From assembly GCF_001652585.1 (NCBI RefSeq), contig NZ_LWLG01000005.1, forward strand, positions 30,001 through 62,000: a stretch of DNA of 32,000 nucleotides. Direction: 5' to 3'. This stretch comes from Thermosulfurimonas dismutans (GTDB lineage Bacteria; Desulfobacterota; Thermodesulfobacteria; Thermodesulfobacteriales; Thermodesulfobacteriaceae). The notes beneath the pieces were generated by a model. It did not search any database, was not told the origin of the DNA, and saw only the letters and a list, made by a program, of their open reading frames with translations. Below, in pieces: positions 1-32,000 of this stretch. Every line of letters begins with the position of its first letter. Within the stretch, counting starts at the first letter, position 1. Both the position numbers and the translations under genes were made by a program.

Positions 1-1407
1 AACTGGGGCTTCCCGGTGATCTCCGACTGGGACATCCCTGAGATCAAGCCCTTTGGGGTGTGTACTTACGAACACGTGGTCTCCAAGGTGCCCCACGAAG
101 AGATCGTGGACCGAGCCATTGAAGTCCGAGGGCTCAAGGTCACCACGGTGAAGCTCGACATCCCGGTAGCCTATGCCCCGGCTTTTGAAGGGGAAAGGGT
201 CCGTAAGGACGATCTCTATCTGGAGTGCGGTGGTGGAAGGACTCCGGCAGTTGAACTCCTGATCTCCAAGCCCCTTGAGGAAGTGGAAGACGGAAAGATC
301 GAGGTCATAGGCCCTGAAATAAACGAGGTGGAAAAGCTTGGCATAAAAGGACCTCCCTATCGTTTACCCTTTGCAGTAGTGGTGGAAGTAGCTGGAGCTA
401 ACATGCAGGAGGACTTCGAGGCTATTCTTGAGCGGCAATTCCATCACCTCATCAACTACGCCCAGGGTATCATGCACGTAGGGCAACGTAATATCATGTG
501 GCTGCGGATCAGTAAGGCTGCTGTAGAAAAAGGATTCCTCTTCAAGCACATCGGGGAGATCCTTTACGCCAAGATGCGCCAAGAGTTCGGCGCCATCGTG
601 GACAAGTGCCAGGTGACCATCTATACCGAAGAAGAGAAGGTCAAGGAGATCCTGGAGCTGGCCAAGGAGGTCTATACCCGGCGTGACGAACGGATAGCCG
701 GTATGACTGACGAGACCGTAGACGTGTACTATTCCTGCACTCTGTGTCAAAGCTTTGCACCCAGCCACGTGTGCGTAATCACGCCGGAACGGATCGGTAT
801 GTGCGGGGCCTACAACTGGCTCGACGGCAAGGCCTGCTACGAGATCAATCCCACTGGTCCCAACCAGCCTATTGAAAAAGGTGAGGTTATTGACGAGAAG
901 CTAGGACAGTTCTCCGGTATAAACGAGTTCGTGAAGAAGGCCTCCAGAGGGAAGGTAGAAAGGGTGAGCCTTTACAGTATCATGGTAGACCCCATGACGG
1001 CCTGCGGATGTTTCGAGTGTATTGCAGCCATGTTGCCCTCGGTAAACGGCATCATGATCGTAAACCGTGATTATCTTGGCATGACTCCCTCGGGCATGAA
1101 GTTTTCTACCATGGCCGGTATGGTGGGTGGCGGTCAGGTGACCCCCGGTTTCATGGGGGTCTCTAAGCACTATATCACCTCTCGGAAATTTCTTATTGCC
1201 GAAGGGGGGCTTAAACGGGTGGTCTGGATGCCCAAGATGCTCAAAGAAGAACTTAAAGACAAGCTCAAGCAGCGGGCCGAAGAGCTGGGGATCCCCGATC
1301 TCATCGACAAGATTGCAGACGAGACTGTGGCCTCTACGGAACAAGAAGTCAAGGAATGGGTGGAAAAGGTCAAACACCCGGTTCTAGAGATGGAACCCTT
1401 GATGTAA
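1..1407 (+). CDS. acsB: Acetyl-CoA synthase, A-cluster subunit of CODH/ACS (AcsB/CdhC); C-terminal ~468 aa, 5' end outside the window
   Basis: Frame 1 is open from base 1 (NWGFPVISDWDIPEIKPF...), so the ORF-track start at 16 is an internal GTG. The product carries CTLCQSFAPSHVCVITPERIGMCGA (Cys ligands of the A-cluster [4Fe-4S]) and ACGCFEC (the Cys-Gly-Cys Ni site). acsC follows 12 nt later. Confidence 0.9.
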   Translation, partial: NWGFPVISDWDIPEIKPFGVCTYEHVVSKVPHEEIVDRAIEVRGLKVTTVKLDIPVAYAPAFEGERVRKDDLYLECGGGRTPAVELLISKPLEEVEDGKIEVIGPEINEVEKLGIKGPPYRLPFAVVVEVAGANMQEDFEAILERQFHHLINYAQGIMHVGQRNIMWLRISKAAVEKGFLFKHIGEILYAKMRQEFGAIVDKCQVTIYTEEEKVKEILELAKEVYTRRDERIAGMTDETVDVYYSCTLCQSFAPSHVCVITPERIGMCGAYNWLDGKACYEINPTGPNQPIEKGEVIDEKLGQFSGINEFVKKASRGKVERVSLYSIMVDPMTACGCFECIAAMLPSVNGIMIVNRDYLGMTPSGMKFSTMAGMVGGGQVTPGFMGVSKHYITSRKFLIAEGGLKRVVWMPKMLKEELKDKLKQRAEELGIPDLIDKIADETVASTEQEVKEWVEKVKHPVLEMEPLM

Positions 1408-1419
1408 GGGAGGAGAGCA

Positions 1420-2772
1420 ATGGGACTTACCGGTATCCAGATAATGCAAAAACTTCCCAAGACCAATTGTGGGGACTGTGGGTTTCCCACCTGTCTGGCT
1501 TTTGCCATGAAGGTGGCTGCCGGACAGGCGGAGATTGACAAGTGTCCGCACGTGGACCCGGCGGTGAAGGAGGAGATTGCGGAGGCCTCCGCTCCGCCCA
1601 TAAGGACGGTAGTCCTCGGAAGTGGGGAGCACCAGGTCAAACTCGGCGGCGAGACCGTACTCTTCCGCCACGAAAAGCGTTTCGAGAATCCTACTGCCAT
1701 TGGAGTGCGTATCGCTACTGATATGGACGCCGGCGAGGTGGATCGTAGGGTGGAGGCCTTCAAAAAATTTCGGTGGGAACGGGTAGGGGTCATGCTTGTC
1801 CCCCAGATGGTGGCCGTGGAGGACACCGGAGCCGGAAAGGAGGCCTTTGTCAACCTGGTGAAAAAGGTACGGGAGGAGGCCCCGGAAGCCGTATTGGTTC
1901 TAATGAGCGGGGATAAAGAGGCCCTTTCGGCGGCCTGTGAGCTCTGCGGAGAGCACAAGCCGCTTCTCTACGCCGCTACACTCGACAACTTCAAGGAGAT
2001 GGGGGAGCTAGCCAAGGAAAAGAAGGTGCCCCTTGCGGTTAAGGGCGAGAGCCTGTCGGAAACGGCCAGGATCTCCGAGGAACTCATCAAGATGGGCTTA
2101 AAGGACCTGGTGCTTGATACCGGGGCTAAAAGCGTACGGGAATTATATGAAGACCAGATCATCCTCCGGCGGGCGGCTATCAAGAAGCGCTTCAAGCCCT
2201 TCGGATTCCCATCTATTACCTTTCCGTACCGTTATACCGACAACTTCTTGGCCGAAGCCATGCTAGCTTCGGTCCTCATTCCCAAGTACGCCGGGGCGGT
2301 CATCCTCTCGGATTTCCGGGGGGACGTGCTCTTTCCGCTTTTCGTGGAACGAATGAACATCTTTACCGATCCGCAGAAGCCACTGGTAGTTCAGGAAGGT
2401 ATCTATCCCATCAATGGTCCGGACGAAAACTCTCCGGTTCTGATCACCTGTAATTTTGCACTGACCTACTTTATCGTCTCGGGAGAGATCGAGGGGAGCC
2501 GGGTACCCTCTTGGCTTCTCATCAAAGATACGGAAGGACTTTCGGTGCTTACGGCCTGGGCGGCCGGAAAGTTCGGGGCCGATACCATCGCGGAGTTCGT
2601 CAAGAAGTCCGGAATCGCCGACAAAGTTAAACACCGTAAACTGGTCATTCCAGGATATCTGGCCTCCATTAAGGGCGAGCTTGAAGACGAACTTTCGGAC
2701 TGGGAAATCATAATTGGTCCTCGAGAAGCAAGCAGCCTTCCGGCCTTTCTAAAAGAATGGAAGGCAGCTTAA
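1420..2772 (+). CDS. acsC: Corrinoid/iron-sulfur protein large subunit (AcsC/CdhE)
   Basis: The N-terminus KTNCGDCGFPTCLAFAMKVAAGQAEIDKCP matches the CX2CX4CX16C [4Fe-4S] motif of the CFeSP large subunit. Length is 450 aa. An SD (GGGAGGAG) lies upstream and the gene sits directly after acsB. Confidence 0.9.
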   Translation: MGLTGIQIMQKLPKTNCGDCGFPTCLAFAMKVAAGQAEIDKCPHVDPAVKEEIAEASAPPIRTVVLGSGEHQVKLGGETVLFRHEKRFENPTAIGVRIATDMDAGEVDRRVEAFKKFRWERVGVMLVPQMVAVEDTGAGKEAFVNLVKKVREEAPEAVLVLMSGDKEALSAACELCGEHKPLLYAATLDNFKEMGELAKEKKVPLAVKGESLSETARISEELIKMGLKDLVLDTGAKSVRELYEDQIILRRAAIKKRFKPFGFPSITFPYRYTDNFLAEAMLASVLIPKYAGAVILSDFRGDVLFPLFVERMNIFTDPQKPLVVQEGIYPINGPDENSPVLITCNFALTYFIVSGEIEGSRVPSWLLIKDTEGLSVLTAWAAGKFGADTIAEFVKKSGIADKVKHRKLVIPGYLASIKGELEDELSDWEIIIGPREASSLPAFLKEWKAA

Positions 2773-2838
2773 AATTTGAGGAGGGGAAAGGCCGGGGTTT
2801 GAGGGGGATATAAAATAATAATCTTTAGGAGGGAAATC

Positions 2839-3735
2839 ATGAGTCAGCAGGTAATCTGCATTGCCGAAAGTATTAACATCATGTCCAAAAGGGTAGGACC
2901 GGCCATGAAGGAAAGGAATCCTGAGCCTATCAAGGAAATGGCTCGGGAGGAAGCTGAAAGGGGGGCCGATTATCTGGACCTTAACATCGGTCCAGCCAAG
3001 AAGGACGGAGCCGAGCTTGCCCCTTGGATCGTAAAGGTGGTGGAAGAAACCGTAGACGTGCCTATTTCCCTTGATACCACTAACCCTGAAGCCATGATTG
3101 CGGGGCTCAAGGCCTCGAAAGATCCTTCCCGGTGTCTCATGAACTCCATTTCCGCTCAGCCTGAGCGGATGGAAAAACTCATTCCGGTGGCTGCGGAGCT
3201 CGGGTGCGAAGTGGTGGCCCTTCTCTGGGGTCCGGAGGGCATGCCGCGGGACGCCAATGAACGGGCAGCCATGGCGGTGGACCTCATCATGAAACTCAAC
3301 GAGGCCGGAATTCCTAACGAGAAGATCTGGGTAGATCCTATTGCCACCCCTATTACTTTGGGAGCGGATCAGCTGATGGCGGGATTTGAGTTCCTGGCTA
3401 TGCTTCAGGACATTGCTCCCGGAGCCAAGAGCACGGTGGGACTTTCGAACGTTTCGAACGGCGTGGCCACCCACCTAAGACCTTATCTCAATCGGGTATA
3501 TCTGATGATGCTTATGAAATACAACATTTATTCCGCCATCGTAGACGTTTACGATCAGGAGTTGGTAGAAATCGCCAAAGGTAAACATCCGGACTGGGTA
3601 AAACTGGTGCACGACATTATGGACGGAGACGAACCCGATCCCAAGAGTCTTTCGCCGAAAGAACTTGAAATTTACAAAACCACTAGGGTGCTTCTAGGTA
3701 AGACTATTTTCTCCGAATCTTGGCTTGAACTTTAA
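2839..3735 (+). CDS. acsE: Methyltetrahydrofolate:corrinoid/Fe-S protein methyltransferase (pterin-binding, AcsE/MeTr-like)
   Basis: Segments typical of the DHPS-like pterin-binding barrel are present: GADYLDLNIGPA, ISLDTTNPEAMIAGLKA, LMNSISA, VGLSNVS. They follow the order I recall for Moorella MeTr. There is an AGGAGGG SD, and the acs context supports the call. Confidence 0.8.
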   Translation: MSQQVICIAESINIMSKRVGPAMKERNPEPIKEMAREEAERGADYLDLNIGPAKKDGAELAPWIVKVVEETVDVPISLDTTNPEAMIAGLKASKDPSRCLMNSISAQPERMEKLIPVAAELGCEVVALLWGPEGMPRDANERAAMAVDLIMKLNEAGIPNEKIWVDPIATPITLGADQLMAGFEFLAMLQDIAPGAKSTVGLSNVSNGVATHLRPYLNRVYLMMLMKYNIYSAIVDVYDQELVEIAKGKHPDWVKLVHDIMDGDEPDPKSLSPKELEIYKTTRVLLGKTIFSESWLEL

Positions 3736-3823
3736 GCCTAATTAAAAGAGCTTTTCAAGGGGTCCCTTCCAGGAGGAGGGGGCCTCTGTGTCTTGATAAG
3801 ACCACTATTTCCGGAGATGCGAT

Positions 3824-6800
3824 ATGGAAATGTGGATCAACGAGACTAAGGTAAAGATTAAGGCGGGCCAGACTATTCTTGAGGTCGCTAAGGAGGCAGG
3901 TATCAAGATACCTACCCTCTGTTTTCTCCCCGGAGCGGAAGAACCGTCGGTGCCCTGTGGGCTATGCGTAGTAGAGGTAGAGGGTAGGGGGTTAGTGCGA
4001 GCCTGTTCTACACTGGCTGAGCCTGACATGAAAGTGTTTACGGACACGGAAGAGGTCAAGAAGGTCCGCAAACAAAAACTTGAAAGTCTGGTAGCTAACC
4101 ACTATGGAGACTGTAAGGCCCCCTGTGGACAGCCCTGTCCCGGAGGGCTCAACATACAAGGCTACATCTCTTTCATTGCGCGAGGAGAATACGCCTCGGC
4201 CCTGAGTTTAATCAAGGAGCGTCTTCCTCTTCCGGCAACGGTGGGCCGAGTTTGCCCTCGGTTCTGCGAACCGCGTTGTCGAAGGGCTGTAGTAGATATG
4301 CCGGTAGCCATAAACGATCTCAAGCGCTTCGTAGCGGACTGGGGCCTGGCTCATGGAGAGCTCAAGCCGGAGATCAAGCCCCCCACCGGCAAACGTGTGG
4401 CGGTGGTAGGGGCCGGTCCGGCCGGACTCTCGGCAGCCTATTATCTCCGGCTAAACGGCCACGAGGTAACCATCTTCGAGGCCAGGGAGGAGCCGGGCGG
4501 CATGCCCCGCTGGGCTATTCCGGAGTTCAAGCTCCCAAAAGATGTTCTGCGCAAGGAGATCGAAAGTATTCTCTCCGTCGGGATCGAACTCAAGACCGGC
4601 AAGGCCTGGGGGCGAGACTTTAATCTTAAGGACCTTTTTGAGGAAGGTTTCGAGGCTGTTTTCCTGGCCATAGGCTCTCCTAAAGAACGGTTTCATGATG
4701 TTCCGGGAGAAAAGGAAGCGGTCTCTGGCCTTGAAATTCTTTATAAGCTAAATAGCGGTGAGCGGCCCGAGGTTGGTAAGCGAGTACTTGTTATGGGAGG
4801 GGGCTACACCGCGGTGGATGTGGCTCGCAGCCTGCTACGCCTCGGGGCGGAGGTTACCCTTCTTTATCCTCGCTCTCGAATGGAAATGCCCGCACCTCAG
4901 CGGGAGATCCGCGAGGCCGAAAAGGAAGGGGTCAAGCTCTTTCTCATGGCCCTTCCTTTGAAAATAGAAAAAGCGGGCGACACCTATAAGGTCCTCATCG
5001 CCCGCACTGTACTCTCGGAGCCTGACCAGAACAAAGCACGAAAGATCGTACCCCTAGAGGGTTCGGAAGAAACCCACGAGTTTGATCTCGTGGTGAGGGC
5101 CTGGGGTGAAGAGCCCGATCCGGAGTTCAAGAACTTCGGTGAACTCGAGGCCCAGCTGGCTACTACTCCTGGGGGCCAGATCAAAGTCTCTTCCGGCACG
5201 CAGGCCACCAACCTCGAAGGGGTCTGGGCCGGTGGCGACTTCGCTTCCGGTCCCAAGACCGTGATTCAGGCCGTAGCGGCTGGCAGACGAGCGGCAGAAA
5301 ACATCCACCGTTATCTCATGGGCCTTGAGAAGAAGGGTTCGACAGTCAGTGCCAAGTTCGACTTTAACCGCGGCCGGCGACCGGAGGAAATGGATCTAGA
5401 TTTTTATCGCGATTTTCCAACGGTTCCCAGGGAAACTCCCTCCGAACGACCGGTAGCTGAAAGGGTAGGGCAGTTTGAGGAGGTAGTGCTCGGTCTTACC
5501 GAGGAACAGGCCCGCCGGGAAGCCGAGCGGTGCCTCAAATGCGGCTGCCTCGGATTTCATAAGTGTACTTTCAGGGAGGTCCTCATAGCCGAAAACGTGG
5601 CGGCTACTAAAGGCCGCAAGAGGGCCAAGTATAAGATCGACTCCGATCACCCCTTTATCGAGGTAGATTCCAATAAGTGCATCGGTTGTTACCGATGCGT
5701 ACGAAGTTGTCTTTACGAGGGGCTTGAACTCAAGATCTACGCCCAGGGTACACCGGAGGAGGAGATCCATTTCTCTTTTACAGAAAACTGCGTCTCCTGT
5801 GGTTCCTGTGTGGACGCCTGTCCCACTGGGGCTCTAACAAGAAAGGACTCGACGGTACCCTTTGCCAAGGGTGAAGTTCGAGAAATTAGAACGGTGTGCG
5901 CCTACTGTGGAACGGGTTGCAATATCTTGGCCCGGGTAAAGAATGGAAGTATTCTTGAGGTTACCGGAGAGAATATTCCACCTAATTATGGAGATCTTTG
6001 CGTAAAAGGTCGTTTTGGATATGTCTTTTATCGCCATCCAGAACGCCTTAAAAAACCACTCTTACGGGAATCCCGTTCTCAAGACTTTAAAGAAGCATCT
6101 TGGGAGGAGGCTTTCGACTTTGTAGCTGAAAGGCTTCAAAAGATAAAAGAAACCTATGGGCCTCAGGCCATAGGGGTTTTATGTTCGGCCAGAACCACTA
6201 ATGAGGAGACTTTTGTAGCCCAAAAGTTTGCCCGTGCCGTTATAGGGACCAATAATGTCGATAACCCAGCCCGTGTCTGACACGGGCCTTCGGTCGCGGG
6301 TCTCGCGGCCACCTTCGGATCGGGAGCAGCTACTGGACCTTTCGACGAAGTAGAACGCACAGAGCTTCTCATTCTCTGGGGAGCTAATACCACCGAAGCT
6401 CATCCGATAGTAGGGGCCAAAATTTTGAGGGCCCTCGAACGGGGTCTTAAGTTAGTGGTGGTAGACCCCCGTAAAACGGAACTAGCCGCCAGAGCCGACA
6501 TCTGGCTTCCGTTACGTCCGGGTACCAACGTACCCTTGGCCAACGGAATCGCACACGTAATTATTCGAGAAGGGTTATACAACCGGGAATTTATTGAACA
6601 ACATACCGAAAATTTTGAAGCTTATGCCCAGTACATCCTTGCTGAATGGCCCCTGGAACGCGTAGAAAGAATCACCGGGATACGTCGAGAATACATCGAA
6701 CAGATAGCCAGATTATACGCCCGTGCCGAAAGGGCTTTGATTTTTTGGGGCCTGGGAGTAACGGAACACCGAAGCGGAAGTAACGCCGTCATGGCGCTTG

Positions 6801-7918
6801 CGGATTTGGCCTTGCTTTGCGGGCATATAGGCAGACCCGGAACAGGAGCCATGCCCCTAAGGGGCCAAAACAATGTTCAGGGGGCCTGCGACATGGGGGG
6901 CCTCCCCTATGTCCTTCCGGGTTACCAGAAACTTGACGATCCCTTAACCCGAAAGAAATTTGAAGAAATATGGGGGCGTCCTTTACCAGAGGCACCGGGC
7001 CTTACGGAGACCATGATGTACCAAGAGGCCCTAGCCGGAAGATTTAAAGCCCTCTATGTAGTGGGCTACGACGTAGCCATGACGCATGGTAACCTCAATA
7101 AAGTTCATCGAGCCCTTGAAGAATTAGAACTCTTAGTGGTTCATGATATTTTCTGGCCCAAAACAGCAGATTTTGCTCATGTAGTCTTTCCAGTGGCCTG
7201 TCTGTTTGAAAAGGATGGTACCACGGACAATGGAGAAAGAAGGGTTCAGCGTATAAGAAAACTGGTTGATCCTCCAGAGGGCGTCCTTACTGACTGGCAA
7301 ATTATTGCTGAAATTTCTAAACGTCTGGGCTATGAAATGTCTTATCAGACAGTAGAAGACATCTTTGAGGAGATGCGGAGACTCATGCCTACTTTTCAGG
7401 GTCTTACTTACGCGAGGCTGGAAGAAAAAGGCTTATGTTGGCCAGTACCAGATGAAAATCATGCCGGAACGGAATTGATGTTTACTGACGGTTTCCCGAG
7501 ACCAGGTGGTAAAGCTTCTTTTGCCCTACCAAAATACTGGGTTCCCGAAGAAGAACCTACTTATGATTATCCTTTTGTTTTGATTACCGGCCGCCGGCTT
7601 TACCATTACAATTGTGGTTCTATGACCAGAAGAGTACCAGGACTTATGGAGTGGCTCCCAGAAGAGTTGGTTGAAATCAATCCCAAAGACGCTCGAAAAC
7701 TAAAAATAAGAGAAAGAGACAAAATAAAAGTAATTACCCGAAGAGGAGAAGTTATAGCCAGAGCTCACATTACCAATCGGGTAAATCCTGGGACCATTTT
7801 TATGGATTTCCATTTTCTAGAACCCTTAACCAATCTTTTGACCAGTCCGGGTATAGATGTAAAGGTTCATACTCCAGAATACAAGGTAGCTGCTGCTAGA
7901 ATAGAATTGGTAGATTAG
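3824..7918 (+). CDS. fdhA: Selenocysteine-containing formate dehydrogenase alpha subunit fused to an N-terminal 2Fe-2S ferredoxin and a GltD-like NAD(P)H:FAD module (1364 codons, UGA=Sec at 6278-6280)
   Basis: ORFs 3824..6280 and 6425..7918 share one frame ((6425-3824)/3=867). Codons 6281-6424 contain no stop (HGPSVAGLAATFGSGAATGPFDEVERTELLILWGANTTEAHPIVGAKI). The TGA lies in the FdhA active-site context NPARV-U-HGPSV.
Domain order:
- 2Fe-2S-like N-terminus (KIPTLCF..PCGLCVVEV).
- GltD-like region (CKAPCGQPCP, RVCPRFCEPRC, VAVVGAGPAGLSAAYYL, second Rossmann VLVMGGGYTAVD).
- Two ferredoxin motifs (CIGCYRCVRSC, CVSCGSCVDACP).
- MopB Fe4S4 motif (CAYCGTGCNI...CVKG).
- Molybdopterin domains.
A GGAG SD sits 7 nt before the ATG. 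Confidence 0.85.
6278..6310 (+). promoter_or_regulatory. UGA(Sec) codon plus bacterial SECIS hairpin
   Basis: The sequence is UGA CAC GGG CCU UCG GUC GCG GGU CUC GCG GCC. A stem GUCGCG/CGCGGC (6 bp, one G.U) at 6293-6310 carries the apical loop GGUCU and starts 12 nt after the UGA. As I recall it, spacing and loop closely mirror the E. coli fdhF SECIS (UGA CAC GGC CCA UCG GUU GCA GGU CUG CAC C). Confidence 0.75.
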
Positions 7919-8040
7919 ATTTCTCCTAGAGCTCTAGAGCTGTGGAACGTCCTCATAGCTGCGTTTCATGGCAAAATAAGCCTTGAGAGGTAAAACCTCT
8001 AAATACATAAAGTCTGATAAGAGATATTATGTAAAATAAA

Positions 8041-8943
8041 ATGCGAGCCATTTATGGACTGGTAGCCTTAGCAGTCTTGCTTATATCTGGGGTTGGTCTC
8101 CGAGCCGGTTGTCCTTTTTTGAAGACTTGGTTTTATCTCTTTGCCTGGTGGAGTTACATCCTCTTTGCCGACTGGCTGGTTTTAAAACTTCGAGGAAGCT
8201 CGCGGTTGACTTCTAATATTCGTGAATTCGCAAAGCTTTCCCTTTGGTCCGTATTCTTCTGGCTGGTCTTCGAGTGGTTCAACCTCTTTCTTAAGAATTG
8301 GACCTATCTTAACGTACCATCGAATATTTTTGTTAGATGGTTTGGCTACGCCCTGGCTTTTGCTACGGTGCTTCCGGGTATCTTTGAGACCTATGATCTT
8401 TTAGAGGTCTTCGTAAAAGGTCAGTTTAGAGTAAGAGCATTAAAAAATACCGTAAAATACTTTCCATGGCTGACGGTTATCGGCATCCTTTGTCTTGTTC
8501 TTCCGCTGACCTACCCAAAGTATTTCTTTCCACTGGTGTGGGCTTGGGCTTTCCTCCTACTGGAACCGGTAAACTATCTTCTCGACCGCGAGCGTTCCCT
8601 GCTTTACGACCTTGAATGCGGCTCCTTTAGACGCCCTGCCCTCCTTCTTTTATCTGGATTGATTTGTGGATTTTTGTGGGAGTTCTGGAATTTCTGGGCC
8701 GGTACCAAATGGATTTACACCCTACCTTGGGCCTGGCTCATGGAAGTAAAACTCTTCGAGATGCCCCTTCCTGGCTATCTAGGCTTTCCGCCTTTCGCCC
8801 TGGAATGCTGGTCCATGTGGATCTTTGTCTTCAGCCTTACCCGAAACCGTTCTCCCTGGACTACTGGTATCCTCATCCTCGCCTTCTACATCTTCATGTT
8901 CCACCAGATAGACTTTCATACCGTCTTGAGTTTCAAGCCTTAA
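8041..8943 (+). CDS. Hypothetical integral membrane protein (about 8 hydrophobic segments, Trp-rich), family not recognised
   Basis: A 300-aa ORF with repeated hydrophobic stretches and W/F-rich motifs (FLWEFWNFWAGTKWIYTLPWAW). An in-frame TAA 9 nt upstream fixes the start at 8041. No SD is visible, so it may be leaderless or use a weak RBS. Confidence 0.55.
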   Translation: MRAIYGLVALAVLLISGVGLRAGCPFLKTWFYLFAWWSYILFADWLVLKLRGSSRLTSNIREFAKLSLWSVFFWLVFEWFNLFLKNWTYLNVPSNIFVRWFGYALAFATVLPGIFETYDLLEVFVKGQFRVRALKNTVKYFPWLTVIGILCLVLPLTYPKYFFPLVWAWAFLLLEPVNYLLDRERSLLYDLECGSFRRPALLLLSGLICGFLWEFWNFWAGTKWIYTLPWAWLMEVKLFEMPLPGYLGFPPFALECWSMWIFVFSLTRNRSPWTTGILILAFYIFMFHQIDFHTVLSFKP

Positions 8944-8966
8944 ATTGAGGGATACATTTCCCTTTC

Positions 8967-9296
8967 TTATTCGGTTTTAGGTGGAACGGGCAAGGGAGGT
9001 GGAGTGGGTAGGGTTTTCTCAGGCTGAGGTTTTACCACCGGAGGAGCCTTTTCCATAATGGAGGCCTTATTTTTCTGGGCCGAAAGATAGGTTAAAAGTA
9101 GGGAATTGGCAAAAAACAGTACGGCCAAAAGGGCCGTAACTTTGTTCAGAAAAGTCCCAGGACCGGCACCTCCAAAGATAGCCTGGCTACCGGTAAAAAC
9201 TGCTCCCACCTCGGATCCTTTGCCCACATTCACAAGCACAATAGCGATCAGAGAGATAGCTAGAATAACCTGTACTACCACTAATACCGTAAACAT
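8967..9296 (-). CDS. secG: Preprotein translocase subunit SecG, with a Pro-rich C-terminal tail
   Basis: The SecG two-TM pattern is present: MFTVLVVVQVILAISLIAIVLVNVGKGSEVGAVFTGSQAIFGGAGPGTFLNKVTALLAVLFFANSLLLTYL, with G-rich loops. A GGAGGG SD is present. The tail is KAPPVVKPQPEKTLPTPPPLPVPPKTE. Confidence 0.85.
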   Translation of the reverse strand: MFTVLVVVQVILAISLIAIVLVNVGKGSEVGAVFTGSQAIFGGAGPGTFLNKVTALLAVLFFANSLLLTYLSAQKNKASIMEKAPPVVKPQPEKTLPTPPPLPVPPKTE

Positions 9297-9343
9297 ATTA
9301 GTCCCTCCTCAGGGAACCTTCCGTCTTCAACATGTGGAGTTTG

Positions 9344-9372
9344 ATTGTAATAAAATTCTGAAGTCCTGTAAA
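9344..9372 (-). promoter_or_regulatory. Candidate sigma70-type promoter for secG
   Basis: The minus strand reads TTTACA (9372-9367), a 17-nt spacer, then TACAAT (9349-9344). This lies about 45 nt upstream of the secG ATG, in the nuoN-secG spacer. Confidence 0.35.
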
Positions 9373-9404
9373 CCTCAAAGAAAAGAAAGAAAAAATCTAA
9401 AACT

Positions 9405-10811
9405 CTAAAACACACTCGCCAGAACGGAAGTCAAAAGGGAACCGGGATAGATTCCAATAGTTATCACGCCTAGGGCCGAAAGCCCAAGGGCCAGCCAAAT
9501 ATAAGGCGAAGGAGCTAACTTAATTTCCCTTTCCGGCTCTCGCATGTACATGAGCATGACGATTCGGAGATAGGGATAAGCCGCAATCACACTGGCCAGC
9601 ACGGCCAATATCGCTATAATCGGGTACCCGGCATGCACTACCGAACGGAAGAGATAAAACTTACCGATAAAACCGGCTGTGGGAGGTATACCGGTCAAGG
9701 AAAACATGAAAAGTAACATAAGAAAAGCTGGAACGGGATAAAGCTTAGCTAAGCCCTGATAATCAAAAATGCTCTCTCCTACTCGGCCTTCCCTCTGCAT
9801 GAGCACCACCGTGGCAAAGGCCCCGATATTCATGAAGGCGTAGATCAGAAGATAAAGCATGGAGGCCGAAAGGCCCTCTTTGGTTCCAGAGACTATTCCC
9901 AGAAGGATATAGCCGGCGTGAGCCACCGAAGAATAAGCCAGCATGCGTTTGATATTGGTCTGAACCACCGCCAGGATATTCCCCACAAACATGGTCAGCA
10001 CCGCAAAGGGAATCAGAAGTTTCACCCAATAGGCGTAGGCCGGGTAAAAGGCCAAGAGAAAAATACGCCCCAGGGCCGCAAAACCGGCGGCCTTGGCCGC
10101 CACGGACATGAAGGCCGTAACCGGCGTGGGGGCCCCCTCGTAAGCATCCGGAGCCCACATGTGAAAGGGCACCATGGCCACCTTAAAGCCAAAGGCTACT
10201 ATGAAAAAGAGAATTCCTGTAAGGACAGCCTTATCGGAGGTAAGCCAACCAGCAAGTTCAGAGAGAACTATCTTCCCGGTCTTTCCATACAAGACGGCCA
10301 ATCCCATAACTAGAAAGGCAGAAGCCAGCGACCCGAGAAGGAAATATTTAAGACTTCCCTCTATGGAGCGTGGATCCCCTGCCGCCATGGCCACCAGTAC
10401 ATAGATGGAAAGACTCATGAGCTCGAGACCCAAATAAATCACCAAAAGATCCGTTCCCGAGGCCATGAGCATCATGCCGCAGACCGCAAAGAAGAGAAGG
10501 CCGTAATACTCACCGAAATGAAAGCCTTCCCTTTTCGCATACCCTGGAGAAATCAGGATGGTAAGGAAAAGCACCAGAAGAAAAATGGTCTTGAAGAAAA
10601 AACCGTAATGGTCGGAAAGGTAAGAAGCCCCAAAATGGAGATCCAAGCTTTCCCGGGCAAGGAGCCAGGCCACTACGGTGCCCACTAGGGCCATCCAGAA
10701 AAAGAAGGCCTTTTCACGAACCGCCCGATCCAGAAGCACCATCACCGAAGCCACAATCACCAGAAAAATCTCTGGCATGAGAGCTTTCAAATTAAGAAGG
10801 GAGAACGGCAT
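9405..10811 (-). CDS. nuoN: NADH-quinone oxidoreductase (complex I) subunit N
   Basis: A 468-aa polytopic antiporter-like protein with the NuoN/ND2 pattern (FHMWAPDAYEGAPTPVTAF, KRMLAYSSVAHAGY). It is the last gene of the nuo array and overlaps nuoM by 20 nt. Confidence 0.9.
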   Translation of the reverse strand: MPFSLLNLKALMPEIFLVIVASVMVLLDRAVREKAFFFWMALVGTVVAWLLARESLDLHFGASYLSDHYGFFFKTIFLLVLFLTILISPGYAKREGFHFGEYYGLLFFAVCGMMLMASGTDLLVIYLGLELMSLSIYVLVAMAAGDPRSIEGSLKYFLLGSLASAFLVMGLAVLYGKTGKIVLSELAGWLTSDKAVLTGILFFIVAFGFKVAMVPFHMWAPDAYEGAPTPVTAFMSVAAKAAGFAALGRIFLLAFYPAYAYWVKLLIPFAVLTMFVGNILAVVQTNIKRMLAYSSVAHAGYILLGIVSGTKEGLSASMLYLLIYAFMNIGAFATVVLMQREGRVGESIFDYQGLAKLYPVPAFLMLLFMFSLTGIPPTAGFIGKFYLFRSVVHAGYPIIAILAVLASVIAAYPYLRIVMLMYMREPEREIKLAPSPYIWLALGLSALGVITIGIYPGSLLTSVLASVF

Positions 10812-12336
10812 AGAGCCCCTCCTTTAGAAGTTGAGTTATGGAGGTTACCGATCCGGCCTGATGGATATGCTGAAGGAGATCATTTACAGACTGATGCATA
10901 AAAGAGAGGAAAGGTTTCGGATAAACACCAATCCAGAGAATCAAAATGAACATGGGCAAAAGGGCCACCAGCTCCCGGAGTTTCATGCCAGGAAGACCAA
11001 CGATGTTGGGATTAATCTTCTGGCAAAAGACCCGCTGATAAAGCCAGAGCATATAACAGGCTCCAATAATAACTCCCAGCGCCGCAAAGACAGCGGCCCA
11101 TTTTTTGGCCGTAAAGGTTCCCAAAAGAATCAGGAACTCGCCCACAAAACCGTTCGTTCCAGGAAGACCAATGGAGGCCATAGTAAAAACCAAGAAGAAG
11201 GCCGCATAAACTGGCATAACCGAGGCCAGCCCCCCGTAATAAGAAATCTCTCGGCTGTGGGTACGATCATAAACAATCCCTACGCACATAAAAAGGGCCC
11301 CGGTAACTACTCCGTGATTGATCATTTGGAGGATGGCCCCTTCTACTCCGTTGGCAGTCAAAGAAAAGATACCCAAGGTCACAAACCCCATGTGGCTTAC
11401 AGAACTATAAGCGATAAGCCTCTTGAGGTCGCTCTGGGCCAAACAGGCAAGCCCTCCATAAATGATGGCAATAATAGAGAGTACTAACATGGGTACTGAA
11501 AGGGCCACAGTGGCCTTCGGGAAGAAGGCCAGAGAAAACCTGAGGAATCCGTAAGCCCCCATCTTAATGAGGATGCCAGCCAGAATCACCGAACCCGCCG
11601 TGGGAGCTTCAGTATGGGCGTCAGGAAGCCAAGTGTGGACTGGCCACATGGGCACCTTGACGGCAAAAGCCGCAAAAAAAGCCAGGAAAAGAAGTATCTG
11701 AAGCCCATATGGAAAGCCAGCCTCCATGAGGCGTGGAATCTCAAAAGTTCCGGTCTTGAGGTAGATCACAATGATACCGATGAGCATAAGAACCGAACCA
11801 AGGAGGGTATAGAGAAAGAACTTGATGGTAGCGTAAAGCCTTCGGGGGCCGCCCCAGATTCCAATGATGAGGTACATAGGTATGAGCATGGCTTCCCAGA
11901 AAATGTAGAAAAGAAACAGATCCAGGGAACAAAAGACTCCGATCATGGCCGCCGAAGTCAGGAGCAAGGAAATGTAAAACTCCTTGACCTTCTTCGTTAT
12001 GGATTCCCAAGAGATGAGAATACAAAGAATGGTGATCAAGGCTGAGAGAAGAATGAAAAGCACACTTATACCGTCAACTCCCAAGAAGTACTGCACTCCG
12101 AAGGCCTTAATCCAGGGATGCTTTTCTACGAACTGGAAACCAGAAAAGTGGCGGTCAAACTGAAACCACAGAGGAAGACTTGCCACAAAGTCCGCCAGGG
12201 CCACTGCCAAGGCCACTATTTTAATAAGCGTCTCGGCCCTCCGGGGAACGAACAAGAGAAGCAGGGAGCCAGCTACCGGAAGCCAGATAATAAATGAAAG
12301 CAGAGGAAATTCTGCGAAATTTAGCTGCCACGCCAT
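10792..12336 (-). CDS. nuoM: NADH-quinone oxidoreductase subunit M
   Basis: NuoM/ND4 motifs are present (VKVPMWPVHTWLPDAHTEAPTAGSVILAG, KRLIAYSSVSHMGF). The ORF track starts at GTG 12345, but ATG 12336 is preceded by GGGGTGGGG and is the likelier start. Confidence 0.9.
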   Translation of the reverse strand: MAWQLNFAEFPLLSFIIWLPVAGSLLLLFVPRRAETLIKIVALAVALADFVASLPLWFQFDRHFSGFQFVEKHPWIKAFGVQYFLGVDGISVLFILLSALITILCILISWESITKKVKEFYISLLLTSAAMIGVFCSLDLFLFYIFWEAMLIPMYLIIGIWGGPRRLYATIKFFLYTLLGSVLMLIGIIVIYLKTGTFEIPRLMEAGFPYGLQILLFLAFFAAFAVKVPMWPVHTWLPDAHTEAPTAGSVILAGILIKMGAYGFLRFSLAFFPKATVALSVPMLVLSIIAIIYGGLACLAQSDLKRLIAYSSVSHMGFVTLGIFSLTANGVEGAILQMINHGVVTGALFMCVGIVYDRTHSREISYYGGLASVMPVYAAFFLVFTMASIGLPGTNGFVGEFLILLGTFTAKKWAAVFAALGVIIGACYMLWLYQRVFCQKINPNIVGLPGMKLRELVALLPMFILILWIGVYPKPFLSFMHQSVNDLLQHIHQAGSVTSITQLLKEGLYAVLPS

Positions 12337-12351
12337 AGTCCCCACCCCGTT

Positions 12352-14343
12352 TTAAAAGTAGTAATGAAAGAGGATAAATAAAGCTACCACACCAAAGGCC
12401 ATAATAAGGGCATAGTGCTGTACCACTCCGGACTGAAACCTTCTGAGTCCACCACCTACTACCCTGACCGTAGCTGGAAGACCGTTAACCGTATTCTCGA
12501 TCACAAAAGTATCCACGATAAGCCCCACGAAGATGTTCGCCACCCACAAAGTCGGTTTAACGATCAGATAAAGATAAATCTCATCCCAGTACCATTTGCG
12601 GAAAAGATAGCGATAAACCAGAGGAAGTTTACGCGGCACAAGGGTTTGAAGGACGGGTTTCTTGACATAGACCAGCCAAGCCAGGAAAATCCCTAAGAGA
12701 CCGGCAGCCACCGAAAGTCCCATAAGACCGAACTCCAAGGTCTTTTCCGCGTGTTCAAAGCCTTCCGGCACGTGGAACTCAGGATGGCCAAGAACGGGGG
12801 CCATAAAGTGGGCAAAGTGATTTCCTCCACCAAGGATCTCTGGGATACCGATCCAGCCCGCAGCCACGGCTCCAATGGCAATGAGCATGAGAGGCACGGT
12901 CATTACTTTGGGAGACTCATGAGGTTCTTTACCGTGAAGGACTTCCCGACCTCTAAATTCCCCGTAAAAGGTCATAAAGACCACCCGAAAGGAATAGAAG
13001 GCCGTAAGGAAAGCCACGAAAGTACCCACTGCCCAGACAAATTTGCCCCATGGATATTGGGAAAAGAAGGCCGAAGCTAGGATTTCATCCTTACTAAAGA
13101 ATCCCGCCAATCCCGGGATACCGGCAATGGAAAGGGAAGCGATCAGAAAAGTCCAATAAGTGATAGGCATATACTTTTTAAGGCCACCCATATAGCGCAT
13201 GTCGTTCGGATCCGGAGCATGGTGCATAGCATGGATCACACTCCCAGCACCAAGAAAGAGAAGGGCTTTGAAATAGGCATGAGTGAAGAGGTGGAACATA
13301 CCCGCAGCAAAGGCCCCTACCCCACAGGCCATAAACATATAGCCCAACTGGGAAAGAGTGGAGAAAGCAATCACCCGCTTAATGTCGAACTGAGTAGGAG
13401 CAATGGTTGCGGCCATGAAACAGGTAAAGGTTCCGGCGGCGGCCACCACCGCCATAGCTACTGGGGAAAGTTCGAAGATCTGATGACAACGGGCCACCAT
13501 GAAGACCCCGGCAGTTACCATGGTAGCGGCGTGGATCAAGGCCGAAACCGGCGTGGGACCCTCCATGGCGTCAGGCAACCACACGTGAAGCGGAAATTGT
13601 GCACTTTTACCCACCGCCCCGCAGAAAAGAAGCAGGGCTATAAGGGTCGCCACGGCTACCTCGTGACCAAAAATATTTAGAGTCTCGTGAGCTATTTCAT
13701 GCACCCGTGAAAAGACATCTTGATAGTAAAGGCTCCCGAAGAAAACGAAGACTAGAAAGACCCCGAGCGCAAATCCGAAGTCTCCAAAACGGTTGACAAT
13801 GAAAGCCTTTTTGGCAGCATCCGCGGCACTTTTCTTTTCATACCAGAATCCAATCAAGAGATAAGAGCAAAGGCCCACGGCCTCCCAGCCAAAAAAGAGC
13901 TGGAGGAAATTGTTGGCTGAAACCAGCATGAGCATAGAAAAGGTAAAAAGGGAGATATAGGCGAAAAATCGATAATAACCAGGATCTCCGGCCATATAAC
14001 CGATGGAGTAAACATGAATAAGAAAAGATAAGGAACAAACCATAGCCAGCATCATCACCGAGAGGGGATCGATCTGAAATCCCACACCCACCTTGATCCC
14101 AGCCGCTGCCACCCAAGTAAAAAGATCGAAGTTCGCCCAGGTTCCGTGAATGACGTCCCACAGGGCCTTAAGAGAAATCAGGAAGGAGCCAAAGACCGCC
14201 AGACACGGCAGCCAGTGGGCCTTATCCCGGATAAACCAGCGACCAAAGACCAGAGTGATCACCGAGGCCAGAAACGGTAATCCCGGAATCCAGGCCACAT
14301 AGTGCATAGCATCGCTTACGTATTTAGCGGTTTCGGCATGCAT
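12352..14343 (-). CDS. nuoL: NADH-quinone oxidoreductase subunit L
   Basis: A 663-aa NuoL/ND5 protein (GKSAQFPLHVWLPDAMEGPTPVSALIHAATMVTAG, KRVIAFSTLSQLGYM) with the long C-terminal extension typical of NuoL. Confidence 0.92.
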   Translation of the reverse strand: MHAETAKYVSDAMHYVAWIPGLPFLASVITLVFGRWFIRDKAHWLPCLAVFGSFLISLKALWDVIHGTWANFDLFTWVAAAGIKVGVGFQIDPLSVMMLAMVCSLSFLIHVYSIGYMAGDPGYYRFFAYISLFTFSMLMLVSANNFLQLFFGWEAVGLCSYLLIGFWYEKKSAADAAKKAFIVNRFGDFGFALGVFLVFVFFGSLYYQDVFSRVHEIAHETLNIFGHEVAVATLIALLLFCGAVGKSAQFPLHVWLPDAMEGPTPVSALIHAATMVTAGVFMVARCHQIFELSPVAMAVVAAAGTFTCFMAATIAPTQFDIKRVIAFSTLSQLGYMFMACGVGAFAAGMFHLFTHAYFKALLFLGAGSVIHAMHHAPDPNDMRYMGGLKKYMPITYWTFLIASLSIAGIPGLAGFFSKDEILASAFFSQYPWGKFVWAVGTFVAFLTAFYSFRVVFMTFYGEFRGREVLHGKEPHESPKVMTVPLMLIAIGAVAAGWIGIPEILGGGNHFAHFMAPVLGHPEFHVPEGFEHAEKTLEFGLMGLSVAAGLLGIFLAWLVYVKKPVLQTLVPRKLPLVYRYLFRKWYWDEIYLYLIVKPTLWVANIFVGLIVDTFVIENTVNGLPATVRVVGGGLRRFQSGVVQHYALIMAFGVVALFILFHYYF

Positions 14344-14348
14344 GGCCC

Positions 14349-14651
14349 CTACCCCTTAAGCGTCCTTACTTCATCCATGTGAACTTCGCGGAAACGTTTA
14401 TAAAGAAGAACCACCAAGGAAAGTCCGATAGCCGCCTCCGCGGCTGCGACCGCCATTACAAAAAAGACCAGAATATGGCCCGTCACATCTTGCATGCGGG
14501 TCCCCAGGGCCGCAAGAACCGTGTTGGCGGCGTTTAGCATAATTTCTATGGAAAGGAGCATCACGATTACATTGCGGCGGGCCAGGAACCCAAAAAGCCC
14601 TACCGCAAAAAGCGCAAGACCAAGCCAGAGGTACCAGCTCAAAGGAATCAT
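14349..14651 (-). CDS. nuoK: NADH-quinone oxidoreductase subunit K
   Basis: A 100-aa protein with three TM segments and the NuoK/ND4L pattern (MLLSIEIMLNAANT...AAAEAAIGL). The start overlaps the nuoJ stop (ATGA). Confidence 0.9.
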   Translation of the reverse strand: MIPLSWYLWLGLALFAVGLFGFLARRNVIVMLLSIEIMLNAANTVLAALGTRMQDVTGHILVFFVMAVAAAEAAIGLSLVVLLYKRFREVHMDEVRTLKG

Positions 14652-15166
14652 AGCTCTCCCTCCCGAAGCCTTCTTACAAGCACTACCGCTCCCAGAACGG
14701 CTACTAAGAGAAGCACGCCCGCAATCTCAAAGGCCAAGATATGCTCCCTGAAGAGATGTTCTCCGAGAATTTGGGTATGACCCACTTTAAGAATAGCCCC
14801 CGGAGAAAGGCTACCCACGGTCTTGGCCGGCACAAACCCTACCAGCCCAGCCACGGCCAAGATGAGCATAGAAAGAACCGCGATAAAGGCCAAAGGATAG
14901 GACCCTAAAAACTTTGGAAGCCTTATCTCCTCCCGCAGGTTTATGAGATAGACCACAAATAGAAATAGCACTAGGACTGCGCCAGCGTAGACAATGATTT
15001 GAATGGCCGCCAAAAACTCGGCTTGAAGGGTGAGAAAAAGTACAGACTGGTGCAGAAAAAGGACCAGAAGCCATAGGACCGAGCGCACCACATTTCTTGA
15101 AAAGATAGCAAAGAGGGCCGAAAGTAGAATGGCGAGTGCGAGATATCCAAAAAGGACTTTCTCCAT
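14648..15166 (-). CDS. nuoJ: NADH-quinone oxidoreductase subunit J
   Basis: A 172-aa protein with the NuoJ/ND6-like pattern (FLAAIQIIVYAGAVLVLFLFVV) and the expected position between nuoI and nuoK. Confidence 0.85.
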   Translation of the reverse strand: MEKVLFGYLALAILLSALFAIFSRNVVRSVLWLLVLFLHQSVLFLTLQAEFLAAIQIIVYAGAVLVLFLFVVYLINLREEIRLPKFLGSYPLAFIAVLSMLILAVAGLVGFVPAKTVGSLSPGAILKVGHTQILGEHLFREHILAFEIAGVLLLVAVLGAVVLVRRLREGEL

Positions 15167-15169
15167 GGT

Positions 15170-15706
15170 CTAAACCCCCTCGGCCTTCCTCTTGGGAGCC
15201 GGAAGCATCTTCTCCGGTATGCCTCGCGGCCTCCAGAAAGGATTGAAATAAGGCCTCTTCTGGGTCACGATAAATTCATCCCAATTCTTCAGGAGTCTCT
15301 CACGATCAAAATAAAGATCTTCCCGCGTATAACCCACATATTCATAAAATTCTGTAAGAACAATAGCATTTACCGGACAAACTTCTTCACAATAACCACA
15401 ATAAACACAACGAAGGGCCTCAATCTCGTATTTGGTAACCACCCTCCTCTTGGTCTCAGGATCTCTTTCGGTCTCGATGTAAATACACTGGGAGGGACAG
15501 ACCTTGGCACACCGCATACACCCGATACAACGATCTCTTCCAGTTTCGGGATCCCTAACCAGGGCGTGGCGCCCCCGGAAACCCGGGGCCACCGGTTTAC
15601 GTTCCTCCGGATACTGGACCGTGACCGGACGGCTAAAAAGTTTCTTAAGGGTAAGGGCCAAACCCTTGGCAATTTCTGTTAAAAAGATTGTTTTAGTAAG
15701 ACTCAT
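15170..15706 (-). CDS. nuoI: NADH-quinone oxidoreductase subunit I (2x[4Fe-4S])
   Basis: Motifs CIGCMRCAKVCP and CVYCGYCEEVCP, plus the NuoI N-terminal pattern (TVQYPEERKPVAPGFRGRHAL). Confidence 0.92.
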   Translation of the reverse strand: MSLTKTIFLTEIAKGLALTLKKLFSRPVTVQYPEERKPVAPGFRGRHALVRDPETGRDRCIGCMRCAKVCPSQCIYIETERDPETKRRVVTKYEIEALRCVYCGYCEEVCPVNAIVLTEFYEYVGYTREDLYFDRERLLKNWDEFIVTQKRPYFNPFWRPRGIPEKMLPAPKRKAEGV

Positions 15707-15717
15707 CCTTCGTCTCC

Positions 15718-16707
15718 CTACACTAAGACCTTAATGAGCCCTGTGATCACAATATTAAGCAAAGCCAGCGGGATAAGGATCTTCCAGCCTAACCCCATAA
15801 GTTGATCATAACGATAACGGGGCAAGGTGGCTCGCACCCAGATGTAGAAGAAAATAAGGGCGTAGAGCTTTACCAGAAACCAGAAAAACGGGATACCAGG
15901 GATCTCAAAAGGCCCGGCCCAGCCTCCAAGAAAACAGGTCACCGCCAGGGCGCTCATAACCACCATGCCGAAGTATTCGGCAAGATAAAACAGACCGAAC
16001 CGGATACCGCTATATTCTACGAAATAACCGGCCACCAACTCAGATTCGGCCTCCGGCAGATCAAAAGGCGTACGGTTAGTCTCCGCAATGGCCGAAACCA
16101 TGAATACGAAAAAGCCTATGATCTGCGGAATAGCGTAAATCTTAAATGGACTGGCCACTTGGGCCTTTACGATCTCGGAAAGATTCATAGAACCGGCCAT
16201 AAGCATCACTCCCACAAGGGAAAGAGCCATGGCCACCTCATAACTTATGACCTGAGCCGAGGCTCGAAGGCCACCTAGAAAGGCATACCGAGAGTTAGAA
16301 GCCCATCCAGAAAGGATGATTCCGTAAGAGGAAAGGGAACTCATGGCGAGAATAACTAGAAGCCCTACATTGACATTAGCCAGAGCAAACTTCTCCCATA
16401 CTGGAATAACCGCCAAGCTGGTAGCCCCGGCCACCAAACTGATGAAAGGCGCCAGATAAAAGAGGGACTTATCCGCCCCGGAAGGGACAATATCCTCTTT
16501 GGCTACCAATTTGACCACATCCGCAATAGGCTGAAGAAGCCCTCGAGGGCCAACCCGATTCGGCCCCAGACGCTGTTGCATATGCCCGATGATCTTTCGC
16601 TCAGCGTAGGTGGTATAAGCCACATGAAGAAGGGCCACTACCAGAAGCACTAAGGCTTCAAGAATCAAGATCAGCCAGGGTGTCGCCATCTTTAAAACGG
16701 CCTCCAT
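15718..16707 (-). CDS. nuoH: NADH-quinone oxidoreductase subunit H
   Basis: NuoH/ND1 motifs are present (AERKIIGHMQQRLGPNRVGPRGLLQPIADVVKL, TNRTPFDLPEAESELVAGY). An AGGAGG SD precedes ATG 16707. Confidence 0.92.
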   Translation of the reverse strand: MEAVLKMATPWLILILEALVLLVVALLHVAYTTYAERKIIGHMQQRLGPNRVGPRGLLQPIADVVKLVAKEDIVPSGADKSLFYLAPFISLVAGATSLAVIPVWEKFALANVNVGLLVILAMSSLSSYGIILSGWASNSRYAFLGGLRASAQVISYEVAMALSLVGVMLMAGSMNLSEIVKAQVASPFKIYAIPQIIGFFVFMVSAIAETNRTPFDLPEAESELVAGYFVEYSGIRFGLFYLAEYFGMVVMSALAVTCFLGGWAGPFEIPGIPFFWFLVKLYALIFFYIWVRATLPRYRYDQLMGLGWKILIPLALLNIVITGLIKVLV

Positions 16708-16716
16708 GCCCTCCTC

Positions 16717-17946
16717 CTACCGATCACATTCCCCAAGAACCACATCTAAGGTACCGATCACAGCAATTAAGTCCGCCACCATATGACCCTTTATCAGTTC
16801 CGGAATACTCGAAATATGCACAAAGGAAGGAGCCCGCACCCTTACCCTCCAGGGCTTGCCGGAACCGTCGCTCACGATGTAATAACCAAGTTCCCCTTTA
16901 GGAGCCTCAATGGACACATACACCTCCCCCTCGGGCACCACCGGTACCTCCGCCCCCTTCACAAGGAAGCCCTTTTTGGGATGAGGTACGGCCTGAGGAG
17001 TCTTTTTCTTCTCCGGCATAAGGAGATCCGGGGCCTCTTCTGCCACTACCGGCTCCCCTTCGGTCTCGGATAGTTTATCCAAACACTGTCGGATGATCCG
17101 ATTGGCCTGGCGGAGCTCCTCCATCCGTACTCGGTACCGGTCGTAGGTATCGCCGATCTTTCCCACCGGAACCTCAAATTCCACCTCGTCGTAGGCGTCA
17201 TAAGGTTTGAATTTCCTGACATCATAAGGCACACCGGATCCCCTGAGAGAAGGCCCGGTAAGCCCTAAGTTGACAGCTTTTTCGGCTGAAATAACCGCTA
17301 TACCCTTGGTTCTTTTTAGCCAAATACGGTTGACATCGATCAGGGTCTCGTAATCCAGGATCCGGGAAGGAAACTCCTCCGTAAATTTGTAAAGCTCATC
17401 AATTATCTCAGAAGTAAAATCCAGCCTTACTCCCCCTACCCTAGGATAACTCACCGTAAGACGGGCCCCGCAGATCTTTTCATAGATGTCAAGTAACCAT
17501 TCACGATCCCGGAAACAGTAAAGGAAGACCGTCATGGCCCCGATATCGAGGGCGTGGGTAGCAAGCCACAGGAGATGACTTGAAATACGGGCCATTTCAC
17601 AGACAATGGTGCGCAGAAGCCTAGCCCGCCTTGGGACCTCTAGCCCGAGAAGCTTCTCCACCGCCAGGCAATAGCCCACATTATTGGCCGCTGAGGAGAT
17701 GTAATCCAGGCGATCCGTAAGGATCATCGCCTGGGTATAGGTCATGTTTTCGGAAAGTTTCTCTACTCCTCGGTGGAGATATCCGATCCGAGGGTCGCAT
17801 TTTACGACGTTCTCACCATCAAGCTCGAGATACAGGCGAAGGACGCCGTGAGTGGAGGGGTGTTGAGGCCCCATATTAACCACAAAAGGTTCTTCCCACT
17901 CCGGATGGCCGCATTGTTTTTGTACTACTTCTACCGTAGGTGCCAT
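16717..17946 (-). CDS. nuoD: NADH-quinone oxidoreductase subunit D (49-kDa subunit)
   Basis: Motifs [27 protein letters not shown], and a C-terminal ...[38 protein letters not shown]. Confidence 0.93.
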
Positions 17947-17949
17947 ACC

Positions 17950-18498
17950 CTACCCCTCCCTGACCTTACGGTCTCCCCATTCATAACGGCATAATTCCCT
18001 AGCCTTCGCCCGGACTTTGTCATATTCCGGCCATTCTTCTTCTGGCTGTAAAGCATAGTCCTTTCGGAGAGGATAACCCTTCCAGTCTTCGGGCATGAGG
18101 ATCCGTCTGAGATCCGGATGTCCCTTAAACCGGATGCCAAACATGTCGTAACACTCTCGCTCAAACCAGTTGGCCACCTGCCAGATCTTGGTCACCGAGG
18201 GCACCCAAGGATCCTTCTCCGGAACCGGAACTTTTACCCGCAGAAATTCGCGTTTACCTATAGAATAGAGGTTATAGACCACCTCGAAACGCTCGGGCTT
18301 TTTACCCTTTCCCTTCCAACCCAGGTAATCTACCCCACCCAGGTCAGCCAGATGATCAAAACCCAGCTCATCATGAAGGAACTTCATAACCTCTAGGAGG
18401 TAATTACGATCTACATATACCATAGCTTGTCCGCAAGACGTCTCTTCTCCCAGAACCGCCTGCGGGAAACGCTCTTTAAGTTTGTCTAAGGCCTCCAT
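17950..18498 (-). CDS. nuoC: NADH-quinone oxidoreductase subunit C (30-kDa subunit)
   Basis: NuoC pattern: SVTKIWQVANWFERECYDMFGIRFKGHPDLRRILMPEDWKGYPLRKDY. The gene is separate from nuoD, not a CD fusion. Confidence 0.9.
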   Translation of the reverse strand: MEALDKLKERFPQAVLGEETSCGQAMVYVDRNYLLEVMKFLHDELGFDHLADLGGVDYLGWKGKGKKPERFEVVYNLYSIGKREFLRVKVPVPEKDPWVPSVTKIWQVANWFERECYDMFGIRFKGHPDLRRILMPEDWKGYPLRKDYALQPEEEWPEYDKVRAKARELCRYEWGDRKVREG

Positions 18499-18507
18499 AA
18501 GCTTCCC

Positions 18508-19023
18508 CTATCGCCAGAATCCCCAGTGTCCGGCCTCGCGCCGGATCTTCTCCTGAAGCTTCATAAGACCATATATGAGAGCCTCGGGCCTCGGAGGACA
18601 GCCCGGGATATAGACGTCTACCGGCAGAAACTCATCGCAGCCCTGAACGGTGGAATAAGTCCTAAAGACCCCCCCGGAACAAGCACAGCTCCCCATAGCA
18701 ATCACATAGCGGGGCTCAGGCATCTGATCATATACCCTCCTTACTATAGGGGCCATCTTCTTAGTAACCGTTCCGGCCACGATCAAGACGTCCGCTTGTC
18801 TGGGCGAGGCCCGAAAGATAATCCCAAAACGGTCAAGATCGTGGTGACTGGCCCCAGTAGCCATCATCTCGATAGCGCAGCAGGCCAACCCGAAGGTCAT
18901 GGGCCAGAGAGAACCGGTTCGAGCCCAGTTGATAAGCTTGTCTACAGGCGTGATAAAAGCCGGCGTTCCCGGAATGTGCCTTATATCCGGAGCCACTTCT
19001 ACCGTTTCCTTTTCTACTCCCAT
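18508..19023 (-). CDS. nuoB: NADH-quinone oxidoreductase subunit B (N2 cluster subunit)
   Basis: Motifs [18 protein letters not shown] and [11 protein letters not shown]. The ORF-track start at 19134 lies inside nuoA. ATG 19023 ([10 protein letters not shown]...) overlaps the nuoA stop (19014-19016) and gives a normal 171-aa NuoB. Confidence 0.9.
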
Positions 19024-19385
19024 CTGAAAGCCCCCCTGATCCAGGCGTAAAAGTAAGCCACCAGAAGCAAAGCGATAAAGATTACCATTTCGATGTAGGC
19101 CAGAGCCCCGATCTTTCCGAAGGAAACCGCCCAAGGATAGAGGAAAACCGCTTCCACATCAAAGACTACAAAAAGGATAGCAATAGCATAAAATTTGACC
19201 GAAAAGGGATGACGAGGTTCTCCTGAAGGCGGAAGACCGCATTCATATCTCTCGAGCTTTTCAGGATAGGGCCTCTTTAAGCCCAAAATCTGATTCACAA
19301 TGATCATGGAAAGCCCAATCACAAAAACTAAGATCGCCAAGATGAGAATAGGCAGATATTTACTGGCTAGCCCCAGCTCCCCCAC
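19014..19385 (-). CDS. nuoA: NADH-quinone oxidoreductase subunit A
   Basis: NuoA/ND3 pattern: [39 protein letters not shown]. It uses a GTG start at 19385, preceded by GGAGG (6-nt spacer) that lies inside the 3' end of the upstream ferredoxin gene. Confidence 0.88.
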
Positions 19386-19842
19386 CCTTGCCCTCCTTTT
19401 TGGGAGCAGTCTTTTTCTTCACTGCCTTTTTGGCTGGAGGTTTGACTTCCTTCACTGCTAGGGCCTCGTTCGGACAGGCCGAAACGCAGTAAGGCTTTTC
19501 CCCTCCGGCCACCCGATCTTTACAGAGATCACATTTGTTTATCTTCCCTGTATGAGGATTAAACCTCGGCACTCCCCACGGACAAGCATAAACACAATTC
19601 ACACAGCCTACGCAAAGATCGCTTATCACGACAACCACTTCATTTTCACGGCGCATAGCTCCGGTAGGACAGACCTCCGCACATTGAGGCCGCTTGCACT
19701 GCATACAGGAAAAATAGGCAAAAGCCTTTCCGACCTTAAGAATTTGACAGTTGGCTACCCCTTCGTGGGTCTCGGCACAGGCCGAAATACAAGAAAAACA
19801 ACCATCACATTTTTCATAATTATGTTCTACTGTGTACGGCAT
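19360..19842 (-). CDS. Four-cluster [4Fe-4S] ferredoxin-like protein (DmsB/NrfC/HybA-type fold) with a Lys-rich C-terminal tail; first gene of the nuo operon
   Basis: Four Cys groups are present: CDGCFSCISAC, CMQCKRPQCAEVCP, CVGCVNCVYACP and CDLCKDRVAGGEKPYCVSACP. The tail is [27 protein letters not shown]. The 3' end overlaps nuoA by 26 nt. ATG 19842 (MPYTV...) is preferred, because the TTG at 19878 coincides with a TTGACT -35-like hexamer. Confidence 0.8.
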   Translation of the reverse strand: MPYTVEHNYEKCDGCFSCISACAETHEGVANCQILKVGKAFAYFSCMQCKRPQCAEVCPTGAMRRENEVVVVISDLCVGCVNCVYACPWGVPRFNPHTGKINKCDLCKDRVAGGEKPYCVSACPNEALAVKEVKPPAKKAVKKKTAPKKEGKGGGAGASQ

Positions 19843-19908
19843 GGCCTTATTTATGCCTAAAACCGAAAATAAAGTCAAGCGTAAAGTTTTTTGATTGCTC
19901 AGCCTTGT

Positions 19909-19944
19909 GGGAAAAAATTCCTCTTTTAGTGGGAATTTTCTCCC
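19909..19944 (-). terminator. Long hairpin downstream of scpA and upstream of the ferredoxin-nuo promoter region (possible terminator or insulator)
   Basis: The minus strand reads GGGAGAAAATTCC-cactaaaaga-GGAATTTTTTCCC, a 13-bp stem (one G.U) with a 10-nt loop, starting 8 nt after the scpA stop. It has no clear U-tract, so function is uncertain. Confidence 0.3.
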
Positions 19945-19951
19945 CGGAAGT

Positions 19952-20623
19952 TTAAAGTTCTTCTGTTCTTAATAAGATCTCTATCTCCCCCCAGGGGAGG
20001 TTTTGAATAAGCCGACAAAATTCTCGGAACGAAAGTTCAAGAAGAGCCAGAAATAAAGCTAATTTTTCCAGTTTTCCACTTAAATTCTCGGCCATCTCTC
20101 CATACGTAGTCTTTTTCTTGTTCTCCAGTTCCTTCACAACTATAGTGAGCATTTTTTTGAATAGGGGTTCCAGGCGTTTCACTTCCACTACCGGAGGGTT
20201 TAATCTCTCCAAAGTTCTTAAAAGGGCCGTTATCAAGGCGCTCAAATCAACTTCAAGGTCCGGATCAGGAGGAGATAGACCCGGGGCACAAAAAACATCC
20301 CGTCCCAAGACCTCTAAATTCTCAAGCACTTTCCCGATACCAACCATATTTTTGGCTTCCTCTGGGGGCCTAGAATCCTCAGAGGCCTCTTCCGGAGGAG
20401 GATCTTCCCTAGGAAGAAGAAGTTTACTTTTGAGATAGATTAGGTAGGAAGTCAGGCGCAGATATTCTCCGGCCTTTTCCAGATTCTCGGGAAGCAAAGC
20501 CTCGAGGTGGGTGAGATAGGCCCTCGAAAGAGAAGCCAGATCAAAACCTAAAATCTCAGAGGGGCTACTCTTTATCTCTCGCCAGATATTTTCGTAAACT
20601 TCAGGGAGGTTTTCGGTCACCAT
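19952..20623 (-). CDS. scpA: Segregation and condensation protein A (kleisin ScpA)
   Basis: ScpA signature segments are present: AGEYLRLTSYLIYLKSKLLLPRE (central helix followed by an acidic/Pro linker) and the C-terminal winged-helix segment KLALFLALLELSFREFCRLIQNLPWGEIEIL. The N-terminus looks somewhat short. Confidence 0.7.
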   Translation of the reverse strand: MVTENLPEVYENIWREIKSSPSEILGFDLASLSRAYLTHLEALLPENLEKAGEYLRLTSYLIYLKSKLLLPREDPPPEEASEDSRPPEEAKNMVGIGKVLENLEVLGRDVFCAPGLSPPDPDLEVDLSALITALLRTLERLNPPVVEVKRLEPLFKKMLTIVVKELENKKKTTYGEMAENLSGKLEKLALFLALLELSFREFCRLIQNLPWGEIEILLRTEEL

Positions 20624-20645
20624 ATCTCTTAAATAAACCTAAATC

Positions 20646-20663
20646 AATTGACTTAAGTCAATT
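20646..20663. promoter_or_regulatory. Perfect 18-bp palindrome AATTGACTTAAGTCAATT in the scpA / octahaem-cytochrome divergent intergenic region (FNR/CRP-type TTGAC-N4-GTCAA architecture)
   Basis: Read directly from the sequence. Positions 20646-20654 are the exact reverse complement of 20655-20663. The half-sites TTGAC/GTCAA have the 5-4-5 geometry of CRP/FNR-family boxes. Each half also reads as a TTGACT -35-like hexamer facing outward. Confidence 0.45.
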
Positions 20664-20739
20664 TCGGTCGTAGTTTCTTATGATAAGAGAAGTTTCCAAA
20701 ATTTTAAAGAGGAGGGATGGGTATGGCCCGATTAAAGGG

Positions 20740-21972
20740 ATGGAGAATTGGATTTTTGGGATTTTTTGGGTTTTTATTCGTATTTTTTTGTCAGTTTCAA
20801 CGGTTCAGGCCAGGCCTTCCAAGTGTGAAGAATGTCACCAAAAGGTTACCCCTGGCATAGTCAAGGATTTCAACCGTTCTAAAATGGCTAAGAAACTTAC
20901 CTGTGCCACCTGCCATGGCAAGTCTCACATGAGCGAAAACGATACGGACAAGGCCAAATTGCCCACTATCGAGACCTGTAAGCGCTGTCATGCCAAGCAA
21001 GCCAAACAGTATATGTCCGGCAAGCACTTTCTGGGCTGGATAGCCATGAACGCTATGCCCACCACTCACATGCAGCCCAGTCCGGTAAACAAGGGACGCA
21101 AAGGTTGCGGTGGATGCCACTCTTTGGGAGCTACCAAGGAAGCCAAAAAAGATCCTTATTATCCCAAGTACGCTATGGACTGTCAGAACTGCCACACCCG
21201 GCACGCCTTCTCGGTGGAGGAGGCCCGGGAACCCGAGGCCTGCATGACCTGCCACATGGGGTTTGACCATCCACAGTGGGAGATGTGGTCTACCTCCAAG
21301 CACGGGGCGGCCTACGTGATCGACCGGCTGCTCGGGCGTCCCATTGAAGATCGTCGTGGGCCCCGTTGCCAGACCTGTCACATGCCAAACGGCGACCACC
21401 GGGTGATGACCGCCTGGGGATTCCTCGGCCTCCGGGTTCCCGAGGACGACAAGGAGTGGTGGAACTACCGGGTGACCATCCTCAAGGGACTCCATGTGCT
21501 CACTCCGGACGGCAAGTTCACCGAGCGGCTGGATGTAGTGAAGGCTGGGAAGGTAGTCCGTCTCACCAAGGAGGAATGGCAGGCCGAAAGGGATCGCATG
21601 ATAAAGGTCTGCACGCAGTGTCACAACATCAACTTCGTTAAGGAGCAGCTCCAGCAGGCCGACATGATGCTCAAGGAGGCGGACAAGATCTTTGCCGAGG
21701 CCATCGAGATCGTGGCCGATCTGGCCCGGGATGGCATTATTAAACATGACGACGGCAATCCCTATCCTGATCTCCTGAGGTTCTATGAAACCCCTTACGA
21801 GATCGAGCAGAAGCTCTACCTCATGTTCATGGAATACCGCATGAGGACCTTCCAGGGGGCCTTTCACATGAACCCGGATTATTCCCACTGGTATGGCTGG
21901 GCGGAGATGAAAAAGACTCTGGTCGAGATAAAAGAGCTGGCCAAGGAGATGAGGGAGAAGGCCGGGAAATAA
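20740..21972 (+). CDS. hao: Octahaem cytochrome c of the hydroxylamine oxidoreductase (HAO) family; short form without a C-terminal membrane anchor
   Basis: Eight CXXCH motifs are present: CEECH, CATCH, CKRCH, CGGCH, CQNCH, CMTCH, CQTCH, CTQCH. The block CQNCHTRHAFSVEEAREPEACMTCHMGFDHPQWEMWSTSKHG and CQTCHMPNGDHRVMTAWGFLGLR match my recollection of HAO-family conserved regions. The N-terminus is hydrophobic, with VQA|RP. The start is uncertain (20680, 20740, or a frame-shifted 20723; see findings). Confidence 0.65.
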   Translation: MENWIFGIFWVFIRIFLSVSTVQARPSKCEECHQKVTPGIVKDFNRSKMAKKLTCATCHGKSHMSENDTDKAKLPTIETCKRCHAKQAKQYMSGKHFLGWIAMNAMPTTHMQPSPVNKGRKGCGGCHSLGATKEAKKDPYYPKYAMDCQNCHTRHAFSVEEAREPEACMTCHMGFDHPQWEMWSTSKHGAAYVIDRLLGRPIEDRRGPRCQTCHMPNGDHRVMTAWGFLGLRVPEDDKEWWNYRVTILKGLHVLTPDGKFTERLDVVKAGKVVRLTKEEWQAERDRMIKVCTQCHNINFVKEQLQQADMMLKEADKIFAEAIEIVADLARDGIIKHDDGNPYPDLLRFYETPYEIEQKLYLMFMEYRMRTFQGAFHMNPDYSHWYGWAEMKKTLVEIKELAKEMREKAGK

Positions 21973-22001
21973 ACGGATAAATAACTTAGATAGAAATGTT
22001 C

Positions 22002-22034
22002 AGGGCGGGCTTTTAGCCCGCCCTTTTTGATTTT
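22002..22034 (+). terminator. Rho-independent terminator of the octahaem cytochrome gene
   Basis: AGGGCGGGC-tttta-GCCCGCCCT gives a 9-bp GC-rich stem. It is followed by TTTTTGATTTT and starts 30 nt after the stop codon. Confidence 0.8.
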
Positions 22035-22264
22035 AAAATTTTGAATTCTAAGCTTGGTACAGTTCAGAAGACCCAATTGTCCATCAAGAAAGAGCCTGTC
22101 CAAATTGTTAAACAAGTCCTTAATGAGTATTGCATAACTTACGAAATTACCGAAAAATTATAAAAAATACGAGGCCACGGAGCCGGGTCTGGGCTGAAGG
22201 ATTTATTTCATCCCCAGCAAGGGAATGCGCCCCTATCCCGATAGGGAAATTCCGAAAGATGGGG

Positions 22265-22708
22265 TTACTTTTTTGAGGCCGCGAGGTGCACTTTTTTGAA
22301 GCAACGGTTCATGATCACCGTAAGGCCACCGCGCCGGGCGATCTCGGCAGCCTCCTCACTCACGATGCCTTCTTGAAGCCAGAGAACTTTAGCCCCTATT
22401 TTCACGGCCTCTTCGGCTATAGGGGGCACCTGGTCGGCCCGGCGAAAGACGATCACCACCTCCGGGCGCTCACTCTCCGGGATATCCGAAAGTGAGGGGT
22501 AGCAGGTCCGGTCCAAGATCTCGGTCTGGCCGGGGTTCACAGGCACAACCTCGAAACCCTGCTCCAGGAGATACTTCATGACCTGGTGGCTGGGTCTTTC
22601 CGGCTTGGGGCTTGCACCCACAATGGCCAGGCGCCGGTAAGTCTTAACAATCTTCAGCGCCTCCGGCTCAATGTGAGAATAGTCTGGAAGCTCGCAGGCT
22701 TGAGACAT
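22265..22708 (-). CDS. CoA-binding domain protein (YccU/YneT-like)
   Basis: A 147-aa protein with a Rossmann-like motif RRLAIVGASPKPERPSHQVMKYLLEQGFEVVPVNP and ...KVLWLQEGIVSEEAAEIARRGGLTVIMNRC, typical of stand-alone CoA_binding_2 proteins. It has a GGAGG SD and starts 2 nt after the tpiA stop. Confidence 0.75.
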   Translation of the reverse strand: MSQACELPDYSHIEPEALKIVKTYRRLAIVGASPKPERPSHQVMKYLLEQGFEVVPVNPGQTEILDRTCYPSLSDIPESERPEVVIVFRRADQVPPIAEEAVKIGAKVLWLQEGIVSEEAAEIARRGGLTVIMNRCFKKVHLAASKK

Positions 22709-22710
22709 TC

Positions 22711-23466
22711 CTAACCTCCATACCTCACGATCCGGGCAAAGGTTTCGGGATCAAGCGAGGCTCCGCCCACCAGGGCCCCGTCCACATCGGACTGGGCCAT
22801 GAGCTCGGCAATGTTTTCCGGTTTGACGCTTCCGCCGTAAAGGATGCGGGTCTTTTCCGCAAAATCTTTCCCGAAGAGTTCACCAAGGAGCCCCCTCACA
22901 TACCTGTGGGCCTCTTCGGCCTGCTCCGGAGTAGCGGTCTTGCCGGTCCCAATGGCCCAAACCGGCTCATAGGCGATCACCAGAACCTTGAGGTCGTCAG
23001 CCGAAAAGCCGGAAAGAGCTTCCCGGACCTGCCTTTCAAGAACCTCAAAGGTCTTTCCGGCCTCTCTCTCCTCCAGGGTCTCTCCGATGCAAAGAATGGG
23101 TCTAAGGCCTGCCGAAAGCACCCCCTCTAGTCTTCGCCTTATCATCTCGTCTGTTTCCCCGAAGATGTGCCGCCTTTCTGAATGCCCTAGGATAACATAC
23201 TGCACTCCGCACTCTTTGAGCATTGCCGGAGAGATCTCCCCGGTGAAGGCCCCAGATTCCGCCCAGTGGGCGTTCTGGGCCCCGAGTTTAATATTGGTCC
23301 CAGAGATCTCCTGCCCTGCAGCGTAAAGGGCCGTAAAGGGTGGAGCGATCATGATCTCCCGGTCGGTTATCCCTGAGACCAGTTCCCTAAAGCGGCGGAT
23401 GTAGTCCAGAGTTTCAGCCACGGTTTTATGCATCTTCCAGTTTCCGGCAATGAGCGGCTTGCGCAT
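22711..23466 (-). CDS. tpiA: Triosephosphate isomerase
   Basis: Motifs MRKPLIAGNWKMHKT, ILGHSERR, AYEPVWAIGTGKTATPEQAEE and YGGSVKPEN. A GGGAGG SD is present. Confidence 0.95.
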   Translation of the reverse strand: MRKPLIAGNWKMHKTVAETLDYIRRFRELVSGITDREIMIAPPFTALYAAGQEISGTNIKLGAQNAHWAESGAFTGEISPAMLKECGVQYVILGHSERRHIFGETDEMIRRRLEGVLSAGLRPILCIGETLEEREAGKTFEVLERQVREALSGFSADDLKVLVIAYEPVWAIGTGKTATPEQAEEAHRYVRGLLGELFGKDFAEKTRILYGGSVKPENIAELMAQSDVDGALVGGASLDPETFARIVRYGG

Positions 23467-23534
23467 AAATCCTCCCTTACGCCTCCAATCTTTTTACACG
23501 GTAAGTTTAGCAAGAAGTTGTGATTAGTCCACCA

Positions 23535-25859
23535 TCAAAAATTTATGATCCCTAAGGCCTTTCTCAGGCTCACCAGGGCGTCGCCGATGGTGATCTGGCC
23601 GTCAGGCTGAGGCGTTCCGTCCGCCCCAAGCGGCGCCACATCCGCATGACACCGGTCCTCCTCACTCGGCGTCTCAAGCCCCAGGGCGAACCTTAAGGTC
23701 ACCAGGGCGTCGCCGATATTCACCTGTCCGTCCCGTGACCCTAGTGGAGCCACATCTCCGTCGGGGGTACATTCTAGCCCGTTTTTGCACTCACCGGTAT
23801 AGGCCACATTTACTCCTGCAAGATGGGCCTCGCAAGCGTTGGCATAGGTGCGCCCATCGCATCCGCAAACCGGATCATATACTTGTATACAGGCCTCTGG
23901 AAAAGGAACACATATTCCTGAACCACCACAACCGTCCTTCCGCCAGCAGAATTCCCCTGTTCTGCAATCCTGATTCAGAAAACAACCTGAACTTACTTTT
24001 ATGGTAACTATCGCCGATTTGTCTACCGCGTTTTCCTCATCCCTGACCTCACAATAGGCTGCATATTCTCCGGCTTCGTAATAAACATGAGTAAAATTCC
24101 CGCTTTCGTTTTCCTCCACCTCTCCATCCCCGAAATACACCGCATATCTTTCTATCCTTCCATCCTCATCTCTAGCCCTGCATCCAAACTTTACCTCAAG
24201 CGGGAGTTTACCTTCTGTAGGTTTAACCGAAAATTCCAAAATCTCCGGAGGCCGGTTTACTGACTTCACCATAAGGTTAATAGGAGAGGAATAATCACTC
24301 CAGGCCCCTTTATCATCCTTTACCTTGCACTTCGCAGTATAATTGCCAGGAAATATATATGTATAAGTAGAAATTTCTTCCCCAGATCGGATGATCGTTC
24401 CGTTTCCAGTATCAATAGCATATTCCACTACTCGTCCATCTGGATCGTGTGCTCTGCAGGTAAAAATAACCGTAAGCGGGGCCGAACCAGAAGCAGGTTC
24501 TGCGCTAAAGGAATCGATCACCGGTGGTTGATTGGGAGGTAAAAACTCTCTGGTCATAGCCACATAGGGAGCAGTTCGTCGGATGGTCTCCGCATTGCGT
24601 GTCTGTAAATCCCCGATGGGAACATTATCTAAGATCTGGTATTTTGTAGAGATATGGTCAATAATTCGATTGTCAGAAAAATATGGTATAGTCGGAGAAC
24701 AATAAGACATGATCGTACCGTATCCGTCTCCGCAATATCCATAACTGAAATCATAAACAGTCTGACCAGTAGCATGTTCTCTATCATGGTTACATCCCAG
24801 GTTGTGCCCAACCTCATGTATCAGAGTTGTCTGGTCACAATAATAAATACCGGTGCTTCCCACCTCTACCAAGGCTCTAAATAGTTTCTTCCGGTAGTAC
24901 TCGAGATAAGGGGAAGTAAAAATGTCTTCAGTATCGGGGATAAAGGCCATTCCACAACTCTCGTCCGAAGAGGTAAATTTCCTAAAAAGAACCGCTACAT
25001 CAGCGCCAGTCTCTTCAAGCCATTGAGGAAGAGCCGCAAATTCCTCCGTACCTTCGAACATTTTGCCCAGTACCGCTTCCATATCTTCATCTTCCGAGGT
25101 CTCAACCTTCCTGTAACCCACCGGTCTTAGAGAGACGTTGGTTTCACTATTTTCTAGAACTACGTTGGCAAAGTCAAAGAGGTTCTCAAGAACGGCTACC
25201 ACTCCGTCCTTTCCGTGTTCGTCCTCAAGCCCCGGCGTATAGAGAGCGAGAACGTCTATGACTACCGATGATCCCCCGGAGGCCAGAACTGGAAGCCCCC
25301 CTTTTAACCTCGACTTCGAAACTGGCTTTGCATCCGTTTCCGGCCCTTTGGAGGGCGTCGGTCTTTCCGGTGGGGGGGGAGGAACCGCCGGCCGGTCGGG
25401 GAGCCGCTGTAAGCCAGTAGTCTCCACCAGTACACCGAAATTTTCTGTATCTATGGGTTTGATTCGAAAACTGCGTCTCCCTAACCGTAAAGTTCCGGCG
25501 AGCCTTCCTTTTACCACCGTGAGCACTATCGTTCCGCCGCGGTACTCACCTTCTACAATTCTCCCAATCCATTTGGCACTGTCTCCTTTGATCTTTACTC
25601 GCCTAGTAACCGCATAAAAACTCTGGCCTCTGATTTCAAATCTGACAGGATCTCCAGAATGAATGGTTTTTAAAAGTTCAATATTTATTTTTACCAGAGT
25701 TGACCCCGTTCCTACTTTATCTCTAATATTCTTAGGCATAGAAGAAAATGGAAGCGTAATAAGAAGAGGAGTGTCTTCACTCCAGACGGGAGTCTGAAGG
25801 CAAACCAAACTAACTAGACCAAACAAAACCCATCTGCATAAAATCCTGCTCATCAACAT
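23535..25859 (-). CDS. Secreted multidomain metzincin: signal peptide, reprolysin (M12B)-like Zn-protease, 2x PKD, Cys-rich Kazal-like domain, C-terminal dockerin-like module
   Basis: - Zinc site HEVGHNLGCNHD, with a downstream Met-turn candidate GTIMSY.
- Two PKD-like repeats (SGSAPLTVIFTCRAHDPDGRVVEYAIDTGNG..., EGKLPLEVKFGCRARDEDGRIERYAVYFGDG...).
- Kazal-like CIQVYDPVCGCDGRTYANACEAHLAGVNVAYTGEC.
- The C-terminal 78 aa are shared with two neighbouring genes.
- ATG 25859 (MLMSRILCRWVLFGLVSLVCLQTPVWS, GAGAGGGG SD) is preferred over the TTG at 25880. Confidence 0.8.
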   Translation of the reverse strand: MLMSRILCRWVLFGLVSLVCLQTPVWSEDTPLLITLPFSSMPKNIRDKVGTGSTLVKINIELLKTIHSGDPVRFEIRGQSFYAVTRRVKIKGDSAKWIGRIVEGEYRGGTIVLTVVKGRLAGTLRLGRRSFRIKPIDTENFGVLVETTGLQRLPDRPAVPPPPPERPTPSKGPETDAKPVSKSRLKGGLPVLASGGSSVVIDVLALYTPGLEDEHGKDGVVAVLENLFDFANVVLENSETNVSLRPVGYRKVETSEDEDMEAVLGKMFEGTEEFAALPQWLEETGADVAVLFRKFTSSDESCGMAFIPDTEDIFTSPYLEYYRKKLFRALVEVGSTGIYYCDQTTLIHEVGHNLGCNHDREHATGQTVYDFSYGYCGDGYGTIMSYCSPTIPYFSDNRIIDHISTKYQILDNVPIGDLQTRNAETIRRTAPYVAMTREFLPPNQPPVIDSFSAEPASGSAPLTVIFTCRAHDPDGRVVEYAIDTGNGTIIRSGEEISTYTYIFPGNYTAKCKVKDDKGAWSDYSSPINLMVKSVNRPPEILEFSVKPTEGKLPLEVKFGCRARDEDGRIERYAVYFGDGEVEENESGNFTHVYYEAGEYAAYCEVRDEENAVDKSAIVTIKVSSGCFLNQDCRTGEFCWRKDGCGGSGICVPFPEACIQVYDPVCGCDGRTYANACEAHLAGVNVAYTGECKNGLECTPDGDVAPLGSRDGQVNIGDALVTLRFALGLETPSEEDRCHADVAPLGADGTPQPDGQITIGDALVSLRKALGIINF
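23538..23771 (-). repeat. Dockerin-like module, copy 1 (C-terminal; 78 codons; two internally duplicated segments)
   Basis: CTPDGDVAPLGSRDGQVNIGDALVTLRFALGLETPSEEDRCHADVAPLGADGTPQPDGQITIGDALVSLRKALGIINF. The internal duplication shows at the DNA level: the 18-mer caccagggcgtcgccgat occurs at 23571-23588 and again at 23700-23717. Confidence 0.8.
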
Positions 25860-25896
25860 AGAACCCCTCTCATCATACAAGACTTCTTAACTAATC

Positions 25897-27114
25897 GAGA
25901 CCTTTGCAAAATCAGATTGACAATTTTATTTCTCATAATAAACTCACTTAAAAACTAAAGGAGTTGAGCATGTATAAGAAACAGCATACTCAACTCACTT
26001 TCGGGGAAAATATTCTTTACCAAAACCTCCCGGATGACCTCCTCCTAGAACTCGACCGCCTCATCAACTGGAAACCCTTCGAACGCATTCTCTCCAAACT
26101 CCATCCCTCCTCCGTAGGACGCCCAGCCTACGATCCCCTCCTCATGCTCAAAATCCTCATCATCCAGCAAATCTACGGTCACTCCGACCCCGAAATGGAA
26201 ATCATGCTCTACGGCAACCTCTTCTACCGCCGCTTCCTCGGCCTTTCCGCTACCGATCCCGTTCCCGACCACTCCACCATCCCCCGCTTCCGTAAAGATC
26301 TTAAGTCCATGAACCTCTACAGAACCTGCTTCAAAGAACTCAAACGCCAGCTTGCCGAAAAGGGTTACGAGCTTAAGTGCGGCAAAATCACTGACGCCCG
26401 TCTGGTCAAAGCCGCCCGAAACCCCGGAAAAGGAGACTCTGATGCCGCCTTTGCCAAAAAGGGAAACCAAACCATCTACGGCTACAAAGACCACATCGCC
26501 GTGGACCCTAAACATGAATTCGTGACCGAATTCGTTTGCACCCCGGCCAATGTCCACGACTCCCAGGTGATCGATGAGCTCCTTTCCGGTGATGAGACCG
26601 CCATCTTTGCCGACAAGGCCTACGACTCCAGGGCTCTCAAAAGGTGGTGTCGGGAAAAGGGCGTTTACTATGGGGTCCTGGCTAAAGGAACCAGAAACCG
26701 CAAGATAAGCTCCTCCCAGAAAAAGAGGAATCGGAAGCTTGGAGCTGTAAGGCGGAAGGTGGAGAAGGTCTTCGGTATCTTTAGCCTTCATCTTAATCGG
26801 GCAAAAGCCAGGTATGTGGGCCTTGCGGCCAATGAGATCCATCTTTTCCTTACGGTCTTCACCTACAATCTCCTCAGGCTCTGGTGGCACCTGCGAAGGA
26901 AAAGAAGCGTCGTAGCAGTTTGACGTCACGGAAGAAGGAGGAGAAATGTGCCTGAAATAAGGAAAGAAGGGAAAAAGAGGCCCACAGAGGCTTCCGAAAA
27001 GCCAATCAGAGTAAAAATCCGGGGTATTTTCTATATCGGCAAGACGAAAATTTGATGTCATGCTCATCTTAAACAGACAACATGGCCTAAATTTCAGAAT
27101 TTTTCAAAGGTCTC
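25897..27114 (+). mobile_element. IS5-family insertion sequence (1218 bp) with 16-bp terminal inverted repeats and a flanking direct repeat
   Basis: The left end is GAGACCTTTGCAAAAT (25897-25912). The reverse complement of the right end is GAGACCTTTGAAAAAT (27114-27099), a 15/16 match. The direct repeat TAATC flanks the element (25892-25896 and 27115-27119). It reads CTAATC if the terminal C is shared, and it contains a CTAA YTAR-type target. One transposase ORF lies inside. Confidence 0.85.
25970..26923 (+). CDS. IS5-family DDE transposase (N-terminal DUF772-like plus DDE_Tnp_1-like domain)
   Basis: The N-terminal pattern is GRPAYDPLLMLKILIIQQIYGHSDPEMEIML...DHSTIPRFR. The DDE region includes KITDARLV...YGYKDHIAVD...FADKAYDS...VEKVFG. 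ATG 25970 has an AAGGAG SD 7 nt upstream, whereas the ORF track starts at TTG 25964. Confidence 0.88.
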   Translation: MYKKQHTQLTFGENILYQNLPDDLLLELDRLINWKPFERILSKLHPSSVGRPAYDPLLMLKILIIQQIYGHSDPEMEIMLYGNLFYRRFLGLSATDPVPDHSTIPRFRKDLKSMNLYRTCFKELKRQLAEKGYELKCGKITDARLVKAARNPGKGDSDAAFAKKGNQTIYGYKDHIAVDPKHEFVTEFVCTPANVHDSQVIDELLSGDETAIFADKAYDSRALKRWCREKGVYYGVLAKGTRNRKISSSQKKRNRKLGAVRRKVEKVFGIFSLHLNRAKARYVGLAANEIHLFLTVFTYNLLRLWWHLRRKRSVVAV

Positions 27115-27705
27115 TAATCGTCCTCGTCTTCTCTTCCCTTTTCGTTTCCTTCTTTTTTATATCCATGGGGACCGGACCCATCTGGTATGGAGGTATGGCA
27201 TACCAGACACGACCCGCTACCTAAAGGTTTGGCCTTTCCTTGAAGATTAATGACCTGCTCATTATCACGGTCGAGTTTGGAAGGCCACCAGGCATGGGGA
27301 GAATAATGACAAGTGGCACAATAAATACCGTGATGCCCCTTAGCATTGCGGTATAAAGTCGTCCCTGTATCGATCTCCTGCCCCCGGTGACAATCAGCAC
27401 ACTTCGGCTCCTCCAGCCAAGGCCTACGTCCGTTACGGAGACTTTCAGCCATTTCTACAAGTGTTCCGTGACACTTTTCGCAATCCTGCATGCCCTCAAG
27501 CTCCGTCCGCAAACACTTTGTCACCGGTCCGGGATGACAGTCGTAACAACCAGGCTGAGGATTCACCTGAGCGTGTTTGCCATGCATAGCCAAGGAAAGA
27601 TTGGGAAGCCCCGGAATTCCGGAAATTCCAGCTTCCTTAAACACCGGATCTTCATGACAATTTTGACAGAGAACAGGCCGGTTATTGAAAAGATCAGTGC
27701 CCTCC
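27114..27705 (-). pseudogene. 3' fragment of the IS-split beta-helix/dockerin/multihaem cytochrome gene (six CXXCH motifs)
   Basis: The native sequence resumes at ...EG-TDLFNNRPVLCQNCHED. It carries CQNCH, CYDCH, CEKCH, CADCH, CATCH and CLVCH. The first 38 codons of ORF 27114..27818 (27706-27818) are IS256-derived, and there is no native start. It is in the same frame as the 5' fragment once the IS plus one TSD copy (1269 nt = 423 codons) is removed. Confidence 0.85.
27698..27705. repeat. 8-bp target-site duplication TGCCCTCC (left copy) of the IS256-family element
   Basis: Identical to 28967-28974 and directly abutting the inverted-repeat termini. Confidence 0.9.
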
Positions 27706-28966
27706 GGGACTGTCCACCCTTCTGTGTAAATCCCATTATAGCCTATCCTCAAATAAAATTGAGAGCTGGGCGTAAATTGAAGGCCAATCCTTAATAGGGC
27801 GGCGCCATTTCCTCTCAAGCTCCATGGCCGCCATGTATAGACACTTAAGCAGAGACTCCTCTGTCGGAAAAACCCTCCTGCCCGCTGTTGCCTTCCGAAA
27901 TTTGCTGTTTACGCTCTCTATGATGTTCGTGGTATACATTACCCGCCTTATTTCAACCGGATACCTCAAAAACGTCGTTAAAGCCTCCCAATTCGCCTCC
28001 CAGCTCTTTACCACATGGGGATACTTTTCGCCCCATTTGGCCGAAAAATCTTCAAATTCTCTTTCGGCTACCTCAAGTGTAGGGGCCCCGTAAACCTTCT
28101 TGAGATCTCTGGCCAGCTCCCTTTTGTCTTTCCAGGAAACATATCTCAAAGAATTCCTGATCTGGTGTACCACACACCTCTGAATATCCGCCTTCGGAAA
28201 GGTTGCCTCTATAGCTTTATCTAACCCTGTTAACCCATCCACGCTGAAAATGAAGACATCTCTTACCCCCCGAGCCTTAAGATCATTGAGCACTCCTAGC
28301 CAAAATCGGCTAGACTCTGTCCCGTCTATCCAAAAGCCCAAAATTTCCTTGTAGCCTTCAAGATCTATACTTATAACTACATAGATGGCTTTCTTCCTTA
28401 CTTGGCCATCCTCTCGGATGTTGTAGAAAATGCAATCGATCCAAAGTAGAAAATATTTTTCTTTGAGTGGACGGGCTTGCCATTCCTTGATCTTGGGCAG
28501 AATCCGGTCTGTGATATTGGAAATCAGAGAAGGGCTTACGTCAAAACCATACATATCAGAAAGAATCTCCTGGATATCTCGGGTACTCATACCCTTGGCA
28601 TAAAGGGCTGTTATCTGATTTTCTATCTCATCAAGCATGGTTTGACGCTTCCTGATAAGTTGGGGCTCAAATTCCCCTTTCCGGTCTCTGGGAACTAGGA
28701 GCTCAATAGGGCCACAGGTGGTTTTCACGCTCTTGGGAGTGTAGCCGTTCCGATAATTGTCCGAATCAGAGCGCTCGTACTTCTTGTAGCCTAAGAACTC
28801 TTCCAGTTCGGCTTCCAGAACCTCTCCCAGGAATTCTCGAGTAAACTCTTTGATGGTGGCTTGTACTTCCTGTGGCTTAGTGGCCTTCTGAATTTTGCTC
28901 ATGGTGTCCACCCTCCTTTTTGTGATTTGGTCATTTTACAATTTCCACAATTGGGTGGACACTCCC
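27706..28966 (-). mobile_element. IS256-family insertion sequence (1261 bp) inserted in a coding sequence
   Basis: The termini are GGGACTGTCCACCCTTCTGTGTAAAT (27706-27731) and, as reverse complement, GGGAGTGTCCACCCAATTGTGGAAAT (28966-28941). They match at 20/26 positions, with 13/14 at the tips. A perfect 8-bp TSD flanks the element, which is typical of IS256. It has a single mutator-type transposase ORF. Confidence 0.92.
27736..28902 (-). CDS. IS256-family (Mutator-type) transposase
   Basis: Typical family blocks are present: RNGYTPKSVKTTCGPIELLVPRDRKGEFEPQLI, ALYAKGMSTRDIQEIL, LWIDCIFYNIRE, DGLTGLDKAIEATFPKADIQRCVVHQIRN, TTNIIESVNSKFRK. The C-terminus is ...WPSIYAQLSILFEDRL. ATG 28902 has a GGAGG SD 9 nt upstream, whereas the ORF track starts at GTG 28911. 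Confidence 0.93.
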   Translation of the reverse strand: MSKIQKATKPQEVQATIKEFTREFLGEVLEAELEEFLGYKKYERSDSDNYRNGYTPKSVKTTCGPIELLVPRDRKGEFEPQLIRKRQTMLDEIENQITALYAKGMSTRDIQEILSDMYGFDVSPSLISNITDRILPKIKEWQARPLKEKYFLLWIDCIFYNIREDGQVRKKAIYVVISIDLEGYKEILGFWIDGTESSRFWLGVLNDLKARGVRDVFIFSVDGLTGLDKAIEATFPKADIQRCVVHQIRNSLRYVSWKDKRELARDLKKVYGAPTLEVAEREFEDFSAKWGEKYPHVVKSWEANWEALTTFLRYPVEIRRVMYTTNIIESVNSKFRKATAGRRVFPTEESLLKCLYMAAMELERKWRRPIKDWPSIYAQLSILFEDRL

Positions 28967-31478
28967 TGCCCTCCTCTTCGTCGTGTTTAAGAAGAATATT
29001 TCTCATAGTATCCGCACCGCCACTCCTTTCATGACATTTCTCACAGTGCATCTCATGAGACACCGGTACCACCGTCCTGGTGGTGGCCAGTACTTCTCCC
29101 GTAGCCTCATCCTTTACTACTACCTCTACTAGCGGATAAGGATTGAAATTCCCATTATTGTCAAAAGGCGTTACCGGCAGCCCTTCCGCTAAGAAACGAT
29201 CCCCCCGGAGCTCCATGACGCCCTGAAGGGTCTTTCCCGTAAGTCCGGTACATAACTGAACATCCATCCAAAAAAATTTCTTAACATAGTCCCAAAAATT
29301 AGTTCCCCGACAAGAGGTGTTCTCCAAGAGACGATACTCCACCCAAATTCCCTGGGTAACTATCTCCGGATGTTCCCCTTTTCTTATGACCTGAGCTATC
29401 AGGGTGTTGAAAGGAGGGAGAATGGACAGTTGAGAATAATCCTGATTGATACAATGCATACCCGGATCGTTATAGGCGATCACCACATACTCTCCGGCCT
29501 TACTACCACCTTCACCTCCGCCGTTTCCTCCGTTATCGGTGTTTCCTCCGTTCCAACTCACCAATCCCAGGGCCTTCCTCAATATCACCAACGCATCGCC
29601 GATGGTAATCTTGCCGTCCGGTTGCGGCTGGCCGTTTGCTCTGAGGGGGGCCACATCCGCATGGCACCGGTCCTCCTCACTTGGCGTCTCAAGCCCCAGG
29701 GCAAAACGCAGAGCCACCAGGGCGTCTCCGATATTGACCTCCCCGTCGCGGTTCCCCAGCGGAGCCACGTCACCATCGAGCGTGCAAATTTCTCCTTCTC
29801 GAAATTCATAAGCTCCAAGATCTACGCCCTGGTCCTGAGGTCTAGAAATCCCTTCCAGATCCCTTTCCGGAATCCTTCCCTCTATAGCGCCCACGGGTAA
29901 CCCTCTATCTATGGCGGGACTTCCTTCCTGAAGATGGGCGTCGAGGCGATTGATATCTTCTTCCTCTCGCAAGAGAGGATCTTCCTGAATATTGTGGGAT
30001 CCGATCTCCATCTGTATATCCGCTCTATAGATAAGATTATAGTCAATGGTTTCAGCCCGGGTACGGCCCTCTGGATCTCCGTCTCCGATAAGATCGGGCC
30101 AGTCTTCCCGGCCCGTGACGGTGACATTCCGATAACCGAAAAAGATATTGTTGAAGAGATGGAGGCGCTCCGAACCGTTACACGGTGGTGCCTCGGGAAA
30201 ATCGTGGGTATGACAATAGACTTCTATCAGGGCCCACCCTTCGGAGACTACGGTGGTATTGATGATATAACTCTGATCCCCGGGATTCATGGAAACGGAG
30301 ATGGCCGCTCCTCCGGCCCGGCAGGCGTCTCCACTGGCCACATCTCCCATCTCTTGAGCAAAATCTTTATTGGTAAAATAGTTACAGTTACTGATAGCTA
30401 TAGAATTAACTATATACACCGGACCTCCCACCTTGAGCTGATTACCGGCGTTCCCGTAAGCCTGAACCCGACGGAGGGTGATGAAACTATCCGGATGGTT
30501 CACTCCCACGTAAAGAAGGTCCAGCCCGTCGGAGGTATTGTAGCGAAAGAGGCTGTCTTCGAAAATCCAGGTTCCTCCTGATCGGGCTACTCCTACTCCA
30601 TCTCCGTAACCCCCATGGGACTGCGCCCAGCAATGTTCGAGCCTCTCCTCGGGATAGGTCTCCACGCAACCGTTCCATTCCACAATGAAATTTTTGAAAT
30701 ACAATTGCCCCTGATTAGAAGAGGGGGCACCGTCCAGGTCGCCGTTCCATCCTGACCAGCCGTTTCCCGCGATCCTTACCCTCTCCACCTGCCAGTTTTC
30801 AAGACGCCCGGCTTTTATTCCGTCTGCTCCCAGACCATGGATATTCAAGTCCCTCAAAGTCACGTTGGAGGAATCTGAAGCGTAAATACCAGCGTAAGCC
30901 CAGTCGCCAAAAGGAGAATTTTCATACTCGCAGGCCACCGAAGAATGGCCACCGTTGTGAAAGTAGGCACAACTTTCATGGTCTGTAATCTCCAGACAGG
31001 CTATTTCTACGTTGGAAGACCCCCGCAGATTAAGTATCTGCCAGACCCTTCCCGTCCCCCACAATTCCGGAGGATTGGTGCAGCCCGAATCCCAGCCGTA
31101 GCCTACGATTCTGGTGGGATGTTCCGCATCCGGCCCTGAGGGTACCGGAGGAAGAGCGCAGTCGTAAGCAAACTCCGGATAACACCAGCCCTCGGTGTTC
31201 GGCGCCTTGTAACCGATCACATAGCTTCCTGCGTGAATGACCAGGGTATCCCCTCCCCGAATCCTCCAGCGGGCCTCGCCGTTTTCGATCTTGAGGGCCC
31301 AGAAGGGATGAGACCAGGCACAGGGCTGTCCTTTGCCCTCTCCCGGATAAGGAGCATCCACCAGCCCGGTGCACTGTTCCGCGGTCCCTCCGTCCGGACG
31401 AACGTAGTAAGTAGCCGCCTGTAACCCATCCAGGTTTAAAAAAAGGAGAGCCATCAGGCCAAGAACCACTCCAAGCAT
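28899..31478 (-). CDS. 5' fragment (truncated by IS256 insertion) of a secreted protein: signal peptide, right-handed beta-helix domain, internal dockerin-like module, Gly-rich linker, start of a multihaem cytochrome c domain
   Basis: - Signal peptide MLGVVLGLMALLFLNLDGLQA|ATYYVRPDGG.
- Beta-helix-type repeats (NVTLRDLNIHG, ...VERVRIAGNGWSGWNGD...).
- Dockerin-like module at 29553-29786.
- Linker NGGNTDNGGNGGGEGGSKAG.
- First haem motif CEKCHE.
Native coding ends at 28967. The last 22 codons (RECPPNCGNCKMTKSQKGGWTP*) are read from the IS right end. Confidence 0.85.
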   Translation of the reverse strand: MLGVVLGLMALLFLNLDGLQAATYYVRPDGGTAEQCTGLVDAPYPGEGKGQPCAWSHPFWALKIENGEARWRIRGGDTLVIHAGSYVIGYKAPNTEGWCYPEFAYDCALPPVPSGPDAEHPTRIVGYGWDSGCTNPPELWGTGRVWQILNLRGSSNVEIACLEITDHESCAYFHNGGHSSVACEYENSPFGDWAYAGIYASDSSNVTLRDLNIHGLGADGIKAGRLENWQVERVRIAGNGWSGWNGDLDGAPSSNQGQLYFKNFIVEWNGCVETYPEERLEHCWAQSHGGYGDGVGVARSGGTWIFEDSLFRYNTSDGLDLLYVGVNHPDSFITLRRVQAYGNAGNQLKVGGPVYIVNSIAISNCNYFTNKDFAQEMGDVASGDACRAGGAAISVSMNPGDQSYIINTTVVSEGWALIEVYCHTHDFPEAPPCNGSERLHLFNNIFFGYRNVTVTGREDWPDLIGDGDPEGRTRAETIDYNLIYRADIQMEIGSHNIQEDPLLREEEDINRLDAHLQEGSPAIDRGLPVGAIEGRIPERDLEGISRPQDQGVDLGAYEFREGEICTLDGDVAPLGNRDGEVNIGDALVALRFALGLETPSEEDRCHADVAPLRANGQPQPDGKITIGDALVILRKALGLVSWNGGNTDNGGNGGGEGGSKAGEYVVIAYNDPGMHCINQDYSQLSILPPFNTLIAQVIRKGEHPEIVTQGIWVEYRLLENTSCRGTNFWDYVKKFFWMDVQLCTGLTGKTLQGVMELRGDRFLAEGLPVTPFDNNGNFNPYPLVEVVVKDEATGEVLATTRTVVPVSHEMHCEKCHERSGGADTMRNILLKHDEEEGRECPPNCGNCKMTKSQKGGWTP
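28967..28974. repeat. 8-bp target-site duplication TGCCCTCC (right copy) of the IS256-family element
   Basis: Identical to 27698-27705. Confidence 0.9.
29553..29786 (-). repeat. Dockerin-like module, copy 2 (internal position)
   Basis: CTLDGDVAPLGNRDGEVNIGDALVALRFALGLETPSEEDRCHADVAPLRANGQPQPDGKITIGDALVILRKALGLVSW. It shares a 28-nt identical run with copy 3 (29713-29740 = 31691-31718). Confidence 0.8.
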
Positions 31479-31500
31479 TTCTCCCCCTTTTTGATCCCCA

Positions 31501-31522
31501 CCGGGCGGGCTATCCCGCCCGG
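31501..31522 (-). other. GC-rich intercistronic hairpin between the third dockerin-module gene and the beta-helix gene
   Basis: CCGGGCGGG-ctat-CCCGCCCGG gives a 9-bp stem in the 49-nt spacer. The transcribed strand has no U-tract after it (GGUGGGGAUCAAAAAGGGGGAGAA-AUG follows), so it is more likely an mRNA stability or processing element than a full terminator. Confidence 0.35.
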
Positions 31523-31527
31523 TCCTT

Positions 31528-32000
31528 TTAAAAGTTCACTAACCTTAAAGCCTTCCTCAAAATCACCAGGGCATCGCCGATGGTGATCCGGCCATCGGGA
31601 TGGGGTTTCCCATCCTCCCCTAGAGGAGCCACGTCCGCATGGCACTTATCCTCATCGCTTGGTGTCTCAAGCCCTAAAGCAAACCGCAGGGCCACCAGGG
31701 CGTCTCCGATATTGACCTGACCATCACGGTTCCCCAGCGGAGCTACGTCGCCGTCAGGAGTGCAGGTAGCTTTTCTTCTGGCAAGCACAAAGACCGGATC
31801 AATCTCTCCGTTCTGGTCGCAGCACAGAGTGACCCTCAAGGTATGTTCGTTTAGCTGTTCATAGGACACTTCCCGCCAATCGGGAAGCTTATAAAGATGG
31901 AATTCTCCGGTTATTTCCCTCTCTACAGTTACCTCGAAATCGTAACATTGTCCGGGATTTCCGGTGGCGGTAACAATAAAGGCCTCGGATTCTTGAAGAT
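31528..32000 (-). CDS. Secreted/unknown protein with C-terminal dockerin-like module; 5' end outside the window
   Basis: The ORF-track start (31869) is an internal GTG. The same frame stays open to base 32000 (LQESEAFIVTATGNPGQCYDFEVTVEREITGEFHLYKLPDWREVSYEQL...). The C-terminal 78 aa form the shared module. Confidence 0.75.
   Translation of the reverse strand, partial: LQESEAFIVTATGNPGQCYDFEVTVEREITGEFHLYKLPDWREVSYEQLNEHTLRVTLCCDQNGEIDPVFVLARRKATCTPDGDVAPLGNRDGQVNIGDALVALRFALGLETPSDEDKCHADVAPLGEDGKPHPDGRITIGDALVILRKALRLVNF
31531..31764 (-). repeat. Dockerin-like module, copy 3 (C-terminal)
   Basis: CTPDGDVAPLGNRDGQVNIGDALVALRFALGLETPSDEDKCHADVAPLGEDGKPHPDGRITIGDALVILRKALRLVNF. Confidence 0.8.

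What the first reader, a model, noticed from the sequence alone, without database searches (positions are those of the whole stretch)
23535..32000. Three co-oriented secreted-protein genes share a 78-aa dockerin-like module: a candidate cell-surface assembly/anchoring system
Three consecutive minus-strand genes carry almost the same 78-aa module: 31528..>32000, 31478..27114 (split by an IS) and 25859..23535.

The module opens with a Cys and consists of two related segments:
- GDVAPLG-x-RDGQVNIGDALVxLRFALGL
- ADVAPLGxDGxPxPDGxITIGDALVxLRKALG
The segments are joined by ETPSEEDRCH. Each segment is a D/N/G-rich loop followed by an amphipathic helix. That is the logic of the duplicated Ca-binding F-hand of type I dockerins, although the loop carries an APLG insertion.

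With both IS elements removed, the genes are separated by only 49 and 31 nt, so they probably formed one operon. The cargo domains are very different (metzincin protease, beta-helix, multihaem cytochrome). That mixture is how cohesin-dockerin and other module-directed surface-display systems look.

No cohesin-like partner is visible in this window. The organism appears to be a CO2-fixing anaerobe rather than a cellulolytic one, so the function of such a system here is open.
Basis: partly seen in the sequence, partly recalled or inferred. Interest (0 to 1): 0.8.

Follow-up and report, generated by a model that had tools for sequence, protein, structure and literature searches.

The report
Dockerin tags on secreted Thermosulfurimonas proteins
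Three neighbouring secreted-protein genes of the vent bacterium Thermosulfurimonas dismutans carry a real, slightly unusual dockerin "plug", and a protein with two matching cohesin "sockets" is encoded just outside the window, so this is a non-cellulosomal cohesin-dockerin system of a known kind that has not been studied in this organism.

Summary
Three 78-aa modules lie at 23538-23771, 29553-29786 and 31531-31764 on the minus strand. They are 83-85% identical in protein, and dN/dS of 0.04-0.09 marks them as old paralogs under strong constraint.

- The module is a type I-like dockerin. Pfam Dockerin_1 is the only consistent hit, although the window copies score below threshold. The best PDB profile hit is a dockerin. 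The top 20 Foldseek matches of the AlphaFold model are all dockerins.
- It differs from canonical dockerins by insertions of 4 and 9 residues after position 2 of the two Ca loops.
- It sits at the C-terminus, at the N-terminus or internally, on signal-peptide proteins, so it is not a C-terminal sorting signal.

The organism is Thermosulfurimonas dismutans. At least five more dockerin genes exist, four of them on the same contig. One of those four, OAQ20917.1, has two cohesin domains plus the same dockerin.

Relatives occur mainly in a few Thermodesulfobacteriota MAGs, which also carry cohesins. Gene 2 fuses beta-helix, dockerin and a 7-haem cytochrome, a combination not seen among the 240 homologues checked, but an IS256 element splits it here.

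Binding, Ca dependence and surface location are untested. Verdict: a new member of a known kind, of moderate interest.

The parts
23535..25859 (-). Gene 1 (T. dismutans OAQ20903.1, 774 aa). Order of parts: signal peptide, Mep72/reprolysin-like metzincin, 2 PKD domains, Kazal-like Cys-rich region, C-terminal dockerin.
23538..23771 (-). Dockerin module copy 1 (78 aa, C-terminal).
25898..27113 (+). IS5-family insertion sequence (transposase 25964-26923). It lies in the 31-nt spacer between gene 2 and gene 1 and is flanked by the 7-bp direct repeat CTAATCG. The gene 2 stop codon TAG lies inside that repeat, so the natural stop is kept.
27114..27697 (-). Gene 2, 3' part: six of the seven CXXCH haem motifs of the multihaem cytochrome domain.
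27706..28966 (-). IS256-family insertion sequence (transposase 27736-28911) that splits gene 2. The 8-bp target duplication GGAGGGCA lies at 27698-27705 and 28967-28974.
28967..31478 (-). Gene 2, 5' part (annotated as OAQ20907.1, 859 aa, with an IS-derived tail). Order of parts: signal peptide, right-handed beta-helix, choice-of-anchor Q domain (aa 512-559), dockerin (aa 565-642), Gly-rich linker, start of the cytochrome family domain with the first CXXCH.
29553..29786 (-). Dockerin module copy 2 (internal in gene 2).
31479..31527 (-). 49-nt spacer between gene 3 and gene 2. It holds a 10-bp GC hairpin without a U tract, followed by a GGGGGAG ribosome-binding site.
31528..32000 (-). 3' end of gene 3 (OAQ20908.1, 1275 aa in full). 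Order of parts: signal peptide, repeat-rich region, PKD, C-terminal dockerin.
31531..31764 (-). Dockerin module copy 3 (C-terminal).

Best explanation
The 78-aa module is a type I-like dockerin.

**Shown.**
- It consists of two EF-hand-like Ca-binding loops, each followed by a helix, joined by a short linker helix.
- It differs from canonical dockerins by insertions after loop position 2: APLG (4 residues) in the first loop and APL[G/D]xxGxP (9 residues) in the second.
- It is attached to unrelated exported proteins of Thermosulfurimonas dismutans: a metzincin protease, a beta-helix protein fused to a 7-haem cytochrome, and a PKD/repeat protein.
- A cohesin-bearing protein, OAQ20917.1, is encoded on the same contig. 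It has two cohesins plus its own dockerin.

**Inferred.**
- The dockerin most likely plugs these proteins non-covalently, in a Ca-dependent way, into cohesin domains, chiefly those of OAQ20917.1.
- OAQ20917.1 could both collect cargo and dock onto, or polymerise with, other copies of itself.
- The result would be an extracellular or cell-surface multiprotein assembly that is not aimed at cellulose.
- The three window genes are the edge of a larger island, and they were close-packed before two IS insertions. One of those insertions now splits the cytochrome fusion gene.
For: **Dockerin identity.**
- Dockerin_1 is the only consistent Pfam hit. It matches all 16 family members, best E 2.6e-5, and one relative reaches 24.4 bits against a cut-off of 22.9.
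- The best PDB profile hit is dockerin 4dh2_B. It aligns N3, D5, G6, N9 and D12 and treats APLG as an insertion.
- The metagenomic family member P0035, the most divergent row of the alignment, has a canonical first loop without the insertion.
- The AlphaFold model has pLDDT 72 and three helices. Its top 20 Foldseek PDB hits are all dockerins taken from cohesin complexes.

**Constraint.** dN/dS is 0.04-0.09.

**Export and position.**
- Genes 1 and 2 and all T. dismutans paralogs have signal peptides. Most carriers elsewhere do too.
- The module position is variable.

**Cargo.** Diversity is typical of dockerin systems. Across 56 carriers the domains include PKD, beta-helix, Ig-like, serpin, subtilase, thermolysin, propeller and GH99.

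**Partner.**
- OAQ20917.1 has Pfam Cohesin at 33.3 bits against a cut-off of 24.1.
- Its best PDB hit is the Archaeoglobus fulgidus cohesin 2xdh_A, E 2e-7.
- A second cohesin domain is found, and related cohesins occur in the MAG loci next to or fused with the dockerin.
- A profile built without the Pfam-positive domain still hits the cohesins 2xdh_A (5e-6) and 5lxv_A (1e-3).

**Island.** OAQ20903, 20907, 20908, 20911, 20914, 20917 and 20919 all lie on one 97.9-kb contig.
Against: - The window copies score below the Pfam gathering threshold (16.8-18.2 bits against 22.9), and only the first segment is matched.
- The inserted loop residues are the low-confidence part of the model (residues 8-13, pLDDT below 50). 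Ca coordination is therefore inferred from alignment only.
- No binding, Ca-dependence or localisation data exist.
- The cohesin gene is outside the window. Its distance is inferred from accession order.
- No membrane or cell-wall anchor (lipobox, SLH, sortase signal) was found on the cohesin protein, so 'cell surface' is not shown.
- Gene 2 is split by the IS256 element in this strain.
- A single-sequence structure prediction of the cohesin-cohesin-dockerin stretch failed (pLDDT 33).
Confidence: 0.72

Rival explanations
1. The module has the dockerin fold but does not work through cohesins. It might bind another ligand, such as exopolysaccharide, an outer-membrane component or a mineral or sulfur surface. 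It might instead be only a Ca-dependent stabilising or folding domain for proteins exported into hot, Ca-rich seawater.
For: - Many non-cellulosomal dockerin carriers have no assigned partner, and the function outside cellulosomes is stated to be unknown (PMC5244752, PMC9012536).
- Cohesin genes appear to be far fewer than dockerin genes. Only one cohesin protein was identified among the T. dismutans proteins seen.
- Most MAG dockerin loci have no cohesin nearby.
- The loop insertions could create a different surface.
Against: - Cohesins co-occur with this particular dockerin subfamily repeatedly. This is seen in the same protein or the neighbouring gene, in T. dismutans and in independent MAGs and metagenome proteins. 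That pattern is hard to explain without interaction.
- A few-cohesins-to-many-dockerins ratio is normal for cohesin-dockerin systems (established knowledge of cellulosomes).
- The two helices are near-duplicates (LVALRFALGL and LVILRKALGI), as in cohesin-binding dockerins.
Confidence: 0.2
2. The module is a secretion or sorting signal that is recognised by an export or attachment machinery and then cleaved off, in the manner of a T9SS C-terminal domain or PEP-CTERM.
For: - 70 of 115 strong family hits have the module at the extreme C-terminus, usually ending in an aromatic residue.
- In gene 2 it follows a 'choice-of-anchor Q' domain. Homologues of that domain carry varied C-terminal parts.
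Against: - The module also lies directly after the signal peptide (22 of 115) or internally (23 of 115), including in gene 2.
- No NCBIfam sorting-domain model matches.
- The fold and profile hits are dockerins.
- It has no transmembrane or basic tail.
Confidence: 0.04
3. The three copies are a by-product of recent duplication or gene conversion, perhaps promoted by the IS elements, and have no shared function.
For: IS elements and repeated modules lie in one region.
Against: - Synonymous sites are saturated while the protein is 83-85% conserved (dN/dS 0.04-0.09).
- The flanking cargo is unrelated.
- The same module is conserved at about 75% identity in distant genomes.
Confidence: 0.02

Closest known systems
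Type I dockerins of cellulosomal enzymes (for example Clostridium thermocellum and Acetivibrio cellulolyticus; PDB 4dh2_B, 2ccl_B, 1ohz_B, 5nrm_B, 4uyq_B)
   Same: - Duplicated loop-helix (F-hand) segments joined by a short helix, with three helices in the model.
- Conserved D/N/D/N/D ligand positions.
- The two segments are near-symmetric.
- Carried on exported proteins with diverse catalytic domains, including serpins and proteases.
- These dockerins are the best fold and profile matches.
   Different: - Insertions of 4 and 9 residues after position 2 of the two Ca loops.
- A Cys pair in the T. dismutans subgroup.
- The window copies score below the Pfam threshold.
- The host is a diderm, thermophilic, CO2-fixing sulfur disproportionator.
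- No cellulases or CBMs were seen in the domain scans of carriers, which listed only the commonest families. The cargo includes a multihaem cytochrome.
Archaeoglobus fulgidus non-cellulosomal cohesin-dockerin pair (cohesin structure 2xdh_A; Bayer 1999 and Haimovitz 2008, as cited in PMC9012536)
   Same: - It is the best solved-structure match to the T. dismutans and MAG cohesins (E 2e-7 and 5e-6).
- It comes from a non-cellulolytic, thermophilic, sulfur-cycling host.
- It has few cohesins and no large scaffoldin.
   Different: - Archaeal versus bacterial host.
- Whether the A. fulgidus dockerin has the APLG-type loop insertion was not checked here.
- T. dismutans has a larger set: at least 8 dockerin genes and a 2-cohesin adaptor.
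Cohesin/dockerin 'adhesin' gene sets of ANME archaea and their syntrophic sulfate-reducing partners (HotSeep-1 AMM40420-AMM40427, Seep-SRB2, Seep-SRB1g; PMC9012536, PMC10553843)
   Same: - Clustered cohesin and dockerin genes in anaerobic, sulfur-cycling Thermodesulfobacteriota and archaea from vents and seeps.
- Cargo is variable.
- The proposed role is in the extracellular matrix and cell-cell contact. A link to multihaem cytochrome adhesion has been speculated (PMC5244752).
   Different: - Those sets are reported as absent from non-syntrophic relatives, whereas T. dismutans is a free-living pure culture.
- Candidatus Desulfofervidus was not recovered by the pattern scan for this subfamily, so the modules are probably a different dockerin lineage.
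- The direct dockerin-cytochrome fusion is not described there.
Ruminococcus flavefaciens atypical dockerins (ScaA dockerin; PMC3821032)
   Same: Precedent for functional dockerins with an atypical sequence around the second F-hand Ca-binding loop.
   Different: The sequence is different, the context is cellulosomal, and the insertions are not homologous as far as tested.
SLH-anchored members of the same 7-haem cytochrome family (for example P0370)
   Same: The cytochrome family found in gene 2 is fused in other lineages to a surface-anchoring module such as SLH, BACON-like or Ig-like domains. This fits an extracytoplasmic, tethered role.
   Different: The tether is covalently fused SLH or Ig-like domains rather than a dockerin.

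Membership tests
Dockerin (type I-like; Pfam PF00404 Dockerin_1) | Score at or above the curated Pfam threshold (22.9 bits) | tested here: inconclusive
   Window copies score 16.8-18.2 bits, below threshold, and match on the first segment only. All 16 family members hit Dockerin_1 and no other family consistently, best E 2.6e-5. The close relative P0185 reaches 24.4 bits. RefSeq names two T. dismutans paralogs 'dockerin type I repeat-containing protein'.
Dockerin (type I-like; Pfam PF00404 Dockerin_1) | Two tandem segments of about 22 residues, each a 12-residue EF-hand-like loop followed by a helix | tested here: met
   The family alignment shows GDVAPLGNRDGxVNVGDALVALRFALGL and GDVAPLDxxGxPxPDGxITVGDALVILRKALGI. 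The model has helices 19-29, 37-42 and 62-72. Both loops carry an insertion after position 2.
Dockerin (type I-like; Pfam PF00404 Dockerin_1) | Ca-ligand residues at loop positions 1, 3, 5, 9 and 12 | tested here: met
   The HMMER alignment to 4dh2_B pairs N3, D5, G6, N9 and D12. The metagenomic family member P0035 has the uninterrupted loop D-L-T-Q-D-G-V-V-D-V-A-D. In segment 2 position 3 is N/S/D/Q before P-D-G. Actual Ca binding was not tested.
Dockerin (type I-like; Pfam PF00404 Dockerin_1) | Dockerin three-dimensional fold | tested here: met
   Foldseek against the PDB: ranks 1-20 are all dockerin chains, ranks 1-14 with probability 0.89-1.00, TMq 0.41-0.64, TMt 0.38-0.78. The model has moderate confidence (pLDDT 72).
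Dockerin (type I-like; Pfam PF00404 Dockerin_1) | Specific Ca-dependent binding to a cohesin | not testable with these tools
   This needs recombinant proteins or a multimer prediction. Only the presence of candidate cohesins was shown.
Cohesin-dockerin assembly system (cellulosome-like) | Cohesin modules encoded in the same genome | tested here: met
   OAQ20917.1 (P0191) of T. dismutans, on the same 97.9-kb contig, has Pfam Cohesin at 33.3 bits against a cut-off of 24.1 at aa 1224-1313. A second cohesin lies at about aa 1353-1484. The PDB hit to 2xdh_A has E 2e-7.
Cohesin-dockerin assembly system (cellulosome-like) | Many different exported cargo proteins share one dockerin type | tested here: met
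   There are 3 carriers in the window and at least 5 more in T. dismutans. One MAG has 23 loci and another 13. Cargo is diverse.
Cohesin-dockerin assembly system (cellulosome-like) | Anchor of the scaffold to the cell (SLH, sortase signal, lipobox or membrane segment) | tested here: not met
   OAQ20917.1 has only a signal peptide, and no anchor was detected by Pfam or by eye. The rest of the genome could not be scanned.
Cohesin-dockerin assembly system (cellulosome-like) | Plant-cell-wall-degrading cargo and a CBM-bearing scaffoldin (cellulosome in the strict sense) | tested here: not met
   No cellulase or CBM was found in the domain scans of window genes and relatives. Only one GH99 was seen, in a relative. 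This is therefore not a cellulosome.
C-terminal protein-sorting domains (T9SS CTD, PEP-CTERM and similar) | Obligatory position at the extreme C-terminus and a match to a sorting-domain model | tested here: not met
   45 of 115 strong hits are N-terminal or internal. Gene 2 carries the module internally. No NCBIfam sorting model matches.

The most novel reading that the evidence does not exclude
The T. dismutans island may encode a modular extracellular 'redox-and-protease' complex. A two-cohesin adaptor (OAQ20917.1) would tether a multihaem cytochrome to the cell exterior through a loop-expanded dockerin, together with proteases, CAP, PKD and beta-helix proteins. That would be a cohesin-dockerin scaffold used for extracellular electron transfer or sulfur or mineral contact, not for polysaccharide breakdown. 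It would sit in a cultivable thermophile that could serve as a model for the unexplained cohesin-dockerin sets of ANME and sulfate-reducer consortia.
Probability: 0.2. Interest if true: 0.75.

Novelty: new member of a known kind. Interest (0 to 1): 0.45.

Why it matters
The role of cohesin-dockerin pairs outside cellulosomes has been open since they were found in all three domains of life. It is now discussed for methane-oxidising consortia that cannot be grown in pure culture.

T. dismutans is a pure-culture thermophile. It has a compact island of at least seven dockerin genes, one of which (OAQ20917.1) also carries two cohesins.
- Specific binding pairs can be tested with a handful of thermostable recombinant modules.
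- The dockerin-cytochrome fusion gives a concrete example of the speculated link between these modules and extracellular cytochromes.
- The loop-expanded dockerin subfamily is under-detected by Pfam, because the window copies score below threshold. Dockerin counts in Thermodesulfobacteriota are therefore probably underestimated.

Tried and rejected
- **Contig look-ups.** Exact look-ups for the window's TPI, for P0037 and for P0196 found nothing on record. The DNA beyond the window edge could not be read, and the T. dismutans genome did not appear in the genome-contig scan.
- **First cohesin search.** phmmer with a recalled CipA cohesin, validated against 1aoh_A at E 3e-88, found nothing in the related loci.
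- **Neighbour scans.**
  - A summary Pfam scan of 81 secreted neighbours showed no cohesin among the 25 families listed. That output lists only the commonest families, so it is not conclusive.
  - A Pfam scan of 20 chosen neighbours showed none either.
  - Cohesins were found only after the T. dismutans cohesin gave a suitable seed.
- **Histidine-kinase family.** A recurrent neighbour family turned out to be ordinary histidine kinases.
- **Tail-fibre-like family A4.** This secreted family flanks dockerin genes in one MAG, but it has no Pfam hit and is unlike cohesins by eye.
- **Lipoprotein family A6.** It lies next to the distant Geobacter-type dockerin proteins and looked cohesin-like by eye. 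It got no support: hhalign probability 0.25% and no PDB cohesin hit.
- **Structure of the cohesin region.** A single-sequence AlphaFold run of the cohesin-cohesin-dockerin stretch of OAQ20917.1 gave pLDDT 33, so it was not used.
- **Promoter and terminator scan.** Counts were no higher than in shuffled sequence, so the scan says nothing about the operon claim.
- **Single-sequence PDB search.** Searching the PDB with one module copy gave only noise.


Full report
**What is in the sequence**

Region 23535-32000 carries three co-oriented minus-strand genes and two insertion sequences. The only long repeat family in the region is a 229-nt unit present three times, at 23543-23771, 29558-29786 and 31536-31764. 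The copies are 76-78% identical in DNA. Translated, these are 78-aa modules at 23538-23771, 29553-29786 and 31531-31764 that are 83-85% identical.

Nei-Gojobori counts give pS of 0.63-0.72, which is saturated, against pN of 0.09-0.11. That puts dN/dS at about 0.04-0.09. The copies are therefore old paralogs held by purifying selection. They are neither a recent duplication nor a chance match.

**The IS elements and the original gene layout**

An IS256-family element spans 27706-28966 and has a perfect 8-bp target duplication, GGAGGGCA. Removing it, together with one copy of the duplication, joins 28967-31478 to 27114-27697. The result is a single in-frame gene of 1031 aa.

An IS5-family element spans 25898-27113 and is flanked by a 7-bp direct repeat. 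It sits in the spacer between gene 2 and gene 1. The TAG stop codon of gene 2 lies inside that repeat, so the natural stop is preserved.

The 49-nt spacer contains a stable 10-bp GC hairpin with no U tract on the coding strand. The promoter and terminator scan gave counts no higher than in shuffled sequence. Co-transcription is therefore plausible but not shown.

**What the carriers are**

- **Gene 1 (774 aa).** Signal peptide, Mep72/reprolysin-like metzincin, two PKD domains, a Kazal-like Cys-rich stretch, then the module at the C-terminus.
- **Gene 2 (1031 aa when restored).**
  - N-terminal half: signal peptide, right-handed beta-helix, a 'choice-of-anchor Q' domain at aa 512-559, then the module at aa 565-642.
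  - C-terminal half: a Gly-rich linker and a domain of about 370 aa with seven CXXCH motifs.
- **The 370-aa cytochrome part.** It belongs to a widespread family of stand-alone, secreted multihaem cytochromes.
  - The closest member is 76% identical, and the Dissulfuribacter thermophilus protein is 67% identical.
  - Some members carry SLH, BACON-like or Ig-like additions.
  - None of the 120 best cytochrome homologues, and none of the other beta-helix homologues among the 120 listed, carries the module. The beta-helix-dockerin-cytochrome fusion is therefore unusual.
- **Gene 3.** It runs off the window. Its visible part is 100% identical to a 1275-aa protein that has a signal peptide, a PKD domain and the module at the C-terminus.

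**Source organism**

The three proteins are OAQ20903.1, OAQ20907.1 and OAQ20908.1 of Thermosulfurimonas dismutans, on a 97,894-bp contig. The window GC content of about 50% matches the published 50.1% (PMC4911364). So do its acetyl-CoA synthase/CO dehydrogenase genes. T. dismutans is a thermophilic, autotrophic, sulfur-disproportionating isolate. Neither the genome paper nor a later comparative paper mentions dockerins or cohesins.

**What the module is**

- **Pfam.** Dockerin_1 hits the window copies only below threshold (16.8-18.2 bits against 22.9) and only over the first segment. It is nevertheless the only family hit by all 16 members of a family alignment, with a best E of 2.6e-5. A close relative reaches 24.4 bits.
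- **PDB profile.** A profile of the family finds dockerin 4dh2_B as its best PDB hit. The alignment pairs N3, D5, G6, N9 and D12 and treats APLG as a 4-residue insertion.
- **A canonical family member.** P0035, a metagenomic protein and the most divergent row of the alignment, has an uninterrupted canonical first loop, D-L-T-Q-D-G-V-V-D-V-A-D. Counting back from D12 in the second segment places a 9-residue insertion, APL[G/D]xxGxP, at the same point. That leaves N/S/D/Q at position 3 (my reading of the alignment).
- **Fold.** An AlphaFold model built on the 16-sequence alignment has pLDDT 72 and three helices, at 19-29, 37-42 and 62-72. Confidence is low only at residues 8-13, which are the insertion. 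Foldseek against the PDB returns dockerin chains at ranks 1-20, ranks 1-14 with probability 0.89-1.00 and TM scores up to 0.78.

The module is a dockerin with expanded Ca loops. A disulfide between them is possible but was not tested.

**Distribution and behaviour of the module**

An exhaustive profile search of 1.84 billion representative proteins gives:

| E-value cut-off | Clusters |
|---|---|
| 1e-30 or lower | 82 |
| 1e-10 or lower | 637 |
| 1e-3 or lower | 2425 |

The weaker hits grade into general dockerins.

A scan of one genome per species found 63 loci.
- They are concentrated in a few Thermodesulfobacteriota MAGs: 23 loci in MAG071 and 13 in M55B121.
- The isolate Desulfothermus okinawensis has one locus.
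- More distant versions occur in Geobacter and Desulfuromonadaceae.
- No other Thermosulfurimonas or Thermodesulfatator species appeared. That hints at horizontal acquisition, but this is an inference from a pattern-based scan.

Among 115 strong hits the module is C-terminal in 70, directly after the signal peptide in 22 and internal in 23. Carriers are overwhelmingly signal-peptide proteins.

Across 56 carriers the cargo includes PKD, beta-helix, Ig-like domains, serpins, subtilases, thermolysins, propellers, sortilin-like domains, NosD and GH99. Variable position and the absence of any NCBIfam sorting-domain match rule out a cleaved C-terminal sorting signal.

**The partner**

No ORF in the window has a cohesin. 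Early searches in the related loci also failed.

Looking up the T. dismutans-type hits by exact sequence revealed more dockerin proteins:
- On the same contig: OAQ20911 (CAP domain), OAQ20914/TDIS_1041, OAQ20917 and OAQ20919 (fn3/BNR).
- On another contig: OAQ19878/TDIS_2008, which has an N-terminal dockerin.

RefSeq or UniProt already names two of them as dockerin proteins.

A Pfam scan of these proteins gave the key result. OAQ20917.1 (1567 aa) has a Cohesin domain at aa 1224-1313, scoring 33.3 bits against a cut-off of 24.1. The same dockerin sits at aa 1487-1564. The stretch hits the Archaeoglobus fulgidus cohesin 2xdh_A at E 2e-7, and Acetivibrio cellulolyticus cohesins at about 6e-4. It also contains a second, more divergent cohesin at about aa 1353-1484.

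A local profile seeded on these domains finds cohesins in several other places:
- immediately before the dockerin in L008 and L025;
- together with the dockerin in L047 and in several metagenome proteins, which have the dockerin followed by a cohesin;
- in L001:14115-16193, a dockerin-less, Big_1-rich secreted protein that lies next to three dockerin genes in MAG071.

A profile of these cohesins that leaves out the Pfam-positive domain still hits 2xdh_A (5e-6) and the Ruminococcus flavefaciens cohesin 5lxv_A (1e-3). Cohesins therefore travel with this dockerin subfamily, and T. dismutans has a two-cohesin adaptor in the same island. The window covers only one edge of that island.

**How it most likely works**

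Shown:
- dockerin identity;
- export signals on the carriers;
- shared use of one module by unrelated cargo;
- purifying selection on the module;
- cohesins on the same contig in T. dismutans (the distance is inferred from accession order), and in the same protein or the adjacent gene in relatives.

Inferred:
- Exported cargo proteins dock through the module, in a Ca-dependent way, onto the cohesins of OAQ20917.1.
- Because OAQ20917.1 carries its own dockerin, it could chain to itself or to a further cohesin.
- The near-identity of the two helices (LVALRFALGL and LVILRKALGI) would allow a dual binding mode, as in type I dockerins.

Not found: any membrane or wall anchor on the cohesin protein. 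'Cell surface' as opposed to 'free extracellular complex' therefore remains open.

The IS256 insertion splits the cytochrome fusion in this strain. At least that component is dispensable in culture.

**Comparison with what is known, and novelty**

Non-cellulosomal cohesin-dockerin modules are known in all three domains of life (Peer 2009, cited in PMC9012536). They have been shown to bind in A. fulgidus. They are described as abundant in ANME archaea and as clustered adhesin genes in syntrophic sulfate reducers, where they were reported absent from non-syntrophic relatives (PMC9012536, PMC10553843). A role in cytochrome adhesion has been speculated (PMC5244752). Atypical dockerin loops have a precedent in R. 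flavefaciens ScaA (PMC3821032).

This finding is therefore a new member of a known kind. Its notable features are:
- a loop-expanded dockerin subfamily that Pfam under-detects;
- a compact island in a free-living, cultivable thermophile;
- a direct dockerin-multihaem-cytochrome fusion.

It is not a cellulosome: no cellulases, CBMs or SLH anchors were seen.

**Verdict**

The novelty is moderate and the interest score is 0.45.

Noticed in passing
window 3824-7918 (+): A single reading frame is interrupted only by TGA at 6278-6280, inside the motif NPARV*HGPS. This looks like the selenocysteine codon of a formate-dehydrogenase-type molybdopterin enzyme. The enzyme is fused N-terminally to 2Fe-2S, GltD-like flavoprotein and 4Fe-4S domains. 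It lies directly downstream of the acetyl-CoA synthase/CO dehydrogenase genes at 16-3735.
   Followed up: partly
window 9405-19385 (-): A nuo-type complex I gene row is present (N, M, L, J, I, H, D, C and B identified). No NuoE/F/G genes are visible in the window. A ferredoxin-like gene lies at 19360-19878.
   Followed up: no
window 20680-21972 (+): A membrane-anchored multihaem cytochrome of the PF13447 family lies between the complex I genes and the triose-phosphate isomerase gene (tpiA).
   Followed up: no
outside the window: T. dismutans OAQ20917.1 (P0191), same 97.9-kb contig: A 1567-aa secreted protein with InlB B-repeats, fn3 and PKD domains, two tandem cohesins (about aa 1219-1352 and 1353-1484) and the same dockerin at aa 1487-1564. 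It is the candidate adaptor for the window's dockerin proteins.
   Followed up: yes
L001:14115-16193 and L001:16264-17286 (MAG071, JAYEMW010000024.1): Two secreted proteins without a dockerin lie immediately downstream of three dockerin genes. The first has Big_1/invasin Ig-like domains and a C-terminal cohesin. The second is smaller and has a weaker cohesin-like domain.
   Followed up: partly
L001:7650-9698, L007:3174-5243, L007:5909-7765, L004:2488-3783, L026:2-895: A secreted, repeat-rich family with no Pfam match repeatedly flanks dockerin genes in MAG071 and in a Desulfobacteraceae MAG. By eye it looks tail-fibre-like. It has a conserved 'FKIDHPLDPENKYLSHSFVESP' C-terminal region.
   Followed up: partly
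L051:10222-11394, L052:4777-6078, L057:10213-11424, L058:10213-11424; L051:11394-12626: In Geobacter and Desulfuromonadaceae, the giant proteins with a distant version of the module are always followed by a conserved lipoprotein of unknown family (lipobox LAGCGGGGS). In L051 a secreted protein with an N-terminal cohesin follows that lipoprotein. This could be an outer-membrane anchoring arrangement.
   Followed up: partly
L065:5837-6136, L066:1457-1756, L067:1087-1386: A 99-aa ORF consists of little more than the dockerin and has no obvious signal peptide. It sits in the same housekeeping context (PlsB and DegP-like neighbours) on three independent metagenome contigs.
   Followed up: no
window 31479-31527 (-): The gene 3 to gene 2 spacer holds a 10-bp GC-rich hairpin (CCGGGCGGG-AUAG-CCCGCCCGG; the folded 66-nt region has -24.5 kcal/mol, z = -1.9). 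No U tract follows it. Its role (RNA stability, processing or weak termination) is unknown.
   Followed up: partly

What the first reader, a model, noticed from the sequence alone, without database searches (positions are those of the whole stretch)
27114..31478. Reconstructed 1031-aa protein fuses beta-helix, dockerin-like module and a heptahaem cytochrome c: an unusual extracellular redox architecture
Deleting 27706-28974 in silico (the IS plus one TSD copy) joins ...MRNILLKHDEEEG to TDLFNNRPVLCQNCHED in frame. The result is one 1031-codon ORF with this order:
- Sec signal peptide
- about 540-aa right-handed beta-helix (the fold of polysaccharide lyases and adhesins)
- dockerin-like module
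- Gly/Asn linker
- about 170-aa domain starting YVVIAYNDPGMHCINQDY
- seven CXXCH haem sites in total: CEKCH, CQNCH, CYDCH, CEKCH, CADCH, CATCH, CLVCH

I know of no characterised protein that combines a carbohydrate-active-type beta-helix with a multihaem cytochrome through a dockerin-like hinge. It suggests a surface-tethered electron conduit, for example for mineral or polymer-associated electron transfer. That role is inference only.
Basis: partly seen in the sequence, partly recalled or inferred. Interest (0 to 1): 0.75.

Follow-up and report, generated by a model that had tools for sequence, protein, structure and literature searches.

The report
IS-split beta-helix–dockerin–heptahaem cytochrome fusion gene
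A Thermosulfurimonas dismutans gene, now cut by a mobile element, once encoded one secreted protein joining a sugar-enzyme-like beta-helix, a docking module and a seven-haem cytochrome; the join is real but is a one-off of two common, freely shuffled modules and has no demonstrated role.

Summary
An IS256-family element (27706-28966, 26-nt inverted repeats, 8-bp duplication TGCCCTCC) splits a minus-strand gene. Removing it restores a 1031-codon ORF with seven CXXCH sites.

Profile searches and structure prediction confirm each part:
- a right-handed beta-helix (aa 22-559)
- a dockerin type I-like module (565-642)
- a Gly/Asn linker
- a complete member of a widespread, uncharacterised heptahaem cytochrome family (664-1031). 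The "170-aa domain" is that family's own beta-sandwich.

- The fusion is a singleton. No protein among 5.8 billion clusters or 1.84 billion representatives joins the two families.
- The families are not genomic neighbours in 84 loci.
- Each family is usually a stand-alone secreted protein carrying varied adhesion or anchor modules.

The gene lies in a T. dismutans island of dockerin-tagged secreted proteins that also includes a cohesin-bearing scaffold. Pectin-lyase-like plus multihaem cytochrome fusions are already described in ANME archaea, and dockerin-bearing members of this cytochrome family exist.

My best reading is a recent lineage-specific fusion, later inactivated by the IS, that would have docked a cytochrome onto a cohesin scaffold. 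It is a new variant of a known kind, of moderate interest.

The parts
31416..31478 (-). Start codon and predicted Sec signal peptide (aa 1-21, MLGVVLGLMALLFLNLDGLQA)
   Evidence: Its hydrophobic stretch aligns with the signal peptides of homologues. The mature ends of those homologues start at the same ATYYVRPDGG motif. This is inferred; no signal-peptide predictor was available.
29802..31415 (-). Right-handed parallel beta-helix head (aa 22-559) of a widespread 'choice-of-anchor Q' family, ending in the ...GVDLGAYEF cap
   Evidence: Pfam PF13229 scores 38.6 bits. NCBIfam NF041518 scores 40.4 bits at aa 512-559. Homologues are 50-65% identical across many phyla. The AF2 model has pLDDT above 90, and Foldseek matches PL9, GH136, alginate epimerases and other beta-helix proteins.
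29553..29786 (-). Dockerin type I-like module (aa 565-642): two copies of DVAPLG..DG.[VI].IGDAL..LR.ALGL
   Evidence: Pfam Dockerin_1 scores 23.5 bits against a cut-off of 22.9 when the module is scanned alone. Near-identical modules end two neighbouring genes. NCBI names T. dismutans paralogues 'dockerin type I repeat-containing'. A cohesin-bearing protein, P0303, lies on the same contig.
29490..29552 (-). Gly/Asn-rich linker (aa 643-663)
   Evidence: Read directly from the sequence. Stand-alone homologues of the cytochrome carry a similar G/N/S-rich linker between their signal peptide and the core.
29046..29489 (-). N-terminal beta-sandwich of the cytochrome family (aa 664-811), with the invariant N-D-x-G-M-H-C motif
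   Evidence: Alignment A1 gives the invariant columns. In the AF2 model (pLDDT 89.5) residues 3-142 are all beta. Foldseek finds only generic Ig-like matches.
28975..29045 (-). Start of the haem domain: haem site 1 (CEKCH, aa 812-816) up to the IS insertion point in codon 835
28967..28974 (.). Target-site duplication, copy 2 (TGCCCTCC)
27706..28966 (-). IS256-family insertion sequence (1261 bp) with its transposase ORF at 27736-28911
   Evidence: Pfam Transposase_mut, E 2.9e-120. The 26-nt inverted repeats are at 27706-27731 and 28941-28966.
27698..27705 (.). Target-site duplication, copy 1 (TGCCCTCC)
27114..27705 (-). Remainder of the haem domain: haem sites 2-7 (aa 848-1005), acidic C-terminal tail and stop codon
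   Evidence: It is 64-76% identical to intact stand-alone homologues, which have the same acidic tail. Pfam Cytochrome_C7 and Cytochrom_c3_2 score above their cut-offs.
23535..25880 (-). Context: reprolysin-like metalloprotease with two PKD domains and a Kazal domain, ending in the same dockerin-like module (...LRKALGIINF*)
31528..32000 (-). Context: 3' end of the upstream gene, which ends in the same dockerin-like module (...LRKALRLVNF*). A GC-rich hairpin follows before the start of the target gene.
25964..26923 (+). Context: second mobile element, an IS5/IS1182-type DDE transposase lying between the target gene and the metalloprotease gene
   Evidence: Pfam DDE_Tnp_1 and DUF772.

Best explanation
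This is a Thermosulfurimonas dismutans gene that was a lineage-specific in-frame fusion of two unrelated families of secreted proteins and has since been inactivated by an IS256-family insertion.

The two parts:
- Part 1 is a signal peptide, a roughly 540-aa beta-helix head of the 'choice-of-anchor Q' family, and a dockerin-like tail. That architecture exists elsewhere as a complete protein.
- Part 2 is a full copy of a widespread heptahaem cytochrome c family, made of a beta-sandwich and seven bis-ligated c-haems. This family is normally a stand-alone exported protein of 400-450 aa with its own signal peptide and Gly/Asn linker.

Context:
- The gene sits in a genomic island that encodes several dockerin-tagged secreted proteins (metalloprotease, PKD, CAP and others).
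- The same contig encodes a 1567-aa protein with a cohesin domain.

How it most likely worked (inferred):
- The intact product was exported by Sec and haem-loaded in the periplasm.
- It was then held on the cohesin scaffold through its dockerin, now internal to the protein.
- This would have placed an electron-transfer module next to a glycan-binding or glycan-cleaving beta-helix on the cell surface or matrix.

How the fusion most likely arose (inferred):
- The stop codon, intergenic region and signal peptide between two adjacent genes were lost.
- One possible route is recombination between a C-terminal and an N-terminal dockerin-coding repeat. Both placements occur in this genome.

Present state (shown):
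- The IS cuts codon 835, after haem site 1.
- The strain can therefore make at most an 859-aa beta-helix-dockerin protein with a crippled cytochrome stub.
- The downstream 3' fragment has no export signal.
- The absence of further stops or frameshifts, and full retention of all family-invariant residues, show that the insertion is recent.
For: The IS and the repair:
- Anatomy of the IS and the in-frame repair.

Identity of the modules:
- Beta-helix.
- Dockerin-like module.
- Cytochrome.

Each half exists as a separate protein:
- 119 of the 119 other top beta-helix hits lack any CXXCH and cover only 52-63% of the query.
- In the 115 closest cytochrome homologues in which the N[DE]xGMHC motif was located, the median stretch before the motif is 58 aa, enough for a signal peptide and linker.

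The fusion is a singleton:
- An exhaustive phmmer search with aa 400-834 against 1.84 billion representatives gave 3179 hits. None spans both halves.
- tblastn of the beta-helix and dockerin modules against 84 cytochrome loci with 10-kb flanks gave no hit.

Both families are modular:
- Beta-helix tails include PKD, CARDB, BACON, TSP3, dockerin-like and others.
- The cytochrome is found fused to dockerin, BACON, FG-GAP, Fn3, PASTA, InlB-B, or a CydA-like membrane domain with a cbb3-type cytochrome c.

The proposed precursors exist:
- Beta-helix-dockerin-STOP occurs in P0301 and P0375.
- Signal peptide-dockerin-X occurs in P0340 and in T. dismutans P0369.

The cohesin-dockerin island:
- At least six more proteins with this module are encoded on the same 97,894-bp contig.
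- P0303 has Pfam Cohesin at 33.3 bits against a cut-off of 24.1.

Misassembly is unlikely:
- The three dockerin-coding copies in the window are 76% identical on average at the DNA level, which is too divergent to mislead an assembler.
Against: - No intact allele or orthologue of the fusion was found, so there is no evidence that the fused protein was ever made, folded or useful.
- An internal dockerin may not bind cohesin.
- The signal peptide has no basic n-region.
- Transport across the outer membrane of this diderm is not explained.
- The recombination origin is conjecture. The dockerin copies are only about 76-80% identical in DNA, and no parental two-gene arrangement was recovered.
- The cytochrome family's function is unknown. 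It has an invariant NDxGMHC motif, an invariant extra Cys, and only six conserved non-motif His for seven haems. These features would also fit a catalytic haem rather than a pure wire.
Confidence: 0.7

Rival explanations
1. One reading: the intact 1031-aa protein is a selected, functional surface-tethered electron conduit. The beta-helix binds a polymer or the sulfur or mineral surface, and the heptahaem module carries electrons to or from it. The IS copy is an incidental recent hit, possibly arising in the laboratory.
For: - The ORF repairs perfectly, and all invariant residues of both families are intact.
- The cytochrome family is often fused to adhesion or anchor modules, including dockerins.
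- A cohesin scaffold exists in the genome.
- ANME MHC-C proteins show that a pectin-lyase-like domain plus a multihaem cytochrome is a recurring solution (PMC9012536).
- Some family members are fused to a CydA-like quinol-oxidising membrane domain, which points to electron transfer out of the quinone pool.
Against: - The fusion is a singleton among 1.84 billion representatives.
- The two families show no genomic linkage.
- The allele is disrupted in the sequenced strain.
- The published genome analysis of T. dismutans assigns this gene no role (PMC4911364).
- No porin or periplasmic cytochrome partner lies next to it in the window.
Confidence: 0.18
2. The fusion is an artefact of assembly or sequencing. 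Two separate genes, a beta-helix-dockerin gene and a (dockerin-)cytochrome gene, were joined at the repeated dockerin-coding sequence, or a stop codon was lost through a sequencing error.
For: - The dockerin-coding module is repeated at least three times within 8 kb, and more often on the contig.
- The genome is a draft, with a contig of 97,894 bp.
- In both neighbouring genes the module is followed directly by a stop codon.
Against: - The copies average only 76% DNA identity and share only short exact runs, so reads would not be confused.
- The reading frame continues for 21 codons of Gly/Asn linker, a feature typical of the cytochrome family, and then through 368 further codons.
- The NCBI protein of 859 aa is 99% identical to the window ORF over its whole length (83% of the reconstructed query), so the window matches the deposited assembly.
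Confidence: 0.05
3. The cytochrome module is not a wire but a redox enzyme of sulfur or nitrogen chemistry, with one haem carrying non-His or open ligation. The fusion targeted that enzyme to a surface scaffold.
For: - There are seven haem motifs but only six conserved non-motif histidines.
- M674, C676 (in NDxGMHC) and C899 are invariant, as is R901; several other Arg and Tyr residues are nearly invariant (alignment A1 numbering plus 661).
- His/Cys-ligated catalytic haems are known in TsdA, SoxAX and MccSep (PMC13510729).
- The closest homologues come from sulfur disproportionators such as Dissulfuribacter.
- One homologue lies next to a TusA/DsrE/Hdr-like cluster.
Against: - The family is spread over phyla with no common sulfur metabolism, including Bacteroidales, Chloroflexota, Acidobacteriota and Planctomycetota.
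- Genomic contexts are not conserved.
- There is no sequence or fold relation to MccSep, NrfA, OTR or TsdA.
- Haem ligation could not be read from the model, because no coordinates or haems were available.
Confidence: 0.07

Closest known systems
ANME 'MHC type C' multihaem cytochromes (Chadwick et al. 2022, PLoS Biol, PMC9012536)
   Same: [quoted passage not shown] It is predicted to be extracellular, with a proposed role in binding a partner or matrix while transferring electrons.
   Different: - The ANME proteins are archaeal, with more than 10 and usually dozens of haems, and have no dockerin between the parts.
- Homology of either part to the T. dismutans protein was not tested.
- The ANME proteins recur across genomes, whereas this fusion is a singleton.
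Dockerin-bearing and other modular members of the same heptahaem cytochrome family (e.g. P0161, P0209 from Chloroflexi; P0230 BACON; P0145 FG-GAP; P0265 PASTA)
   Same: They share the same beta-sandwich plus seven-haem core (44-50% identity) fused to adhesion or anchoring modules, including canonical Pfam dockerins.
   Different: - In those proteins the dockerin is C-terminal and the added modules are small; the longest stretch before the conserved motif among the 115 closest homologues with it is 265 aa.
- Here about 660 aa precede the core, among them a beta-helix of enzyme size, and the dockerin is internal.
Cellulosomal and non-cellulosomal cohesin-dockerin systems (Bayer et al.; Peer et al. 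2009, cited in PMC9012536)
   Same: Secreted catalytic or binding modules, including beta-helix polysaccharide lyases, carry a duplicated Ca-loop/helix dockerin. A protein with a cohesin domain is encoded nearby.
   Different: - The dockerin here is a variant (DVAPLG..DG...) that only just reaches the Pfam threshold.
- The host is a chemolithoautotrophic sulfur disproportionator with no polysaccharide lifestyle.
- One cargo is a multihaem cytochrome.
- Binding was not tested.
MtrC/OmcA/MtrF/UndA outer-surface decahaem cytochromes of Shewanella
   Same: A beta-rich domain is packed against a multihaem domain. There is a weak Pfam match to MtrC/MtrF domains II/IV, and the location is presumed to be the cell surface.
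   Different: - The Pfam score (25.2 bits) is below the cut-off of 30.
- This protein has seven haems and two domains rather than ten haems and four domains.
- It has no lipobox, and no MtrAB-type porin-cytochrome genes are nearby.
- No PDB match was found by sequence, profile or Foldseek.

Membership tests
Right-handed parallel beta-helix / pectin-lyase fold (Pfam PF13229) | Profile match above the curated cut-off | tested here: met
   38.6 bits against 25.9, at aa 149-292
Right-handed parallel beta-helix / pectin-lyase fold (Pfam PF13229) | Predicted three-dimensional fold matches solved beta-helix proteins | tested here: met
   The AF2 model has pLDDT above 90 over the head. Foldseek matches 1ru4 Pel9A at E 9e-10, as well as GH136, PL6, AlgE4 and tailspikes.
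Right-handed parallel beta-helix / pectin-lyase fold (Pfam PF13229) | Catalytic residues of a defined CAZy family (PL1/PL9 Ca site and Brønsted base, or GH28 Asp triad) | not tested
   Identity to the structural matches is 14% or less, and no residue-level superposition was available. Profile searches against the PDB gave E of 0.012 or worse.
Choice-of-anchor Q domain proteins (NCBIfam NF041518) | Domain model match above the cut-off, at the C-terminal cap of the beta-helix | tested here: met
   40.4 bits against 25, at aa 512-559. NCBI gives the 859-aa product this name.
Dockerin type I (Pfam PF00404) | Profile match above the curated cut-off | tested here: inconclusive
   16.2 bits within the full protein. 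Scanned alone, the three copies in the window score 23.5, 18.1 and 24.6 bits against a cut-off of 22.9.
Dockerin type I (Pfam PF00404) | Tandem duplication of a Ca-binding loop followed by a helix | tested here: met
   Two repeats of DVAPL(G/R)..(D/N)G...DG.[VI].IGDAL..LR.ALGL are visible in the sequence. The model predicts two helices there, but at low pLDDT.
Dockerin type I (Pfam PF00404) | A cohesin partner encoded in the same genome | tested here: met
   P0303 (OAQ20917, T. dismutans, same 97,894-bp contig) has Pfam Cohesin at 33.3 bits against 24.1.
Dockerin type I (Pfam PF00404) | Ca-dependent binding to cohesin | not testable with these tools
   Needs a binding assay or at least a complex prediction.
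Multihaem cytochrome c | Several CXXCH motifs conserved among homologues | tested here: met
   Seven motifs, all invariant in 62 sequences. Pfam Cytochrome_C7 scores 29.8 bits against 24.8, and Cytochrom_c3_2 scores 27.5 bits against 25.
Multihaem cytochrome c | Export signal, so that the periplasmic maturation system can attach haem | tested here: inconclusive
   The fusion has only the N-terminal signal peptide of the beta-helix part, which is inferred by alignment. The fragment downstream of the IS has none.
MtrC/OmcA-type outer-surface decahaem cytochromes | Match to the MtrC/MtrF domain II/IV model above the cut-off; ten haems in four domains | tested here: not met
   25.2 bits against 30. 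The protein has seven haems and two domains.
MccSep polysulfide-reducing selenocytochrome (PMC13510729) | Five haems in an N-terminal helical cap, a C-terminal Ig-like stem, and a Sec/Cys catalytic pair | tested here: not met
   The protein has seven haems, its beta domain is N-terminal, and no PDB sequence or profile hit was found.
ANME MHC type C | [quoted passage not shown] | tested here: not met
   The order of modules is the same, but there are seven haems and the host is a bacterium. Homology was not tested.
IS256 family insertion sequence | Mutator-type DDE transposase, terminal inverted repeats, 8-9 bp target duplication, length about 1.2-1.5 kb | tested here: met
   PF00872 at E 2.9e-120; 26-nt inverted repeats; 8-bp duplication TGCCCTCC and a length of 1261 bp. 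The family criteria are taken from general knowledge of ISfinder families.

The most novel reading that the evidence does not exclude
Thermosulfurimonas dismutans assembles a cellulosome-like extracellular complex on a cohesin scaffold. The intact allele of this gene would deliver a heptahaem cytochrome, rigidly coupled to a glycan- or surface-binding beta-helix, into that complex. This would be a docked extracellular redox machine in a thermophilic sulfur disproportionator, possibly used to contact insoluble sulfur or minerals.
Probability: 0.1. Interest if true: 0.7.

Novelty: new variant of a known kind. Interest (0 to 1): 0.4.

Why it matters
If the intact fusion were functional, it would be the first bacterial case of a multihaem cytochrome delivered to the cell surface as cargo of a cohesin-dockerin system and welded to a carbohydrate-active-type beta-helix. 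That bears on how sulfur disproportionators and other bacteria reach insoluble substrates.

As it stands, the value lies mostly in three by-products:
1. A clean example of domain shuffling followed by IS inactivation, inside an island of dockerin-tagged secreted proteins.
2. A very widespread heptahaem cytochrome family, present in at least 587 of the species-representative genome stretches scanned, with no solved structure or assigned function. It fuses promiscuously to adhesion modules and, in some members, to a CydA-like quinol-oxidising membrane domain.
3. An unusually conserved secreted beta-helix family (50-65% identity across phyla, about 14 conserved cysteines) of unknown function.

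Both families are good targets for structural and biochemical work. The fusion itself is weak evidence for any physiology.

Tried and rejected
Searches that led nowhere:
- PDB searches with each half found nothing significant, whether by sequence or by profile. The best cytochrome hit was a reaction-centre cytochrome at E 0.0014 over two haem motifs.
- Foldseek of the cytochrome model against the PDB matched only the beta-sandwich, and only to generic Ig-like folds (TM-score normalised to query length 0.2 or less).
- The look-up of encoding contigs for P0001 and P0303 returned nothing, so the T. dismutans contig beyond the window could not be read.
- The exact 234-aa ORF B is not in the protein collection.
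- Literature searches for 'heptaheme' and 'choice-of-anchor' found no characterisation of either family.

Ideas considered and rejected:
- A relation to the newly described sulfur-respiration selenocytochrome MccSep, which has a T. dismutans homologue. It is rejected because MccSep has five haems, the opposite domain order, a different locus tag and no sequence match.
- Conserved gene neighbourhoods for the cytochrome. Three closest homologues sit in unrelated contexts. One of them lies next to TusA/DsrE/Hdr-like genes, but this is not conserved.
- A shared C-terminal tail between the cytochrome homologue P0124 and the beta-helix homologue P0002. BLASTP shows no similarity (E 1.1).
- P0273 as a dockerin-cytochrome fusion. 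Pfam shows that its N-terminal part is an IPT/TIG domain, not a dockerin.
- A difference in base composition between the two halves. GC is 0.51-0.60 in the beta-helix part and 0.45-0.52 in the cytochrome part. The difference is too small, and the neighbouring genes too variable, to argue for separate origins.

Full report
**1. Observation**

The feature lies on the minus strand. The ORF listing gives three ORFs:
- an 859-aa ORF at 28899-31478
- a 391-aa ORF at 27736-28911
- a 234-aa ORF at 27114-27818

The middle ORF is a Mutator/IS256-type transposase (Pfam PF00872, E 2.9e-120). It lies inside a 1261-bp element at 27706-28966. The element has 26-nt terminal inverted repeats that are 81% complementary. 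An exact 8-bp direct repeat, TGCCCTCC, flanks it at 27698-27705 and 28967-28974.

Removing 27706-28974 gives 3096 nt, which is 1031 codons plus a stop. The junction reads ...KHDEEEG|TDLFNNRPVLCQNCH, and the IS interrupts codon 835. Seven CXXCH motifs lie at residues 812, 848, 888, 910, 937, 964 and 1001.

The window comes from Thermosulfurimonas dismutans. The 859-aa ORF is 99% identical to an NCBI protein of that species, named 'choice-of-anchor Q domain-containing protein'.

**2. The modules**

Residue map:

| Module | Residues |
|---|---|
| Signal peptide | 1-21 |
| Beta-helix | 22-559 |
| Dockerin-like module | 565-642 |
| Gly/Asn linker | 643-663 |
| Beta-sandwich | 664 to about 811 |
| Haem domain | 812-1031 |

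*Beta-helix.* The call passes three independent tests:
- Pfam Beta_helix scores 38.6 bits against a cut-off of 25.9.
- NCBIfam choice_anch_Q scores 40.4 bits against 25.
- An AlphaFold2 model built on 63 homologues has pLDDT above 90 across the head.

The best PDB matches of that model are pectate lyase Pel9A (E 9e-10), GH136 lacto-N-biosidases, rhamnogalacturonan lyase and alginate epimerases, all at 14% identity or less. This shows a carbohydrate-active-type fold, but not membership of any particular enzyme family.

*Dockerin-like module.* It is a tandem duplication of DVAPLG..DG.[VI].IGDAL..LR.ALGL. It scores 16.2 bits within the whole protein, but 23.5 bits against the cut-off of 22.9 when scanned alone. 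NCBI calls T. dismutans paralogues 'dockerin type I repeat-containing'.

*Cytochrome.* The '170-aa domain' beginning YVVIAYNDPGMHC is not an independent module. It is the beta-sandwich that every member of the cytochrome family carries in front of its haem domain.

**3. What each half is elsewhere**

*The beta-helix head.*
- It belongs to a very large family: 1432 hits among the 8000 candidates scored, and the top 120 all score 587 bits or more.
- Identity is 50-65% across Desulfobacterota, Nitrospirota, Acidobacteriota, Aminicenantes and even Micrarchaeia.
- All these homologues cover only 52-63% of the query, and none of the 119 others contains a CXXCH.
- After the conserved ...GVDLGAYE cap they end, or they continue into varied tails. 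These include PKD, CARDB, BACON, TSP3 repeats, Ig-like domains and dockerin-like modules.
- A protein of exactly the form 'beta-helix, this dockerin variant, stop' exists: P0301, 547 aa, from Thermodesulfobacteriota.

*The cytochrome half.*
- It belongs to an equally widespread family. There were 610 hits in the word-indexed search, and at least 587 of 600 candidate stretches from species-representative genomes were confirmed.
- The closest members are 64-76% identical: P0121 (421 aa), P0122 (403 aa) and Dissulfuribacter thermophilus P0123 (544 aa).
- Most members are stand-alone proteins. In the 115 closest homologues in which the conserved motif was located, the median distance from the N-terminus to the motif is 58 residues. 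That is enough for a signal peptide and a Gly/Asn/Ser-rich linker.
- All seven CXXCH are invariant in 62 sequences. So are N-D-x-G-M-H-C, five further histidines and one further cysteine.
- The AlphaFold2 model is confident (pLDDT 89.5, pTM 0.88). It shows an N-terminal beta-sandwich packed against a mostly helical haem domain.
- Nothing in the PDB resembles it by sequence, profile or Foldseek. The Pfam MtrC/MtrF domain II/IV match is below threshold.

**4. Is the fusion found anywhere else?**

No. A full-length fusion would have topped with well over 1000 bits, and only the T. dismutans protein itself does.

I then ran an exhaustive phmmer search with residues 400-834 against 1.84 billion cluster representatives. 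This query covers the end of the beta-helix, the dockerin, the linker, the beta-sandwich and haem site 1. Among the best 150 of 3179 hits, every protein matches the beta-helix end, the dockerin or the cytochrome, and none matches both ends.

The proteins with long regions in front of the cytochrome core carry other modules instead: PASTA, InlB B-repeats, Fn3, TIG, or a CydA-like membrane domain plus a cbb3-type cytochrome c.

tblastn of the beta-helix and dockerin modules against 84 loci holding the cytochrome gene with 10-kb flanks found nothing. The two families are therefore neither fused nor linked elsewhere.

**5. Local and genomic context**

The two neighbouring genes on the same strand end in the same dockerin variant, followed directly by a stop codon:
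- a reprolysin-like metalloprotease with PKD and Kazal domains at 23535-25880 (...LRKALGIINF*)
- the gene upstream of 31528 (...LRKALRLVNF*)

In the target gene the module reads ...LRKALGLVSW and runs on into the linker.

The representative search also recovered six or more further T. dismutans proteins with this module at 73-88% identity. Most are on the same 97,894-bp contig (OAQ20903, 20908, 20911, 20914, 20917, 20919). One, P0369/TDIS_2008, has the module at the N-terminus directly after its signal peptide.

OAQ20917 (P0303, 1567 aa) carries a Pfam Cohesin domain at 33.3 bits against a cut-off of 24.1, as well as a C-terminal dockerin.

The target gene therefore belongs to a non-cellulosomal cohesin-dockerin island. 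That is the strongest support for reading aa 565-642 as a real docking module. Two mobile elements lie in the same 6 kb.

**6. Explanation**

*Shown.* The locus is an IS256-disrupted gene. Its intact form joined a complete beta-helix-dockerin protein to a complete heptahaem cytochrome that lacks its own signal peptide.

*Inferred.*
- The fusion is a recent event specific to this lineage. The stop codon, spacer and signal peptide between two genes of the island were lost.
- Because dockerins occur at either end of T. dismutans proteins, recombination between a C-terminal and an N-terminal dockerin-coding repeat is an attractive route. I have no parental arrangement to show it.
- The IS insertion is also recent. 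There are no secondary stops or frameshifts, and every family-invariant residue is kept.
- The intact product would have been exported by Sec, haem-loaded in the periplasm and docked to a cohesin scaffold. That would hold an electron-transfer module beside a glycan-binding or glycan-cleaving beta-helix.
- In the sequenced strain only an 859-aa product can be made. It consists of the beta-helix, the dockerin, the beta-sandwich, one haem motif and 22 residues encoded by the IS. The 3' fragment has no export signal and so cannot receive haem.

Assembly error is unlikely, because the dockerin-coding copies average only 76% identity at the DNA level.

**7. Rival readings**

| Reading | Confidence | Basis |
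|---|---|---|
| A redox enzyme rather than a wire | 0.07 | Six conserved non-motif histidines for seven haems, and invariant Met and Cys residues; the haems could not be modelled |
| An assembly artefact | 0.05 | See section 6 |

**8. Comparison with what is known**

- A pectin-lyase-like domain fused to a multihaem cytochrome has been described for ANME 'MHC type C' proteins. There the domain is suggested to recognise partner cell walls (PMC9012536).
- Dockerin and cohesin proteins are prominent in ANME archaea and their sulfate-reducing partners.
- Within this cytochrome family, canonical dockerins occur at the C-terminus of Chloroflexi members (P0161, P0209).
- The published genome analyses of T. 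dismutans and strain F29 do not mention this gene.
- The sulfur-respiration selenocytochrome MccSep belongs to a different family.

The combination found here, a choice-of-anchor Q beta-helix with an internal dockerin and this heptahaem core, is unique in the databases searched. It is nevertheless a new variant of a known kind: a modular extracellular multihaem cytochrome carrying adhesion or anchoring domains.

**9. Verdict**

Interest is moderate (0.4). The fusion is a disrupted singleton with no evidence of function. It does, however, draw attention to a cohesin-dockerin island in a sulfur disproportionator and to two large, conserved, structurally uncharacterised families of secreted proteins.

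Noticed in passing
window 3824-7918 (+): Two apparent ORFs are one selenoprotein gene. ORF 3824-6280 contains 2Fe-2S, Fer4_20, Pyr_redox_2, 4Fe-4S and Molybdop_Fe4S4 domains and the start of a Molybdopterin domain. It ends in TGA at 6278-6280 and continues in frame into the ORF ending at 7918, which holds the rest of the Molybdopterin domain and Molydop_binding. The local peptide ARV-U-HGPSVAG is, from general knowledge, the classic selenocysteine site of formate dehydrogenase alpha. This would be a Sec-containing FdhA fused to an NAD(P)H/Fe-S module.
   Followed up: partly
T. dismutans proteins P0303, P0322, P0326, P0331, P0338, P0345, P0369 (outside the window; same 97,894-bp contig except P0369); window 23535-25880 and 31528-32000: T. 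dismutans encodes a non-cellulosomal cohesin-dockerin system. At least nine proteins carry the DVAPLG-type dockerin variant at the C- or N-terminus; they include PKD, CAP and metalloprotease proteins and the beta-helix. One 1567-aa protein has a Pfam Cohesin domain as well as a dockerin.
   Followed up: partly
alignment A2 (homologues of window 29802-31415, minus strand): The beta-helix head family is unusually conserved for a secreted beta-helix. Identity is 50-65% across bacterial phyla and a Micrarchaeia archaeon. Twelve cysteines are invariant and two nearly so, and there are invariant T-D-(H), H, D-G, N..DG.D, K and R positions. This suggests a disulfide-rich enzyme of unknown function.
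   Followed up: no
alignment A1 (homologues of aa 662-1031); protein numbering = A1 numbering + 661: The heptahaem family has an invariant N-D-x-G-M-H-C motif at the start of its beta-sandwich and an invariant Cys-x-Arg (C899, R901). It has only six conserved non-motif histidines (H675, H832, H876, H879, H959, H972) for seven haems. One haem may therefore have Met or Cys ligation or an open site.
   Followed up: no
proteins P0300 and P0343 (metagenomic): Some members of the heptahaem family are fused behind a CydA-like (cytochrome bd subunit I) membrane domain and a cbb3-type monohaem cytochrome c. This hints that the family takes electrons from the quinol pool.
   Followed up: no
window 25964-26923 (+): A second mobile element, an IS5/IS1182-type DDE transposase (DUF772 + DDE_Tnp_1), lies between the target gene and the metalloprotease gene. 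The 340-aa antisense ORF at 26045-27067 overlapping it is probably spurious.
   Followed up: no
window 31488-31525 (minus strand, between the upstream stop and the target start): A perfect GC-rich hairpin (CCGGGCGGG-ATAG-CCCGCCCGG) sits between the stop codon of the upstream dockerin gene and the ribosome-binding site (GGGGGAG) of the target gene. No T-run follows it, so it may be an attenuator or an RNA-stability element rather than a terminator.
   Followed up: no
window 20680-21972 (+): An unrelated 430-aa multihaem cytochrome (Pfam PF13447 'seven times multi-haem', 81 bits) is encoded about 5 kb from the target. It lies next to TIM, CoA-binding and ScpA genes.
   Followed up: no
window 16-3735 (+) and 9405-19878 (-): The rest of the window holds core metabolism. 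It encodes ACS/CODH beta and delta subunits and a pterin-binding protein (Wood-Ljungdahl pathway), together with a Nuo-type complex I operon.
   Followed up: no
locus L002 10001-11632 and flanks (metagenome, homologue P0129): One close homologue of the cytochrome is transcribed divergently from a cluster of ArsR-type regulator, TusA, FlpD, HdrA-like, HdrB/C-like and DsrE genes, which is a sulfur-trafficking context. This arrangement is not seen at the other two loci examined.
   Followed up: no
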